From Parcubacteria group bacterium (GTDB lineage: Bacteria; Patescibacteriota; Minisyncoccia; Phycocordibacterales; CSBR16-119), in contig CALRFT010000001.1 in NCBI GenBank assembly GCA_943356745.1, positions 75,946-139,945 on the forward strand: 64,000 nucleotides of DNA, in the 5' to 3' direction. A model generated the notes under the pieces. It worked only from the letters and a program-made list of their open reading frames with translations. It made no database searches and was not told where the DNA came from. Positions 1 to 64,000 of the stretch are shown here, in pieces; position 1 is the first letter of the stretch, and each line of letters opens with the position of its first letter. The position numbers were made by a program, and so were the translations under genes.

Positions 1-1
1 T

Positions 2-469
2 TTCAATTTCAACCAGTATGGAGTCAATTTTAAACGACTGCAGAAAAAAATCTTTGAACTTGCTCGAGAAACCAACCCTAATCTTCTTTCGGGAGTCATT
101 AGTCTCTATGAACAAATTGAATCCATCACCAGAGAGTGGGAAGAGGATGTTCGTGAGTATGTAATGTTTATTGCCTTGGAACGTCTCTGTCTTATTTACA
201 ACAGCAAACTACACAGTCAGAAAATGCGGGAATACCCTCAATTTCTTGAATTAGAGAGAGATGAGGATTTCGAAATTCACACTATTCCATCGACATCATT
301 AGTACAAGACGTGATACACGACATAAATGGAGGACACGAAGGCATTATCTATCGTGTGAAAGATAATGAAATTCAATCATCATTCAGTTTCGCTGAAATG
401 GCAAGTATTACTGCAAAAAAAATCCTGAAACCTCAATCACAAGAAGTATATGCACAAATTGAGGAATAG
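2..469 (+). CDS. hypothetical protein, 5′-partial (frame open from window start, stop TAG at 467-469)
   Basis: Continuous frame from nt 2; followed by a hairpin terminator; no recognisable domain. Confidence 0.45.
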   Translation, partial: FNFNQYGVNFKRLQKKIFELARETNPNLLSGVISLYEQIESITREWEEDVREYVMFIALERLCLIYNSKLHSQKMREYPQFLELERDEDFEIHTIPSTSLVQDVIHDINGGHEGIIYRVKDNEIQSSFSFAEMASITAKKILKPQSQEVYAQIEE

Positions 470-485
470 GTTTTAAGTAGGAAAA

Positions 486-518
486 ATAAAAAGCCGCGAC
501 GAAGTCGCGGCTTTTTTA
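486..518. terminator. bidirectional intrinsic terminator (GCCGCGAC-GAA-GTCGCGGC + T-run) between convergent genes
   Basis: Perfect 8-bp GC stem flanked by A-run/T-run. Confidence 0.7.
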
Positions 519-1853
519 CTACACAATTTCACTTTTTGATTCTTTTGCTTGTGAATAACTTTGAGATAAAATTTTATATGTTTTTGAATTTCTCGCAAAC
601 AGTGTTGCAATAAGCCCAATAATTCCAGCTGTAATAAACACGAGCGCGATTCCTCGACTTGGTCCAGTCTCAAACCAAGAACCAATCAATTCAACTCCTT
701 TTCCATCTGTCATAAAAGGAATGAAAACATACTGAGCGATAGGACCGATAAGAAAAGCTGTCACTGGCGTTGCCATAGATTCAACACTTTGAGCAAAACC
801 AAATACTCTTCCCTGTTTCTCGTATGGAACGATTGTTTGAATCACAGTCTGTTCTGTTGCTTCTATAAAAGGAAACATAGTCATCCAAATAAGCATTCCA
901 AGTCCAAGAAGAATAATCGATGGTTGGATTACAAAAAATATACAAGTTGTCCAAGTAACAATATTAATCCCAAGCATGAGATTAAGTGGTCTTCCACCAA
1001 GTCCTTTCTTTGCAATGTATGTACTCCCGACAATAAATCCAAGACTCAGGATTGAAAGCATAATTCCCCACTTCTCAACAGCGATCAGTGAAAGTCCGTA
1101 AGCATCCATGAGAGCCATAAATACACCTCCAAGAAAATTATTGAAGGTGGTAAATAAAATCAAACCAAACAATCCAGGAACCGAGGAGATGATTTTAATT
1201 GCATTTGTAATACTAAAGTGAGAATGTTCTTCTTTGTGTTCTATATCTTTTTCTGGTTCATCAAAACGAATTAGAATTATTTGAATCAAAGCAATGAAGG
1301 TTGCAATTAATCCCAAGGTAAGTGCAAGACTCATTCCAGAAAGTCCAATTGCAAGACCACTCAAAACAGAAGTGAGCGAAAAACTAATTCCATTCACAGC
1401 ACCAATCATTCCGTTAGCTTTATCCCGCCCTTCCGGAAAAAGATAACTGACGGTTGTAGACATTGCGATTGTTCGAAGATTTCCCGCAACACTTCCGATC
1501 ATAAGAAAAATAACCAAAAACCAAAGCTGTGGCGAAGATACAGTTGTAAATACCTCGCTCGGCGTCGTAAAGAAAACAAAAGCACCTGCGCCGTAAGCAA
1601 TAAGAGAAACAAAACTTGAAAGAACCATTGCTGTTTTTTTCTTATGTTTATCGACAAAGCCACCAAAGAAAAATGCTCCAAGCATATTTGAAACTGCAAA
1701 GGTCCCAGCAATAAGCGAAGTTGTTAATACGGATTTTGTTTGAAGAAAAGCCCAAAAAGTCAAAGCAAACCAAATAAAATCGTTTGTTACTGAGGCAATA
1801 AAAAGGTTTGAAAGGAGTTTATAAAATATTTTTTTGTTTGTATCTGATTGCAT
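519..1853 (-). CDS. MFS transporter (12-TM, drug/macrolide-efflux-like)
   Basis: 444 aa, multiple hydrophobic helices, Gly-rich MFS-like segments (GAFFFGGFVDK). Confidence 0.75.
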   Translation of the reverse strand: MQSDTNKKIFYKLLSNLFIASVTNDFIWFALTFWAFLQTKSVLTTSLIAGTFAVSNMLGAFFFGGFVDKHKKKTAMVLSSFVSLIAYGAGAFVFFTTPSEVFTTVSSPQLWFLVIFLMIGSVAGNLRTIAMSTTVSYLFPEGRDKANGMIGAVNGISFSLTSVLSGLAIGLSGMSLALTLGLIATFIALIQIILIRFDEPEKDIEHKEEHSHFSITNAIKIISSVPGLFGLILFTTFNNFLGGVFMALMDAYGLSLIAVEKWGIMLSILSLGFIVGSTYIAKKGLGGRPLNLMLGINIVTWTTCIFFVIQPSIILLGLGMLIWMTMFPFIEATEQTVIQTIVPYEKQGRVFGFAQSVESMATPVTAFLIGPIAQYVFIPFMTDGKGVELIGSWFETGPSRGIALVFITAGIIGLIATLFARNSKTYKILSQSYSQAKESKSEIV

Positions 1854-1889
1854 ATATAAGAATAAGTATACATAAAAAGCCGGAATAAA

Positions 1890-1920
1890 AAATACCCTAC
1901 TAAAGTAGGGTATTTTTTAT
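1890..1920. terminator. intrinsic terminator (TACCCTAC-TAAA-GTAGGGTA + T6)
   Basis: Stem-loop plus T-run overlapping the cupin gene stop. Confidence 0.65.
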
Positions 1921-2318
1921 TCCGTTGTAAGACCATCAAAGTCTTCTTCGTTTTGCTGCGCCTCTTCTTTTGTAACTCGTTCTATTTTATCTTTATGATG
2001 TGGAGGTGTATATATAGTATACATTTTCAAATCTTCACCCTCACTTGTATTGATAATATTATGTTGAGAACCAGCAGGAATAATAACAACATCACCATCA
2101 GAAACTTTATACTCTGAATCATTTATAATAACTTTTCCGTTTCCAGATTCAAATCTAAAAAATTGGTCATTTTTATGATGAGTTTCAAGTCCGATTTCCT
2201 CCAAAGGCTTCAGTGACATGAGAACTAATTGAAGACTATGGCTTGTATATAAAACTTTTCGAAAATAATTATTTTCTTGTGTGAGATTTTCAATATTTTC
2301 TTTATATCCTTTTTTCAT
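1917..2318 (-). CDS. cupin-domain protein
   Basis: 133 aa; small beta-barrel cupin-like segment (GDVVIIPAGSQHNIINTSEGEDLKMYTIY). Confidence 0.6.
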   Translation of the reverse strand: MKKGYKENIENLTQENNYFRKVLYTSHSLQLVLMSLKPLEEIGLETHHKNDQFFRFESGNGKVIINDSEYKVSDGDVVIIPAGSQHNIINTSEGEDLKMYTIYTPPHHKDKIERVTKEEAQQNEEDFDGLTTE

Positions 2319-2359
2319 AATTTCATTGTATCAGATACAGATAACAATAGACACCTGAA

Positions 2360-4135
2360 CTAATTAATCTCTTCAAATAAATACAAGTATCCCCCATACC
2401 CTTGTGATTCCATTTCCTCCTTTGGAATAAAGAGAAGCGAGGCAGAGTTTGTACAAAAACGTTGTCCTCCCTCCTCCACGGGACCATCATTAAAAACATG
2501 TCCTACGTGACCTCCCTCACTACGTACTTCTGTGCGAGTCGTAGAAAGTGAGTTATCTTCATGAAGTGTTACGGAATTATCATCAATAGTTCTCCAAAAA
2601 CTTGGCCAACCTGTTCCTGAATCATATTTGTGGGTACTTGAAAAAATTGGTTTTTTTGTGACTATATCAACATAAATTCCGTCTGCTTTATTGTCCCAGT
2701 ATTTATTATTAAAAGGTGATTCAGTTCCACCTTCAGCAACAACATGATATGCAAGCGGATCGAGATTTTTAAGCATTTCAGCAATTTCTTCTTCTGTATA
2801 GTCGTAATCTTTTTTAATTTGTTTATCAGTAGTAGTTTGTTCAAGTTCTAAAAATTTAAGAGCAGCGTCCTTTGCCCAATTCTCTTCAACAAACCCACTT
2901 CTCCCAGATGCTTTTTTGTAATTCTCATAATAGTCAGGAGCTTTTTTGTAATAGTCCTGATGATATTCTTCAGCCTCAAAAAAACTTACAAATGGAATAA
3001 TTTGTGTTGCAACAGAGTCCTCGAAAAGGTTACTTTGTTCTAATCTATTCAAAGAATCAAGAGCAACTTCTTTTTGTTCATTGTCATGATAAAAAATTGC
3101 AGTTGTATATTGAAATCCCTTATCAGCAAACTGCCCCTCTGTATCTGTTGGGTCAATATGAGACCAATATATATCCAATATTTCTTCTGTTGAAATAATA
3201 TTTGGATCATATATTACTTGAACAGCTTCACGATGCCTGGTCGTACCTTTTGACACTTTTATATATGAAGCATCTTTTGAATCACCTCCAGAATATCCAG
3301 AAACTGCATCTATGACTCCAGGAACTTCTTGGAAATAAGCTTCTGTACACCAAAAACATCCACCTGCAAGTGTTATCACTTGGTATTCAGAAGACATTGT
3401 TTGAGGAGAAAATTTTTCTATCAAATTATCTTCGAATTTAATACTTGCACCGTAGCCAGAATCAAGAATAAACGACTCTAGTTTTTTGTCATAACCACTT
3501 ACGATTAGAATACCAACAACCATAATGAGAACTCCAAATACTTTTTTGATATCCCCAGCAGTTTGCATATGTGCTGTTATTTTATTAACTAGTTTTTGAC
3601 CAAAATACGCAACAAGCAGAAGTGACAATACTAGACCGAGAGTAAATCCAAGAAGATAAAACATACCCAGACCAAGACTTGCAGGAAGAGCTGTTGCAAT
3701 AATAAAAAGATATGTTGGAGAACATGTAGTAAAAACGGGCCCAAGAGCAAAACCGATAACCATATCACCTTTATAGCTCTTCTTTTGAAAACCGCTACCA
3801 ATAACCTTATTTCCAGCAATATTTATTTTTTGAACAAAAGGAATTCGTGTCCAAAGTGAAGGAAACGCAATAGCAATACCAACGAAAATAATTATTGAAC
3901 CGGAAATAATTGTCCAAAATGTTTGTGGGATTGAAATAAATAAAGTTGTTGCTTTCAAAAGCAAGGTGAACACAATAACCGAAATAGCAAGAGAGGTTAT
4001 TACAACAACTGCACGCTTTGAAACTTTGTTTTCACCAGCCTCTGAAGCACCAATAACAATCGGCAAGAGCGGAAGTATGCAAGGCGCAATCACCGTCAAC
4101 ATTCCAGCAATTATAGATATAAGAAAGAAAATCAT
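2360..4135 (-). CDS. msrAB: membrane-anchored CcdA/DsbD-like – MsrA – MsrB fusion (peptide methionine sulfoxide reductase A/B); alternative upstream start at 4186
   Basis: N-terminal 6-TM CcdA domain with Cys in TM1 (APCILPLLP) and TM4 (FTTCSPTY); MsrA motif GGCFWCTEA; MsrB motifs GTGWPSF and HVGHVFNDGP. Confidence 0.85.
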   Translation of the reverse strand: MIFFLISIIAGMLTVIAPCILPLLPIVIGASEAGENKVSKRAVVVITSLAISVIVFTLLLKATTLFISIPQTFWTIISGSIIIFVGIAIAFPSLWTRIPFVQKINIAGNKVIGSGFQKKSYKGDMVIGFALGPVFTTCSPTYLFIIATALPASLGLGMFYLLGFTLGLVLSLLLVAYFGQKLVNKITAHMQTAGDIKKVFGVLIMVVGILIVSGYDKKLESFILDSGYGASIKFEDNLIEKFSPQTMSSEYQVITLAGGCFWCTEAYFQEVPGVIDAVSGYSGGDSKDASYIKVSKGTTRHREAVQVIYDPNIISTEEILDIYWSHIDPTDTEGQFADKGFQYTTAIFYHDNEQKEVALDSLNRLEQSNLFEDSVATQIIPFVSFFEAEEYHQDYYKKAPDYYENYKKASGRSGFVEENWAKDAALKFLELEQTTTDKQIKKDYDYTEEEIAEMLKNLDPLAYHVVAEGGTESPFNNKYWDNKADGIYVDIVTKKPIFSSTHKYDSGTGWPSFWRTIDDNSVTLHEDNSLSTTRTEVRSEGGHVGHVFNDGPVEEGGQRFCTNSASLLFIPKEEMESQGYGGYLYLFEEIN

Positions 4136-4145
4136 ATATTCAATA

Positions 4146-4661
4146 TTATTGAATCTTTGAAAGAAGATTTTCCAGACTACCTCCACCGCTCCATTTTGTA
4201 ATCATATTACCTTGCGCATCAACTTGAACCAAAGTATGCTGTGTTGTTACTCCATATTTTTTCTTGAGTTCAGTCTCAGCATCATAGTCAACTTGTAAAA
4301 TAGAAACATTTTCTGGTATTTCACTCATGTTCTTTTTAATATCTGCGTCAAGTCCACGACATGAAGGACACCAAGATGCGTGGAAAAATAGGACAACGTC
4401 TCCAGATTCTGCTCGTGCTAGTTTTTCTGGAGCATATGATTCATATGATCCCACCATCATATCTTTTGTCATAGAATCATCCATTTTATTTTCCATATCT
4501 TTATCGTCCATCATTGTATCCATGTCTTTCTCAGACATCATTGATTCTTCTGAAGACATATCTTTCATTGCTGTATCCATATTTTTTTCCCCACCAGCAA
4601 ATACAGCTATTGCAATAATCACCAAAATAATTACTACTCCAATCACAAGTTTTTTATTCAT
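4146..4661 (-). CDS. membrane-anchored extracytoplasmic thioredoxin (WCPSC) with Met-rich linker
   Basis: N-terminal TM helix; ~42-aa stretch with 13 Met; thioredoxin fold CxxC motif WCPSC. Confidence 0.8.
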   Translation of the reverse strand: MNKKLVIGVVIILVIIAIAVFAGGEKNMDTAMKDMSSEESMMSEKDMDTMMDDKDMENKMDDSMTKDMMVGSYESYAPEKLARAESGDVVLFFHASWCPSCRGLDADIKKNMSEIPENVSILQVDYDAETELKKKYGVTTQHTLVQVDAQGNMITKWSGGGSLENLLSKIQ

Positions 4662-4751
4662 ACTAATATTTATTTATATTTAATAATACATACCAAGTAT
4701 AAACAAAAGAAAAATAAATGTAAAGTAAACTTTACATTTATTTTGGGGAAA

Positions 4752-5114
4752 CTATAAATTTTTATCACTCCAAATTCTTGTTATAAACTTTGTCACCACC
4801 ATACCAATCAAAGTAAATACAAGCCAAGGATCAACAGTGTGTGTATAACCTTGAATAATAATACCAAGCACTAAAATTCCAGACCCAACAAGAAAAGCGT
4901 TTCTTCCCGCAAGAGATTTGTGTTGATACTCTCTTTCGTCTAATGATGTTTCTCTCATAACGAAAGTTGCCAAAAGACCAAACAAGGCAAGAGCTGTTGC
5001 AAGCATACAAATCACTACCATATCCGGCATCCAAAAACCAAAAGGATTCAAAAGAAGCACAGCTATGAGAATAAGCGCCAAAGTAACAATAGATTCTTTA
5101 ATATTATTTTTCAT
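4752..5114 (-). CDS. small membrane protein (DUF2178-like, co-operonic with XRE regulator); alt start 5138
   Basis: Three or four hydrophobic helices; immediately downstream of the HTH gene. Confidence 0.5.
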
Positions 5115-5316
5115 ATGATATGTTAAATATTTTTTCAACTGGAACTTTGAAAAAATGTGAGATTTTTAATGCGAGTAAAATTGAAGGTGTATAATTCCCT
5201 TTTTCTAAAGCAATAATTGTTTGCCTACTTACACCCACAAACAAAGCAAGCTCTTCTTGTGTTGAGCCTTTGGCAATTCTGTATGTACTTACTTCATTGT
5301 GAATTTTTTCTTTCAT
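5104..5316 (-). CDS. XRE-family helix-turn-helix transcriptional regulator; alt start 5355
   Basis: HTH_3-like segment [36 protein letters not shown]. Confidence 0.7.
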
Positions 5317-5379
5317 ATAAGTTTGTTTTTGATTATACATATTGAAGTTATACATGTAAATAAATGTCTTTAAAAAGAT

Positions 5380-5409
5380 AAAAATCCTCTTTAAATAAGA
5401 GGATTTTTA
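5380..5409 (-). terminator. intrinsic terminator after surface-protein gene
   Basis: ATCCTCT-TAAATAAG-AGAGGAT hairpin + T-run. Confidence 0.6.
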
Positions 5410-7143
5410 TTACCACCACAAACCTGGTGTTTGAAGTGATTTCATTACACTTCGAGTAATTGGACCAAAATATCCAACAGATGGATTAATATTGTGTTTC
5501 TTTTGATATTCACTAAGCGCACTTTCTGTTTGATTTAAAAACAATCCTGTAGATCCTGCTGGTATTGAATATCCTTGCTGTATCAGAAGATTCTGGAGTT
5601 GTTTTACATCATCTCCTTTCATTCCATATTTTAAATCCCGAATATTTACCACTGGAGTTTTAGAAACATTTTGAACAGACTCATATTCACACAAATCTTG
5701 TTTATGAGCTGAAAATCTTTCATAGTTAACAGCTTTTGGATCTTTACATCCACGATATGTCCCCGAAGAAGAATTATTTGTCTCTTCTGAAATAGTTGTA
5801 AAATTCCAAGTTGTTGTATCTGAAATTCCAGCGAAACTGTTCCCTGCCTCATCATCAAAAGCTGTTGCGTCTATTTGGACATAATATGCGGTTCCTTTTT
5901 CAAGATTTTCTGAAATAGAAACAGTGATTATATTTGTTCCATCACCAGAAATCTGCCCACTTGTTACGTCTATTGATTCTATCAACACATTTTCCTGGGA
6001 AGAATACAGCAGTATGTTTCCGCTTTGAATAACAACATTCTCGCTAAATTCAATAGTGAGATCAGTATTAACACCAACATTAGTCGCGTTATCAGATGGA
6101 GAAAATGTTTCAATAATTGGGTTTGTAAATTCACCAGTTGTAAAATTCCAAGTTGTTGTATCTGAAATTCCAGCAAAACTGTTCCCTGCCTCATCATCAA
6201 AAGCTGTTGCGTCTATCTGAATATAATATTCTGTATTTTCATTTAAATTTTGAGAGGGGTTGATTGTAATCATATCGGTTCCCGTACCTGTCACTTGCCC
6301 ACTTGTTATATCTATTGATTCCACAAGGGAATCATTCAAGGTTGTGTATATATTCACATAACCCGTCTGAACTTCCACAGACTCAGAAAAAGAAATACTT
6401 AAATTTGAAGTTGTGGAAACACCAGTTGCATTGTTAGATGGAGAAAAAGTATCAGCTAGCGGATTAACAACATCAGCATCAAGATTAGTTATAGTAATAT
6501 CATCAATGTAATCAACACCTACAGAAGCTCCGTAGCCGGCTGTGTATTGGACCTTTCCAGATGTGTAAGTTGAGTCAGAAACAGTTGCGAGTGTCGTATA
6601 ATTCGTACCATCATCTGAGTATTCAAAAGTTAAATCAGTTCCTACAGCAGAAGCACGAAACCATCGAGGCTCTGCTTTTGAAAGACTCCCACTCCACAAA
6701 GCTGTATAACTTGAAGGACCAACCTCCCAAATATAGACAGAACCTGAAGAATAGACATGGAACAAATATCCTTGTCTTGCTCCAACTGAATTAATAACCC
6801 CTGTGTCAGTATCCTGAGCACGAAGAGTAAATCCTGAACGTCCTAAATTACTTGAATAAGATTGTTTCCAAACAATCTGCTGATCAGATGAAGTTCCGAA
6901 ATTATCAAAAATAGCTCCAGCGATAACACCAACCTGTGTTACAGCTCTCATTGACTTACCAAGAATATCGTCATTTTGAACATCAAAGGTTCCAGCGGTG
7001 ACAGTAATCCCCGCTGGAGTTGTTCCTATTGTGTCACTTTCGAAATTATAACTAGCATCAGCAAAAACGAAACCCGGCAACAGCAAAGAAAAAACAACAA
7101 ATAACACAAGTGGTTTTAAAAATTTATTGGAAATTTTAATCAT
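5410..7143 (-). CDS. secreted surface protein: N-terminal ~200-aa lectin-like domain (paralogous to next gene), two tandem Ig-like repeats, C-terminal peptidoglycan-binding (PG_binding_1-like) domain
   Basis: Signal peptide; internal ~110-aa direct repeats; C-terminal LKYGMKGDDVKQLQNLL…GYFGPITRS. Confidence 0.8.
   Translation of the reverse strand: MIKISNKFLKPLVLFVVFSLLLPGFVFADASYNFESDTIGTTPAGITVTAGTFDVQNDDILGKSMRAVTQVGVIAGAIFDNFGTSSDQQIVWKQSYSSNLGRSGFTLRAQDTDTGVINSVGARQGYLFHVYSSGSVYIWEVGPSSYTALWSGSLSKAEPRWFRASAVGTDLTFEYSDDGTNYTTLATVSDSTYTSGKVQYTAGYGASVGVDYIDDITITNLDADVVNPLADTFSPSNNATGVSTTSNLSISFSESVEVQTGYVNIYTTLNDSLVESIDITSGQVTGTGTDMITINPSQNLNENTEYYIQIDATAFDDEAGNSFAGISDTTTWNFTTGEFTNPIIETFSPSDNATNVGVNTDLTIEFSENVVIQSGNILLYSSQENVLIESIDVTSGQISGDGTNIITVSISENLEKGTAYYVQIDATAFDDEAGNSFAGISDTTTWNFTTISEETNNSSSGTYRGCKDPKAVNYERFSAHKQDLCEYESVQNVSKTPVVNIRDLKYGMKGDDVKQLQNLLIQQGYSIPAGSTGLFLNQTESALSEYQKKHNINPSVGYFGPITRSVMKSLQTPGLWW
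5805..6474 (-). repeat. tandem direct repeat (2 × ~335 bp) encoding two Ig-like domains inside the 5410..7143 gene
   Basis: Near-identical nucleotide blocks (e.g. gttgtatctgaaattccagc[g/a]aaactgttccctgcctcatcatcaaaagctgttgcgtctat) at ~5810-5890 and ~6150-6230. Confidence 0.8.
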
Positions 7144-7194
7144 AAAATAATTATACTTGGTATTTCAAAAATATTTACATATTCTGTGGAGAAC

Positions 7195-7351
7195 AAAAAA
7201 CCACCCGAAGTTTTGGGTGGTTTTAAAATAGCTTGTATATTTTATTATAAATATTAATATTTAGAAATTTTAAATTAACTTATGATTAATAATCTAAATT
7301 CTGTAAAGTTATATAATTCCTAGTGACCGGACCAAAATACCCATTAGCCGG
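7195..7351. repeat. ~157-bp segment (gene 3′ end + terminator hairpin AAAACCACCCGAAGTTTTGGGTGGTTTT) duplicated at 10216..10372
   Basis: Near-identical in both copies, including the C-terminal …NGYFGPVTRNYITLQNLDY codons. Confidence 0.85.
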
Positions 7352-9985
7352 ATTAATATTATTCATACTTTGGTATTTAGCCAGTGAGGCTTTAGTGAGA
7401 GGACCAAAATAGTCTGTTTCTCTTCCAGGTGAACCAGTTCCAACTTCAGTAAGTAAAGAACCATTTGTATTAAGAAATATCTGTAATGCTTTTACATCTT
7501 CACCTTTACTACCCAATGTCAGATCACGGATAAAAATATTCAAAGGTAATCCCACCGCCGGAGAATCTTGCACAACACCAGCTTCTTTTTGTAATGCTTG
7601 GAGCTGTAATTTAAGTTGATGTAATTGTTTTATAAGGCTTTCATATGACGGCAGAGGTACTTCTTTTTGACTACGAGACCCAGAACTTACAATAGTTGTT
7701 GGATAAATAACTTCTGAAGGTATTTCTTCAGCGACAGAAAATGAAATTATATAGTCTTCAGTATTTGGATTACCTACACTATCAGTACATTTAACATAAT
7801 ACGTATAACTATTACCATTTTCTAAGCTATTTACAACAACACTATGTGAAGTCCCTCCTGTTGTACTGAAAGTAACATCCATTGATGCATATGCCACAGC
7901 TGAAGTCGTATCATATTTACAAGTTGCTGTTTCGTTTGTAGTAAGAGATAGGGTTGTTGAAGTAGTATCAACTGAAAGTTCTGCTGAAGGAGCACCGGAA
8001 GAAAGAATTGGAGGGACGGCAGAAGAAACTATCTCATTAATAAATATTTCTGCCGGTAAATTATAGACACTACTGTCTGTTGGTACAACTAAACCGTTCG
8101 CAGTATCTCCATACCCTAACGAAACAGTAGCATCGCCACTCAGTGGTGAATTAAGTGTAATAGTAATTATATTATCAGATGTTCTCGCAACACTAGATAT
8201 TGCCACAGACACACCATTATCTTCCACCCTAAAACCTTGAATACCACTTGTTGGCAAAAGAGGTAGTGTGTTATCAGAAAACATAATAGCTATCTTATTT
8301 CTGGTGATATTTTCTTCTGAAATTAAATATTGAGGACCTCTTCCATCATCCCCGTTATAGAAATGATATTCTATCGCTGCCCACCAACGATTTGCTGCAA
8401 TTTCTATTTCTTCATTTGTTCTAAAATGAAGACCATCATTAGAGAGATTTACATCATATAAAGATGGACCAGCTAACACATTACTATTATCTTCCCAAGC
8501 ATCAAGTTGGGCTAGACGAATATTATTTAAATCCACAGCTGGTTCACCAGAAAATTCACCTATCTGTGCAACTACTGTTTTTAAACCAAAGTCATTATAT
8601 ATATTATTAACCATTGTATCTAAACTACTATTATAAGTAGTTCTTGAGGTTGCATTAGCAACATCAGTTTCGCCTTGCCAAAAAAGAACAGCTTTCATTT
8701 CCCCTATAGCATTTATACGACTTGCTAATGTTGTGTATAAACTTTGTCCTTTTTGCCACTGCGCAATACTTGTACCTCCCTGCGGTGGATCAGTAATGAA
8801 TGCAACAGGAACATCCTGACTTTCCATCAATCGAGTTGCGACAATTGGCCACACAGTTCCACCCACACCATCAGCTGGATCTGTAAGTTCAGCCCATGAA
8901 CCTGTAAACTTAGAGGCTTTCAGTGTAGGGTGAGAATAAACTTGATTACTAAGTCCTCTACCACTTGCATTACTTTGCCCAGCAATGGCATATATATCTC
9001 CCACACCGACATAAGCAGCAGAATCATTAACATCAGAATTATTACTAAACCTGACTTCTATACTTCCTTGACCAATATCTTGATTTTCTAAAACACCAGA
9101 GAATGTACCTCCACTTAAAGAAGCATCGATTGTGGTCCATGTACCGCCATTAAACCTAGCCTCTATTGCAACTGGTGAGCCAGTATATGTTCCACTTATA
9201 GAGATATCTGATTGATTATTATTATCTCTTTGAAAAACTTGATAATCAGAAGGACTTGTTATTGCTATAGCATCTGGTACAAAAGCCTGTGTTTCATAAA
9301 CAATATCATCTACATACATATCTCCCACACCTGAGCCATACCCAGCACTATATTGAACAAGACCTGAAGTGTAAGTACTATCAGTAACAGTGGTACCTAA
9401 TTGAGTATAATTAGTTCCATTATCAGAATAATAAAAACTAAGCTGGTTACCAGACACAGTTGCCTTAAACCACCGTGGGCTTTGAGCTGTTAGTGAAACT
9501 TCAGCAAGAATATCAAATGTGGTAGAGGTAACTTTATATACTCTTACCTTATTAGCACTCGCACTCGCGTCAGTATGATTAACCTGAAAAAGATAACCTT
9601 GTTTAAGTCCAGCGATTGCAGAATTACCCGATTGGGCACGCAAGGTAAAACCATGTCTACCACCCCCACTTTGATAAGCTTCTTTCCATGTCACCGTCTG
9701 ATCTGTATCCGAGGTAAAATTATTAAAAGTAATAGCAGCTGTATTTGCAGGTCCTGTGAGTCCAGTCGCTGTTAGTGAGTTACCTAACACAGCCTGATTG
9801 GCAACCTGAAATGTTCCAGTATTAGCTGTTGTATTAGCGGGAGTTTGACCAACAGTATCACTATTAAAGTTATAAGTTACTGTTGCGGCATATAAATTAA
9901 TAGTATTAAGTAAAAAAGTTATCAAAAAAAATACTAAACAAAGTAATATTTTTTTAGTTATTTTCAAAAATAAGTTATTGTACAT
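7286..9985 (-). CDS. surface-anchored carbohydrate esterase: lectin-like N-domain + SGNH/sialate-O-acetylesterase (DUF303/SASA)-family domain + Ig-like region + C-terminal peptidoglycan-binding domain
   Basis: Signal peptide; motifs AGQSNASGRG, FWQGETD, DGLHF typical of SASA/SGNH esterases; C-terminal PG_binding_1-like domain. Confidence 0.8.
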   Translation of the reverse strand: MYNNLFLKITKKILLCLVFFLITFLLNTINLYAATVTYNFNSDTVGQTPANTTANTGTFQVANQAVLGNSLTATGLTGPANTAAITFNNFTSDTDQTVTWKEAYQSGGGRHGFTLRAQSGNSAIAGLKQGYLFQVNHTDASASANKVRVYKVTSTTFDILAEVSLTAQSPRWFKATVSGNQLSFYYSDNGTNYTQLGTTVTDSTYTSGLVQYSAGYGSGVGDMYVDDIVYETQAFVPDAIAITSPSDYQVFQRDNNNQSDISISGTYTGSPVAIEARFNGGTWTTIDASLSGGTFSGVLENQDIGQGSIEVRFSNNSDVNDSAAYVGVGDIYAIAGQSNASGRGLSNQVYSHPTLKASKFTGSWAELTDPADGVGGTVWPIVATRLMESQDVPVAFITDPPQGGTSIAQWQKGQSLYTTLASRINAIGEMKAVLFWQGETDVANATSRTTYNSSLDTMVNNIYNDFGLKTVVAQIGEFSGEPAVDLNNIRLAQLDAWEDNSNVLAGPSLYDVNLSNDGLHFRTNEEIEIAANRWWAAIEYHFYNGDDGRGPQYLISEENITRNKIAIMFSDNTLPLLPTSGIQGFRVEDNGVSVAISSVARTSDNIITITLNSPLSGDATVSLGYGDTANGLVVPTDSSVYNLPAEIFINEIVSSAVPPILSSGAPSAELSVDTTSTTLSLTTNETATCKYDTTSAVAYASMDVTFSTTGGTSHSVVVNSLENGNSYTYYVKCTDSVGNPNTEDYIISFSVAEEIPSEVIYPTTIVSSGSRSQKEVPLPSYESLIKQLHQLKLQLQALQKEAGVVQDSPAVGLPLNIFIRDLTLGSKGEDVKALQIFLNTNGSLLTEVGTGSPGRETDYFGPLTKASLAKYQSMNNINPANGYFGPVTRNYITLQNLDY

Positions 9986-10215
9986 GTTTTATATTTTAAC
10001 TTAGATTTATAAATTTAAATAGTTAATTTAAATTAATATAAAAATATTACTTCTTGTCAACACAAACTCCGACCTATCATATTTTGCTTTGAGAAAGAAA
10101 TAAATAAAAAATGCAACAGACTCAACCAAAGTTTTAATTTTGTTTTATTGAAATAAATCCCACTACCGAACTACCTTTTTACAAAAGCTCTTTAATTTTT
10201 GACTTAGGAAGTATT

Positions 10216-10372
10216 AAAAACCACCCGAAGTTTTGGATGGTTTTTAAATAGCTTGTATATTTTATTATAAATATTAATATTTTAGAAATTTTAAATTAAC
10301 TTATGGTTAATAATCTAAATTCTGTAAAGTTATATAATTCCTAGTAACTAAACCAAAATATCCATTAGCCGG
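10216..10372. repeat. second copy of the ~157-bp 3′-end/terminator repeat (see 7195..7351)
   Basis: Sequence identity; differs by a few substitutions and one T indel. Confidence 0.85.
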
Positions 10373-13300
10373 AACTATACTGTTCGCTTTTTGATATGAA
10401 CTGAGTGCGTTTTTTGTTTGTTGTCCGAAGAATCCTGTTGCCCCTGCCGGGATTGAGTACCCTGCCTTAATCAGAAGTTCTTGAAGTTTCATAACATCAG
10501 CTCCACTCATTCCCAACTCTAGATCTCGTGAGTTTTGAGATGTTGCTGGTGAATTTGTATTTACGGCTGCTGAATTTTTGTTAATAAACGCTTTTGTGAT
10601 TGGTCCGAATACCCCAAGCGCTGGTGATATACCATTTGCTTTCTGGAATCGTGCAAGAGCTTGTCTTGTGAGTTCACCAAATGTATCTGTCTCATTATCA
10701 AGTGAGCCGGGACCGCTTAGCGCTACAGGGAAACCGTTTGTATTTAGGAAACGTTGCAGTTCGCGAGTAGTTGATACGTTCGGGCCAGCAGTGTTTGTAT
10801 TCGAGTTTGAAGTTTCTTGGTTCTCATCTTCATTTCCTCTTCTATCATCGTCATCATCTGAAACATCTTGTTTTTCTATTTTTCGAATTTGCTTCCTAGA
10901 CCCGCTTGAACTAATTCTATTTCTATTCACACTTGATATAGTTGCAGGATACGCATCTTCTCCTTCACCACTCCAATAATAAGTCCCAAGTGTGGTTTGA
11001 CTAAATGGACGATCCTCACCACTTTCAGCATATCCATTACCATTTGTGTCGATAATATTAAACACTGTCCAAGCACCTTCTCCATTCAATAGTCGATATG
11101 TGTTTCCTGAATCAGAATCATTAAAAACAACATTCTCAATATCTTCTGTATGGATCCATTGCTCTGCGTGAATATTATTTCCGATGAAACTACTGTCAGA
11201 AACAAAATATAAATCAATACCTTTTATAGAATCATAAACTTCTACTAATTCATATTCAGTACCTCCTGAAAAGTCAGCTCGGTATGAAGACGGTTCGTCA
11301 ATTTTAATACCTGCTCTGTATAAATCTCCAGCTTCAACATCATATGCACCAGTAAACATATCGTAGTAGTACCCTTGGAAATTCATTTCTATAAAGTTCC
11401 ATTGCACTTCTCCATCTGGATAGAGTACTACTTGAAAATGTATCGGGTACGTAGCTGAGTTATAATCAGATAAAGTTGACCCAAACCATTCGACTACCAC
11501 ATACTCATCATCTGGACTAAACACAGCAACATAATCCCCTTCAACAGATTCAGTTGTAAGTCCATCAAAACTTGCGAATAGCACATCTGCACTTAGGAAG
11601 TTTTTGTGATCACCATAGTCCGTGCAAATTGAACAAGATTCTGCTTCTTCAAGTAATTCAATAGATCCATTCACGTTGACTTCTATTGCGACAATATCGC
11701 GTCCTTGGAAATTGAAAGTGAATGGCAATGTGTGTGTAAATGAAGCATACGAAACACTATAGCTTTCATCAGCATCAAGAATATCAAGTGCTATAGATTC
11801 TGTATCAACTGATGGAATCTCAAGAAACTCACTTATCGTTGGCGTAATTGTGTTTTCACTAAATGTCACCTCTGAAGAGTCTCCAACATCAATACCGCTA
11901 CCGGAAACGTTTAACGTATTCCCTGTAATAATCGCACCGTCTGTATCAACTATTTCAATACCATTGTCGTTAATATTAGTTAGTACATTATCAGTAACTG
12001 TAATATCACTGTTTCGCCCTTCATCAGAATCAAAATCAATACCATCACCGTTTTCTACTCCATCAATTGTATTTTCAGAAATCAAAACATTCACACTATC
12101 TTCAAAATATATTCCATCACTATAAATATTAGTGAATGAGTTATTAGTTATCTCAGCATTCTCAACAACGTACATTGAAATACCGTCGTCATCTGTGTCT
12201 GATATCTCATTTTCTGTTACAACAAGATCGGTAATATAATCAAGATTCATACCGTGCCCTCCAGTACCTGACACAACAACATTTTGAATGACAATATCAC
12301 TGTTATAAATTTCTCCATCAAAACTATCATTGTAGGTTCTAAAAGTAAGACCGAAATCATAAGTATCAGCGATTGTACTATCTGAAATAGTCATTCCAGA
12401 TACGCCGCGTAACTCAATTCCGTCATCAGCCATATCACTAATGGTGACGTCTGTAATTATTGATGTACCTTGAGAATTATATAACTTAATTCCGTCATCA
12501 AATGCATCTAGAGTGATGTTTGAAATACTAATGCTATCATAACCAATACCAAAAATTGCATTCTCCCCATCTCCTATATTGCTACTTATCGTATGACCAG
12601 CACCATCAATAAATACATTGTCTGCTTCAATTGTAATACAATCTCCAAACACACCACTGATATCGTTTTGTAATTCATAATATCCAGATGCATCAACATC
12701 AAAACATTGCGTAACTTGGTATGGGTCTTCTGATGTTCCAGTTCCAAGCAATGGATCAAATGATTCCCATAAGAAACTTGGGTAGCCGTCATTTTCTGCA
12801 CTCATTTCCCAAATACTTGAAAAATTCCAAGAAACATCTGTATACGTACTTTGCGTTTTAGCTTGAACAGTAGTTACTTCATTCAATCCTAGACATGCGC
12901 CAGTCTGACACGCAACCTCTTGGGCAATTGATTCACTATCCCAGAATGAATTAGAAATTATCGTGTCTGTGGCATCTTTTGCAAAACCTCCAAAAAATGT
13001 TCCTCCATTATTTATGGTTAGCGCACCTCTTGAATACACGTTAGTAATGTTTGAGCTTGTAACATCAGATGCAAAGGACCCAGCCTGATCATTAGCTGTT
13101 ACTGAGCCGTCTGAGTAAGCATTCACAAACGTTGATACATTTCCATATCCCAAAAATCCTCCAACAACGTTGTTTCCCACAACATTTCCATGTGCAGCAA
13201 CTTGCGTAAATGTAGAACCAGGACCTTCGCATGCATCGTACCCAGTAAATCCTCCGACATAACTATTACCTGATTCCACATTTCCAGATGCAGACACTCT

Positions 13301-14506
13301 TAAAAACGAACTCTCACAAAATGAAGCTCCGACAAATCCCCCAGCATAACTTCCTATGGAAGTTACTTCTCCTGTAGCAATGGAATCTATAATTGTCGAA
13401 GTATAAATATTTCCAGCAAAACCTCCGACATACTCATTTCCAGAAACAATTCCACTTGCAGAACTGTCTGAAATTTGAGAGCTGCCTTGAACCTCTCCCG
13501 CAAATCCACCGGCATAATTTCCCTCAGCCGTTACTGATCCACTGGCTGTTGAGTCTTCGATTGTTGAACCATAAATTCTTCCAGCAAATCCTCCAGTATA
13601 AAAGCCATTCTTAGAGAAGAACTCAAGATATAAATCATCACCATCATTTGAAACGACATCTCCCGTGGCGTCAACATTATCAATACTAGAAGCTTCAACC
13701 TCCCCAAACGCACCTCCTACGTATTCACCTCCGTCAATATCTGCACTTGTACTACTGTTTGTGACAGTACTGTTATTTACTTCACCCACCAGTCCTCCAA
13801 TAACATTTCCAGATCCATGTACTGTACCACCAGTTACTGTGAGCTGTGTTGCTGTACTTCCATTAGCAATTTCTCCAGCAATACCTCCTCCATCGTAGGC
13901 CAAGTATGCTCGAACCATTCCTGTGTTATTTGTAAGGTTTTGTAGACCAACCCCTGAACCGTATCCCAGAAATCCCCCAGTACTTGATTGCCCAACAATT
14001 TGTGCATTGTCTAATATTACATTTTTAATTATTGCATTTGTCGCATAACCAATCAGACCTGCATAATCTTGATTTTTTCTAAATATCCACAAATTAGAGA
14101 TTGTGTGATTTTGACCATCAAGTGTTCCTGTAAAACCGTTTCCACTACCATTTAATGCATCATCTCGCCCAATCGGCTCAAATCCAAAGTATCCATTATT
14201 AACAACACCAACATATTCATCATCAATCAATGTTCCGCCCACCACACCGTCCACCCACTCATCAACATTTTCATTCCATGTCGCAGTTGCTGCACAGTCA
14301 ATGTCATTTCCAAGTTTATAGTACGCATCAAACTCCCCATTCATTTCCTGAAGTTGTGTACAGTTTGTGATAATAAATGCAGTTTCAATAGACAAACCAT
14401 CACCCGCACCTGAGAAAGCAAATATCTGATTTGCCGAAAATAATAATACTAATAAAAATAACCCTCTAAAAATTACTTGGTAAGATTTTTTGATTAAATG
14501 CACCAT
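10307..14506 (-). CDS. giant surface adhesin (1399 aa): signal peptide, GLUG-motif repeats, right-handed beta-helix (PbH1) repeats, acidic linker, two C-terminal peptidoglycan-binding domains
   Basis: Repeated (Y/V)xGGF(A/V/L)G motifs; NxxGxxxxxN beta-helix repeats; DDDDD linker; two PG_binding_1-like domains. Confidence 0.8.
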   Translation of the reverse strand: MVHLIKKSYQVIFRGLFLLVLLFSANQIFAFSGAGDGLSIETAFIITNCTQLQEMNGEFDAYYKLGNDIDCAATATWNENVDEWVDGVVGGTLIDDEYVGVVNNGYFGFEPIGRDDALNGSGNGFTGTLDGQNHTISNLWIFRKNQDYAGLIGYATNAIIKNVILDNAQIVGQSSTGGFLGYGSGVGLQNLTNNTGMVRAYLAYDGGGIAGEIANGSTATQLTVTGGTVHGSGNVIGGLVGEVNNSTVTNSSTSADIDGGEYVGGAFGEVEASSIDNVDATGDVVSNDGDDLYLEFFSKNGFYTGGFAGRIYGSTIEDSTASGSVTAEGNYAGGFAGEVQGSSQISDSSASGIVSGNEYVGGFAGNIYTSTIIDSIATGEVTSIGSYAGGFVGASFCESSFLRVSASGNVESGNSYVGGFTGYDACEGPGSTFTQVAAHGNVVGNNVVGGFLGYGNVSTFVNAYSDGSVTANDQAGSFASDVTSSNITNVYSRGALTINNGGTFFGGFAKDATDTIISNSFWDSESIAQEVACQTGACLGLNEVTTVQAKTQSTYTDVSWNFSSIWEMSAENDGYPSFLWESFDPLLGTGTSEDPYQVTQCFDVDASGYYELQNDISGVFGDCITIEADNVFIDGAGHTISSNIGDGENAIFGIGYDSISISNITLDAFDDGIKLYNSQGTSIITDVTISDMADDGIELRGVSGMTISDSTIADTYDFGLTFRTYNDSFDGEIYNSDIVIQNVVVSGTGGHGMNLDYITDLVVTENEISDTDDDGISMYVVENAEITNNSFTNIYSDGIYFEDSVNVLISENTIDGVENGDGIDFDSDEGRNSDITVTDNVLTNINDNGIEIVDTDGAIITGNTLNVSGSGIDVGDSSEVTFSENTITPTISEFLEIPSVDTESIALDILDADESYSVSYASFTHTLPFTFNFQGRDIVAIEVNVNGSIELLEEAESCSICTDYGDHKNFLSADVLFASFDGLTTESVEGDYVAVFSPDDEYVVVEWFGSTLSDYNSATYPIHFQVVLYPDGEVQWNFIEMNFQGYYYDMFTGAYDVEAGDLYRAGIKIDEPSSYRADFSGGTEYELVEVYDSIKGIDLYFVSDSSFIGNNIHAEQWIHTEDIENVVFNDSDSGNTYRLLNGEGAWTVFNIIDTNGNGYAESGEDRPFSQTTLGTYYWSGEGEDAYPATISSVNRNRISSSGSRKQIRKIEKQDVSDDDDDRRGNEDENQETSNSNTNTAGPNVSTTRELQRFLNTNGFPVALSGPGSLDNETDTFGELTRQALARFQKANGISPALGVFGPITKAFINKNSAAVNTNSPATSQNSRDLELGMSGADVMKLQELLIKAGYSIPAGATGFFGQQTKNALSSYQKANSIVPANGYFGLVTRNYITLQNLDY

Positions 14507-14594
14507 TCTTTAATAATAACTTAATTTAAAATATTGTAAAAATTTTTTTAAAATACCTGAATAACTTTTTATTTTTTATTCAACCTCAACAGTA

Positions 14595-14623
14595 AAACCA
14601 CCGATTGTACGATGGTTTTTTGT
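14595..14623 (-). terminator. intrinsic terminator
   Basis: AACCACCGATTGTACGATGGTTT hairpin + T-run. Confidence 0.6.
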
Positions 14624-14742
14624 TTTACTTTGATTTTTTATTTCTCTGAAATTTCTTTAAGTTTATCCAAAACTTTTGGCCACACGCAATCAAATAATTT
14701 ATCTTTTATATGAGAATATTTAATAAGCTAGCAAAACTATTT

Positions 14743-16500
14743 TTAAAAATAAGAAACTTGCCCTGTCTTAGAAATAGCTCCTCCAGAAATTGGAGAAAAT
14801 GTTTTTGGATTATCACTCTTATAAGCAGATCGGTCGATTGAAAGTATAGGTAATTCTGAACTGCCTCGAGCTATCCCGTCTTCATCACTGTGTCCATGAA
14901 TAACAAGATTTACTCCGAAAGATTTAAGTTTTGTCTCCAACTCCTTTTTTTGTTCCGCTGTAAGATTGGAATCTTCAGAGAAATTTATTCTTGATTTTGA
15001 ACTAGTCGAGATAAAGGTATCTCGCAATATATTAAAATTTGTAACCTGTGATGAACTTAAGGATTCTTGATTATCATCAAGATATGCTTCTAAGCAGTTT
15101 TGATAGAAAGTATTTATTTTAGTAATTGCATCTGAAATACTTTGACCTTCACTTATATTTTTCTCAATAATTCCCACCATTTCTTTTGTAAGATTTGTAT
15201 GAACATACAATGTGTCATCATACATTTGTATCAATTGTTGATTTTTGAGTGATTCTATTATTTCAGGCTGGGTTGTTCTTATATTTTCTTTAATTGAAGA
15301 TCTATTTTCTAAAATAGATGCACCTATTAGATTTTGAATACTACTTGGCATATGTTCAGACATCAACAGAATTTGCCTGATGCTAATTGGTGCAGAATCT
15401 ATATTTTCTATTAAGTTTTTATTAGTATTCAAGTCAGCTAACAAATTTTCTCGCGTTGAAATTTCTTTCGGGTCAAAATTATTTGTTTTCATGTGACGCA
15501 AGGTTCGCTCTTTTACTTGTATAACATTTTCCAACTCCTTAAGAATAATATCTTTTTTATTCACGACTTCAGAAATAATACTATCTCGTATTTGTTGTGG
15601 TAAAAATTCAGCAAGTTCAAGATTACCTGAATATTGAGTCAATCTGTCTTTCATATCTTTCTCAACAGGAGTTCCAAATTCAGTTGAAAAACCGCCAAGT
15701 ACAGCATTAAACATATTTTCATGATTACCAGAAAGCCAAACAACATCTCCTCCAGACTGCTCTGCAAGTTTTTTGAGCTTCAACAAATCAGAGTACACAC
15801 GCAAACCATCTGGAGTTCTGTCTCCGAGTATGTCTCCAACAAAAACAACTTTCTTATCTTGACCCGTCCAAGACATTTCACCATTTTCAAAAGTTGCCAA
15901 ATTTCTGTTTACTAAATGAGCAACAAAACTTTCATATGAACCATTCAGATCTCCTATTGGTTCTTGTTCGTGCTCACGGTATCTTTCTGGTAATTGAATA
16001 TTTTTTTCAAAACTAACTTTTTCTTCTAATTCCAAATTACTTTCCTGTACTGTTTCTACTGGTTCCGCCGTTGAAGTTTCTATTCCAATTTGTTTTTTAA
16101 GTTCTTGAATTTTTACTTCTTCCTCAACCTGAGCTGACATTTTTTGTTCTTTTTTATTCCAATCCAATTCACTAAAATGTAGTATCGCTTTTCTTATTCT
16201 TGCATTTTTAGCATTTTCTTCTTCACTTGTAGAAAGCGTTTGTTGAGCTAAAAAATCTTCCAATACGGGAAAATCAAAAGGATTATTTGTATTGTCCCGA
16301 CAGTTGTATGGAACAAGTCTGTATGCCTCTTGTTTCAAAGCATTAAAAACAGCCCCGTCTTCTCGTACTCCTTCAAGAATGTCTTCTATTGTTTGTTGTC
16401 CATTCTCAATTCTTTCAAAATATTCTTGTACTTTTAAAGAAAAAGGGTTTACCTGCTCTTTTTCATTTGTAGTTTCTGGTGTTTTTTTAGGATTTTCCAT
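14743..16500 (-). CDS. calcineurin-like metallophosphoesterase with ~230-aa insertion between metal-binding motifs
   Basis: GDILGDR (GDxxDR), LSGNHE (GNHE), VIHGHS (GH) motifs. Confidence 0.7.
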   Translation of the reverse strand: MENPKKTPETTNEKEQVNPFSLKVQEYFERIENGQQTIEDILEGVREDGAVFNALKQEAYRLVPYNCRDNTNNPFDFPVLEDFLAQQTLSTSEEENAKNARIRKAILHFSELDWNKKEQKMSAQVEEEVKIQELKKQIGIETSTAEPVETVQESNLELEEKVSFEKNIQLPERYREHEQEPIGDLNGSYESFVAHLVNRNLATFENGEMSWTGQDKKVVFVGDILGDRTPDGLRVYSDLLKLKKLAEQSGGDVVWLSGNHENMFNAVLGGFSTEFGTPVEKDMKDRLTQYSGNLELAEFLPQQIRDSIISEVVNKKDIILKELENVIQVKERTLRHMKTNNFDPKEISTRENLLADLNTNKNLIENIDSAPISIRQILLMSEHMPSSIQNLIGASILENRSSIKENIRTTQPEIIESLKNQQLIQMYDDTLYVHTNLTKEMVGIIEKNISEGQSISDAITKINTFYQNCLEAYLDDNQESLSSSQVTNFNILRDTFISTSSKSRINFSEDSNLTAEQKKELETKLKSFGVNLVIHGHSDEDGIARGSSELPILSIDRSAYKSDNPKTFSPISGGAISKTGQVSYF

Positions 16501-16538
16501 TTTTTTATTATAACAAATTTAGTCAATACAAAAAACAA

Positions 16539-16568
16539 AAAGCACCTGACGTTTCAGGTGCTTTTTAG
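16539..16568 (-). terminator. intrinsic terminator
   Basis: AGCACCTGA-CGTT-TCAGGTGCT + T-run. Confidence 0.7.
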
Positions 16569-16569
16569 A

Positions 16570-17667
16570 TTAGAAATCTCTTTTAAATCTTGGTGAATAT
16601 CGCTCCTCATCAAAATAACTAATCCACTCAGGAACGGAACGCTTTACTTCAGAATCTGCCGCCGCAAATATTTCTATATTTTCATAAAGTAATATTTGCT
16701 GGATCAAATTATAATCATTTTTAGAAAATTTACTCTGAAGATGCGGTATCTCTCTTTGAAAAGTTTCGTGAGACATCCAAAGTATCGGATTATTAATCGC
16801 CACACTTGTGTGATGACACATAACTCCTTGAGGCGCAATCGCAAAATGCATTTCATGTCCCAAAACTCCTTTTGCTTGTTGAATTAAAAATTTTTTATCA
16901 ATTCTTCTTTGAGAGTTTGAGATAATCCGATTAGTTACTTTTAAAGCATATTCATTCAATGTTCGAGCATAATATTCTGCAAATGACATAGAAAACTCTC
17001 CATTATCTGGAAGGTATTGAGTAAGTGATCCACGAAGACCTTTGCCATCTCCCTCGTTCCAAAAATCTCTGACCAAAGATCCCAAGTAAACTGAATTGTT
17101 TAATTCAATTTGTCCAATATCTCTCTCTAGGTTTTTTAAAGGAACAAGATTTGAACGTATCTCAAAAACAAATTCTCCTTTTTCCTCTAAAAGTTTTTTT
17201 ACAAAAACCCCACGTGCAATTTCAGAGATTAACATCTTCTCAAATTCTCCGACATACAATTGTTCAGGAACAATTGTCATTCGAAACGTTTGAAGTTTTT
17301 GAGAGAAAAAAGTAGTTAGGAACCATTCAATTCTTTCAACTGTCTCTAAAGCAAGCTCGTATACATTTGTATTACCACTACTTACCTTTGAAAGATTCAA
17401 CGCTCCAAACTCTTGCACCAAGCCATGGTTTTTCATTTGAGGAACAAGACCAAACGAAGATTGGTCATTTGGACCAGAATAGAAAAGTCTATACTGCTTT
17501 TTTCTTTGTCCAATAAATTTTTCAAAAGCCGAGAAAGATGCTTGCACATTTGGATCAATGATTAAACTTGTGGTTTTTTCTTCACGACGAGCCAATGGAC
17601 ACGGTGGACAACCTTGTTCGCAGCTTCGTTCAGCTGGGAAAATTTCTACAGTTGGTAGTGGTTTCAT
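16570..17667 (-). CDS. hypothetical protein with N-terminal CX3CX2C cysteine cluster and HEMHF (HExxH) motif; ORF-track extension to TTG at 17718 runs through the heptamer repeat
   Basis: ATG at 17665-17667 (MKPLPTV…); motifs CEQGCPPC and LGHEMHF. Confidence 0.55.
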   Translation of the reverse strand: MKPLPTVEIFPAERSCEQGCPPCPLARREEKTTSLIIDPNVQASFSAFEKFIGQRKKQYRLFYSGPNDQSSFGLVPQMKNHGLVQEFGALNLSKVSSGNTNVYELALETVERIEWFLTTFFSQKLQTFRMTIVPEQLYVGEFEKMLISEIARGVFVKKLLEEKGEFVFEIRSNLVPLKNLERDIGQIELNNSVYLGSLVRDFWNEGDGKGLRGSLTQYLPDNGEFSMSFAEYYARTLNEYALKVTNRIISNSQRRIDKKFLIQQAKGVLGHEMHFAIAPQGVMCHHTSVAINNPILWMSHETFQREIPHLQSKFSKNDYNLIQQILLYENIEIFAAADSEVKRSVPEWISYFDEERYSPRFKRDF

Positions 17668-17710
17668 TTGTATTTTGTATTTTGTATTTTGTATTTTGTA
17701 TTTTGTATTT
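17667..17710. repeat. heptanucleotide SSR (TTTGTAT)6 = (ATACAAA)6 on the gene strand, abutting the start codon of 16570..17667
   Basis: Six perfect 7-nt units read directly; followed by T5. Confidence 0.9.
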
Positions 17711-17755
17711 TTTCGCAATTTATCATTATATCCTTATTATGTCAATTTATTATAT

Positions 17756-17786
17756 AAAAACCACCCGGAACGTCAGGTGGTTTTTT
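17756..17786 (-). terminator. intrinsic terminator
   Basis: AACCACCCGGAACGTCAGGTGGTT + T-run. Confidence 0.7.
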
Positions 17787-17968
17787 GTTTTACATATTCT
17801 TAATATTATCTACAAGCTCATGGATCAGATAGATATCAATGAATTTGGTATTAAAGAAAAACTGAAAACAGAGGTTGAGAGATTCAAAAAGTTTCAGAAG
17901 TGTACCGTCCACGGGTGTTTGGTAAGTAAGTACAGTACTAATATTATTAATAATCTTGCCTTTTTTCA

Positions 17969-20362
17969 TTAGGTTTCTTGATTATCAATATCATGAATCA
18001 TATTTTTTATTTCTGAAGCATTATCAGGGTTTACAGCTTCAAAATAACTAATAGTGGACGAATCCTTATTTCTAGCTAAAAATTCTGCAAAGGTTTTTTC
18101 ATCTTTGTCTTCTAGATTGTCCGCTATTTGCATCCACGCTTTTCTTTGCTCTTCTTGTGGCTTGGTCTTTTCATAAACGGCCGGAACAAAGATAGACATA
18201 TTCGCATCAATTTTTTCCCCTACCATTTTTTCTAAAATTAGAACGTCTTTCATTTTCGCAACCTTCCTCAACTTCGGATTAAGTAAAAACTCCATCATCA
18301 AGTCATTATACTCACTTTCATATTTGCTATACCCATATTGACCATATTCAGCCTCGCTTATTATTATTGGCAAAGAGACATTCTTATTAGAATCTTTGTT
18401 ATATTTAATAATATTTTCATATATGCTTGTCGCCAGTTCATGACTGTGACAAGAGCCTAAAATTATTATAGGGGTGTCGTTTATCTTATTTTCAAATCTT
18501 TTAATCAAAGCCGAAGAAATTTGTTCTGGATCAATATATAAAGTATCATTCAAAGACATAGACTCAGGGGATCCGTGCCCAGAAAAAACTAAACACAAAT
18601 TAGAAGTGTCATCTATTTTTGCAAAAAAATCATCAACCGAATTTGTCTCATTTTTTCTAAAAACTTCAAGGCTTTTTGCATTTTGTAATCTAACACCATC
18701 TTCACATTTTTGATTAAAAAATCTTACAGAGTCAGCTTCTTGCCCAACACCTCTTTCTTCCATTGGAATAATTTCAGTATTTGCAATAACCATTACATTC
18801 CTATCTTTAAATAACGGGGTTTCTAAAAATATTTTATCTGTTCGAGCTTCTATTATTTTTTCAAACATCTTTTCAAAATCTTTTTCATCAAAATGTGCAT
18901 CTGGTGAATCAATGAGCAAGGACCGAGCAATCATAACCAACATCTCAGACTGCTCTTGCGAATCAAAATTTTCTAGAAAAACCGGAAGGTTTTTATGATA
19001 ATTGAATTTCTTTATCAAATCTATCGCTGGATCCTTTAAAAAAAGTTCGTATTTTGGATCAGCGTCTTTCCCGATAATGTCTTTGGACAACTTTCCTATA
19101 TCACTTTTTTCATTTATCAACTCGAAAGTATGTTCTGTTGAGCGCGGGCCTTTTGCTGACAAATTCTTGAGAACGCCAACCAAATCTTCCAGATCTTTAT
19201 TGTCATTTATATTATACAGAGTCTTAATTTGTTTAATTAGAGAGTAGTAATCCTCAACAAAATTAACTGACGGTCGCGATATCTTGGAAAGTTCACAAAG
19301 CATCTCTTTAAAAAGAGGGTTTTTAAGGGTTTCTAAATTAGGAATTTCATACCAATCTTTCTTATCTAAAATAAATTCATTAATATGCCCAATGTTGTAT
19401 CCTAATGATTTAAAATAAACAAACAAATCTTTTCCTTCCTTCTGTCCCAAAAATGCATTCAGTTCTTCGGAAGATTCTTGGGCGGTTGTCCCATCCAACA
19501 TCTGATATTCAGTGTTGAAAATAACTGACAAATCTTTTCCTGTTATGTAGTCTTGGGTTAGCGTCTGCTCCAGTATATTTGGTTGCTCCTCCATCAAATC
19601 TGGATGCCTCTCATACCTAAGAAAATCTCCATACACAACGACATCGCTTTCTTTAATTTTAGAAATTATTTCATCACTGAAATCAAAGCCCTCAACCGTG
19701 AAGACTTCTAAACTCTGCTTACTAAAAGTATCTTCATATTCACGATTAAATATAATCGGGAGCTCGGCGATTTTTTCTATATTTTCAAAATATAACTCTG
19801 TTGCTTCTTCTTTTATGGAAACCAGACTATTCGGCAAATACCCCATATCTGGTCTTTCGTGGCCTTTGGACTTTAATATCCAACTAACTCTTTGGACATT
19901 GTTTCTAACTTCTTCATCCTGTAAATCTTCAAAATAATTTTGCTCAAGAAGTGTGTTTAATATTTCTGGCGGAATATAAAAATTTTGGCCAAACCAAGAG
20001 GTCGATTCCAAAACATCCTCATTGTATAAAACTTCTAAAACACTACTATTGTTATCAAAAGCTTTAATATCATCCTCTGTCCAAATATCTCTGAAACATT
20101 TCTCTATTTTTTCTTTTTCCTCAGGATTCGGGGGTTTTATGTAATCTAATTTTGATATAGCTTTATTTTCTCCTAATACCTCTCGTGACTGAACCTTATT
20201 CTTTTCCAACATCTCTTTTTCAGATGGAGCTTTATCTCCTGAAATCAAAAGCGCTAAAGATCCTATAAGTAAAAGACGATTAAGGCCTTTTTTTGCTTTA
20301 GCTATTGTTTCGGTGCCAAAACCTTCTTTTTCTACTTTTTCTTTTTTTGGTATTCCTTCCAT
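17969..20362 (-). CDS. large hypothetical protein (797 aa), N-terminal TM anchor, C-terminal caspase-like (clan CD/CHAT-like) His–Cys dyad region
   Basis: LLLIGSLALLISG TM; VMVIAN…LVFSGHGSP…(45 aa)…IIILGSCHSH spacing typical of caspase-fold peptidases. Confidence 0.5.
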   Translation of the reverse strand: MEGIPKKEKVEKEGFGTETIAKAKKGLNRLLLIGSLALLISGDKAPSEKEMLEKNKVQSREVLGENKAISKLDYIKPPNPEEKEKIEKCFRDIWTEDDIKAFDNNSSVLEVLYNEDVLESTSWFGQNFYIPPEILNTLLEQNYFEDLQDEEVRNNVQRVSWILKSKGHERPDMGYLPNSLVSIKEEATELYFENIEKIAELPIIFNREYEDTFSKQSLEVFTVEGFDFSDEIISKIKESDVVVYGDFLRYERHPDLMEEQPNILEQTLTQDYITGKDLSVIFNTEYQMLDGTTAQESSEELNAFLGQKEGKDLFVYFKSLGYNIGHINEFILDKKDWYEIPNLETLKNPLFKEMLCELSKISRPSVNFVEDYYSLIKQIKTLYNINDNKDLEDLVGVLKNLSAKGPRSTEHTFELINEKSDIGKLSKDIIGKDADPKYELFLKDPAIDLIKKFNYHKNLPVFLENFDSQEQSEMLVMIARSLLIDSPDAHFDEKDFEKMFEKIIEARTDKIFLETPLFKDRNVMVIANTEIIPMEERGVGQEADSVRFFNQKCEDGVRLQNAKSLEVFRKNETNSVDDFFAKIDDTSNLCLVFSGHGSPESMSLNDTLYIDPEQISSALIKRFENKINDTPIIILGSCHSHELATSIYENIIKYNKDSNKNVSLPIIISEAEYGQYGYSKYESEYNDLMMEFLLNPKLRKVAKMKDVLILEKMVGEKIDANMSIFVPAVYEKTKPQEEQRKAWMQIADNLEDKDEKTFAEFLARNKDSSTISYFEAVNPDNASEIKNMIHDIDNQET

Positions 20363-20444
20363 GTCTCCATTATACCAAAAAATCCTTATGTTATATCTCT
20401 GAGTATTTTAATACTCGTCGGAGTCCGAACTCCGCTCGTGTTTG

Positions 20445-20515
20445 CTGCCCGACAAGGATTCGAACCTCGATACCTTGGACCAAAACCAAGTGTCCTACCT
20501 TTAGACGATCGGGCA
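20445..20515 (-). tRNA. tRNA-Gln (anticodon UUG)
   Basis: UGCCCGA/UCGGGCA acceptor stem, 3-bp D-stem, anticodon loop UUUUGGU, T-arm CGAGG-TTCGAAT-CCTTG. Confidence 0.8.
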
Positions 20516-20899
20516 ATATTTAATTTATATTCTTTAGAATATTTTCTTTTTCGGTACGTTTATTTTTTAAAAGTCTTTCGTATAAACGAGATTCTGTTTC
20601 AGAACTAAATTGTTTAGAGAAAACAAGAACAAAAGGTTTGAATCCTTTTGTTTATTGAACTTTTCCTGAATTATATTCAGACAATCTTCTTTCCAGAGAA
20701 TTAGTACTACCAACATAATACCACTCTCTTAAAAGACTTTTTATGATATAAACGTACCACATATTTGTTGACTACCATTAGACCTGCCTGCGCAGGCAGG
20801 CGATCGGGCAATAATATACTGTGTATATATTGCTTTTTGCAACGCTTTATATATTGCCCTATTTTACAAAAAAAATCAAGATTTTGTTTGGGTAAAGGT

Positions 20900-20931
20900 A
20901 AAAAGGGTCCGCCTTTGGCGGACCCTTTTTT
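20900..20931. terminator. intrinsic terminator (GGGTCCGCC-TTTG-GCGGACCC + T-run) overlapping sigma gene stop
   Basis: 9-bp GC stem. Confidence 0.75.
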
Positions 20932-21505
20932 AGAGATTAAACTTTTTTCTATTTTTTTCAAAATTAACACGAAAATATCTCATTCGACCTAAAACTGTAT
21001 TAACAGAAATCTTAAGATATTTTGCAATTTCTTGAAAAGATTTCCCTCTCGACATTCGAAGAAGATATACAACTTTTTGTTCTCTTGGTACACTCTTAAA
21101 AAAACGTTTAAAGTTTTCCTGATCTTCCTCTGAAAAAATTTCATTATATTGCGGTATTTGAATAGAAATATTTTTTCTTTCAAACTCCAAAATATTAATA
21201 GGTACCTTATTGTACTTTTTCTTGAGCCTCAAATAGTCAATACACAAGTTTCTGGTTATTTGCGATGCAAGACCATGAAGGCCCCCATCTCACTCTTCAA
21301 ATCTTTTATCAATATCAATAAGATACAACCAAAGCCTGATACAAACTTCTTGGAAGATATCTTTTTGATCATCAAGAGGTATTGTGTATTGATATATAAT
21401 ACCTACACATTTCCTTTGAATAGACCTAACAAGTTTTTCAAAAGCTTGCCCGTCTTGGTGTTCCATAACACGAGCAATAAGCTCTTTTTGTTCTTGTTTT
21501 TCCAT
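20930..21505 (-). pseudogene. sigma-70 family (ECF-type) RNA polymerase sigma factor interrupted by one in-frame TGA (plus 21290-21292); region 2 half = 21290..21505, region 4 half = 20930..21247
   Basis: Both ORFs share one frame, separated by a TGA and 14 sense codons; joined sequence KRFEE*DGGLHGLASQITRNLCIDYLRLKKK fits sigma region 2; C-terminal HTH region 4. Confidence 0.6.
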
Positions 21506-21673
21506 TTAAGTATAGGGTTTTAGTGGTACAAAAGTTCAAGTAAAGATTATAAACAAAAACAAACATTCAGCAAGAAAAATCCCCTCGAACAAATTCAAGG
21601 GGATTTTAGATGCAGGTTTGAAACAACATACTAAAACACTTTATTTTAAACTAACCTATTTGAAGTATATCAC

Positions 21674-21711
21674 AAAAAAAACAGGGCGCCGAAAGGCGCC
21701 CTGTTTTTTTT
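21674..21711 (-). terminator. intrinsic terminator after dnaX
   Basis: CAGGGCGCC-GAAA-GGCGCCCTG + T8. Confidence 0.8.
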
Positions 21712-21715
21712 GTGT

Positions 21716-22741
21716 TTATTCCATTATCTCAATTACTGCGAGCTCAAGTGGAAGAGTTTGAATAAAAGCCTTTCCTTGTCTTCCTTCTGCCCGAAGAAGT
21801 ATTTCAAGAGTTTTTGAGGTAATTCTTTTTGTATCATCCTTGAGAAGTTCCAGGTAAAAAGAAGTATCGTCACCAAGCTCAGCTTTAACCTCTTCTTTCA
21901 TATCGGGTGCATATCGAAGGAGTAGCATTTGCCTTGTATGTTTTATCAAAAGCTTAAGGAATATTTCCATATTCAAAGTGTGAACCTGTGCTTCACTGAT
22001 AATCTCAAATAATTTTGTAGTGTCGTCTGAAACTAATGCTTTCAAAAAATCTTGAATCAGTTTTTTTGGAGGAGCTCCGACAACTCGAGAAACTTCTCCG
22101 TGATCAAGTTTCTTATCTCCCGAATATGAAATGACTTTTTGCAAAATACTTTGAGAATCTCGAAATGAACCATTTGCCATAAATGCAATAAGTTCTGCGC
22201 TTTCAGTTGCCAAAATGTAACCTTCTTTTCCAGCGAGTTCTTTTAAATGCTCCGCAAGCATTTTTGCTGTTGGATCTTTGAATGTAAACACCTGACATCG
22301 TGAAAGAATCGTTTCTGGAATTTTATCAAGTTCTGTTGTCGCAAGAACAAAGATCACATGTCGAGGTGGCTCTTCGAGAGTTTTAAGAAGTGCATTAAAA
22401 GCTTCTTTGGTAAGCATGTGAACCTCGTCGATAATATACACTTTGTATTCAGAATCAAATGGAAGTGTGTGCACAGCTTCACGAAGTTCTCGAATATCGT
22501 CGATACCTCGATTTGAAGCAGCGTCAATCTCGATAGTGTCATTTGTCGAAACACCAAGACGTTTCGCAAGAATTCTTGCAACAGTCGTCTTCCCTGTTCC
22601 GCGTGAACCATAGAAAAGATAGGCGTGAGAGATTGTTCCTTGTTTAAGAGAACCTTGAAGAACATCAGTCACATGTCCTTGTCCTACCACATCTTTAAAA
22701 TCTGTTGGTCTATATTTTCGATAAAGCGCTTCGTGTGTCAT
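21716..22741 (-). CDS. dnaX: DNA polymerase III subunit gamma/tau
   Basis: Walker A GSRGTGKTT, clamp-loader AAA+ motifs; start at MTHEALYRKYRP (ORF-track upstream extension runs through a terminator). Confidence 0.85.
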   Translation of the reverse strand: MTHEALYRKYRPTDFKDVVGQGHVTDVLQGSLKQGTISHAYLFYGSRGTGKTTVARILAKRLGVSTNDTIEIDAASNRGIDDIRELREAVHTLPFDSEYKVYIIDEVHMLTKEAFNALLKTLEEPPRHVIFVLATTELDKIPETILSRCQVFTFKDPTAKMLAEHLKELAGKEGYILATESAELIAFMANGSFRDSQSILQKVISYSGDKKLDHGEVSRVVGAPPKKLIQDFLKALVSDDTTKLFEIISEAQVHTLNMEIFLKLLIKHTRQMLLLRYAPDMKEEVKAELGDDTSFYLELLKDDTKRITSKTLEILLRAEGRQGKAFIQTLPLELAVIEIME

Positions 22742-22755
22742 ATGAATATTGTAAC

Positions 22756-22786
22756 AAAAAACCGTCGCAAAAGCGACGGTTTTTTG
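22756..22786. terminator. intrinsic terminator between rimK and dnaX
   Basis: ACCGTCGC-AAAA-GCGACGGT + T-run. Confidence 0.75.
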
Positions 22787-22787
22787 T

Positions 22788-23741
22788 TTAGTTTTTTGTT
22801 GTCTTAAGAGCCTTTTTTTTCTTTGCTTTTTCTTTAAGTCTTGCTTTCTTTGCTCGTTTCTTTTCAATATCACGAATCAAAAAGTCGATAATCTTTCCAG
22901 CAACATCAACTTTTGTAACTCGCTCAATCCCCTGAAGTCCAGGAGATGAGTTAACTTCAAGAATAAGTGGACCACGCTTTGCTCGAAGAAGATCAACTCC
23001 AGCAACATTCAAATCGAGAAGTTTTGCAGCTTCAAGCGCTACAGAACACTCTTTTTTTGAAAGTTCTGTTGCTTCTGCTGTTCCACCTCGATGGAGATTT
23101 GAACGGAAGTCCCCCTCTTTTCCTTGTCGCTTCATAGAACCAACAATCTCTCCGTTTACGATAAACACTCGAATATCAGCACCATTTGCTTCTTCGATAA
23201 ATTCTTGAATGATAATACTTTTCTTGATTCCAGAAAATGCTTCGATGGTTGATTTTGCAGCGTTAATTGAATCCGCCTTGATCACCCCTTTTCCAAGTGA
23301 ACTTTCAAGAAGTTTCAAAATAACAGGTGCTCCTCCAACTTCGTTTACCAAAGCGGTCACATCGTCATCAAATGGAGACTTTGCAAACGCCGTTTTTGGA
23401 ATACCAATTCCAGATTTTGAAAGATGTTGAAAACTTCGAAGTTTATCTCTCGATCGAACAAGAGCAATTGAAGAAAGTGAAGACGGAACCCCCATTGCTT
23501 CAAAGTGACGAATTACCGCAGAACCGAAGTCTGTATAACTTGCAGCAATACGCGGAATAATTCCTTCGATATCATGAAGATCTTGTCCTCGATATCGGAT
23601 ACTCGGTTTTCCTTGTTCAATTATCAAGTTGCAGTGTCGGTAGTCTACCAAAACAGGTTCGTGTCCTCTTTCTCGAACAGCTTCGAGAAGTCTTTGTGTT
23701 GAGTAAAGCTTGTCACTCATTGAAAGAATAGCAATTTTCAT
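22788..23741 (-). CDS. rimK: RimK-family ATP-grasp ligase (ribosomal protein S6 glutamate ligase-like), Lys-rich C-tail
   Basis: ATP-grasp motifs; overall RimK-like sequence. Confidence 0.8.
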   Translation of the reverse strand: MKIAILSMSDKLYSTQRLLEAVRERGHEPVLVDYRHCNLIIEQGKPSIRYRGQDLHDIEGIIPRIAASYTDFGSAVIRHFEAMGVPSSLSSIALVRSRDKLRSFQHLSKSGIGIPKTAFAKSPFDDDVTALVNEVGGAPVILKLLESSLGKGVIKADSINAAKSTIEAFSGIKKSIIIQEFIEEANGADIRVFIVNGEIVGSMKRQGKEGDFRSNLHRGGTAEATELSKKECSVALEAAKLLDLNVAGVDLLRAKRGPLILEVNSSPGLQGIERVTKVDVAGKIIDFLIRDIEKKRAKKARLKEKAKKKKALKTTKN

Positions 23742-23752
23742 AAGCGTCTTTG

Positions 23753-24193
23753 TTAGTTAGTTCCTAATACAAATTTTCTCGCTGCATTAATGAGAAAATG
23801 TTTTTTAATGTTTCTTCTTCCAAGCAAAACAGGTCTTCGAAGTGCTTCTCTGTTTGAAAGACTAAAAAAAGAAATAAACTCTTGTCCTCCGAGTAAGAAT
23901 CGTACGGATATAATATACCTAATTTCCGATTCCCCGTTTGAGCTAATGATTTTTTTCTGACTATACTCTGTCGCAAAAAAATCTTTATCTTGATATTGCG
24001 GATGATCTTGGTCAATCAGACGAAATTTGAGAACCATCTTTCCATCTTTCTCAATTTCTTCAACAGAAGAAATATGAATTGATCCATTGTAGGCTCCAGT
24101 ATCTATTTTCGCCTCAATATTTTCAATTCCAAAATCAGGAAAAGAAATATATTCGAGTCGTCCGATGATTTTTTTATTGTATGTATTTTCCAT
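23753..24193 (-). CDS. RimK-associated retropepsin-like putative protease ("ATP-dependent zinc protease" family)
   Basis: 146 aa, DTGA aspartic-protease motif (KIDTGAYNGS); adjacent to rimK. Confidence 0.65.
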   Translation of the reverse strand: MENTYNKKIIGRLEYISFPDFGIENIEAKIDTGAYNGSIHISSVEEIEKDGKMVLKFRLIDQDHPQYQDKDFFATEYSQKKIISSNGESEIRYIISVRFLLGGQEFISFFSLSNREALRRPVLLGRRNIKKHFLINAARKFVLGTN

Positions 24194-24256
24194 TAATACG
24201 TAACTCCAAGCTTATAATGACTTGTACTCTACCACTATTATATCAATAAAATCAAT

Positions 24257-25327
24257 CTATTTTTGTAGAGTTTGTAAAAAATCCCTTGTAATTGCTTCTA
24301 TTTCTTCATACGAATTTGATTCCATCAACTTAATCCGAAGTTCTTTTGCGTAATCAAAACCGTTTACGTACGCCTTATAGTGCTTCTTCATTATGTTGAA
24401 ATTTTTCATTGGAAGAAGCTCTGTGTAGAGTTTTGTATGTTCAAGCATAATCTCAAGTTTTTCTTGAGTTGAAACTTCTTTTTTATTTTCATCAAAAAGC
24501 CAAGGGTTTCCGAAAATTCCACGACCAATCATCACTCCATCAGCGCCATGCTTCCTTGCGAGTATTCTTCCTTCTTCAAGAGTTTTTACATCTCCATTAC
24601 CAATCAAAATTGTATCTGGAGAAATTTGATCACGAAGTTCTTTGATTCTTTCCATTCGTTCCCATCTTGCAGGAACCAGCGACATTTCCTTTCGTGTTCT
24701 AAAATGAATAGTCAGTGCTGCAATTCCAGTTTGCAAAAGAGTTGGAATCCATGTTTCAACTTCATCTTTATTAAATCCAAGACGAGTTTTTACTGAGACA
24801 GGAATTTTTCCAGCAGTACCGCGCTGTACCGCACGAATTACTTCAACAGAATATTCTGGATTTCGAATTGCACCAGAACCACCTCCAGATTTCACAATAT
24901 TTTTTTCTGGGCAACCAAAATTGATATCAATTCCATCAAATCCCATTTCAACACAAAGCTTTGCTGTATCTTCAAGTTTTTGTAAGTTTGTTCCAAAAAT
25001 TTGCGCAATGATCGGGTGTTCGATTTCACTAAACTTCAAATCCACAATCAATGCATCTCGCCCTGGAGACATGAGACCATCAGCAGAAACAAACTCTGTC
25101 CACAAAACGTCCGGTCCACCATTTTCTTGTCCATGTCTTGAGTATTTTGCAACAATTCTTCGAAATACTTGGTCTGTCACATCCGCCATTGGCGCCAATG
25201 CAAAAAAAGGCTTTTTTGTTTCAGAAAGCCTTTTCCAAAATCCAAGTGAAATACTACCCTTCGGTACTGGTGTTATCTTCTGTTTCGTCTTGAATATCTG
25301 AATTAGTTTGTTCAATAATTTCTTCAT
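24257..25327 (-). CDS. dus: tRNA-dihydrouridine synthase
   Basis: FALAPMADVTD, TIM-barrel Dus motifs, catalytic Cys region GCPEKNI. Confidence 0.85.
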   Translation of the reverse strand: MKKLLNKLIQIFKTKQKITPVPKGSISLGFWKRLSETKKPFFALAPMADVTDQVFRRIVAKYSRHGQENGGPDVLWTEFVSADGLMSPGRDALIVDLKFSEIEHPIIAQIFGTNLQKLEDTAKLCVEMGFDGIDINFGCPEKNIVKSGGGSGAIRNPEYSVEVIRAVQRGTAGKIPVSVKTRLGFNKDEVETWIPTLLQTGIAALTIHFRTRKEMSLVPARWERMERIKELRDQISPDTILIGNGDVKTLEEGRILARKHGADGVMIGRGIFGNPWLFDENKKEVSTQEKLEIMLEHTKLYTELLPMKNFNIMKKHYKAYVNGFDYAKELRIKLMESNSYEEIEAITRDFLQTLQK

Positions 25328-26201
25328 TTTGTATCTGTTCGTTTACTTGCGCCACTCGAAATTTATAGACCATTTGGTTTTTAAACCGAGCATCAAGATA
25401 CTCCAATGTACCATAATTGTTCGTAATATCAAGGAAGACTGGATCTTGCCTTAAGGCTGCTTGAATATTCTGAAGAACAACTTCTTCATTGTTTGGAATA
25501 TAGTGTTTGAGTCTTGGTGCTAGTGGAATTTCATTGTTTGAAACAAGAATAAATTCAAGTTGTTCATCATCCCGGAGATAAATAGCCTGGATAGGCATTT
25601 CAAAATCAGACATCAGATTTTCAAAATTTTCATATGAGGTAAAAATATAATCGGGAAAAGCCTGACTTCCCACAATTTCCGGAGAAACCTCACCTCCGTA
25701 TAAACGAAGATAGGTTGTACCAGAAAAATACGGAGCAATGTCGAAAATAAATCCTGTCTTGTCAGCAAAGTAACACAATAAATCGACGGATACTGGAGCT
25801 GGCTCATTTCCACACCAAAGATAGACCCCTTCTCTTTCTTCACCGTACACTGAAAACGAACCAGAAGATGAAGATACTTTTACGTGAGTAATTCTTGGAA
25901 ATTGTTTTTCAATATAATGCTCTGCTTTTTTTTCTGAAAACCATAAACGATTACTCTTTGGATATAAGAAACGTGTATGTAAATATTCATCTAGTGAAGT
26001 TGTTATCTTGTCAGTATCTGTAACAATAATATTTTCATATCCTGAAACCTTTGTTTGAAGTCCTGAGATTCTTGCAAGTAAACCAAAACCAACATAAACC
26101 ACAGCAATAAGTATAAACCAGAGAAAAGGCCGACCAAGCAAGCTTGGTCGGCTCTTTTTCTTTGGAAGGTTTTTAATTGGTAGTCCGTTTCTTGGAATCA
26201 T
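25254..26201 (-). CDS. hypothetical membrane-anchored protein with acidic C-terminal tail
   Basis: N-terminal TM helix; no recognised domain. Confidence 0.5.
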   Translation of the reverse strand: MIPRNGLPIKNLPKKKSRPSLLGRPFLWFILIAVVYVGFGLLARISGLQTKVSGYENIIVTDTDKITTSLDEYLHTRFLYPKSNRLWFSEKKAEHYIEKQFPRITHVKVSSSSGSFSVYGEEREGVYLWCGNEPAPVSVDLLCYFADKTGFIFDIAPYFSGTTYLRLYGGEVSPEIVGSQAFPDYIFTSYENFENLMSDFEMPIQAIYLRDDEQLEFILVSNNEIPLAPRLKHYIPNNEEVVLQNIQAALRQDPVFLDITNNYGTLEYLDARFKNQMVYKFRVAQVNEQIQNEEIIEQTNSDIQDETEDNTSTEG

Positions 26202-26220
26202 GTACCATTATTTTACCATC

Positions 26221-27489
26221 TTATTTCTTTCGAATTTCTGTTTTCCCCAAATATGGAATGAGGACTTCTGGAATCTTAATAGTTCCGTCTGCTTGTTGGA
26301 AATTTTCAACCAAAGACACAAGGATTCTCGGTGTTGGAATAGCTGTTGAATTGAGAGAGTGAACAAAACGTTTTGTTCCTTCCTTGTCTTTGTAAGAAAT
26401 ATTAAATCTTCGGGCTTGAAAATCATGGAAATAACTTGCTGAAGAAATTTCTCGATACTTCTGCTCCATCGGAACCCAAAGTTCGATATCATATTTCTTT
26501 ACTTGCCCAAGTCCAAGATCTCCTCCACAGTTCATTACTGTATGATACGGAATCCCAAGACTTTCGATAAACTCTTCAGTGTTTCGATTGAGTTCCTCAT
26601 GCCACTTTACAGATTCAGCGTGAGAAGCCTCACAGAGCACAACTTGTTCAAGTTTGTAAAATTCGTGGACACGAATCAAACCTTTCGTATCTTTTCCGTA
26701 TGAACCAGCTTCTCGTCTATAGCATGGTGAAAAAGAAAGATATTTTTTAGGAAGCTCTTCCACAGCAAGTGTCTCTCCACTGTGATATCCCATTGTTGGA
26801 ACCTCTGCCGTTCCAGCAAGATAATCTTTATCTTGTGTTTCGTACAAATCTTCTGCATCACCTGGCAAATGACCTGTTCCGTAAAAATGTTCTGGTCTTG
26901 CAATAATTGGAGTAATCATATGTTCAAACTCTCTCTTTCCAAAAAAGTCACGTGCGTAGTTCCAAATTGCCCATGAAAGTAGCGCTCCGTCGCCTTTCAA
27001 AAAGTATCCTCGAAATCCATGAACCTTTGTACCTCTTTCAAAATCTACCATTCCAAGGTTTGTCATAATTTCAATATGATCTTTTGGTTCGAAAGAAAAG
27101 TTTGGTTTTTCTCCCCACACTTTTACTTCAACATTATCAGCATCTGTATCTCCGTCTGGAACAGAAATATCTGGGACGTTTGGAACTTGAAGCATTATCT
27201 TTCTCCACTCCTCCATAATCTCTCGGAAATCATCTTCAAGTTTTTTCAAATCTTCCTTATGAAGACCCATAGAACGAATCAATTCTGCTTTTTCAGCATC
27301 ATTAGTCATTTCAGGAATTCTCTTGGAAACCATGTTTTGTTTTGTTCGAATTTCATCAATTTGTTGTTGAAGACTGATTCGTTGATTATCAAGATCAATA
27401 AGCCGAGCAAGGTCAACTTTGACATGCTTTTTTAGAGCGGCCATTTTTACAAGTTCTGTATTTTCTCGAATAAATTTTATATCTAACAT
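26221..27489 (-). CDS. serS: serine–tRNA ligase
   Basis: N-terminal coiled-coil arm, class II aaRS core motifs. Confidence 0.9.
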   Translation of the reverse strand: MLDIKFIRENTELVKMAALKKHVKVDLARLIDLDNQRISLQQQIDEIRTKQNMVSKRIPEMTNDAEKAELIRSMGLHKEDLKKLEDDFREIMEEWRKIMLQVPNVPDISVPDGDTDADNVEVKVWGEKPNFSFEPKDHIEIMTNLGMVDFERGTKVHGFRGYFLKGDGALLSWAIWNYARDFFGKREFEHMITPIIARPEHFYGTGHLPGDAEDLYETQDKDYLAGTAEVPTMGYHSGETLAVEELPKKYLSFSPCYRREAGSYGKDTKGLIRVHEFYKLEQVVLCEASHAESVKWHEELNRNTEEFIESLGIPYHTVMNCGGDLGLGQVKKYDIELWVPMEQKYREISSASYFHDFQARRFNISYKDKEGTKRFVHSLNSTAIPTPRILVSLVENFQQADGTIKIPEVLIPYLGKTEIRKK

Positions 27490-27541
27490 GGTTTTTTAGA
27501 TTACCTGAATAATAGGGCTATTATAGCGGAAATAGGCAAAT

Positions 27542-27572
27542 AAAAAAAGCCTCTCCTTGAGAGACTTTTTTA
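27542..27572 (-). terminator. intrinsic terminator
   Basis: GCCTCTC-CTTGA-GAGAGACT + T-run. Confidence 0.6.
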
Positions 27573-27579
27573 CTACAAA

Positions 27580-27927
27580 CTATTTTATTCCTGAGTAAAA
27601 AACATTATCTCGTTCTTTTCTCAAGCTATCATTCTTATGAATAATAGAATTAAGCTCTTGCGACATCTCTTCATAACGAACAGAAGTAGTATTAATCCAA
27701 TTAGAAGACAGTTCTTTCCGAATAGCATTGTTGATTGAATCTGATTTTATATGCAATTCTAATATTTCTTGACCTAACTGCTTTAACCGCATTTTTCTAG
27801 TTCTGTTATTACTTTCAAGCTCATACACAAGATAACTTCCGCCCATAATGACAACCAGACAAAATAATACGTAAATATAGTCTTTTTTCTCATTGTACTT
27901 GTTTTTTAATTTAAATTTATAATACAT
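27580..27927 (-). CDS. hypothetical small membrane/coiled-coil protein
   Basis: N-terminal TM helix followed by coiled-coil-like region. Confidence 0.45.
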   Translation of the reverse strand: MYYKFKLKNKYNEKKDYIYVLFCLVVIMGGSYLVYELESNNRTRKMRLKQLGQEILELHIKSDSINNAIRKELSSNWINTTSVRYEEMSQELNSIIHKNDSLRKERDNVFYSGIK

Positions 27928-27978
27928 TATATTTATTAAAAAGTCAATAGTATCAAAATCTGTGCTACAATTTTATAC

Positions 27979-28848
27979 ATGAATGCAAAGCTCTATAAAA
28001 TTTCTCCGGAAAAATTCCCTGCCAAACTCCAAGAAATTCCAGATCTTCCAAAACATCTCTATATTGAAGGAAATCTTCCCGATCCAAACACTCATATATA
28101 TCTTGCAGTGGTTGGTTCACGAAAACATACAGATTACGGGAAGCGAGCCTGCGAAGATTTGATTCGTGGACTCCAAGGACAACCAATTGTAATTGTTTCT
28201 GGGCTCGCACTTGGTATGGATACCATTGCACACAAAACAGCTCTTGAGGTTGGACTCGCCACAATCGCAGTTCCAGGATCTGGACTCGCACCAGACGCAA
28301 TATATCCAAAAAGTAACTGGAGACTTGCAAGAGATATTGTTGAATCTGGAGGAGCTCTGGTATCTGAATTTGAACCAGAATTTCAAGCGGCTCCATGGAG
28401 CTTTCCAAAACGAAATAGAATTGTCGCTGGATTATGCGACGCTGTACTTGTGGTTGAAGCTCATGAAAAATCAGGAGCACTGATTACAGCAAAGCTTGCT
28501 TTAGGATACAATCGCGACGTGTTAGCAGTACCCGGTTCTATTTACATTGATCAATGCAAAGGAACAAACAGTCTCATTGCTCGTGGAGCATATGCAATCA
28601 CAAGCGCGCAAGATATCATTTCTCATTTCAATCTTGAACAAAAAGAAAAAGATATCACCCAACCAAGCTTTGAAATGTTTAACGATCAAGAAATCGCAGT
28701 ACTCAGACTTCTGAAAGAACCTCAAACAAAAAACTACATTTACGAACACTCAGGACTTTCAATTTCTGATTCAAGTATCATCCTCAGCACCCTTGAATTG
28801 AAAGGGGTTATCAAAGAAGAATATGGCAAAATCTACAAGGTGATTTAA
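27979..28848 (+). CDS. dprA: DNA processing protein DprA/Smf
   Basis: Rossmann-like DprA core (IVSGLALGMDTIAH…GSGL…), C-terminal wHTH. Confidence 0.85.
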   Translation: MNAKLYKISPEKFPAKLQEIPDLPKHLYIEGNLPDPNTHIYLAVVGSRKHTDYGKRACEDLIRGLQGQPIVIVSGLALGMDTIAHKTALEVGLATIAVPGSGLAPDAIYPKSNWRLARDIVESGGALVSEFEPEFQAAPWSFPKRNRIVAGLCDAVLVVEAHEKSGALITAKLALGYNRDVLAVPGSIYIDQCKGTNSLIARGAYAITSAQDIISHFNLEQKEKDITQPSFEMFNDQEIAVLRLLKEPQTKNYIYEHSGLSISDSSIILSTLELKGVIKEEYGKIYKVI

Positions 28849-28921
28849 ACAGCCTATTTGCTTTTTTTTCTTATTCATAGTATTACTTTATTCGTTTTAT
28901 TCGTATCGATACATATAATAT

Positions 28922-31294
28922 ATGAGCAAACTTGTTATTGTGGAGTCTCCAGCGAAAGCAAAGACTATAGAAAAATATCTCGGGAAAGATTATACCGTTC
29001 GCGCGTCGATCGGGCATATTCGTGATCTTCCTAAAACAAATAAAGATGCGGTTGACATTGAACATGGTTTCAAGCCACGATACGAAATCCCAGCAACAAA
29101 AAAGAAGGTTGTTTCTGAACTCAAAAAAATTGCTCAAAAATCTGATGAAGTAATTCTTGCAACCGACCTCGACCGAGAAGGTGAAGCTATTGCTTGGCAC
29201 CTCTCGGAAGCACTCGGACTTACAAAACCAAAAAGAATCACTTTCAATGAAATTACTAAGGATGCAATCCAGGAAGCAATAAAGCATCCGAGAGAGATTG
29301 ATATGGAATTGAAAGAAGCGCAAGAAGCACGTCGAGTTCTCGACAGACTTTTTGGATATGAACTTTCTGGGCTCATTTGGAAAAAGGTTCGATATGGACT
29401 TTCCGCAGGACGAGTGCAATCTCCCGCTCTTCGAATTCTCATGGAACGAGAAAGAGAGATTCGTGCTTTTACCCCAGAGCAATATTTTGTACTATCAGGG
29501 CTTTTCAAAAAAGAAAAAGATTCTTTCAATCTTGTATGCGACAAAGAAATTTGGAACAAAGAAGAAGCGGAGCATATTGAAACAATTGCAAAACAAGAAT
29601 CTTGGAAAATTGTTTCAGTGAAAGAATCTGAAGGAAAACGAAATGCAAGGCCTCCATTCACTACATCAACCCTACAACAAAGCGCGTCAACACGACTTGG
29701 CTTTTCACCAAGTAGAACAATGGGAATCGCACAAAAACTGTATGAAAAAGGATTCATTACCTACATGCGTACAGACTCACGAAATCTTTCAAAAGACGCA
29801 CAAGCAAAAATGCTTTCATATGTAGAAAAGAATTTTGGAAAGCAATATGCAAAGGCTCAAGTCTATGGAAAGGTTTCAAAAAATGCACAAGAAGCCCACG
29901 AGGCGATCAGACCAACTGATCCAATGAAAGATCATGCAGGAACAACGGAAGAAGAAAAAAGACTCTATAGACTCATTTGGGAACGAGCGATTGCATCTCA
30001 AATGGCAGAAGCAAAGGTCATGAAGACAAAAGTTTCTGCAAATGTTTCTCGAGGAGATATTCCAAACTTTTCAATGAACGGATCACGACTTCTCTTTCCT
30101 GGATGGCTTGCTGTAGACAAAGGTGCTCGAGGTGAAGATGTTGAGCTTCCTCTTCTGAAAGAAGGAGATCCAATTGAAACAATTTCAATCTCAAATGAAG
30201 CAAAAGAAACCACCCCGCCAAACAGATATACAGAAGCTGGTTTGATTAAAGAACTTGAAAAGCGAGAAATCGGAAGACCTTCAACATATGCATCAACAAT
30301 CAAAACACTTGTTGATCGGGCATATGTTACAAAGGAAGGAAAAACTTTGATTCCAACAGACACAGGAGATCTTGTTTCAACCTTTGTTGAAGACAACTTC
30401 AAAGACTATATTTCTGATACTTTTACTGCAACCATGGAACAAGCACTCGACGATATTGCTTTTGGAAAAAATACCTACATCAAAACTCTTTCAAATTTTT
30501 ACACTGTATTTAAAAATGCAGTTGATGCAAAAGAAGATATTCCAAAACTTACAAACCTTGGAGAAGCACCAAAAGAATTTACCTGTCCAAAGTGTGGAAG
30601 TCACATGGTATACAAACTTGGAAGAACTGGAAAATTTATGTCTTGCGCGCGATATCCAGACTGTGATGGCGCACGAACATTTGATGGAAATGTAATTGAT
30701 GAAGAAACCCCAAAATGGATAGACGACAAAACAGGAGAACCAATCTTTGTCCTAGATGGACCATATGGACCATATGTTCAAATGGGAAAAAATCCACCGA
30801 AGATTGAAAAAGGAATGACCAAAGAACAAAAAGCTGAAATTAAAGCATTCCCAAAACCAAGACGAGCAAGTCTTTTAGCAGGAATGACAATTTCTTCACT
30901 CACAAAAGAAGAAGCTTTGAAGCTCCTTACTCTTCCCCGAGTTCTTGGACAAGATCCAAAAACAGGAGAAGATGTCATCGCAAACATTGGAAGATTTGGA
31001 CCATATGTTGGAGTGGGACGAGAATTCCGATCTATTAAAAAATCTTCTGGACTTGATCCGTATACGATTAGTCTTGATGAAGCTCTAAAACTTTTGAGTG
31101 AAGCGAAAGCACTTCCAAAAGGAACTGAACTTGCAAAAAATCTTGGAAAACATCCAAAAACAGGAAAAGAGATTCAGGTTTTAAAAAGTAAATCAGGATA
31201 CTTTTTGAAAAAGGGACTCAAACGAATTTTCCTTCCTGATAATACAAACATGGAAACATTTTCGATTGAAGATGCGGTTGAATTACTGAAATAA
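28922..31294 (+). CDS. topA: DNA topoisomerase I
   Basis: TOPRIM (SKLVIVESPAKAKTI…), catalytic Tyr region, C-terminal Zn-ribbon CPKCG…C..C and Topo_C repeats. Confidence 0.9.
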   Translation: MSKLVIVESPAKAKTIEKYLGKDYTVRASIGHIRDLPKTNKDAVDIEHGFKPRYEIPATKKKVVSELKKIAQKSDEVILATDLDREGEAIAWHLSEALGLTKPKRITFNEITKDAIQEAIKHPREIDMELKEAQEARRVLDRLFGYELSGLIWKKVRYGLSAGRVQSPALRILMEREREIRAFTPEQYFVLSGLFKKEKDSFNLVCDKEIWNKEEAEHIETIAKQESWKIVSVKESEGKRNARPPFTTSTLQQSASTRLGFSPSRTMGIAQKLYEKGFITYMRTDSRNLSKDAQAKMLSYVEKNFGKQYAKAQVYGKVSKNAQEAHEAIRPTDPMKDHAGTTEEEKRLYRLIWERAIASQMAEAKVMKTKVSANVSRGDIPNFSMNGSRLLFPGWLAVDKGARGEDVELPLLKEGDPIETISISNEAKETTPPNRYTEAGLIKELEKREIGRPSTYASTIKTLVDRAYVTKEGKTLIPTDTGDLVSTFVEDNFKDYISDTFTATMEQALDDIAFGKNTYIKTLSNFYTVFKNAVDAKEDIPKLTNLGEAPKEFTCPKCGSHMVYKLGRTGKFMSCARYPDCDGARTFDGNVIDEETPKWIDDKTGEPIFVLDGPYGPYVQMGKNPPKIEKGMTKEQKAEIKAFPKPRRASLLAGMTISSLTKEEALKLLTLPRVLGQDPKTGEDVIANIGRFGPYVGVGREFRSIKKSSGLDPYTISLDEALKLLSEAKALPKGTELAKNLGKHPKTGKEIQVLKSKSGYFLKKGLKRIFLPDNTNMETFSIEDAVELLK

Positions 31295-31306
31295 ATATCA
31301 AGCAAC

Positions 31307-31340
31307 AAAAAAGCGATTCCTTACGGAATCGTTTTTTTTT
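31307..31340. terminator. bidirectional intrinsic terminator
   Basis: GCGATTCC-TTAC-GGAATCG + T10. Confidence 0.7.
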
Positions 31341-31710
31341 TAAAAACTTCTTTCATAACATCAAAAACATCAGAATCATAGCCAGTATTTTTAAAAAGAC
31401 TCCAGGCTTTTTTTATATTGCAATCAGGACGTCTTATGATCCCAGCAACAATTTCCCAATTCCAATCTTGCTGTCTTGCAAATGTAATCGCATCAACAAG
31501 AGATACTGGAAAGTGCTGGACAATATAGGCTCCAACTCTTGCGTTATAACTTGCAAATTCCCAAAGTTCCCAAGCTTTTTCAAGAGTGCACTTCGGGTGT
31601 TTTACAACCTTCATAACAAGATCAACATCCCAGTCATTTTTCTTGGCATCTTGTAATAGTTTCTTGAAATAAACTTTTGTTATGCCTTTATTCTTATTAG
31701 AATTACTCAT
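31321..31710 (-). CDS. hypothetical protein with two internal ~45-aa repeats (KxPxC…KAWxL(W/F))
   Basis: Internal repeat seen in translation. Confidence 0.45.
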   Translation of the reverse strand: MSNSNKNKGITKVYFKKLLQDAKKNDWDVDLVMKVVKHPKCTLEKAWELWEFASYNARVGAYIVQHFPVSLVDAITFARQQDWNWEIVAGIIRRPDCNIKKAWSLFKNTGYDSDVFDVMKEVFKKKTIP

Positions 31711-31806
31711 TTTGTATTTAATTTATATTTTATAGTACAAGTTAACATAAAACATACATTTATCAAAATCTATTTACAAACCTTAAAATCACGATATACT
31801 AAAATC

Positions 31807-33285
31807 ATGAAAGGAACAAAAGAACCAAAGGTTACTGATATTTTTTCTCTTATGAGAACAAGTCCTTCTCCAGAAGAACAAGCTCTTATTTCTCGTGCTT
31901 TTGATTTTGCTCAAAAAGCCCACGAAGGACAAATGAGAAAATCAGGTGTTCCCTATTTCTACCACGTGGTTGAAGTTGCAAAGAATCTTGCCCTATTCGG
32001 ACTTGACGCAACAACAATCGCTGCGGGACTTCTTCACGATACAGTCGAAGACACATCTGTTACAAAAGAAGATCTTGAGCAAGAATTTGGAAAAGAAATT
32101 GAACATCTTGTTGCAGGAGTTACAAAAATTGGACAAGTGAAATACAAAGGAGAAGAAAGATACCTTGAAAACTGGAGGAAGTTTATCATCACTATGGCAG
32201 ATGATGTGCGAGTCATTATGATTAAACTTGCTGACCGACTTCACAATGCAAGTACACTTGCCTATCTTCGTCCCGATAAAGCAAAACGAATCGCTCTTGA
32301 GACGATTGAGATTCATGCAAATATAGCAGACCGACTCGGAATGTGGAAACTCAAGAAAGATTTAGAAGATGAATCGTTTCCCTATGCTTTTCCAAAGGAT
32401 TATGAAAAGATGAAAAAGCTCTTGAAACAGCATGCGAAAAATGCAGAGAAGGATTTAGATCAAGTATACAAAAGTTTGCGAACAGAACTTGCGAAAAATA
32501 ATATTGAGGTTTTGGAAACAAGTTATCGAGTCAAGGGAATGTATAGTCTCTATAAAAAACTTCTCAAAAAAGATATGAATATTGAGAAAGTGTATGACAT
32601 CGTAGCACTTCGAGTAATTGTCCCGACAGTTGAAGCATGTTATCAAACGCTCGGAATCATTCATAGTCACTGGCGGCCATTTCCTGGAAGAATCAAAGAC
32701 TATATTGCTCTTCCAAAACCAAATGGGTACCAAAGTATTCACACGACAATATTTACCGGAAATGGTTCGATTGCAGAAATCCAAATCAGAAACCAAGAAA
32801 TGCACGACCATGCAGAATACGGAATTGCTGCCCACTTTGCATACAAGGGAATGACACCGAAAGAAAAAGAAGAGCATTTAAAATGGCTTGAAGATATGCA
32901 ACATTCTGATATTAAAGAAAAGTCATCTCCGAAAGATTTTTTTACAGCACTCAAGGGTGATTTCTTCCAAAAAAGAATTTTCGTCTTTACTCCACAAGGT
33001 GATGTGATCAATCTTCCTGAAGACGCCTCAGCGATTGATTTTGCTTTTGCGATTCACTCTGATATTGGAAGACAACTTCAAGGTGTTGAGATAAATGGAA
33101 AACATAACTCTATTTATACCAAACTCAAAAATGGAGATATTGTAAAAGCACTTACACATAAAACAAGTAACCCAAGTTCAAAATGGCTTGATTATACAAA
33201 GACTTCCCATGCACGAAAACAGATTAGTAAGTATGTTGAAGAAAATAGTCTTGTAACTAAATTTATGAATCGTTTTAGAAATTAA
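31807..33285 (+). CDS. rel: RelA/SpoT-family (p)ppGpp synthetase/hydrolase, short form (HD + synthetase + TGS; no C-terminal regulatory domains)
   Basis: HD motif (HD…), RelA_SpoT synthetase region, TGS domain at C-terminus; 492 aa. Confidence 0.85.
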   Translation: MKGTKEPKVTDIFSLMRTSPSPEEQALISRAFDFAQKAHEGQMRKSGVPYFYHVVEVAKNLALFGLDATTIAAGLLHDTVEDTSVTKEDLEQEFGKEIEHLVAGVTKIGQVKYKGEERYLENWRKFIITMADDVRVIMIKLADRLHNASTLAYLRPDKAKRIALETIEIHANIADRLGMWKLKKDLEDESFPYAFPKDYEKMKKLLKQHAKNAEKDLDQVYKSLRTELAKNNIEVLETSYRVKGMYSLYKKLLKKDMNIEKVYDIVALRVIVPTVEACYQTLGIIHSHWRPFPGRIKDYIALPKPNGYQSIHTTIFTGNGSIAEIQIRNQEMHDHAEYGIAAHFAYKGMTPKEKEEHLKWLEDMQHSDIKEKSSPKDFFTALKGDFFQKRIFVFTPQGDVINLPEDASAIDFAFAIHSDIGRQLQGVEINGKHNSIYTKLKNGDIVKALTHKTSNPSSKWLDYTKTSHARKQISKYVEENSLVTKFMNRFRN

Positions 33286-33313
33286 AAAATCCCCTTACGG
33301 GGATTTTTTAATT
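33286..33313. terminator. bidirectional intrinsic terminator
   Basis: AATCCCC-TTAC-GGGGATT flanked by A/T runs. Confidence 0.75.
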
Positions 33314-34412
33314 ATAAAGAAAAGTTTTTGATATTATACAAATCATCATCAATAGTCTCATCAATATCTTTTTTTTCAAACATATCTTCATCTTCTCGTG
33401 ATGAGTCGTCAAGAAAGTCAGGATTGTTTTCAAGTTCTTCGACAGCCTCGTTATAATCTGTTTCTTCTACTGTCTGAACAGGTGAATTCTCTCGCGCAAT
33501 TTCCTGTGAAGATATTTGGTTTGACTCTTCAAATTTTTGAAGAAGAGCATGGGGATTATTCATTCTTTCTTGCTCCCCTTTCAGAATTTTCATAATCGTT
33601 TCAAGGTCATCATTTGAAAAGAAGTCAATCGCAATACTTCCTCCTTTTTCTTTTCGTGTGATTCGCACTCTTGTTCCAAGTGCATCTTGAAGATCATGTT
33701 CAATTCTTTCTGTGATTGGATCTTGGAGTAATTCTTTTTTACGAGCTTTGTCTTTAGCAATATTTCGAGCTAAATGCTCTGCTTCACGTACTGTAATTTT
33801 TTTATAGAGAATTTCTTTATACAAAACCATTTGCTCTTCAGGTCTGTCATTGAGCATGAGAAGTGGTCTTGTGTGCCCTTCTGAAATCCGCTTAGTTTCT
33901 ACCGCTTCAAGAATCTCTTGTGGCATTTGAAGAATACGAAGAGAGTTTGAAACATACACTCGACTCTTTCCAACTTTTTTTCCAATTGCTTCATGAGAGA
34001 AACTAAATTCCTCAGCAAGACGGAGAAATGCACGTGCTCTGTCAACTGGATTCAAATCTTCACGTTGCAAGTTTTCAATAATCGCAAGCTCGAGCTTTAT
34101 CATAGGGTCTTGCTCTTTTCGAATCACAGCCGGAACCTGCGTGAGACCAGCAAGTTTTGATGCTCTGAGGCGTCTTTCTCCTGCAATGAGTTCATATTTT
34201 ACTCGAAGCCCTCCAGTTTCATCCTCTTCCTCAATTCGAGAAACAACAAGGGGTTGCAAAACTCCATATTGGCGAATTGATTCAGAAAGCTCTCTTAGTC
34301 TTGCTTCATCAAATTCACGTCTTGGTTGATATGGATTTGGGACAATTTTTTCAACTTCTATAAAGTATATTGAGTCAGTAAACAGCTCATTTTTCATTGC
34401 TTCAGTGTTCAT
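33312..34412 (-). CDS. parB: ParB/Spo0J-family partition protein with acidic C-terminal extension
   Basis: ParB box GERRLRASKLAGL, HTH region. Confidence 0.8.
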   Translation of the reverse strand: MNTEAMKNELFTDSIYFIEVEKIVPNPYQPRREFDEARLRELSESIRQYGVLQPLVVSRIEEEDETGGLRVKYELIAGERRLRASKLAGLTQVPAVIRKEQDPMIKLELAIIENLQREDLNPVDRARAFLRLAEEFSFSHEAIGKKVGKSRVYVSNSLRILQMPQEILEAVETKRISEGHTRPLLMLNDRPEEQMVLYKEILYKKITVREAEHLARNIAKDKARKKELLQDPITERIEHDLQDALGTRVRITRKEKGGSIAIDFFSNDDLETIMKILKGEQERMNNPHALLQKFEESNQISSQEIARENSPVQTVEETDYNEAVEELENNPDFLDDSSREDEDMFEKKDIDETIDDDLYNIKNFSL

Positions 34413-34518
34413 ATATTGGATTATAACACAAAGAAAAAATGAAACTCTATGTGAAAAACCTGAAAAAACTTGCGTTTTTTCTTATTTATCGTAGACTAGA
34501 GTACGTATCAAAATATAT

Positions 34519-34600
34519 GCCGGAATGGCGGAATTGGTAGACGCGCACGACTCAAAATCGTGTTCCGAAAGGAGTGGAGGTTCGATTCCTCTTTCCGGCA
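34519..34600 (+). tRNA. tRNA-Leu (anticodon CAA)
   Basis: GCCGGAA/TTCCGGC acceptor, anticodon loop CUCAAAA, long variable arm, T-arm GGAGG-TTCGATT-CCTCT. Confidence 0.85.
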
Positions 34601-34608
34601 CAATTAAA

Positions 34609-34641
34609 TAAAACACCCAGATTTTCTCTGGGTGTTTTATT
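34609..34641 (+). terminator. intrinsic terminator after tRNA-Leu
   Basis: ACACCCAGA-TTTTCT-CTGGGTGT + T-run. Confidence 0.75.
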
Positions 34642-34687
34642 TGACTTGGTTTTATTTTTATACTATTCTTCAAAAAAATGAATAATT

Positions 34688-35182
34688 ATGAGAATACAAC
34701 CAAATCCGATTCAGCAAGAACATATTAATCTTGCTGATTCATTACATGATCTTGTACCAATAGCTGAAGAGATTCTTGGTTTGCAAGAAGATAAATCCTT
34801 AGTTATTGTATGTGGTTCTATAAGTACCGGAGGTAGAAGTGTTGAAGAAAACTTAGTAGTATTTGAAAAAAGCATAGCTGCTATGTCACACTATGGATAC
34901 TTAGTTTTTGATCAAATGCCCTGGGAAAAGAAAATTGAATTTTTTCACTATTTGTTTTATAAAACAAATGATCCAAATGTGTATCACTGGGACATACTAG
35001 AAGTTTTCTACAAACCAATTTTCTCTTCAAAAAAAATCAAAACTGCATTTTTTCTTCCTGGTTGGAAACGGTCAACAGGAGCTTCATGGGAACATGAAAA
35101 ATGTAAAGAACTTGGTATTGAAATTATATACCTTCCAAAAAAATGGGTTTTGGATTTTGACCCAGAAAAATTATTTAAATAA
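34688..35182 (+). CDS. hypothetical protein
   Basis: 164 aa; no confidently recognised domain. Confidence 0.45.
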   Translation: MRIQPNPIQQEHINLADSLHDLVPIAEEILGLQEDKSLVIVCGSISTGGRSVEENLVVFEKSIAAMSHYGYLVFDQMPWEKKIEFFHYLFYKTNDPNVYHWDILEVFYKPIFSSKKIKTAFFLPGWKRSTGASWEHEKCKELGIEIIYLPKKWVLDFDPEKLFK

Positions 35183-35398
35183 ACAAAAAAAACGCTGAAA
35201 TTATTCAGCGTTTTTTCATTAGTTGTGTTAAGGTTTTGTAGTTCCAAAATCAAGCGGTCAAAGTCCCTTACACTTTGAGGTAACCATCTCCGTGTAGTTG
35301 CGGAAGCACATTTTGTGATTATGGTACAAAAGGACACAAAAATCTAATTACTCATGATTATATTCTAAAAAATAAAACCCCTCAAGGGGTTTTATTTT

Positions 35399-37687
35399 TT
35401 AGAAATTTTCTTGAATAAATTGACGTGTAAAGTAATCAAGATACCCTGAAGCTTTTTGGAAGCTTGTAGGTGCCACAATCGAGTCTTGATAGAACGTCTG
35501 GAAATTTTTCAAAGCGCTAAAAGTCCTATCTCCAAAATAAGCAGTTTCCCTACCTGGTGAACCAGGCCCTGACTCAGCAAGAATAAATCCTTCTTCATTA
35601 AGAAACTTTTGTAAGCTAATTACATCAAAATGAGCTGTTCCATACCATAGGTCTTGATTAAATTCTCTGATTGTTATTTTTTCTTCTGAAGAATCATCTT
35701 TATTTTTATCGTTTTCTATTTCTGTTTTTAATTCGTCAGACAATATTACCAATGATTCTTTTGTTGTATTTGATATAGACTTACCATTACTTGAGCTACT
35801 TGAAACCGAATTATCTGAGTTAGATACCTGTAAATTTGTTTGATCAACATAGACTCCCGTACTAATTGTTACACTATTTCCACTAGCATTTTCTCCGAAC
35901 AATCCGAATATTGAGAAACTATTTGTATTACATGAAATTTCTCCAAGTCCTGTTTTAGGATTATAACTATTTACACACTGATTAAGTTTTCTCCATCCAA
36001 TCTCTTCTTCGTAGTGATGAATAACCAAAGTATTTAAATCAATATCTTTAATGTCTTCTCGTGTATATTCAATAGTAACAGTAATTGGTTGATCGAAGTT
36101 ATTTACCTCTTGTTCAGATGTTGCACTATAAGCAGCAAGATTATATACGTGTTCTCCTACCCATACAACTTTTTGTTCCGGTAGTCCAATCTCTTCTTTT
36201 GTTGTGAGTTTTTCTAGAAGTTTTACCTGAAATACCACTTCAGATTCTCCAGCTTTTAAATTTTGAGGAATTTCAAGCTTTGTTTTTACATCTGCGTCAG
36301 CAAAATCAATAATTCCTCCAACTGTTGTATCAATAACCCCTTCTTTAACTTTTTGAATTTCAGCTGTTGTAACACAACCTGTTGTTGTAAACTTCTGTTC
36401 TCCCCCAATTGCAACCTGAGAGAGGGAATCGTATGACTTCACAGTAAATGAGTAAGTTGTACATGGCAACAAATCAACAATAGTAACACTGTGCTCCATC
36501 ACTCTCGTATTTTTATTATATTCAGGTGTTGAAGTTTTTGTACTAAGAAGACCAAAATCAACACGCGTTGAAGTATTTTTATTTGTTGACCAACTAATAA
36601 CCGCGGAAGTATCACTTACAACTACGGTCGCAAGTCCAACAATTGATGGTGCAATATTTTTATCTGGTGAACCTTTCACCTCAACAGAATACTCTCCAGA
36701 CCCTACAGCATTGACAGCTCGCACTGCTACAGTGTAAGACATTCCATTTATAAGACCTGTAAGAATATGGCTCGTTTTTGATTGATTAACAGAAACCACA
36801 GAATTCACACCTTTAGCATCTGTATAAGAAATATTATATTCTGTAAGCGAAGACCCTCCGTTACTTGGAGCTGTCCAAGAAACAGAAAGTGTTGAATCAC
36901 CAGGTGTAAGAGTAATTCCGGAAGGAGTTTCAGGAACTGTTGCTACTATCTTCGCACTTGGAGTTGCCTCAATAGGATCAGAATATGTCCCAATGCCGAC
37001 AGAGTTTTCTGCAGCAACCTTAATAACATACTTAGTATTATTTGTTAGTTTATCTAAAAGATACCCTGTGTTTGTTGACTTAAGATCAATAATAGTCTCT
37101 CTACCATTAACTGTTACCGAGAGAATATAGTTTAGAATCATATCTCCCCCATCCTCTACAGGTTCCAGCCATGAGAGTTCAATTGACCCATCTCCAGGAG
37201 TTCCCTCGAGATTCAAAACTTCACTTGGTTCCACAGACTGCTTAGCAATAGCTGGTGTTGCAGAAACCAAAGATGATTGTTCACTAGTTCCGACAGCGTT
37301 AGAAGCAGCGATAATAAAACCATATTCCGTATCATTTTTTAAACCAGTTACAGTATAATTAGTATCTCCACTTTTTGTAGATATTGTATTTGATAATTTA
37401 CCCGCTGAATAAACTCCGATACGGTGGTCTGTTAAAGGCGATCCTCCATCTGATTCAACTTCCCAAGAAAGTTCAACTTGTGCATCGCCTGGAGTGGCAA
37501 CCACAGAGATAGGAGATGAAGGTGCTGTCGCTCCACCCTTTCCGACTTGCGCTCCAAGAAAAACATTTTGTGTTGGTTGATTGAATCCAACTAATACAAA
37601 CGCAGCAAGTCCAATTATTGCTAGCAAACTAAATGCTATATTTCCTTTCATGAAGGAAATTTTATTTTGTAAGTTTATTATAGACAT
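35399..37687 (-). CDS. surface protein with multiple fibronectin type III-like repeats and C-terminal peptidoglycan-binding domain
   Basis: N-terminal TM/signal; several FN3-like modules (…VELSWEV…YTVTGLKNDTEYGF…); C-terminal PG_binding_1-like domain (SLQKFLNEEGF…GYFG). Confidence 0.75.
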   Translation of the reverse strand: MSIINLQNKISFMKGNIAFSLLAIIGLAAFVLVGFNQPTQNVFLGAQVGKGGATAPSSPISVVATPGDAQVELSWEVESDGGSPLTDHRIGVYSAGKLSNTISTKSGDTNYTVTGLKNDTEYGFIIAASNAVGTSEQSSLVSATPAIAKQSVEPSEVLNLEGTPGDGSIELSWLEPVEDGGDMILNYILSVTVNGRETIIDLKSTNTGYLLDKLTNNTKYVIKVAAENSVGIGTYSDPIEATPSAKIVATVPETPSGITLTPGDSTLSVSWTAPSNGGSSLTEYNISYTDAKGVNSVVSVNQSKTSHILTGLINGMSYTVAVRAVNAVGSGEYSVEVKGSPDKNIAPSIVGLATVVVSDTSAVISWSTNKNTSTRVDFGLLSTKTSTPEYNKNTRVMEHSVTIVDLLPCTTYSFTVKSYDSLSQVAIGGEQKFTTTGCVTTAEIQKVKEGVIDTTVGGIIDFADADVKTKLEIPQNLKAGESEVVFQVKLLEKLTTKEEIGLPEQKVVWVGEHVYNLAAYSATSEQEVNNFDQPITVTIEYTREDIKDIDLNTLVIHHYEEEIGWRKLNQCVNSYNPKTGLGEISCNTNSFSIFGLFGENASGNSVTISTGVYVDQTNLQVSNSDNSVSSSSSNGKSISNTTKESLVILSDELKTEIENDKNKDDSSEEKITIREFNQDLWYGTAHFDVISLQKFLNEEGFILAESGPGSPGRETAYFGDRTFSALKNFQTFYQDSIVAPTSFQKASGYLDYFTRQFIQENF

Positions 37688-37802
37688 TGAAATGTAGTAT
37701 GAGATTAAACTAATAATTTAGATATGTTTTTATTTTACCACACCCAAATCAAGGTTTTTTAACAATTTTGAAAAAAGTATATTTTGACGTATAGTACAAA
37801 CC

Positions 37803-38699
37803 ATGAAATCAAAAGTTATAGTCATACTTGGCCAAACAGCGGTTGGAAAAACAAGTCTGGCTATTTCTCTTGCACAAAAATACAATGGCGAAGTTATCTC
37901 TGCAGATTCAAGACAAATATATAAAGGAATGAATCTTGGAACAGGAAAAGTAACAGAAGAAGAAGCACAAGGTATTCCACATCATTTGATTGATATTAAA
38001 AATCCAAATGATGATTATTCTGCTGAAGAATTTCAACGTGATGCTTTTCAAAAAATACAAGAAATCATCTCTCGAGGAAAAATACCAATCATCTGTGGTG
38101 GAACAGGATTTTATATCCAAGCAATTGTGGACAATATTTCATTTCAAAATGTTCCAGCAAACAAAAAACTTCGAGAAGAACTTGAAGAAAAAAGTATTGA
38201 AGAACTCCAAAACATTCTTGCAAATATTCCACAAGAAGAAGGTGTAAAAACAGACACGGAAAACAAGCGTCGTTTGATTCGTGCGATTGAAATTGGGACA
38301 TATTTTGGAAAGCTTTCTTGTGTACAAGCACAAGAATCAGAATATGATTTTTTACAAATCGGACTGAAACTTCCCCAAGAAACTCTTGAGCAAAAAATCA
38401 AAACAAGGCTCGAGGACCGTTTTAAAGAAGGAATGATCGAAGAGGTTGAAAGACTACACAAAGAAGAAATATCTTGGCAAAGACTCGAAAGTCTTGGTTT
38501 GGAATATAAACATATCGCACTGTATCTTCAAAAAGAAATCAAAACTTTTGAGGAGCTTAAAGAAATCCTTTTTATAAAAATTCGCCAGTATGCAAAACGT
38601 CAAATGACTTGGTTTAAGCGAGATGAAAGAATTGTTTGGTTTTCTCCAAATCAAATATCTTCCATCAAAACGCTTGTTTCGGAGTATTTGCAAAAGTAG
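37803..38699 (+). CDS. miaA: tRNA dimethylallyltransferase
   Basis: P-loop GQTAVGKTSLAI, SADSRQIYKGMNLGTGK. Confidence 0.9.
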   Translation: MKSKVIVILGQTAVGKTSLAISLAQKYNGEVISADSRQIYKGMNLGTGKVTEEEAQGIPHHLIDIKNPNDDYSAEEFQRDAFQKIQEIISRGKIPIICGGTGFYIQAIVDNISFQNVPANKKLREELEEKSIEELQNILANIPQEEGVKTDTENKRRLIRAIEIGTYFGKLSCVQAQESEYDFLQIGLKLPQETLEQKIKTRLEDRFKEGMIEEVERLHKEEISWQRLESLGLEYKHIALYLQKEIKTFEELKEILFIKIRQYAKRQMTWFKRDERIVWFSPNQISSIKTLVSEYLQK

Positions 38700-38888
38700 G
38701 GTTTTTTGTGTATTCTTCTGTTCATAACGATTAGCAAAAGTTTTGTCTTTACGATATACTTTTCTTGGCGTTGTTCCTTTATATACTGCACAAATCTTTG
38801 TGCACAATATAATTTTCTCTCATTCCACATCAGGTCGTTGACCTTCATGTGCGGGAGAAAAGTGTGGCGAAATAGTTTCGCCACTACT

Positions 38889-38962
38889 GGGCCTATAGTT
38901 CAGTGGTAGAATAGCGGTCTCCAAAACCGTTGACCGAGGTTCGAATCCTCGTGGGCCCGCCA
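38889..38962 (+). tRNA. tRNA-Trp (anticodon CCA), CCA encoded
   Basis: GGGCCUA/UGGGCCC acceptor, anticodon loop CUCCAAA, T-arm GAGG-TTCGAAT-CCTC. Confidence 0.85.
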
Positions 38963-38971
38963 AGGTAAAAT

Positions 38972-39766
38972 ATGAAAAGAAAAAATTTAACGATATTTTT
39001 AGCTATTTTAGGATTATTAATTGCCTTTATTAGTTTATATTATGATCATTTCAAGAAACAAATCCCCGAGATAGAAATAAAAGAATACATTTTTGGCAAC
39101 AAATATTTTTGGCTTCAAATTATAACAGACCAAAACAATAAAACTTTAGCTTATGGAGTTACAACTAGAGTCTCTGATTTCAACCCAGAATTTGAAATAC
39201 CAGTATGTTCTTATAACAACAAAAAGGATGACTGTATCCCCTACAATAAGGTCATTCTAGGAAAAACAAAGTTTTCAGATATACCAATAGAGCCAGAGTC
39301 AGCATATGCATTTCAAGGGGTTAATCGAATTTATTATGATGAAGAGTATTGGTTTGGTAACCCTGGATATTATCAATCTTACTTCATTGGACTAAATGAC
39401 AGTGGTTATATATCAAAATATCCTATATTATTTGATTTTATACAGTCAAAACCTGGACCAGCGAGTTATTTAGACTTATCTAATCAAAATCTCCAAATAA
39501 AAAGAGGCGACATGATTGTAAATACTTTTTTTGTAACTTCACCTTCTGTAAAATATACCCATGAAATTATTAATTCAATCGCAATAGGACCCAATTTAAG
39601 CGATGTGAGGGTTTTGCCAGAAAACTTAATAAATACAAACACAAAACAGGAGTCCATTGAAATGTTGAAGAAATTATCTTCAAATTTAAACATTGACTCA
39701 ATAAAAGTTATTTTTGGTGAACCCTTGCTTGTAAACGAAGGATCATGGTACAAAAAAGAAAAATAA
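38972..39766 (+). CDS. hypothetical membrane-anchored protein
   Basis: N-terminal TM; no recognised domain. Confidence 0.45.
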   Translation: MKRKNLTIFLAILGLLIAFISLYYDHFKKQIPEIEIKEYIFGNKYFWLQIITDQNNKTLAYGVTTRVSDFNPEFEIPVCSYNNKKDDCIPYNKVILGKTKFSDIPIEPESAYAFQGVNRIYYDEEYWFGNPGYYQSYFIGLNDSGYISKYPILFDFIQSKPGPASYLDLSNQNLQIKRGDMIVNTFFVTSPSVKYTHEIINSIAIGPNLSDVRVLPENLINTNTKQESIEMLKKLSSNLNIDSIKVIFGEPLLVNEGSWYKKEK

Positions 39767-39874
39767 TAAAAACCCATCTCAGAAATGAGATCGGTTTTTT
39801 ATTATACGAAACTCTCTGTGACTCAAAAAAAACACTCAGCTTTAAATTAACACTTTCTAACTAATATCGGACTT

Positions 39875-40240
39875 TTATTTTATAAAAATAAAAGACAAAA
39901 AACCGAATAATATTATTAATCCTAATATTATCAAAAAGGATTTTATAAAAATTTTAAAAAATTTACTTTGTGATTTTTTTTCTAGATTATTTTCTTTTTC
40001 AATTTTTTTTATATCTTTAGAAAGAAGGAATGCGGCAATAAAAAATGGAATATAGAGACTAGAGTAAACACCAATTACTAAAAATGTGACATCTTTCGAT
40101 AAAAAAGAGTCTAGAAAAGGATATAAAATATGACTAGCAATAAAAGGTATTTGCCCTTTAAAAATTATTTCAAGAAATGATAGTAAGCCTATTATTAACA
40201 ATATATGATAATATAGCTTTAATTTTTTATATTTATCCAT
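39875..40240 (-). CDS. hypothetical small integral membrane protein
   Basis: Four hydrophobic helices. Confidence 0.45.
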   Translation of the reverse strand: MDKYKKLKLYYHILLIIGLLSFLEIIFKGQIPFIASHILYPFLDSFLSKDVTFLVIGVYSSLYIPFFIAAFLLSKDIKKIEKENNLEKKSQSKFFKIFIKSFLIILGLIILFGFLSFIFIK

Positions 40241-40312
40241 AGAAATAAAATTTAACCCAAATAATTAAGTACTATAAAAAACATACATACATCATACTGT
40301 GAAGGCTTAGAA

Positions 40313-40349
40313 AAAACCACCCGAAGCGAAGCTTCGGGTGGTTTTTTGT
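40313..40349 (-). terminator. intrinsic terminator after rpmG
   Basis: ACCACCCGAAGC-GAAG-CTTCGGGTGGT + T-run. Confidence 0.8.
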
Positions 40350-40353
40350 TTTA

Positions 40354-40515
40354 TTATTTCTTTGATTCTACGAATTCCACATGTTGTCGAATTTTCTTGT
40401 CGAATTTTCGAATTTTCATCTTGTCTGGGTTTTGCTTTTTGTTCTTAAAAGTCTTAATAACAGTCCCAGTTTTTGGATTTCGCAAATTTATAATGTGATC
40501 TTGTGTTTTAGACAT
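40354..40515 (-). CDS. rpmG: 50S ribosomal protein L33
   Basis: Not in the ORF track (53 aa): MSKTQDHIINLRNPKTGTVIKTFKNKKQNPDKMKIRKFDKKIRQHVEFVESKK matches L33 (…TKNKRN.PD.L.L.KFDP..R.HV.F.E.K). Confidence 0.8.
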   Translation of the reverse strand: MSKTQDHIINLRNPKTGTVIKTFKNKKQNPDKMKIRKFDKKIRQHVEFVESKK

Positions 40516-40579
40516 ACGTATTTCTATTACTGATTAGTTTAATCAATGAATTTGATATTACCATAAGGCGTCAAATTCA

Positions 40580-41338
40580 TCAAGCCCCAGTTTGCCGTTT
40601 CCATTCATAGACCAAAAGTGCGGCTGAGACTGAAGCATTGAGCGATTCCACCCCTTCTTCCATAGGAATTGAAAGGATATAATCACAACGCTTTTTGGTC
40701 AAATCTCGAAGCCCGTGACCCTCATTTCCGACCACAAAGACCATTGGTCCCGTTAGATCTTGTTGCCAATAGCTCACGCTTCCTTCCATCGCAAGTCCTG
40801 CAACCCAGAAACCTTTTTCTTTGAGTTGAAGCAAGGTCGTGGCGATGTTTGATACTTGAATAATGGGAACTCGCGCCAGTGCTCCAGCTGATGTTTTGAA
40901 TACTGTTCCTGTAATTCCAGCTTGATTGTTTTTTGCAACGATAATGCCCGAAACTCCTGCCGCTGCAGCACTTCGGATGATCGCTCCGTAGTTATGCGGA
41001 TCTTGGATTTCGTCAAGAACAAGAAAGGCTGGATTTGCGTTGATATCGACTTTTGCCAAAACATCACTCATATCCTCAAGTGGATACTCTTTGATTTCAG
41101 CAACAAAACCTTGGTGAGAAACTCCAGGAGCAAGTTGTCCGAGTTTCTTTTCTGGAACCTTTACAAAAGGAATCTTGTGCTTTTTGAGGTACGGCAAAAG
41201 AACAGAAAGTTCAAATTCTGGAATACCCTCTTTTGCATATACTCGAACCACCAAAGAAGGCTTTTTTATCAAAATTTCTTCGATTGGGTTTTTGCCGAAA
41301 ATATAGACAAACTTGTTTTGTGCTGAGTCCTTTTTCAT
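40580..41338 (-). CDS. rlmB: TrmH/SpoU-family RNA 2′-O-methyltransferase (RlmB-like)
   Basis: SpoU_sub_bind N-domain + SPOUT motifs (LVLDEIQDPHNYGAIIRSA, VVGNEGHGL, LNASVSAAL); ends in tandem TGA TGA. Confidence 0.8.
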   Translation of the reverse strand: MKKDSAQNKFVYIFGKNPIEEILIKKPSLVVRVYAKEGIPEFELSVLLPYLKKHKIPFVKVPEKKLGQLAPGVSHQGFVAEIKEYPLEDMSDVLAKVDINANPAFLVLDEIQDPHNYGAIIRSAAAAGVSGIIVAKNNQAGITGTVFKTSAGALARVPIIQVSNIATTLLQLKEKGFWVAGLAMEGSVSYWQQDLTGPMVFVVGNEGHGLRDLTKKRCDYILSIPMEEGVESLNASVSAALLVYEWKRQTGA

Positions 41339-41440
41339 ACAAGGATAGATTACCCTGTTTTGACATTTATTGCAAAGGTTATCTTGTAAAATGAATGTGT
41401 CTATGCTATTCTATTCAGTGTTCGAAAAACGAATATATAT

Positions 41441-41523
41441 GCGTCGGTGGTAGAGCGGTCAATTACAACAGACTGTAAATCTGTCGCCAGTAGGCTACGA
41501 AGGTTCGAATCCTTCCCGGCGCA
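41441..41523 (+). tRNA. tRNA-Tyr (anticodon GUA)
   Basis: GCGUCGG/CCGGCGC acceptor, anticodon loop CUGUAAA, long variable arm, T-arm GAAGG-TTCGAAT-CCTTC. Confidence 0.8.
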
Positions 41524-41619
41524 CATCGAAATAAAAATACTCCAGAAAAACTGGAGTATTTTTATTTCGGTACACACAAAAAAACACTACTTTTTAAATT
41601 TAAAAGTAGTGTTTTAAAA

Positions 41620-42084
41620 CTAACATTCATCCTTAATAGAGATGCAATATTGTTCAATACCTGAATCTTTTATGAGCTGTTTTACCCATTCATCCATTTG
41701 TTTGACTAATTCTTCTCGATCAACTTTTTGTCTTACAGGCGCAATTTTTCCAATTAAAGATTCAAGTTTTTGACAAAAATCATCATTATCAAAAGTTGCT
41801 TGTTCAATCTGTAATAGATAACTAAGCCCGTCAACATAAAGTCGAATAGCCATTGTTGTATCGGAAATATTCATTTCTTCAATATCAGACCCGGAAGGTG
41901 ATGGGTCATCTATCTCAATTACTGTTTCAACTTCAATGTCTTCAAGGGACACAGACGAAATCGACAAAGTGGCTAAGGAATGGTTTTGTTGATATACAAC
42001 ATGATGTAGTGGAAACTTACTTTTAAGAATGCGATATAACTCTGTAAAAGCATAAAAATTTAAATCAGCTATTTTTCTCATCAT
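41620..42084 (-). CDS. hypothetical protein
   Basis: 154 aa acidic protein; no recognised domain. Confidence 0.45.
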   Translation of the reverse strand: MMRKIADLNFYAFTELYRILKSKFPLHHVVYQQNHSLATLSISSVSLEDIEVETVIEIDDPSPSGSDIEEMNISDTTMAIRLYVDGLSYLLQIEQATFDNDDFCQKLESLIGKIAPVRQKVDREELVKQMDEWVKQLIKDSGIEQYCISIKDEC

Positions 42085-42199
42085 TTATACTGTTTTAGTT
42101 TGTGAAAGAATTTTGATAAAATACTACATTTAAAAATGACTCATGTCAAACTTATCTCTTTGAACAGATTTTTACTTTTCTTTCTGCTACAATAAATCC

Positions 42200-42991
42200 A
42201 TGAATGAAATATTAGGTTCAATAATCTTAGGAATTGTCGAAGGGATTACAGAGTTTCTTCCAATTTCTTCTACAGGACATCTTATCATCATCAATGAATG
42301 GTTTTCTTTTGGAGAACCCTTCACAACAATGTTTAATGTTGTAATTCAGCTTGGCGCAATCCTTGCAGTGGTTGCTTTATATTTCAAACGTCTGTCCCCT
42401 TTTAATAAAACAGAAAGTGAACAAAAGAAGACTTTGAATCTTTGGAGAAAAGCAATCATCGGTGTGATACCAGCGCTTATTCTTGGTTTTATATTCGCAG
42501 ACTTTATAGAAACCCATCTTTTCAATCCACTCACTGTTTCGATAATGCTTATCATTGGAGGAATCTTTTTGATAGCAACACACCACAAAGAACACAAACC
42601 AAAATATGAATCAGTAGATTCTCTCCCTATTTCAAAAGTTATCTGGATTGGATTTATTCAATGTCTCGCAATGATTCCAGGAACATCACGGTCAGCTGCG
42701 AGCATTGTCGGTGCGTCATTTCTGGGAGCAAGTCGAACAGCTGCTGTTGAATTTTCTTTTTTTCTTGCAATCCCAACAATGCTCGCAGCGAGCTCTTACA
42801 GTCTTCTGACTTATTCAGGAACAATTGAAAGTCATGAATGGTTTGTACTCACTGTTGGATTCATCACTTCTTTTATCGTCGCAATGCTTGTGATTAAATT
42901 CTTTATTCATTACATTCAAAAACACAGCTTCCTTGCTTTTGGATACTATCGCATTCTCCTTGGAACACTGTTACTTATGTACATCATATAA
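42200..42991 (+). CDS. uppP: undecaprenyl-diphosphate phosphatase
   Basis: BacA motifs EFLPISSTGHL, SRSAASIVGA. Confidence 0.9.
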   Translation: MNEILGSIILGIVEGITEFLPISSTGHLIIINEWFSFGEPFTTMFNVVIQLGAILAVVALYFKRLSPFNKTESEQKKTLNLWRKAIIGVIPALILGFIFADFIETHLFNPLTVSIMLIIGGIFLIATHHKEHKPKYESVDSLPISKVIWIGFIQCLAMIPGTSRSAASIVGASFLGASRTAAVEFSFFLAIPTMLAASSYSLLTYSGTIESHEWFVLTVGFITSFIVAMLVIKFFIHYIQKHSFLAFGYYRILLGTLLLMYII

Positions 42992-43020
42992 AAATCCCGC
43001 ACTATGCGGGATTTTTATAT
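42992..43020. terminator. bidirectional intrinsic terminator
   Basis: ATCCCGCA-CTAT-GCGGGAT flanked by A/T runs. Confidence 0.75.
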
Positions 43021-45698
43021 TATACAAGCACCTTTCGTGCTCGTGATGTTTTCGGAGAGTTTTTCTTTGTGATAACAAGTGAACCATTTTTCATAGTTAC
43101 AGACACAGAGTCACCTTCTCCTATTTCATTTCCAATTATCATTTCTGCAATTGGATTTAATATTTCTGTTTGAATCAAACGATTAAGCGGACGCGCTCCA
43201 TACTGTGGATCGTATCCTTTTTCAGCAAGATACTGAAGTGCTTTATCATCCACAAGAAGCTTAATTCCCTTATCTTTCATTCGTTCTTCAACCAAAGATA
43301 CTCGGAGCTTTACAATTCCTTGTAATGCTTCTGGCGGAAGAATATCAAAGACCACAACTTCATCAAGACGATTCAAAAATTCTGGTCGGAAGAAATCCTT
43401 GAGAGATTCCAAAACTTTTTCTTTTGTATGAACATACTCTTCTTCGTTTGAATGATTTGAAAATCCAATTGTTTGCATTTTTTGGATAAACTGAGAACCA
43501 ATATTTGAAGTAAGAATAATCACTGTATTTTTAAAGTTTATCTTTCTCCCTTTTGCATCTGTGAGTTGTCCTTCATCCAGAACCTGAAGTAGTACATTAA
43601 ACACTTCTGGATGAGCTTTTTCAACCTCATCAAACAAAATAACAGAATATGGACGATGTCTTACAGCTTCAGTCAGCTGTCCTGAATCTTCATGGCCAAC
43701 ATATCCTGGGGGTGAACCAATGAGCTTTGAAACACTGTGTCGTTCCATGTATTCACTCATATCAACTCGGACAAGTGCTTTTTCATCATTGAAGAGAAAC
43801 TCAGCAAGTGTTTTTGTAAGTTCTGTTTTTCCAACTCCTGTTGGACCAAGAAAAATGAATGAGCCGATTGGACGAGAAGGATCTGAAACCCCAGCTCGAG
43901 ATCTTCGAATCACACTTGAGATTTTCTTAAGAGCTTCATCTTGTCCTACGACTCGCCCTTTGAGCTCTTCTTCCATTCGATTAAGTTTTGATCGTTCCTC
44001 TTCCATCATTTTTGAAAGTGGAATTCCTGTCCACCTAGCAACAACTTCCGCAATATCTTCTTCTGTAATTTCTTCTTTCAAGATTCTTCGTTCTTGTTGA
44101 AGTTTTTTCAAACGTCGAACTTCAGAAGAAAGTTGTTTTTCAAGAAGTGGAATTTTTCCATAGCGAATTTCTGCTGCACGCCCAAGGTCTGCTTGATTTT
44201 CAGCAGAGTCAGCTTCGAAACGAAATTGTTCAAGTTGTTTTTTAATATCTTTAATTGCAACAAGTGTATTTTTTTCGTTTTTCCATTTGAGCTCAAGTTC
44301 GCTTGTTTCTTCTCGAAGGTTTCCAATCTCTTGATTAATTTCTTTTAGTCGTTCTTTTGTATGAGACTTGTTCACCACCTCACTTGTTTCAAGCTCTTTT
44401 GTTAATGCTTCTTTTTCAATCTCAAGTCGCATTATTTTTCTGTGAGCCTCTTCAAGTTTTACCGGCTTATTTTCAAGCGCCATTCGAAGTGCTGAAGATG
44501 CTTCGTCAATGAGATCAACTGCTTTATCCGGCAAGAATCGACTTGTCAGATAGCGTCTTGAAAGTTCCACCGCAGAAACAATTGCATCATCTGTAATTCG
44601 CACACCGTGATAGAGTTCGTATTTTTCTTTCAGCCCTCGCAAAATAGCAATTGCATCTTCTTTGTTTGGTTCATCAACATATACAGGTTGAAAACGTCGT
44701 GCAAGCGCTGCATCTTTCTCCATGTGCTTTTGATACTCTTTCAAAGTTGTCGCTCCGATTGCTCGAAGTTCACCTCGCGCAAGCGCTGGTTTCAAAAGGT
44801 TTGCAGCGTCCACTGTTCCTTCAGCAGCTCCAGCTCCAACAATCATGTGAATTTCATCAATAAAGAGAACAATTTTTCCATCCGCTTTTTCAATCTCTTT
44901 CATAATTCCTCGAAGACGTTCTTCAAATTCCCCCCGATATTTTGTTCCAGCTAAAAGTGAACCGAGATCGAGAGAAACAATTTCTTTATCTTTCAAAGAA
45001 TCAGTAACGTCACCACGTGCAATTCGAGACGCAAGTCCTTCAACCACAGCAGTTTTTCCAACACCAGGTTCACCAATCAAAATTGGATTATTTTTTGTAC
45101 GACGTGAAAGAATTTGCATGATTCGCATGATTTCAGAATCACGCCCGATTACAGGATCGAGTTTATCTTCACGAGCAAGCTGTGTGAGGTTTCGAGTATA
45201 TTTTGGTAAAAGCCTAAACTGATTTTTTACATTTCCAACACGCGCATTTTCTCGAACCTCAAGAAGTGCTTTTTCAACTGCTTTTTTATCAATTGAAAAT
45301 CGAGAAATAATTTCTCCGGTTTCTCCTTGATGATTAAGAACAGCCAAAAAGAGATGTTCTGTTGAAACAAATTCATCATTCATCTTTTTTGCAATTTTAA
45401 TTGACTCGTCGATAACCTGTGCCAAGTCTGGAGTCAGAAAGAGTTGGAAGGTAGAAGAAAGAGTTCGATCTGTTGTGCCAACATCAATAGCATCAACAAC
45501 AGTATCTGTCAGAAGTATTGTATCAACTTCAAGTTTTTCAAGAATAGACATAACCATCGATTCATCTTGAAGAATAAGAGCTGCAAGAAGGTGTACAGAA
45601 TTAACATGGTTTTGCCCACGTTCAATCGCAAGCTCGTGCGCTCGTCTGATCGCATCTTTTGCCTTTGTTGTGAAATTATTGAATGGTCCTTGTTGCAT
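43020..45698 (-). CDS. clpB: ATP-dependent chaperone ClpB
   Basis: Clp_N repeats, two AAA+ modules ([16 protein letters not shown]), long coiled-coil M-domain. Confidence 0.9.
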
Positions 45699-45773
45699 AT
45701 AATTTGTGTTAATTTACTTAATTTTTACGTTCGTAAAATATATGTAGAATAATATACTATTTTATTTTTTTTC

Positions 45774-47012
45774 TCAAGATATTTTATGTTGTGCATAAAA
45801 ATCTTGATATTTTTTGAGAATCTGACCAAATGCTTCTATAAATTTTCTGAGTTCTTTTTCTGTTGTATATCTCCCAATACTTACTCTCACCGTCCCAGCT
45901 TCTTCATCCACAGAATCCCCTTTCATTGCTTTCAGTACGTAGGATTCGTTCGGATCATCAAATTTACACGCTGTTTTTGAAGAAACCTCAATATCATGAG
46001 CATCAAGTTCAAGAACCAGCAAGTCACTTTCAATTCCAGGATATGAGAAATTTACAACTCCAGGAATTTTTGAAAGTAAGGATCCGTGGATTTCAACTTG
46101 TGGGAATTTTGTCTGGAGTTCAAGAATAAGATAATCATGAAGTTTTGAAACACGAGCTCGTTCTTTTTCTTTCATATCCACTGCATCTTGAAGCGCTGTT
46201 ACCATACCAGCAATAAGTGGAAGTGCATGAGTTCCCGGACGGAAACCAAACTCTTGGTTTCCCCCGTGGAAAATAGACTGAAGTGGAACTCTTTGTTTTT
46301 TAACCAAAATCCCAACTCCCTTTGGTCCATATATTTTTCCAGCATTACACGAAAGCATATCAACTCCGAGTTTTTCCATAGAAACATCTTCGTATAAAAG
46401 AGCTTGAGATGCATCAGTGTGGATAAGAGGATACACAGCATGTATATTTTGCAAAGTATGTTTCTTAAAATGACGAACTGTTTTTGCAATTTCATGAATT
46501 GGTTGAATAGATCCAATTTCATTATTAACATACATAATAGAAACCAAAACTGTTTCTGGTGTAAGCATTTTTTTAAATTCATCAATCATAACAACCCCTG
46601 TTTCGTCTACAGGAATATAAGACACTCTTGCTTCTTTTGTTTCTTCCAAAAAATGTGCAACTTCAAGAACAGCGGGGTGTTCAATAGAACTCACAATAAC
46701 ATGAGGCAAACTATTTGGATTATTTCTCTTATATGCAAATACAGAGCCGAGCATTGCAAGATTGTCGCTTTCTGTTCCACCTGAAGTAAAAATAGTTTCT
46801 TGACTTGAAACCTTAAAACATTTTGCTGCTTGGGTTCTTAAATCTTCTAGTTTTTGTTTTGCTTGTACGGAACCAGTATGAAGTCCGTTTGGATTATGGA
46901 AAAATTTTGACCAAAATGGGTTCATTGCCCTCTTGACGTTGTCTGATACTGGAGTTGTACTTGCGTAATCAAGATATATTCTCTTGTTGCTTGATAAAAA
47001 ATTCATGTACAA
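45774..47012 (-). CDS. cysteine desulfurase (aminotransferase class V; IscS/NifS-like)
   Basis: PLP-binding region, SCNAGKIYGPKGVG; ends in TGA. Confidence 0.8.
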   Translation of the reverse strand: MYMNFLSSNKRIYLDYASTTPVSDNVKRAMNPFWSKFFHNPNGLHTGSVQAKQKLEDLRTQAAKCFKVSSQETIFTSGGTESDNLAMLGSVFAYKRNNPNSLPHVIVSSIEHPAVLEVAHFLEETKEARVSYIPVDETGVVMIDEFKKMLTPETVLVSIMYVNNEIGSIQPIHEIAKTVRHFKKHTLQNIHAVYPLIHTDASQALLYEDVSMEKLGVDMLSCNAGKIYGPKGVGILVKKQRVPLQSIFHGGNQEFGFRPGTHALPLIAGMVTALQDAVDMKEKERARVSKLHDYLILELQTKFPQVEIHGSLLSKIPGVVNFSYPGIESDLLVLELDAHDIEVSSKTACKFDDPNESYVLKAMKGDSVDEEAGTVRVSIGRYTTEKELRKFIEAFGQILKKYQDFYAQHKIS

Positions 47013-47058
47013 TGATTATATCTTTTTTACAAAATTTTAACAGCAAACTATTCATCAT

Positions 47059-47511
47059 ATGACACCATATCTTATTGGAATAATTATACTTGGTATTCTT
47101 GTTATCGCTCTTTCATATCTTGTCTTCCTTCTCAATAAAAGAATTACAATTCTTTTACGAGGAAAAAATGGAAAAGATCTAGAAGAAAGTATCAAAAAAA
47201 TAACTGAAGAATTGGAAGATATATACGGAAGACTTCATCAACACAGCGATACCCTCAAAAATCACAATACTCGAATCAGTAATTCCATCAAAAAAGTTCC
47301 AACCATTCGTTTCAATCCTTTTTCAGATTCTGGGGGAAATCAAAGCTTTGCTTCTGCTTTCATCACAGAAGATGGAAACGGGGTTGTGATTTCAAGTCTC
47401 TATTCTCGAGAAAAGACATCAGTCTTTGCAAAACCAATTAAAGGATTTAGTTCTACCTTTGAACTAACAAACGAAGAAAAAGACGTGCTTGAACAAGCAA
47501 AGAAACAGTAA
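47059..47511 (+). CDS. DUF4446-like membrane-anchored protein
   Basis: N-terminal TM, coiled-coil, C-terminal region resembling the DUF4446 family. Confidence 0.5.
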   Translation: MTPYLIGIIILGILVIALSYLVFLLNKRITILLRGKNGKDLEESIKKITEELEDIYGRLHQHSDTLKNHNTRISNSIKKVPTIRFNPFSDSGGNQSFASAFITEDGNGVVISSLYSREKTSVFAKPIKGFSSTFELTNEEKDVLEQAKKQ

Positions 47512-47545
47512 AAAGAGGCGGCCTTCGGCCGCCTCTTTTCATTTC
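47512..47545 (+). terminator. intrinsic terminator
   Basis: GAGGCGGCC-TTC-GGCCGCCTC + T-run. Confidence 0.8.
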
Positions 47546-47590
47546 CAAAAAACATTGCGTTATAAGCGTTTTTCGTATACACTGGCAGGT

Positions 47591-49087
47591 ATGAATAACT
47601 CCAAAGTTCAAAGAGCGCCAATAGTTGCAATCATGGGACACGTAGACCACGGAAAGTCTACGCTTTTGGACTTTATCCGAAAAACAAACGTTGTTGCAGG
47701 AGAAGCTGGAGGAATTACACAGCATATTTCAGCATACGAAGTTCATCACAAAGATGAGGAAGGAAATGAACGGAAGATTACCTTTCTTGATACCCCGGGA
47801 CATGAGGCATTTACAAAAATGCGTATTCGAGGAGCAGAAATTGCAGATATTGCGATTTTGGTTGTATCAGCAGAAGATGGAGTAAAACAACAAACTATCG
47901 AAGCGTACGAAACAATCAAACAAGCAAATATTCCTTTTATTGTTGCGATTAACAAAATTGATAAACCTGGAGCAAATATTGATCAAACTAAAGCAAATCT
48001 CTCTGAACATGGAATCTATGTAGAAGGTTTCGGAGGAACGATTCCTTTTGTTCCAATTTCAGCAAAACAAGGAACAAATATTCCTGAACTTTTGAGTACA
48101 ATTATTCTTGTGTCTGATCTTGAAGAATTTCATGGTAATCCAAACTTACCAGCAGAAGGAATTGTGATCGAATCTCACACTGACGCAAAGGCAGGAATTT
48201 CAGCAACTCTCATCATTAAAAACGGAAAAATTTCTCGTGGACAATTTGTAGTAGCTGGAAATACTGTTTGTCCAACACGAATGCTTACAGACTTTCTTGG
48301 GAAAGCTATAGAATCAGCAGAATTCTCTTCCCCAGTACAAGTGACTGGGTGGTCAGCTGTTCCTCCAGTTGGGTCTGTTTTTCAAGTTTTTGATACAAAA
48401 AAAGAAGCTGAGAAAGCTCTAGAAAATAGTAAAGAAAATGAATGTGACATTCTTTCGAGTTTGAATGAAATAGCAACAAGTGAAACAAAACTTATTCCTC
48501 TCATTATCAGAACAGATGTTGTTGGAACATTTGATGCGCTCGATAAGCAAATTTCAAAACTACAAAGACCAGAAGTGGCGTACAAATTAGTCAGTCGAGG
48601 TGTTGGAAATATTTCTGAAGGAGATATTACATTTGCACAAGCTGATAAGGACGTAATTATCATTGGGTTTAATGTTGGTATGGATAAAAACGCAACAGAA
48701 CTCAACATGCAAGTAAATGCCACAATGAAAATTTCAAATGTTATCTACGAAATCACCGAATGGCTCGAAATAGAAATGGAAAAAAGACGCCCTCGAAAAT
48801 CTGTAGCTGATATCACAGGGTCTCTCAAAGTACTGAAAATATTTAGTGCGATGAAAGACAAACAAGTAATCGGCGGCGAAATTTTAGAAGGTGTGTTTGT
48901 AATCAACAAACAAGGAAGACTTGTTCGAAAAGGAGAAATCATCGCACACGGAACTGTTCGAAATCTACAACAAAACAAAATTGAGGCCAAGGAGGTAAAA
49001 GAAGGTCAATGTGGTCTTATGTTTGAAACAAAAGAATCTATTGAACCAGGAGACATTATTGAGCTTTTCACAATGATTGAAAAATAA
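47591..49087 (+). CDS. infB: translation initiation factor IF-2, short form lacking N-terminal domains
   Basis: G-domain (GHVDHGKST, DTPGH, NKID), domain II and C2; start taken at MNNSKVQRAPIV after the terminator. Confidence 0.85.
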   Translation: MNNSKVQRAPIVAIMGHVDHGKSTLLDFIRKTNVVAGEAGGITQHISAYEVHHKDEEGNERKITFLDTPGHEAFTKMRIRGAEIADIAILVVSAEDGVKQQTIEAYETIKQANIPFIVAINKIDKPGANIDQTKANLSEHGIYVEGFGGTIPFVPISAKQGTNIPELLSTIILVSDLEEFHGNPNLPAEGIVIESHTDAKAGISATLIIKNGKISRGQFVVAGNTVCPTRMLTDFLGKAIESAEFSSPVQVTGWSAVPPVGSVFQVFDTKKEAEKALENSKENECDILSSLNEIATSETKLIPLIIRTDVVGTFDALDKQISKLQRPEVAYKLVSRGVGNISEGDITFAQADKDVIIIGFNVGMDKNATELNMQVNATMKISNVIYEITEWLEIEMEKRRPRKSVADITGSLKVLKIFSAMKDKQVIGGEILEGVFVINKQGRLVRKGEIIAHGTVRNLQQNKIEAKEVKEGQCGLMFETKESIEPGDIIELFTMIEK

Positions 49088-49090
49088 TAT

Positions 49091-49432
49091 ATGGCAAGTG
49101 AACGACAACTAAAAATGAGTGAACTTATCCGAAAACACGCGGCTAGTTTTATTGAGCGTGAAAGTACACCTCAGTCCTTAATTACAGTTACCAATGTTTC
49201 TATTTCTCCCGACTTTAAAAATACAACAATATTTTTTACAACCATTCCCGAAAAAGAACAAAACACCGCCCTTCTCTTTCTCCAAAGAAAACGAAGTGAC
49301 TTACGAGATTATTTGAAAAAACAAATGAAAACTCGTATAATTCCTTTTGTTGATATAAAAATCGACGAAGGAGAAAGAAATAGACAAAAAATAGATCAAC
49401 TTCTTTTTGAAGAAAATCACAAAGAAGATTAA
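49091..49432 (+). CDS. rbfA: ribosome-binding factor A
   Basis: 113 aa, RbfA KH-like fold pattern; directly downstream of infB. Confidence 0.8.
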   Translation: MASERQLKMSELIRKHAASFIERESTPQSLITVTNVSISPDFKNTTIFFTTIPEKEQNTALLFLQRKRSDLRDYLKKQMKTRIIPFVDIKIDEGERNRQKIDQLLFEENHKED

Positions 49433-49443
49433 TCCTTTCTTGC

Positions 49444-49527
49444 GCCCGGATGGTGGAATTGGTAGACACGCAAGACTTAAAATTTTGTGGCTTTATAGCC
49501 GTGCGGGTTCGATTCCCGCTCCGGGCA
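49444..49527 (+). tRNA. tRNA-Leu (anticodon UAA)
   Basis: GCCCGGA/TCCGGGC acceptor, anticodon loop CUUAAAA, long variable arm. Confidence 0.8.
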
Positions 49528-49576
49528 CAAATTAAAAGAGTGGAACGCAAAGCGTCCACTCTTTTAATTTAAACAT

Positions 49577-49649
49577 GAGGCGTAGGCGGGAATCGAACCC
49601 GCGCATGGCGGTTTTGCAGACCGCAGCGTTACCACTTCGCCACTACGCC
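49577..49649 (-). tRNA. tRNA-Cys (anticodon GCA)
   Basis: GGCGUAG/CUACGCC acceptor, anticodon loop CUGCAAA, T-arm GCGGG-TTCGATT-CCCGC. Confidence 0.8.
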
Positions 49650-49752
49650 TTAAAATAGGACTTACAGAGTGTATCACTTTTCAAACATTTTTACCAGTAA
49701 AATATAGACAAATTTTCTTTTATGTGATACCTTTTTAAGGTGGAAATAAAAA

Positions 49753-49825
49753 CCCTCCGTAGCTCAGATGGTAGAGCAGCTCCCTCTTAAGGAGACGGTC
49801 CTAGGTTCGATCCCTAGCGGGGGGA
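49753..49825 (+). tRNA. tRNA-Lys (anticodon CUU)
   Basis: Canonical D-arm GCTCAGATGGTAGAGC, anticodon loop CUCUUAA, T-arm CTAGG-TTCGATC-CCTAG. Confidence 0.8.
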
Positions 49826-49864
49826 CAAAAACATTACGGTAATGTTTTTAAATAAACAATATAT

Positions 49865-49949
49865 GCGGATGTGGTGAAATTGGTATACACGTTAGTCTTA
49901 GGAACTAATGCCTTACGGCGTGGAGGTTCAAGTCCTCTCATCCGCACCA
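49865..49949 (+). tRNA. tRNA-Leu (anticodon UAG), CCA encoded
   Basis: GCGGATG/CATCCGC acceptor, anticodon loop CUUAGGA, long variable arm; followed by a 15-bp-stem hairpin. Confidence 0.8.
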
Positions 49950-50074
49950 AACATACAAAAAAGTCTTTTCGAAGAGGCTTTTTTGTATGTTTGGTGCTTT
50001 TATTGCAATACTTGACAAAATATATATAAATGTTATATAATATGTGAAAATAACAAACAAAATTCTTTGAAAAC

Positions 50075-51034
50075 ATGAACAATACAATTCGCCAACGCAC
50101 AGAAACAAATGGTAGAGTTGTCATTAGCCCTATTACCTCTCAACTTGCTGGTATTTTTATTTCAGCCTCTCTCTTTCTTGTTGTCTTCATTATTTTTGAA
50201 GACACCATCGCAGAATCAACTCGCGGCTTTTTTCGCTGGTTACTCAGAATCGTGATATATTATTTTACTGCAAGACTTGCTATAAAATTTTTTAAAGCAG
50301 GACTTGGTGAAATTATTCCGATTGGTTCCTATGGTATTCCAAGGATATTTGGTAAACCTCAAGAAGGTTATCTGTATGGCCCTGGACGCTACTGGGATTT
50401 TCCTGGAAAAGGAAACAAGTCTGTTATTGTTGATATGAGATCAGAAAGTATTGATCTCAAAATTACAGTAACCACCTTTGATAATCTCAAGATGATTTGT
50501 CTACTTTATCTTAACTACTATGTATACAATCCCAATGTGTATGCTGAAGTAAAAGATTTTAAAAAGACTCTTGAATCAATGCTGAGTCAAGCCTTTCTTG
50601 ATTTATCATCAACAACAATCGCAGCAGACATGCTTCAGTTAAAAAAAGCAGATATCCGAGAAAAAATCGTGGAAGCCATCAGGGATATCGAGGGGCCTGG
50701 TTTCAAAATTGAAGATTTTGGAATTGAGATCCAGCAAGCAACAATCTCTGTCGGTGACGGTTTTGATTTTGTTGACCAAAAAACACGAGATGCTTTTGAG
50801 GCTGTAACCCGCGAAGAAAAACAAAGAGACTCTGAAATAACTGAGAAAAACCATTTCTCAAAACTTGCACAAGAATTAGTCGATGAAAGTAAGGGGAAAA
50901 TGACTTACAACGAAGCTTTTCTTCGTATTCAGCAACTTTACGGACGAAACGCACCTAAAGAAACAGTGGTTCGTATTCCCGGTCTCACAGAAGAAGCAGT
51001 TGGGAATGTTTTGAGTAAAATTTTTAAACCTTAA
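50075..51034 (+). CDS. SPFH/band-7-like membrane protein
   Basis: N-terminal TM helices followed by an SPFH-like core (…RYWDFPGKG…VDMRSESIDLKITVTTFDNL…GIEIQQATIS). Confidence 0.55.
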   Translation: MNNTIRQRTETNGRVVISPITSQLAGIFISASLFLVVFIIFEDTIAESTRGFFRWLLRIVIYYFTARLAIKFFKAGLGEIIPIGSYGIPRIFGKPQEGYLYGPGRYWDFPGKGNKSVIVDMRSESIDLKITVTTFDNLKMICLLYLNYYVYNPNVYAEVKDFKKTLESMLSQAFLDLSSTTIAADMLQLKKADIREKIVEAIRDIEGPGFKIEDFGIEIQQATISVGDGFDFVDQKTRDAFEAVTREEKQRDSEITEKNHFSKLAQELVDESKGKMTYNEAFLRIQQLYGRNAPKETVVRIPGLTEEAVGNVLSKIFKP

Positions 51035-51039
51035 AAATT

Positions 51040-51471
51040 ATGGCAAGCAGATTCACAAAAATGTGGCAATGGTGCATTAACCATGCAATCTTTTTAGGGA
51101 CATCACTTCTTTTTGTAACACTTCTTATTATTGCCATATATTCTTTTACACCAAGTAACACGAGTGACAAGAGAATGGCAAAAAATGAAGAAAGTATCCA
51201 AGAAGAACAAAAGGAAGGTTTTGTAAAAACCGAAGATGGGTACATAATCTATGACGCAATGGAGAATGTAACCATGCAAAAAGGTGAAATTCGAACTTTT
51301 CGAGTTCCTCTTGGAGTACAGATCAGAAGAAAACATACTGAAGGAGTGATTGAAAAACATTCAACCTCCCGAGGACACAAATATGTTCTCGTTGCAAAAA
51401 CAAATGCAACATTTGATCTTGTGTGGGTTATAGAGAAAGGTTTTGAACATAAAGTCAAACCAAAATCATAA
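51040..51471 (+). CDS. hypothetical membrane-anchored protein (possible NfeD-like partner of the SPFH protein)
   Basis: N-terminal TM; C-terminal beta-rich segment; position downstream of the SPFH gene. Confidence 0.4.
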   Translation: MASRFTKMWQWCINHAIFLGTSLLFVTLLIIAIYSFTPSNTSDKRMAKNEESIQEEQKEGFVKTEDGYIIYDAMENVTMQKGEIRTFRVPLGVQIRRKHTEGVIEKHSTSRGHKYVLVAKTNATFDLVWVIEKGFEHKVKPKS

Positions 51472-51571
51472 ACCAAAAAGCTCTTTAAAACCCTGCAAAC
51501 ATGCAGGGTTTTTCTTTTGTCTTTTTTAAAAAATTCCAAATTAAAAAACTCGCCGAGATGGCGAGTTTTTA

Positions 51572-51928
51572 TTATTGAACCTGAACTTCTCCAGTATCAA
51601 CATTGATTGTGTTTGTATTTTCATTAATCTGCACTTCATCGATACCAAGAGTCGATGTAAGAATTCTGAGAATAAAAAATACTGAAGTCATTATTGCAAG
51701 TCCTACTAGACCCCACATGATATGATCTCTTCCCTTTATTTTTGCGTCAGCACTATCTTTATTGAGAGTATATTCAATAATACCCCAGATAAAGATAATG
51801 AAAGCGAGAGCGAAAAGTATACGGATTATTGGGTTTACAATGTAGTAGTTTATCTTAAGCAGAGCCTGGTCAAGATTCATTGCATATGCTGTTTTAGCAA
51901 AAAGCTCAAGCATATATAATACTAACAA
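51572..51928 (-). CDS. two-TM VirB2/TrbC-like (T4SS-pilin-like) small protein, paralog 1; alt start 51913
   Basis: Hydrophobic helix – basic/acidic loop (NKDSADAKIKGRD) – hydrophobic helix – C-terminal …LTSTLGID motif shared with neighbours. Confidence 0.6.
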   Translation of the reverse strand: MLVLYMLELFAKTAYAMNLDQALLKINYYIVNPIIRILFALAFIIFIWGIIEYTLNKDSADAKIKGRDHIMWGLVGLAIMTSVFFILRILTSTLGIDEVQINENTNTINVDTGEVQVQ

Positions 51929-52284
51929 CCGCCTTCAACCTGCGGAATTCCTTGAATACAAGGCACATCTTGAATTTGTATTTGGTTGCTATCATCAAGA
52001 CCAAAAGTATTTTGCACAATTCGGATGATTCCCCAGAAAGCAACAATCACAAAGAGTCCTATGAGACCATTTACAATTTCTTCACTCTTACCCTTCCCCA
52101 TAATGTACTTTACAACCGTATAGATAAAGTACGCAATAGCAGCAATGATAAGAATAGTAATGATTGTGTTAATAAGATCAATAATGGTAGTTAAAACACC
52201 TTGTGCATTTTGAGCAAATGCCGCAATTGGTGCAAGTGACAAAACTCCTAACACAGCAGCAAATAATGAGAAACTTTTTTTCAT
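51922..52284 (-). CDS. two-TM VirB2/TrbC-like (T4SS-pilin-like) small protein, paralog 2
   Basis: Signal peptide MKKSFSLFAAVLGVLSLAPIAAFA, TM1, loop KYIMGKGKSEEI, TM2, C-terminal IRIVQNTFGLD. Confidence 0.65.
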   Translation of the reverse strand: MKKSFSLFAAVLGVLSLAPIAAFAQNAQGVLTTIIDLINTIITILIIAAIAYFIYTVVKYIMGKGKSEEIVNGLIGLFVIVAFWGIIRIVQNTFGLDDSNQIQIQDVPCIQGIPQVEGGC

Positions 52285-52402
52285 AATTATGTAAATTAAT
52301 TTAATAAATTTATATATAAATATCGTCTTTCAACGCTTGGTTAGATTATATCACGCAAAAACCCCTATTTTTAAAAGTAAAAATAGGGGTGTGGAAATCA
52401 AA

Positions 52403-52822
52403 CTATTGGGTTTCTGGGAGAAGTGGAATACCACCGCCTGAAATTCCAAAAGTATTTCGAATAATTTCAATAAGGCCAGAAATTGAAAACAAGACAAACA
52501 TACCAATTAAAGCACCGATAATATAAGATCTTGCTTCTTCTCTTTTCTTTGCATTATCAGGATTGAGAAAGAATTGAATAACTCCATAAATAAACACAGC
52601 GAGCGCAATTATATACAAAAGAGGTACTATTGATTTAATAACCAGACAGGTAGCGTAGTCTATAATATCTTTAAAAGTATTAATACTTCCCCCAAACAAC
52701 GCATCGCAAGCTGGTGCCGAAGAAGATGGAGTTGTTTGCCCAAAAGAAACTAATGGAATAACTAGAAAAGAAAATATAACACTATGTACTATTATTGAAC
52801 TTAATTTTTTTTTGATTTGCAT
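52403..52822 (-). CDS. two-TM VirB2/TrbC-like (T4SS-pilin-like) small protein, paralog 3; ORF-track start 52870
   Basis: Signal peptide, TM1, loop NPDNAKKREEARS, TM2, C-terminal IEIIRNTFGIS. Confidence 0.6.
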   Translation of the reverse strand: MQIKKKLSSIIVHSVIFSFLVIPLVSFGQTTPSSSAPACDALFGGSINTFKDIIDYATCLVIKSIVPLLYIIALAVFIYGVIQFFLNPDNAKKREEARSYIIGALIGMFVLFSISGLIEIIRNTFGISGGGIPLLPETQ

Positions 52823-52826
52823 ATAG

Positions 52827-53822
52827 TTACGAAACAATAAGATTGATAGTGTTTGTAAGGATTGTTGCAATAGTCCAAGCTCCGAGAACTACCGCTGAAC
52901 CGATAATTGTATACAAGAGTAGTTTTTTCGCATCAGCGATTTTTGTTGGATTTCCACGAGCTGCTACAAATCTAAATCCTGTATACACGAGAGCAAGGAC
53001 AATAATTGGTATTCCAGCTCGCATGATTATTCCTAGTAAAGATTCTACAAATTGTGGAAGACTACTTCCATCTCCAAGTGGATTTTCAATACAGGAGGTT
53101 TGTCCATCAGTCTGACAGTTAAGAGTTTCGGGTGTATATTGAGCATTTGATTGTGAATCATCATCTGGAGCTGTTCCAGATTGTGAATCATCATCTGGAG
53201 CTGTTCCGGATTGTGAATCATTAATATTTTGATTATTTGGATCATTTGGACTTATATATGCCCCAGGAACATAACCAGGAGTTGAGGACCAGACAGTGCC
53301 AATATATGACCACAATTGATTTCCATTACAATTATCATCACACTCATAAGCAAAACTGAGTGTATTACTTCCTTGAAAATCAATGTCTGTTTGCCCAGAT
53401 TCAAAAGCAAGATAAAAATTACATTCAGTTACCAATTCACATTCTTCACCTCCAGCCCGAAAGACTAAAGTCTGAACAAGTGATGAAGCTTGAACAATAT
53501 AACTAGCACTAATTACTTCGTCATCGAAAACATCTCCAGTAACAATTATCTCATCATCCTCTTCCATAATTGAAAGTGTGACTTGTTGTCCTGCACAGTC
53601 TTGATTAAACTCAACATCAAGATATACGTATGGCTGGGAGTTGTTTTCAGCAAAAGCGTCAGTATACCAATTGTCATCAAATGTAATTCCTTCAGCGTGA
53701 CGAAATAATCCAGATGTAATTTGACAAGCGGCCAGAGTTTTATTTGGAAATGAGAAGACTATCAAACCAAAGAAAACCAGAAGACTATATTGAATTATTT
53801 TTTTACTTAAAAAATATTTCAT
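52827..53822 (-). CDS. pilin-like protein with Cys-rich ~250-aa N-terminal ectodomain fused to C-terminal two-TM pilin module; ORF-track start 53897
   Basis: Signal peptide MKYFLSKKIIQYSLLVFFGLIVFSFPNKTLA; ectodomain with about 12 Cys and DSQSGTAPDD repeats; C-terminal GIPIIVLALVYTGFRFVAARGNPTKIADAKK…TM2; ATG 2 nt after the upstream gene stop. Confidence 0.65.
   Translation of the reverse strand: MKYFLSKKIIQYSLLVFFGLIVFSFPNKTLAACQITSGLFRHAEGITFDDNWYTDAFAENNSQPYVYLDVEFNQDCAGQQVTLSIMEEDDEIIVTGDVFDDEVISASYIVQASSLVQTLVFRAGGEECELVTECNFYLAFESGQTDIDFQGSNTLSFAYECDDNCNGNQLWSYIGTVWSSTPGYVPGAYISPNDPNNQNINDSQSGTAPDDDSQSGTAPDDDSQSNAQYTPETLNCQTDGQTSCIENPLGDGSSLPQFVESLLGIIMRAGIPIIVLALVYTGFRFVAARGNPTKIADAKKLLLYTIIGSAVVLGAWTIATILTNTINLIVS
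53151..53222 (-). repeat. 30-bp tandem repeat (~2.4 copies) encoding DSQSGTAPDD units in the pilin-ectodomain gene
   Basis: ttgtgaatcatcatctggagctgttcc[a/g]ga repeated in tandem. Confidence 0.85.
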
Positions 53823-53824
53823 GA

Positions 53825-54613
53825 TTATACGAAAAAGATAATAATAGACGCTGTAAGATCGATAAGAGTGGAATGAATAAGTTGTGCCAAAGCCCACGCT
53901 GCAAGGAGAATCGCACCACCAATAAGAGTATACAGAAACATATCATGAGCTTTTTTAATTTCACCTGGATTACCTCGAGCAAAGAGATAAAGCCATCCTG
54001 AGTATACAATCATTACAACAAGAAGTGGTATTCCTATTTTAAGTAAGCCTTCAAAAACTTTCTGAATTAATTCTGGAATTGAATTTATAGAAATAGGATT
54101 TTCAATTTCAACCTGTGTCACTTCTGGAGTTTGAGATAATGTAGAACCAGACCCAGAAGATGTTGACAAATTTGTATTTACTCCCGCACTTGAGCAAGAT
54201 GAACTATTTACTATTTCTGAAATAATATTTGATTGACTTACTGTTTGACCACCTGCCGCAGTTTTTTCCTGAACGATAAACTGATAATTACCATTTCCAA
54301 TGAAAGCAGATCCTATGAAAGGCTCATTATCAAGAACTCCATCAAGTGGGATTGATACAATATTATCATTATTATTTTGAACTATATTATTGTCTTCAAT
54401 TTCATTGATAACTAATACAAAATAATTTCCGTTTGTAAAAGTGCTTGGGTTAATTGATAGACTAAAAGTTCCATTCAACTGACAAGAACTATTCAACGAT
54501 GGATTTACCGAAAAAGTTTGAAACTGAGCAACCGCAAACATCTCTTGAGGCGTAAACACACAGATGATTAAAGTTACATAAAAAACGATTATTGTAAAAA
54601 ATTTTGTTTTCAT
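53825..54613 (-). CDS. pilin-like protein with Ser/Asn-rich ~180-aa N-terminal ectodomain fused to two-TM pilin module; ORF-track start 54661
   Basis: Signal peptide MKTKFFTIIVFYVTLIICVFTPQEMFA; C-terminal GIPLLVVMIVYSGWLYLFARGNPGEIKKAHD…TM2. Confidence 0.65.
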   Translation of the reverse strand: MKTKFFTIIVFYVTLIICVFTPQEMFAVAQFQTFSVNPSLNSSCQLNGTFSLSINPSTFTNGNYFVLVINEIEDNNIVQNNNDNIVSIPLDGVLDNEPFIGSAFIGNGNYQFIVQEKTAAGGQTVSQSNIISEIVNSSSCSSAGVNTNLSTSSGSGSTLSQTPEVTQVEIENPISINSIPELIQKVFEGLLKIGIPLLVVMIVYSGWLYLFARGNPGEIKKAHDMFLYTLIGGAILLAAWALAQLIHSTLIDLTASIIIFFV

Positions 54614-54623
54614 TTTATTATGT

Positions 54624-55937
54624 TTATATTCCAAGAATTTGAGTAATAACCCCACTTGCATCAGTGTAGCCGAGAATAACGAGAATAAATTTTACGATCA
54701 CCCAAGCCCCCATCGCAAACACAATTCCGAGTAAGACTTGACCAAACAAACTTTTTGCTTCAGAAAGAGCCGCTTGTTTTCCTTGTGATCTTGCGATAAT
54801 AAGCTTAATACCTGACCAAGCAAACATAATCGCAGCAAGAGGAAGAATGATCACATATAACATAAACTTAATAATCCTATCTATCGTTTCAAGAAGTTGA
54901 TTAAAGTCACAATCATATATTTCCCCATAGCCACATTGAGTAAAGCCTTGTTCTATGTTTTCCCCCTGCAATTCTGACACACCAAACGTGCCATCAATAT
55001 TTATATTTATGGTACCCGCTACACCTGAACCTGTAATACCATTTGATCCTGCCCCATTTCCATTACTCTGAACGCCGGTAGTAAAAGATTCATATGGAAG
55101 ATTTGAATCAGTATTAATAATAATAGAACCACCACTATTCATAATAGTAAGGTAGTATGTTGTATTGTTTTGTAATCCAGATATTTCAAGTGGGACATTG
55201 CCTCCATTTGTTGTAAACAAGAGTGTTTGAACTGGTCCTGTAAAATTAGGATTTACAACTTGAGAATTAGAAGAATACACCACAGGAAAAGTTAAACCTG
55301 AATCTAAGCTTGAAGTATCAACAACAAAACTAACGCTATTTTGACTTGGTAAAATATTTTCAATACTTGCTGTTCCAGGAATATTTTGACCACTTGTCTG
55401 CAAGGCTTGATTTACACCTGTTGGACTACAGTTTGAAACTACTGGAGTACTTGGCTGACAAGATGAACTAATTGTTCCATCTGCATTAGGTGTGCAGATT
55501 GTAGTTATATCATCTGTTTGGTTTTGTGGTGTGATAATGTGATAAGTTCCATCTGAAGCAACTTCGACAAATTGAACAATATATTTTGTTGCAGGTTGTA
55601 AATTATTCCCAATTGACATATTGATAGCAGTCTCAAGAGGTTCCACACTTGGAGTATGTGTACCGTATGTCCAAACAGGATTATCAATAGTACTGTAAGG
55701 AGCTGTTCTAGCACGAACGTTAGTTGGTGTTGTTGAGTAAAAAGTTGCAAGCAGACACATGCCGGGTGTATTACCACTCACAAAACCAGAGTAAGCATTA
55801 AACTCTACAACTTCGCCAATATGAAGAGCTTCGGTTGATACTTGAGCCTCGGAATAAAAAGGTAAAAATAAAAATAGCAATATCCCTAATAAGATATTAT
55901 GTAATATTTTTTTAATTGTAATATTAGAAAGCGTCAT
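54624..55937 (-). CDS. pilin-like protein with ~330-aa N-terminal ectodomain fused to two-TM pilin module
   Basis: Signal peptide; Thr/Ser/Asn-rich beta-rich ectodomain; C-terminal …IILPLAAIMFAWSGIKLIIARSQGKQAALSEAKS…TM2. Confidence 0.65.
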   Translation of the reverse strand: MTLSNITIKKILHNILLGILLFLFLPFYSEAQVSTEALHIGEVVEFNAYSGFVSGNTPGMCLLATFYSTTPTNVRARTAPYSTIDNPVWTYGTHTPSVEPLETAINMSIGNNLQPATKYIVQFVEVASDGTYHIITPQNQTDDITTICTPNADGTISSSCQPSTPVVSNCSPTGVNQALQTSGQNIPGTASIENILPSQNSVSFVVDTSSLDSGLTFPVVYSSNSQVVNPNFTGPVQTLLFTTNGGNVPLEISGLQNNTTYYLTIMNSGGSIIINTDSNLPYESFTTGVQSNGNGAGSNGITGSGVAGTININIDGTFGVSELQGENIEQGFTQCGYGEIYDCDFNQLLETIDRIIKFMLYVIILPLAAIMFAWSGIKLIIARSQGKQAALSEAKSLFGQVLLGIVFAMGAWVIVKFILVILGYTDASGVITQILGI

Positions 55938-57261
55938 TTATTTTTTCACTCGCCTCATTAACAGCCCTGGTTGGGTTTAATCTACCCGAAGTAACATTTG
56001 AAACCATATCTGCAAAAATATTATCTAAGATTCTAGGGTTAGGTGTTATCCACCCACGTGCAATTATTGCAGAATCAAAAAATATTTTTTGATATGGGTT
56101 TGGTGGTTTAATTGCTAGTAAATCTTTTCTTACAGGCTGAAGTCCAACAGCAGACAAAAATGATGCTGTGTAAGAGCCATTTGCGATAGCACCAGAAACA
56201 GAGAATGCACCTGTTGTATTCTTACTAATTTTAGGTACTGCTAAAGCATAAAAGTTACCGTATGTGAGACTCTTATTCAATTCTTCAATTTGAGGAACTT
56301 GAACAACATCAAAGTTCAAGTTTGGATTTTTTCTTTGTATTTCAAGTAATTCTGAGGCAAAACCAAAATATAATGCAGTTTTTCCAGCAGAAAATGCGTC
56401 TCTCGCTTCTGGCATGTCATTATTCCAAGAATAATTCTCATGTGAAGGATTTGAAAAGTTTGTGAAATATTCAAGTGAAGAAGATACCGGTGCATTTGTA
56501 ACAAGTGAAGACTCTGTAAGTAATGATTGAAAACCAGCTTCACTTTCTGTAGTCATAAGACTGCCTAACTGCATTGCAAGAGTTGATATAATCGGAATAG
56601 AATGTTTAATATTTGAAGTTTCACCCAGAGGGACGGCGGACAGATTTATTTCTATATCATTATCAGGTTTTTTAGTAATTGTTTGAGAAAAAGTAATAAA
56701 ATCTCCGTTCCAAAATGAAGGCGGGTTTACAAATCCAGCAGACTCTATAATATCTCGATTGTAGTACATAACTAAAGAATCAACCCCAATAGGAAGCCCA
56801 ACTGTCCCTTGTCTTATTTTAAATATTTCAGAACCTTGAGAATAAATGTCTCTAAAATTTCTTACCGGAAACGTTACCTCATCAAGAAGGATTAGCTTAT
56901 CTGAATATCTTGAAATAAGAGTGTGGGGTAAAATAACTATATCTGGTACATTCCCTCTGGCAAATGCCTCAAGGAGTTCTTCGTCGTAGGTTTCCGGATT
57001 TATTGGAACATAAGAAAGAACACTATTTTTATTTTCTCCATTAAAATTATTTACAAATTCAGACATGTAAATACTAGGAAATGGACCCCACATAGTAATA
57101 TTTCCTGTTGCAACAACAACACCTTCACCGCCTCTTTGTGGTGTTTTTATAAAACCAGAAAAAATCATAAGACCAAGTACTAGTCCAACACCAAGAATTG
57201 CAAGTAGGATTGTTTGAAATTTTTTTGTTTTTTGATCCATAGAATACTTTAATTGTAACAC
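55924..57261 (-). CDS. membrane-anchored extracellular solute-binding-protein (SBP family 1)-like protein; alt start 57240
   Basis: N-terminal TM anchor; SBP-like segments (…EAFARGNVPDIVIL…, …GKTALYFGFASEL…); no ABC permease/ATPase genes nearby. Confidence 0.5.
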   Translation of the reverse strand: MLQLKYSMDQKTKKFQTILLAILGVGLVLGLMIFSGFIKTPQRGGEGVVVATGNITMWGPFPSIYMSEFVNNFNGENKNSVLSYVPINPETYDEELLEAFARGNVPDIVILPHTLISRYSDKLILLDEVTFPVRNFRDIYSQGSEIFKIRQGTVGLPIGVDSLVMYYNRDIIESAGFVNPPSFWNGDFITFSQTITKKPDNDIEINLSAVPLGETSNIKHSIPIISTLAMQLGSLMTTESEAGFQSLLTESSLVTNAPVSSSLEYFTNFSNPSHENYSWNNDMPEARDAFSAGKTALYFGFASELLEIQRKNPNLNFDVVQVPQIEELNKSLTYGNFYALAVPKISKNTTGAFSVSGAIANGSYTASFLSAVGLQPVRKDLLAIKPPNPYQKIFFDSAIIARGWITPNPRILDNIFADMVSNVTSGRLNPTRAVNEASEKINDAF

Positions 57262-57285
57262 TAAAAGAAAAGATTTTATGGGGAT

Positions 57286-57819
57286 TTATTCAACATGTCG
57301 AAAAATCAAACCGTAATGATGTGGACCAGCCTCAAATCTTTTTTCTAAAACAAAACCATTATTCTCAAATAGACTCCGAGCTATTTCTTCTGAAACAACA
57401 TGAAGAGAATCAGGACCAAGTCCCGCAAAAGATTCTGACCAGTCAACAATAACAACTTTTCCATTTTTCTTCAGAATTCTTTTTACTTCATTTACTAATC
57501 CGCTTTTACTTTCTGTTTGGAATAATACATTTGAAATCAAGACAATATCAACAGCCTCACTTTTTAGTTTTGTTCCGCCAATATTTTCAGCATCACCCCA
57601 CATGGCATGTATATTTAATATATTTTTTTCTGCTGCCTGCTTAACAAGTTTTTCAAGGAGATCTTTTTGAATATCAATAGCATACACTGAACCCTCCTGG
57701 CCCACTAAAGGTGAAATAAGGAAACTATAGTGGCCAATCCCCGCTCCAATATCAGCAACAGACTTTCCAGCTGAAAGTCCGAGGTATTTTATTACTTCTT
57801 CTGGTTTAATGAAAGACAT
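57286..57819 (-). CDS. class I SAM-dependent methyltransferase
   Basis: SAM-binding motif VADIGAGIGHYS, …VYAIDI…. Confidence 0.75.
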   Translation of the reverse strand: MSFIKPEEVIKYLGLSAGKSVADIGAGIGHYSFLISPLVGQEGSVYAIDIQKDLLEKLVKQAAEKNILNIHAMWGDAENIGGTKLKSEAVDIVLISNVLFQTESKSGLVNEVKRILKKNGKVVIVDWSESFAGLGPDSLHVVSEEIARSLFENNGFVLEKRFEAGPHHYGLIFRHVE

Positions 57820-57837
57820 ATATTATATTGTAGCAAA

Positions 57838-57874
57838 TAAAAATACACATCATTATACAAATGATGTGTATTTT
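57838..57874 (-). terminator. intrinsic terminator after gyrA
   Basis: ATACACATCATT-TGTATA-ATGATGTGTAT + T-run. Confidence 0.65.
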
Positions 57875-57878
57875 TATT

Positions 57879-60347
57879 TTATAGAAGTGTCGCTGATGCA
57901 AGTTCGTCACCTTCACGAAGTTTCATCACCCTAACACCTTGTGTATCTCGTCCAAGTGTTGGAATAGTTTCGATTTCCATCTTTATCACTTGTCCTTTCT
58001 TTGAAACTACAATGAGTTCACTTGATTCTGGTGTTACAAGATTTGCAGAAATAAGCGGACCTGTTTTTGTCGTGATTTTTGCAGTTCGAACCCCAGAACC
58101 TCCTCGTCCTTGAATTTTAAATTCAGAAAGCTCTGTTTGCTTACCATAACCATTTCCCATAATCACAAGCCATGTTGCTGTTTTTGATGCTTCTTTTGTG
58201 ACAACAGACGCACCCACAACAGTGTCATTTTTCTTGAGTTTAATTCCTCGAACACCAGCAGCGCCTCGTCCCATTTCGCGAACATCCTCATCCTTGAAAC
58301 GAATAGCTTGCCCTTGCTTTGTTGCAATAATAACCTCACTATCTTTTTGCAAGAAACATGCAGAATATAGTTCATCTTCTGGAGCAAGCTTGATTGCAAT
58401 CAAACCACTTCGCCTTACATCTTTAAAGCTTTCAGCAGAAACTTTTTTAGTTGTTCCCTGTTTTGTTACAAAGATAAGATATGGAGCAGTTTCATTTTTA
58501 TTTTTCTCCATAGCAACAATTGAAGTGATGTATTCTTCGGCCTCAAGTTGCAAAAAGTTCATGATTGATTTTCCTTTTGTGGCACGTCGTCCTTCTGGAA
58601 TTTCATACATTTTAATTTGATATGCTTTTCCTTTATTTGAGAAGAAAAGCAGGTCAGCATGAGTACTTGCATTCAAAAGATGAGTTACAATATCCTCTTC
58701 TTTTGTTGAAATATCAACCACTCCAACACCTCCACGCTTTTGTGTTCTGTATTCGCTTGGATCTGTTCTTTTTACATATCCACCTTGTGTAAATACCAGT
58801 ACACTTTCTTTCTCTGGAATCAAATCTTCTTGAGAAATGTTTTTTACTCCACCCTTAATGATTTTCGTTCGGCGAGTATCATTATATTTCTCTTTGATTT
58901 CTTTCAATTCATCTGAAATTACTTTCAAGATTTTTGCACGAGAAGCGAGAAGTGCTTTCAATCCTTTAATGATAGCTTGTTTTTCTTTTAGCTCATCTTC
59001 GATTGCCTTTCTTTCCAATCCAGCCAATCTTTGAAGTCTCATATCAAGAATCGCCTGTGCTTGAATGTCTGTAAATTTAAATCTCTTAATCAAATTTACC
59101 TTTGCTTCATCTTTATCTTTTGACTTTCGAATCAAAGTGATGATTTCATCAATATGATCAAGTGCTTGCTTGAGACCGAGAAGAATATGCTCTCTTGCTT
59201 CAGCCTTATCAAGATCAAATTTTGTTCTTCGAACAACAACCTCTTCTCTGTGCTTAATAAACTCTACCAAAAAATCTTTAAGTGAAAGAGTTTGAGGAAC
59301 ACCATCAACAAGAGCAACAAGGTTGAAGTTAAAGTTCTGCTCAAGCTGAGTATTTTTATATAAAAAGTTCAAAACCTTTTGAGGAAAAGCTCCAGATTTA
59401 AGCTCTATTACAATTCGAATATCGTCTGTTGATTCATCTCGAAGATCTTTAATCCCTTCTAGTTTCTTTTCATGAACAAGATCAGCGATACTTGTCACCA
59501 GATTTGCTTTGACAACACGGTATGGAATTGAAGTAATGATAATTTCAAATTGTCCTGCTTTTGTTTCAACAATTTCAGCTTCTCCACGAGTAACAACCCC
59601 TCCACGTCCTGTTGCATAGGCTTGAAGAATATCTTTTTGGTTATAGATAAGTCCTCCTGTTGGAAAATCTGGAGCTTGAACAAATTGAACCAAATCTTCT
59701 GTGGTCGCGTCTGGGTTTTCAATCAAATGAAGTGTTCCATCAATAACCTCACCAAGATGATGCGGTGGGATATTTGTCGCCATACCAACCGCAATACCAA
59801 GTGTTCCATTCAAAAGAAGAGATGGAACAGCCGCTGGAAGAACCATTGGCTCAGTTTGACTTCCGTCATAGTTTGGACGAAAATCGACTGTATTTTTTTC
59901 AATATCACGCAGAAGCTCTGCGGCAACCTTACTCATTTTTGCTTCGGTATAACGCATCGCCGCTGCTGAGTCTCCGTCGATTGACCCAAAGTTTCCCTGT
60001 CCAATTACGAGTGGATATCTGAAAGAAAAAGTTTGTGCAGTGTTTACCATGGCGTCATACACAGCAGTGTCACCGTGTGGGTGATATTTTCCGATTACGT
60101 CTCCCACAATACGTGCAGACTTTACGAATTTTGAAGAAGGAGTAATTCCCATTTTATGCATCGCATACAAGATACGTCGATGTACAGGCTTAAGACCGTC
60201 TCGAATATCTGGAAGCGCCCGCTGTGTAATAACAGACATCGCATAAGCCAAATACGATTCTCGCATTTCTTGAACAATACTCGTAGGAAGGATTGATTCA
60301 CTTGGAACCGGTTGTCCTTCTATTTTTTCATTTGTTTTCTTTGCCAT
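57879..60347 (-). CDS. gyrA: DNA gyrase subunit A
   Basis: AAAMRYTEA active-site Tyr region, GyrA beta-pinwheel C-terminal repeats; 822 aa. Confidence 0.9.
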
Positions 60348-60397
60348 GGCTAAAAATCAGAATTTATTAATACCTTTACATTATATCATTTTCAAAC

Positions 60398-60679
60398 CTA
60401 ATTTTGGCTTGATAAATCTGTATTTTGTTGTGTGAAATATTGGTCGATCGGCTCAACAAATTCGTCAGCTTCACTTCGTGCACCCGAAAAGATATTTTTA
60501 AAATACTGCGGCTTAATGAGTGTGTACTCAGTTCGAGATTGTTTTTTATATGGAGCCTCATACACAAACCAACCAATCAACAAAATAATGAGGACGAAAA
60601 AACCAGAAATACCAGCAACAATCATGTTTCTGGTTTTTTCTGGTTTATTTCTTATTGTTTCAATAAGAGACATTTGCAA
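60398..60679 (-). CDS. hypothetical small membrane protein
   Basis: Single TM helix (IVAGISGFFVLIILLIGWFV). Confidence 0.45.
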   Translation of the reverse strand: MQMSLIETIRNKPEKTRNMIVAGISGFFVLIILLIGWFVYEAPYKKQSRTEYTLIKPQYFKNIFSGARSEADEFVEPIDQYFTQQNTDLSSQN

Positions 60680-60685
60680 AATTAG

Positions 60686-61300
60686 CTACTTGAGAACAAT
60701 TACATTTCCTTTCATTTCTGCAAAATCTTTTTTCTTGAGTGTTGCCTTTTCTGTCGGTTCAACATTTTCTCCTGATTCCTTCAAAAACTGCGCAAGGTTT
60801 GCTTTATCAAAATCCATTGGAACTACAGCCTTTGCCTCAAGTGAATTTGCAAGCTTGTGAGCTTTGACTGGGTCAATTGTATTGTTTCCATTGATTGGAA
60901 CAAACAAAAGATCGGGTTCCACAATTTGCTCTTTGATTTTTGGATCAAGATCAGAAGAAATATTTCCACAAAAAACAATTACCATTTCTTCAAAACGAAT
61001 TTTATATACTGTGTTGTAGTATTCTTTTCCATCAATTACAGACTTTGTTTCAAATCCTGTAATGAAAATATCACTGATTTCATATTCTCCAGGACCTTCC
61101 ACAACAAAAGGTTCATTGTCTCCATATGTCGCGTTTTCAATACCATTGAAATCTGGATGGTTTGTTGTTACAAGAACAATATTTGATCCAAACTTTACCT
61201 TGTTAAATTCTTTTGAATCTTTACTGATAGGATTGATAGCGATGACTGTGTCGCCTTGCTGAATTTTGAAAAATTGTTTTCCGTGGTTTGTGATTATCAT
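60686..61300 (-). CDS. MBL-fold (UPF0173-like) metal-dependent hydrolase-like protein, degenerate metal motif
   Basis: Overall pattern resembles YtkL/UPF0173 (MIITNHGKQFFKIQ…LVTTNHPDFNG…) but the HxHxDH motif is not intact. Confidence 0.45.
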   Translation of the reverse strand: MIITNHGKQFFKIQQGDTVIAINPISKDSKEFNKVKFGSNIVLVTTNHPDFNGIENATYGDNEPFVVEGPGEYEISDIFITGFETKSVIDGKEYYNTVYKIRFEEMVIVFCGNISSDLDPKIKEQIVEPDLLFVPINGNNTIDPVKAHKLANSLEAKAVVPMDFDKANLAQFLKESGENVEPTEKATLKKKDFAEMKGNVIVLK

Positions 61301-61373
61301 GGGTCTAGTATATCACAATGAGAATAAAGAAAAAAAGTCACCCAAAGGATGACTTTTATGCATATTTGCATTA

Positions 61374-61709
61374 TTAAACTAATTTCAATTTTTTACCTGC
61401 AACAACTATCGAACCTTTACGGGTTTTTGTGTTGTAGTAAAAAGCTCGCTTTTCACTTTTACCGGCATCTATAGATCCAGGCAAACCTTGAATGAAAAAT
61501 TCTCCAATCCAAGAATCACTTGAACCGTCCTCAGGACCAGCAAAGTGGATAGAGACATTAAATTTTTTACCGATATCCATTGTACCGCGAACGTTACTGG
61601 TATTAATTGAAAACTCAACTATTTTTTTATCAAAGAGACTTGCTTGAAAGTCATACTTTGAAGGTCCGTTTGTGATATTACAAACTCCAGAAGGCAGAAG
61701 ATTTTCCAT
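61374..61709 (-). CDS. hypothetical protein
   Basis: 111 aa; no recognised domain. Confidence 0.4.
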   Translation of the reverse strand: MENLLPSGVCNITNGPSKYDFQASLFDKKIVEFSINTSNVRGTMDIGKKFNVSIHFAGPEDGSSDSWIGEFFIQGLPGSIDAGKSEKRAFYYNTKTRKGSIVVAGKKLKLV

Positions 61710-61959
61710 AACGAAAAATATTAGTTTTATTGAAGAACATTGAGGTATACGGCCCTCTTTTTACGTTGCTGAATAACTCAGTCTTAAACATAATATACAC
61801 TATATATAACTTTTTGTCAATAGATTCAATATCGCCAAAAAAAACACGGGGTTTTCCGTGTTTTTTAGGTTTCTGCACCATAAACTCAATTTACCTCACG
61901 TCGACCCGAGCGGAGCCTCCGCCGGGTGATTGAATTTATGATATACAAACTCAGGAGTT

Positions 61960-63072
61960 CTATACCATAAACTCAATCACATCCCCGTCCTTCACAATAT
62001 ATTCCTTTCCTTCAATTCGAAGTTGTCCTGTTTCCCTTGCTTTTGCGAATGAACCAAGTTCAAGGAGTGTATTCCACGCAATCACTTGTGCACGAATAAA
62101 TCTTTGTTCAAAGTCAGTGTGAATTGCTCGTCCTGCACGTGGTGCACTTGAACCCACAGGAACAGTCCATCCACGTGTTTCTTCTGGACCAGTTGTGAAA
62201 TATGTCATAAGTCCCAAAACCTTGTAAGCTTCTTGGATAAGCTTGTCGATTCCATCATCTGTGTGATCAACTCCAAAATCTTTTTTAATTTCTTCTTTTT
62301 CAGCCTTTTCCAAATCCTTCAAATCTTCTTCTGTCTTTGCATCAATCACAATATATCCCGCTCCCATACTTTCAATATGTTCCAAAACTTTTTTGAAATC
62401 TTCCGGGTGAGATTCGTCCATATTGGAAACTCCACTTCGACGATTAAGCCCATAGATAAATTTCTTTCGAGTGAGAAGATTGAAATGCTTTGCGTATTCT
62501 TCTTCCTCTTTTGAAAGTTCCACAGTGTTTGCCATTTTTTCTTCTTGAAGCACTATCAAAAACTTTTGCAAAACTTCTGTTTCTTCAACAGCTTGCTTGT
62601 CTCCTCGTTTTGCATCACGCGAAAGTCTTTCGATTCTTTTCTCCACACTCGCCAAGTCTGCTAGGATAAGTTCCATATTGATCACCTTAATATCTCGAAG
62701 CGGATCAACACTTCCATACACATGAGTAATACTTTCCCCGCCACCAACAATTGGGAAGATTCGCACCATTTCCAAAATAGCATCTACTTCTCGAATATGT
62801 GAGAGGAATTGATTTCCAAGCCCTTCACCTTTATTTGCGCCTTCTACAAGTCCGGCAATATCCACAAACTCGATTGCTGCTGGAAGAATTTTTTTTGAAC
62901 CAGAAAATTCTGCAAGCTTTGAAAGTCGCTCATCAGGCACAGCAACCACCCCGACAGATGGATCGATTGTTGCAAAAGGATAGTTCGCAGCCAAAACACT
63001 CTTTTTTGTAAGAGCGTTGAAGAGAGTTGATTTTCCTACGTTTGGTAGACCTACGATTCCGATACTAAGCAT
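61960..63072 (-). CDS. ychF: ribosome-binding ATPase YchF (Obg-family)
   Basis: P-loop GIVGLPNVGKSTLFNALT, G-domain, coiled-coil insert, C-terminal TGS-like domain. Confidence 0.9.
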   Translation of the reverse strand: MLSIGIVGLPNVGKSTLFNALTKKSVLAANYPFATIDPSVGVVAVPDERLSKLAEFSGSKKILPAAIEFVDIAGLVEGANKGEGLGNQFLSHIREVDAILEMVRIFPIVGGGESITHVYGSVDPLRDIKVINMELILADLASVEKRIERLSRDAKRGDKQAVEETEVLQKFLIVLQEEKMANTVELSKEEEEYAKHFNLLTRKKFIYGLNRRSGVSNMDESHPEDFKKVLEHIESMGAGYIVIDAKTEEDLKDLEKAEKEEIKKDFGVDHTDDGIDKLIQEAYKVLGLMTYFTTGPEETRGWTVPVGSSAPRAGRAIHTDFEQRFIRAQVIAWNTLLELGSFAKARETGQLRIEGKEYIVKDGDVIEFMV

Positions 63073-63073
63073 A

Positions 63074-63313
63074 TTATTTTCCGAGCATTATTTTTTGAAG
63101 TTCGCCCTGGTGTTTTCGCATAACTTCCATCATTGCAGCCTGTTGATTCATTCCTTGTTTTTCCAAAACCTGTGCTTCTTTTGCAATTTTTTCAAAAAAT
63201 TGAGGATTCTTAAGAACAGCTTCGATAATCATATCTTGCTGTTGTTGCGGAAGACCTGTTTTTTTAAGTTGGTTTTGAAGTAATTTCTTTACAAAAAAAT
63301 CTTTAATTCCCAT
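63074..63313 (-). CDS. hypothetical small protein
   Basis: 79 aa, Gln-rich helical. Confidence 0.4.
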   Translation of the reverse strand: MGIKDFFVKKLLQNQLKKTGLPQQQQDMIIEAVLKNPQFFEKIAKEAQVLEKQGMNQQAAMMEVMRKHQGELQKIMLGK

Positions 63314-63430
63314 GATATTAAAATATTATTTATAGTCTTTTGATACTAGCAAAAATTAAGGAAATAAACAAAAACAAGAAGTATTTACATCAAATGTAAT
63401 TTATGTTATAAAAAACAAAAATAAATAACA

Positions 63431-63709
63431 ATGGAAACACGATTTATTGTAGAGGGCTTGATTGGTATAACCTGTCTATTCATGTTTATTGATTTAATGA
63501 AACCAAAACCCGTATTTGGAATTCAATACAAAATCAAAGAAATACGAGCGAAAAATGTAGTCCTAGAAAATGTTAACACAAGAGAAAGATTGAAAGTTAC
63601 AAAATCTTTTCTTTACGAACAGGAAACTTTCTCAACGGGAGACATTGTTCAGATGCAAAGTATTTGGATTTATGGTGGTAAAACGCATCAAAAACTAAGA
63701 AGGATTTAA
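63431..63709 (+). CDS. hypothetical small membrane protein
   Basis: 92 aa, one TM helix; followed by a hairpin terminator at ~63727-63757. Confidence 0.4.
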   Translation: METRFIVEGLIGITCLFMFIDLMKPKPVFGIQYKIKEIRAKNVVLENVNTRERLKVTKSFLYEQETFSTGDIVQMQSIWIYGGKTHQKLRRI

Positions 63710-63813
63710 ACTCTTGTTCTTATTTACAAAATCACCTTCGGGTGATTTTTCTTTTTCATCAATGGAAAAAGAATAGGCTTTTTTCTTTATAAAAAATTCT
63801 TTATACTAAACCT

Positions 63814-64000
63814 ATGACCCTCGAAGAACTCCATCAAAAAAATCATGAACTTTGCACTTGTAGCCTCAAAGAAACTGCAACCCAGCCAGTTTTTGGAAAT
63901 GGGAATGAAAAGGCTGAAATTGTATTTATTGGCGAAGCGCCGGGAAAAGATGAGGATAAAACAGGGGTTCCCTTTGTTGGGCGAGCAGGACAATTTTTGA
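63814..64000 (+). CDS. uracil-DNA glycosylase family 4 (3′-truncated by window end)
   Basis: [61 protein letters not shown] – Cys cluster plus GEAPG…PFVG.AG motif of family-4 UDGs. Confidence 0.7.

What the first reader, a model, noticed from the sequence alone, without database searches (positions are those of the whole stretch)
51572..57261. Array of six paralogous two-TM VirB2/TrbC-like ('T4SS-pilin-like') genes, three fused to large divergent ectodomains, plus a membrane-anchored SBP-like protein — candidate novel surface filament/adhesion system
Six consecutive overlapping or abutting minus-strand genes share a C-terminal module: signal peptide, hydrophobic helix, short charged loop (ARGNPxxIxxAKK / NPDNAKKREE / GKGKSEEI), a second hydrophobic helix, and a conserved tail (I(R/E)I(V/I)(Q/R)NTFG). 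Three are bare ~120-155-aa pilin-like proteins. Three carry N-terminal ectodomains of 180-330 aa that are unrelated to each other: one Cys-rich with DSQSGTAPDD tandem repeats, one Ser/Asn-rich, one Thr-rich. This looks like major-subunit paralogs plus tip- or adhesin-bearing subunits, by analogy with minor pilins. These are not type IV pilins, because there is no class III prepilin signal. No secretion ATPase is in the window. Upstream in the same orientation are a membrane-anchored solute-binding-protein-like gene without ABC partners and a SAM methyltransferase. Pilin-like arrays of this type are common in CPR genomes but functionally uncharacterised; the ectodomain fusions suggest host-surface recognition.
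Basis: inference. Interest (0 to 1): 0.75.

Follow-up and report, generated by a model that had tools for sequence, protein, structure and literature searches.

The report
Pilin gene array with swappable adhesin domains
An ultrasmall (Patescibacteria) bacterium carries a conserved six-gene set of type IV secretion-type pilin proteins, a known kind of array, but here three carry surface domains that differ sharply between near-identical strains, making them candidate host-recognition parts.

Summary
Exactly six minus-strand ORFs (51572-55937) share a C-terminal two-helix module. Five match Pfam PF18895 (T4SS_pilin); the sixth weakly matches TrbC/VirB2.

The kind is already published. Arrays of 2-11 VirB2-like pilins are reported in 383 Patescibacteria assemblies, and a six-gene array is essential in Ca. 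Southlakia epibionticum.

What this analysis adds:
- The window is a Ca. Nomurabacteria/Paceibacteria chromosome. The order gyrA-methyltransferase-SBP-array is syntenic in about 43 species-level genomes.
- The paralogs are ancient and fixed by position (five orthogroups), not interchangeable copies.
- G6, G5 and G4 have a signal peptide, then a beta-sandwich ectodomain, a disordered linker and the pilin hairpin (modelled for G6 and G4; G5 from sequence only). G6 has tandem FN3-like domains.
- Against a sister strain with 98-99.5% identical housekeeping proteins, the G5 and G4 ectodomains are 34-43% identical. The modules are 88-94% and the short pilins 97-99%. dS is about 1.4 against about 0.1, indicating allele replacement.
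- A conserved TGnTATAAT promoter precedes G2-G1.
- No VirB4 or VirB6 was seen. A VirD4-like ATPase lies 6.4 kb beyond the window.

Verdict: a new variant of a known kind. Pilus assembly and adhesion remain inferred.

The parts
54624..55937 (-). G6: 437-aa pilin paralog at array position 1. Signal peptide, two FN3-like beta-sandwich domains, a disordered Gly/Asn/Ser linker, a Cys-x7-Cys loop and a C-terminal 2-TM pilin hairpin.
   Evidence: ORF. PF18895 19.7 bits and TrbC 16.9 bits at residues 350-418. Twenty full-length homologs, with six invariant Cys. AF2 pLDDT 71.7: beta domains at 40-148 and 190-286, linker 291-344 at pLDDT about 30, helices 341-385 and 388-421. Foldseek finds tandem FN3 domains at E about 3e-7.
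53825..54661 (-). G5: pilin paralog at position 2 (278-aa ORF; likely 262 aa from the ATG at 54613). About 140-aa Ser/Asn-rich ectodomain, a linker and the pilin module.
   Evidence: PF18895 42.5 bits, above the 26.6 cutoff. Against the sister strain the ectodomain is 34% identical and the module 88%, with dS 1.36. No ectodomain homolog in 80 species representatives. No structure was predicted.
52827..53897 (-). G4: pilin paralog, a recent duplicate of position 2 (356-aa ORF; likely 331 aa from the ATG at 53822). Cys-containing beta-sandwich ectodomain, a repeat linker and the pilin module.
   Evidence: PF18895 35.2 bits. Module scores 73.6 bits against G5. Seventeen homologs, with invariant C33, C76, C128 and C134. 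AF2 pLDDT 73: beta-sandwich 35-177, disordered 203-250, helices 255-330. Weak matches to adhesin repeat, MG-like and carbohydrate-binding beta-sandwiches. Against the sister strain the ectodomain is 43% identical and the module 94%.
53149..53221 (-). 30-nt tandem repeat (2.4 copies) encoding the DSQSGTAPDD linker repeat of G4.
   Evidence: TRF score 139, 97% matches. The region is disordered in the model. Repeat sequence and number vary among orthologs.
52403..52870 (-). G3: short pilin (155-aa ORF; likely 139 aa from the ATG at 52822). Signal peptide, two Cys before TM1 and the 2-TM module.
   Evidence: PF18895 24.1 bits. Orthologs sit at the third-from-last array position. 99.3% identical to the sister strain.
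52285..52402 (-). Intergenic region between G3 and G2. It holds a terminator-like hairpin (52390-52361) followed by an extended -10 element TGATATAAT (52353-52345), 66 nt upstream of the G2 ATG. This is the likely internal promoter for G2-G1.
   Evidence: Hairpin dG is -15.6 kcal/mol but is not conserved in relatives. An 80-150 nt gap at this position is conserved. TGnTAnAAT is present in 30 of 34 relatives' gaps.
51922..52284 (-). G2: 120-aa short pilin with a canonical Sec signal peptide, the 2-TM module, and a C-terminal tail with two Cys.
   Evidence: Pfam gives only a weak TrbC match, 15.6 bits. The relatives-only HMM gives E 4.4e-19. Orthologs sit at the penultimate position. 96.7% identical to the sister strain.
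51572..51928 (-). G1: last gene, a short pilin (118-aa ORF; the gene caller gives 102 aa from 51880). It overlaps the G2 stop by 7 nt. It has a 16-residue leader ending in AYA rather than a full signal peptide.
   Evidence: PF18895 25.8 bits. It is the best-conserved orthogroup, 90-124 bits across genomes. 99.0% identical to the sister strain.
55924..57261 (-). G7: membrane-anchored MalE-like solute-binding protein. It overlaps the G6 start by 14 nt and is always the gene immediately upstream of the array.
   Evidence: SBP_bac_1 53.1 bits and SBP_bac_8 46.8 bits. One N-terminal TM segment. Distant sugar-SBP hits in PDB. Present in 43 loci. dN/dS 0.08. No ABC permease or ATPase in the window.
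57286..57819 (-). G8: small cytoplasmic SAM-dependent methyltransferase between gyrA and the SBP gene. The linkage is conserved; any role in the system is unproven.
   Evidence: Methyltransf_31 65.2 bits. Found after gyrA in 46 loci.
51487..51512 (.). Palindromic terminator-like hairpin between the 3' end of G1 and the convergent plus-strand gene.
   Evidence: 11-bp stem with 5 GC pairs and T-runs on both sides. Consensus match only.

Best explanation
This is a core-chromosomal operon of a Ca. Nomurabacteria/Paceibacteria (Patescibacteria) genome. It encodes six members of the Patescibacteria VirB2-like 'T4SS_pilin' family.

Proposed mechanism, with each step marked:
1. Shown by sequence features: each protein enters the membrane through Sec by a cleavable signal peptide (G1 has a short AYA leader). 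It adopts an N-out / C-out helical hairpin. The basic loop faces the cytoplasm, and the Cys-containing flanks and ectodomains face outward.
2. Inferred from positional orthology, purifying selection and the existence of covalently concatenated modules in the family: the five ancient orthogroups are non-redundant subunits that co-assemble side by side.
3. Inferred by homology with VirB2 and from the essential pilin array inside the S. epibionticum T4SS cluster: a VirB4/VirB6-type machine encoded elsewhere in the genome extracts or organises them into an envelope-spanning or extracellular T4SS pilus-like structure. The near-invariant short pilins G3, G2 and G1 form the body. G2-G1 are driven by their own conserved extended -10 promoter.
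4. Inferred from fold, linkers and strain-level allele replacement: G6, G5 and G4 are accessory subunits. Each displays a beta-sandwich binding domain on a flexible linker at the surface. These act as exchangeable host- or target-recognition adhesins, filling the role that VirB5, PrgB-type adhesins or minor pilins play in other systems.

The co-transcribed MalE-like SBP is a conserved partner of unknown role. It may capture or sense a sugar at the contact site.
For: Family membership:
- PF18895 is the top hit on the module in five of six proteins.
- 37 of 38 lineage modules match PF18895, and 15 of 38 also match TrbC/VirB2 with a best E of 1.4e-7.
- hhalign against genuine plasmid VirB2/TrbC is collinear over 62 columns, E 1.8e-4.

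Specificity:
- Only these six of 259 window ORFs hit a relatives-only HMM.

Topology:
- Signal peptides and two TM helices; basic loops and K/R-free tails.
- Invariant Cys in the ectodomains and just before TM1.

Structure:
- G6 has tandem FN3-like domains, a disordered linker and a hairpin.
- G4 has a beta-sandwich resembling adhesin repeat, MG and carbohydrate-binding domains.

Conservation:
- gyrA-MT-SBP followed by 5-6 pilin genes in about 43 species-level genomes.
- Each module's best matches sit at the same array position in other genomes: 66-124 bits, against 21-74 bits between paralogs in the window.
- dN/dS is 0.02-0.15 on the modules and short pilins.

Hypervariability (unless stated):
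- The sister strain has GyrA, IF2 and YchF at 98-99% identity, with dS 0.04-0.19.
- Its G5 ectodomain is 34% identical and its G4 ectodomain 43%, with gene-wide dS about 1.4.
- The modules are 88-94% identical.
- The same ectodomain-versus-module contrast holds across all homologs.

Expression:
- TGnTAnAAT occurs in 30 of 34 gaps before the penultimate gene.

Genomic and literature context:
- A VirD4-like T4CP lies on the same strand about 13 kb from the array.
- VirB4 occurs in 2,417 of 3,035 Patescibacteria assemblies, and pilin genes are often far from it (PMC12102498).
- The PF18895 array SEML1_0014-0019 is essential (PMC10633639).
- No PrgB-type adhesins were detected in Patescibacteria (PMC12102498), so the adhesin role is unassigned.
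Against: - No VirB4, VirB6, VirB3 or VirB8 was found in the 64-kb window, in the 10-kb extensions on each side, or upstream of the T4CP in the sister strain.
- T4CP homologs are near-universal in Patescibacteria, usually unlinked to virB4, and non-essential in S. epibionticum (PMC12102498). The nearby T4CP is therefore weak support.
- The link to canonical VirB2 is only suggestive (hhalign probability 48.8%). No solved pilin matched by sequence or by fold beyond generic helical hairpins.
- No pilus of this type has been imaged in any Patescibacterium (PMC12857230 calls it a possibility).
- A 140-300 aa domain on a VirB2-type subunit has no known precedent and could block tight helical packing.
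- The loop is longer (about 8-15 residues) than in VirB2.
- dN/dS on the ectodomains is 0.2-0.5, not above 1. dS is saturated, so the test is uninformative, and diversification is by allele exchange rather than demonstrable positive selection.
- The G5 ectodomain has no structural model.
- The strict linkage to the SBP is not explained.
Confidence: 0.55

Rival explanations
1. The hairpin modules form a membrane-embedded hetero-oligomer rather than a filament. They never leave the cytoplasmic membrane and form a fixed-stoichiometry ring, pore or raft. This anchors surface-displayed beta-sandwich proteins and may work with the co-transcribed SBP in uptake or sensing. The 'pilin' name would then reflect only distant ancestry.
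For: - No VirB4 or VirB6 lies nearby.
- The gene set is fixed at five orthogroups in conserved order.
- The SBP gene is always immediately upstream and overlaps G6.
- Many family members are single polypeptides of 2-12 or more concatenated modules. HMMER counts up to 16 stretches in one 1,775-aa protein. These would be hard to extract subunit by subunit into a pilus. They recall fused c-ring subunits; in Wang 2023 Table S2 one array member's best structural class was 'F1F0 ATP synthase subunit C'.
- The fold search finds only generic hairpins.
Against: - Profile membership in PF18895 and links to TrbC.
- In S. epibionticum the homologous array sits inside the T4SS gene cluster and is essential together with it (PMC10633639).
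- N-out / C-out concatenation is also geometrically compatible with VirB2-type pili, where both termini face outward (established knowledge of F and T pilus structures).
- No ATPase or permease that could energise a transporter lies nearby.
Confidence: 0.25
2. The paralogs are interchangeable versions of one pilin. They are expressed alternately to evade immunity or phage, or to switch host. This is the analogy with Bartonella and Anaplasma drawn in PMC12102498.
For: - Paralogs within the array are divergent (16-34% identity).
- The literature proposes this for Patescibacteria arrays.
- The ectodomain genes vary strongly between strains.
Against: - Each paralog has a positional ortholog in about 43 species. 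Between-genome scores are much higher than paralog scores.
- G3, G2 and G1 are 97-99% identical between strains and under strong purifying selection.
- The paralogs differ in architecture.
- Variation arises by allele replacement at fixed positions, not by paralog turnover.
- No invertible promoter or silent-cassette features were seen. Only a fixed internal promoter was found.
Confidence: 0.08
3. This is a mobile-element or phage module: conjugative-element pilins, or holin-like two-TM lysis proteins carried on an island.
For: - Weak NCBIfam similarity to the Mycoplasma ICE 'Mbov_0395 pilin-like conjugal transfer protein' (E 7e-5 to 0.018).
- A tRNA cluster and two hypervariable genes lie just downstream.
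Against: - The array sits at a fixed chromosomal position between gyrA and infB/rbfA in about 43 species.
- No integrase, relaxase, phage or holin families appear in the window.
- Base composition is uniform.
- Relaxases are rare in Patescibacteria (PMC12102498).
Confidence: 0.02

Closest known systems
Essential VirB2-like pilin array of Ca. Southlakia epibionticum ML1 (SEML1_0014-0019), and the 441 'VirB2 arrays' catalogued in Patescibacteria (Wang 2023, PMC10633639; Quinonero-Coronel 2025, PMC12102498)
   Same: Same Pfam family (PF18895, with or without PF04956). Both are tandem arrays of about six sequence-divergent paralogs with a signal peptide and a two-TM hairpin, in a monoderm episymbiont lineage, without a relaxase.
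   Different: - The S. epibionticum genes are short, about 126-185 aa, and lie inside the T4SS cluster next to virB4 and virB6.
- Here three genes carry 140-300 aa ectodomains, and relatives reach a protein length of 617 aa.
- Here the array is detached from any VirB4 or VirB6 seen. It is fixed beside gyrA, fronted by an SBP gene, and split by an internal promoter.
[quoted passage not shown]
Canonical conjugative pilins TrbC/VirB2 (PF04956; A. tumefaciens VirB2, RP4 TrbC)
   Same: Leader peptide, two hydrophobic helices joined by a short polar loop, and a collinear profile alignment. Both termini are predicted to face outward.
   Different: - Similarity is marginal (probability 48.8%).
- The canonical genes sit in a virB1-virB2-virB3-virB4 order. 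That order is absent here.
- Canonical pilins have no extra domains, a short loop, and usually one copy per system.
- They belong to diderm hosts.
Tip or minor subunits that add adhesion to a filament: VirB5 of T4SS pili, large minor pilins and PilY1-type adhesins of type IV pili, and tip adhesins of sortase pili
   Same: The functional logic is the same: a few accessory subunits share the polymerisation module or dock to it, and they present a binding domain. The beta-sandwich adhesin-like folds are also shared.
   Different: There is no sequence or fold relation to VirB5. The assembly modules and secretion routes differ. Here the adhesin domain is fused directly to a VirB2-type hairpin.
VirB2 paralog amplification in Bartonella and Anaplasma (antigenic variation)
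   Same: Multiple divergent VirB2-like genes in tandem in a host-dependent bacterium.
   Different: The paralogs here are ancient, positionally orthologous and individually conserved. Variation is confined to the ectodomains of three genes.

Membership tests
Pfam PF18895 T4SS_pilin (Patescibacteria VirB2-like pilins) | Profile match across the about 70-residue two-helix module, at or above the curated cutoff of 26.6 bits | tested here: met
   G5 scores 42.5 and G4 35.2, both above the cutoff. G1 (25.8), G3 (24.1) and G6 (19.7) fall below it, but PF18895 is still their top hit. G2 has no PF18895 hit and only TrbC at 15.6 bits. Of 38 modules from this lineage's arrays, 37 match at E<=0.01. G2 is tied to the family by the relatives-only HMM (E 4.4e-19).
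Pfam PF18895 T4SS_pilin (Patescibacteria VirB2-like pilins) | Secretory leader followed by a TM1 / basic loop / TM2 hairpin (N-out, C-out) | tested here: met
   Hydropathy analysis and start-codon analysis. The loops carry 2-4 K/R and the tails none. Helical hairpins appear in the models. G1 has only a 16-residue AYA leader.
Pfam PF18895 T4SS_pilin (Patescibacteria VirB2-like pilins) | Genomic association with T4SS core genes (virB4, virB6, virB3/trsD) | tested here: not met
   None found in the window, in the 10-kb extensions on each side, or upstream of the T4CP in the sister strain. Only a VirD4-like T4CP lies about 13 kb away. The published survey found the pilin gene near virB4 in 1,135 of 1,948 assemblies, so association is common but not defining (PMC12102498). 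The rest of the 519-kb contig could not be read.
Canonical TrbC/VirB2 conjugative pilin (PF04956) | Significant sequence-profile homology to bona fide VirB2/TrbC | tested here: inconclusive
   PF04956 hits are sub-threshold: E 0.0015-0.019 for G2, G4 and G6. 15 of 38 lineage modules reach E<=0.01, best 1.4e-7. hhalign against eight annotated plasmid VirB2/TrbC proteins gives probability 48.8%, E 1.8e-4. No PDB pilin matches by sequence.
Canonical TrbC/VirB2 conjugative pilin (PF04956) | Small single-domain protein encoded in a virB1-virB2-virB3-virB4 type operon | tested here: not met
   G4-G6 carry 140-300 aa ectodomains. The operon context here is gyrA-MT-SBP, unlike the plasmid loci.
Canonical TrbC/VirB2 conjugative pilin (PF04956) | Polymerises into an extracellular pilus, with maturation by cyclisation or acetylation | not testable with these tools
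   This needs microscopy and biochemistry.
Type IV (T4P) pilins | Class III prepilin leader: a short basic leader, G|F/M-x-x-x-E, and a single N-terminal hydrophobic helix | tested here: not met
   The N-termini are ordinary Sec signal peptides with AxA-type cleavage sites. The hydrophobic hairpin is C-terminal. No T4P Pfam families hit.
Phage holins | Holin family profile match and a lysis-cassette or phage context | tested here: not met
   No holin family appears among the Pfam or NCBIfam hits down to E=1. The flanks are housekeeping genes and the position is syntenic in about 43 species.
ABC-transporter solute-binding protein, cluster MalE-like (G7 only) | SBP_bac_1 fold, plus adjacent permease and ATPase genes | tested here: inconclusive
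   The domain is present (53.1 bits; distant sugar-SBP hits in PDB). No permease or ATPase lies in the window or in the flanks of relatives. It is an orphan SBP.

The most novel reading that the evidence does not exclude
The five ancient hairpin orthogroups build a fixed-composition, T4SS-derived contact organelle: a heteromeric stalk or conduit. One layer might hold one copy of each orthogroup, echoing the five-fold layers of conjugative pili. Its surface carries recombination-swappable receptor-binding domains that set host range, much as phage tail fibres do. The co-transcribed orphan SBP would capture host-derived sugars at the tip or base. This would be a previously undescribed nutrient-scavenging and host-recognition apparatus of Patescibacteria, not a conjugation-type pilus.
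Probability: 0.15. Interest if true: 0.85.

Novelty: new variant of a known kind. Interest (0 to 1): 0.52.

Why it matters
How Patescibacteria recognise and attach to their hosts, and what their near-universal T4SS does, are stated open questions (PMC11665869, PMC12857230). The 2025 survey found no PrgB-type adhesins.

If VirB2-like pilins themselves carry the binding domains, the missing adhesin may be built into the pilin array. Strain-level cassette replacement of those domains would then give concrete candidates for host-range determinants. These can be tracked in metagenomes and tested in the genetically tractable Saccharibacteria.

The positional orthology also argues against the published 'antigenic variation' reading of such arrays. 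It favours a multi-subunit assembly instead, and that changes which experiments make sense.

Tried and rejected
- A module profile searched against all PDB sequences gave only chance TM matches (GPCRs, cytochrome oxidase), with best E 0.066.
- I looked for VirB4 and VirB6 by walking the source contig 10 kb past each window end, and upstream of the T4CP in a sister strain. Only housekeeping genes turned up.
- The terminator-like hairpin after G3 is not conserved in relatives, so a conserved attenuator is rejected. The promoter element beside it is conserved.
- The sigma-70 promoter scan of the whole region is not enriched over shuffles (25 found, 26.9 expected). It was not used as evidence for an operon start.
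- The G5 ectodomain shows no relation to the G6 family profile (probability 2.7%).
- The holin, phage and ICE explanations are rejected on synteny and the absence of such families.
- The ORF-fusion artefact explanation for the long proteins is rejected. There are 20 full-length homologs of G6 and 17 of G4.
- dN/dS above 1 on the ectodomains was not found (0.19-0.50), and dS is saturated.

Full report
**1. What is there**

Eight co-oriented minus-strand genes lie between gyrA (57879-60347) and a convergent gene pair:
- a SAM methyltransferase (G8, 57286-57819);
- a membrane-anchored solute-binding protein (G7, 55924-57261);
- six genes that share a C-terminal two-helix module: G6 54624-55937, G5 53825-54661, G4 52827-53897, G3 52403-52870, G2 51922-52284 and G1 51572-51928.

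Start-codon context and hydropathy suggest internal starts for G3 (M17), G4 (M26) and G5 (M17). They also show a signal-peptide-like N-terminus plus two C-terminal TM helices in five of the six. G1 has only a 16-residue leader ending in AYA, a motif conserved in its orthologs.

The genes are tightly packed or overlapping, apart from a 118-nt gap between G3 and G2.

An HMM built only from homologous modules of other genomes hits exactly these six of 259 window ORFs, at E 4e-19 to 2e-27. Nothing else hits up to E=10. The paralogy is therefore real and specific.

**2. Family**

Pfam places the module in PF18895 (T4SS_pilin) for five of the six:
- G5 (42.5 bits) and G4 (35.2 bits) exceed the 26.6-bit cutoff.
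- G1 (25.8), G3 (24.1) and G6 (19.7) fall just below it.
- G2, G4 and G6 also give weak TrbC/VirB2 (PF04956) hits.

NCBIfam gives only weak hits to a Mycoplasma ICE pilin-like family.

Across 38 modules sampled from this lineage's arrays, 37 match PF18895 and 15 also match PF04956, with a best E of 1.4e-7.

As an independent test I retrieved eight annotated VirB2/TrbC proteins from conjugative plasmids and compared profiles. hhalign gives a collinear 62-column alignment covering pre-TM1, TM1, loop and TM2, at E 1.8e-4 but only 48.8% probability.

No solved pilin matches by sequence. Fold searches match the hairpin only to generic helical hairpins.

Membership in the Patescibacteria T4SS_pilin family is therefore firm. 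Homology to canonical VirB2 is plausible but not proven here. Type IV pilin and holin assignments fail: there is no class III leader and there are no such profile hits.

**3. Organism and conservation**

The window is part of a 518,649-bp metagenomic contig. A GyrA-anchored scan of GTDB species representatives shows the nearest relatives are Ca. Nomurabacteria / Paceibacteria MAGs, at 83% GyrA identity for the closest and 66-75% for about 40 more.

In about 43 of these genomes the order gyrA - methyltransferase - SBP - 5 or 6 pilin-module genes is conserved.

Each window module finds its best matches at the same array position in other genomes, at 66-124 bits. Paralogs within the window score only 21-74 bits against each other. 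This defines five ancient orthogroups. G5 and G4 are a more recent duplication of position 2 (73.6 bits). There are two subfamilies: {G6, G5, G4} and {G3, G2, G1}.

This pattern argues for non-redundant subunits of one assembly. It argues against the 'antigenic-variation reservoir' suggested by analogy in the literature.

**4. Ectodomains**

G6 has 20 full-length homologs, and G4 has 17. Their alignments show invariant cysteines in the ectodomains and immediately before TM1. The modules are much better conserved than the ectodomains.

- The AlphaFold2 model of G6 has mean pLDDT 71.7. It shows a signal helix, two beta-sandwich domains (residues 40-148 and 190-286, pLDDT 70-92), a disordered linker (291-344) and a helical hairpin. 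Foldseek matches the ectodomain to tandem fibronectin type III domains of cell-adhesion molecules at E about 3e-7.

The linker of G4 is encoded by a 30-nt tandem repeat. The repeat varies among orthologs.

The G4 and G6 families are related only through the module. G5's ectodomain is unrelated to G6's by sequence, and it was not modelled.

Three things together place the ectodomains outside the cell: the signal peptides, the basic inter-helix loops with K/R-free tails, and the conserved Cys pairs. The window also encodes a DsbD-MsrAB fusion and a thioredoxin.

**5. Strain-level hypervariability**

A sister strain was recovered through the homolog searches. Against the window it compares as follows:

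| Gene or region | aa identity | dS |
|---|---|---|
| GyrA, IF2, YchF, RbfA, NifS | 98-99.5% | 0.04-0.19 |
| T4CP | 99% | n/a |
| G3 | 99.3% | 0.146 |
| G2 | 96.7% | 0.184 |
| G1 | 99.0% | 0.149 |
| G6 | 88% | 0.45 |
| G5 whole gene | 54.7% | 1.36 |
| G5 ectodomain / module | 34% / 88% | n/a |
| G4 whole gene | 57.5% | 1.43 |
| G4 ectodomain / module | 43% / 94% | n/a |

The roughly ten-fold excess of dS over the flanks shows that these genes were replaced by divergent alleles through recombination. They did not simply evolve faster in place. The modules stay under strong purifying selection (dN/dS 0.07-0.10).

Across species the ectodomain-bearing positions vary in protein length. Position 1 ranges from 125 to 617 aa, and position 2 from 85 to 345 aa. 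The window's ectodomains have few or no detectable homologs among the 80 species representatives.

**6. Expression architecture**

An 80-150 nt gap before the penultimate gene is conserved in the arrays of relatives.

In the window this gap holds a strong hairpin (dG -15.6) followed by TGATATAAT. The hairpin is not conserved. An extended -10 motif, TGnTAnAAT, is present in 30 of 34 relatives' gaps.

G2-G1 are thus probably a separately promoted unit. This fits a role as the abundant structural subunits, but that role is an inference.

**7. Machinery**

No VirB4, VirB6, VirB3 or VirB8 family appears in any of the following:
- the window;
- the 10-kb extensions on both sides;
- the region upstream of the T4CP in the sister strain.

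A 670-aa VirD4-type coupling protein (PF02534, PF10412, PF12696) lies on the same strand about 10 kb upstream of gyrA. That corresponds to window coordinates of about 70438-72450, 6.4 kb beyond the window end. It is syntenic in the closest clade.

The literature tempers its weight. T4CP homologs occur in 2,918 of 3,035 Patescibacteria genomes, are mostly unlinked to virB4, and are non-essential in S. epibionticum. VirB4 occurs in 2,417 of 3,035 assemblies, and pilin genes are near it in only 1,135 of 1,948 assemblies.

**8. Comparison with what is known**

Arrays of VirB2-like pilins in Patescibacteria are published. There are 441 arrays of 2-11 genes in 383 assemblies, at about 25% identity within arrays (PMC12102498). 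A six-gene array within the T4SS cluster is essential for epibiotic growth of S. epibionticum (PMC10633639; PMC12857230).

The S. epibionticum pilins are short, however, at about 126-185 aa. I found no mention in the searchable library of VirB2-like pilins fused to large ectodomains. I also found no mention of their positional orthology, of strain-level cassette replacement, or of the SBP linkage.

The family is very large. It has 63,792 cluster representatives at E<=1e-3.

**9. Mechanism and verdict**

The best-supported reading (confidence about 0.55) has these parts:
- The proteins are Sec-exported, N-out / C-out hairpin subunits.
- The five orthogroups co-assemble.
- A T4SS encoded elsewhere probably organises them into a pilus-like, envelope-spanning structure.
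- The invariant short pilins form the body.
- G6, G5 and G4 present exchangeable beta-sandwich binding domains on flexible linkers.

What is shown: family membership, topology features, the folds of G6 and G4, synteny, orthology, hypervariability and the promoter motif. What is inferred: co-assembly, filament formation, dependence on VirB4, adhesion and the SBP's role.

The main rival (about 0.25) is a membrane-embedded heteromeric complex that anchors surface proteins, possibly working with the SBP. Three observations favour it: the absence of nearby T4SS core genes, the strict SBP linkage, and the multi-module single-chain relatives.

Novelty: a new variant of a known kind. Interest: moderate, 0.52.

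Noticed in passing
window 50075-51034 (+) and 51040-51471 (+): The two convergent genes just downstream of the array are an SPFH/Band-7 membrane protein and a 143-aa protein with no family. They are only 32% and 46% identical to their counterparts in the sister strain, with dS about 1.8-1.9. Flanking housekeeping genes are 98-99.5% identical. This second hypervariable patch lies between the pilin array and a tRNA cluster (49444-49949). Neither gene has homologs at this position in the 80 relatives.
   Followed up: partly
P0001, P0004 and 143 others of the 150 best family representatives: Many members of this pilin family are single polypeptides with 2-12 or more concatenated hairpin modules. 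HMMER counts up to 16 stretches in the 1,775-aa P0001. Some carry inserts of 200-570 aa. Two-module fusions also occur in the middle of the array (position 2, 3 or 4) in nine relatives: L026, L029, L034, L035, L038, L039, L041, L042 and L076. Covalent 'poly-pilins' bear on whether these proteins form pili or membrane rings.
   Followed up: partly
L090 165-2635 (equivalent to window coordinates about 70438-72900, beyond the right end): A VirD4/TraG-type coupling protein (670 aa) is preceded by an overlapping 152-aa TM protein. A secreted LTD/PKD-domain protein and an ECF sigma / DUF5667 anti-sigma pair follow it. The block is syntenic in the closest clade. The T4CP is 99% identical in the sister strain.
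   Followed up: partly
window 5410-14506 and 35399-37687 (-): A run of very large secreted proteins of 577-1,399 aa, four of which (including one further along at 35399-37687) end in a PG_binding_1 peptidoglycan-binding domain. Their domains include Big_5, SASA esterase, beta-helix/NosD/GLUG and 4x FN3. They are possible cell-wall-targeting or host-interaction proteins, and were not examined further.
   Followed up: no
window 2360-4661 (-): A DsbD-like membrane domain is fused to MsrA and MsrB, next to a thioredoxin. This extracytoplasmic redox system would suit the many conserved Cys pairs in the pilin ectodomains.
   Followed up: no
L012 and L032: Two relatives have GyrA at 73% and 68% identity and 10 kb of sequence held downstream of gyrA. 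Neither shows a methyltransferase, SBP or pilin-module hit there. The array has moved or been lost in these genomes. In the more distant L061, gyrA-MT-SBP persists, but three pilin-module genes lie on the opposite strand.
   Followed up: no
window 57286-57819 and 55924-57261: The methyltransferase and SBP genes have dS of 0.44 and 0.30 against the sister strain. This exceeds gyrA (0.13) and other flanks. The recombined tract seems to begin upstream of the pilin genes.
   Followed up: no
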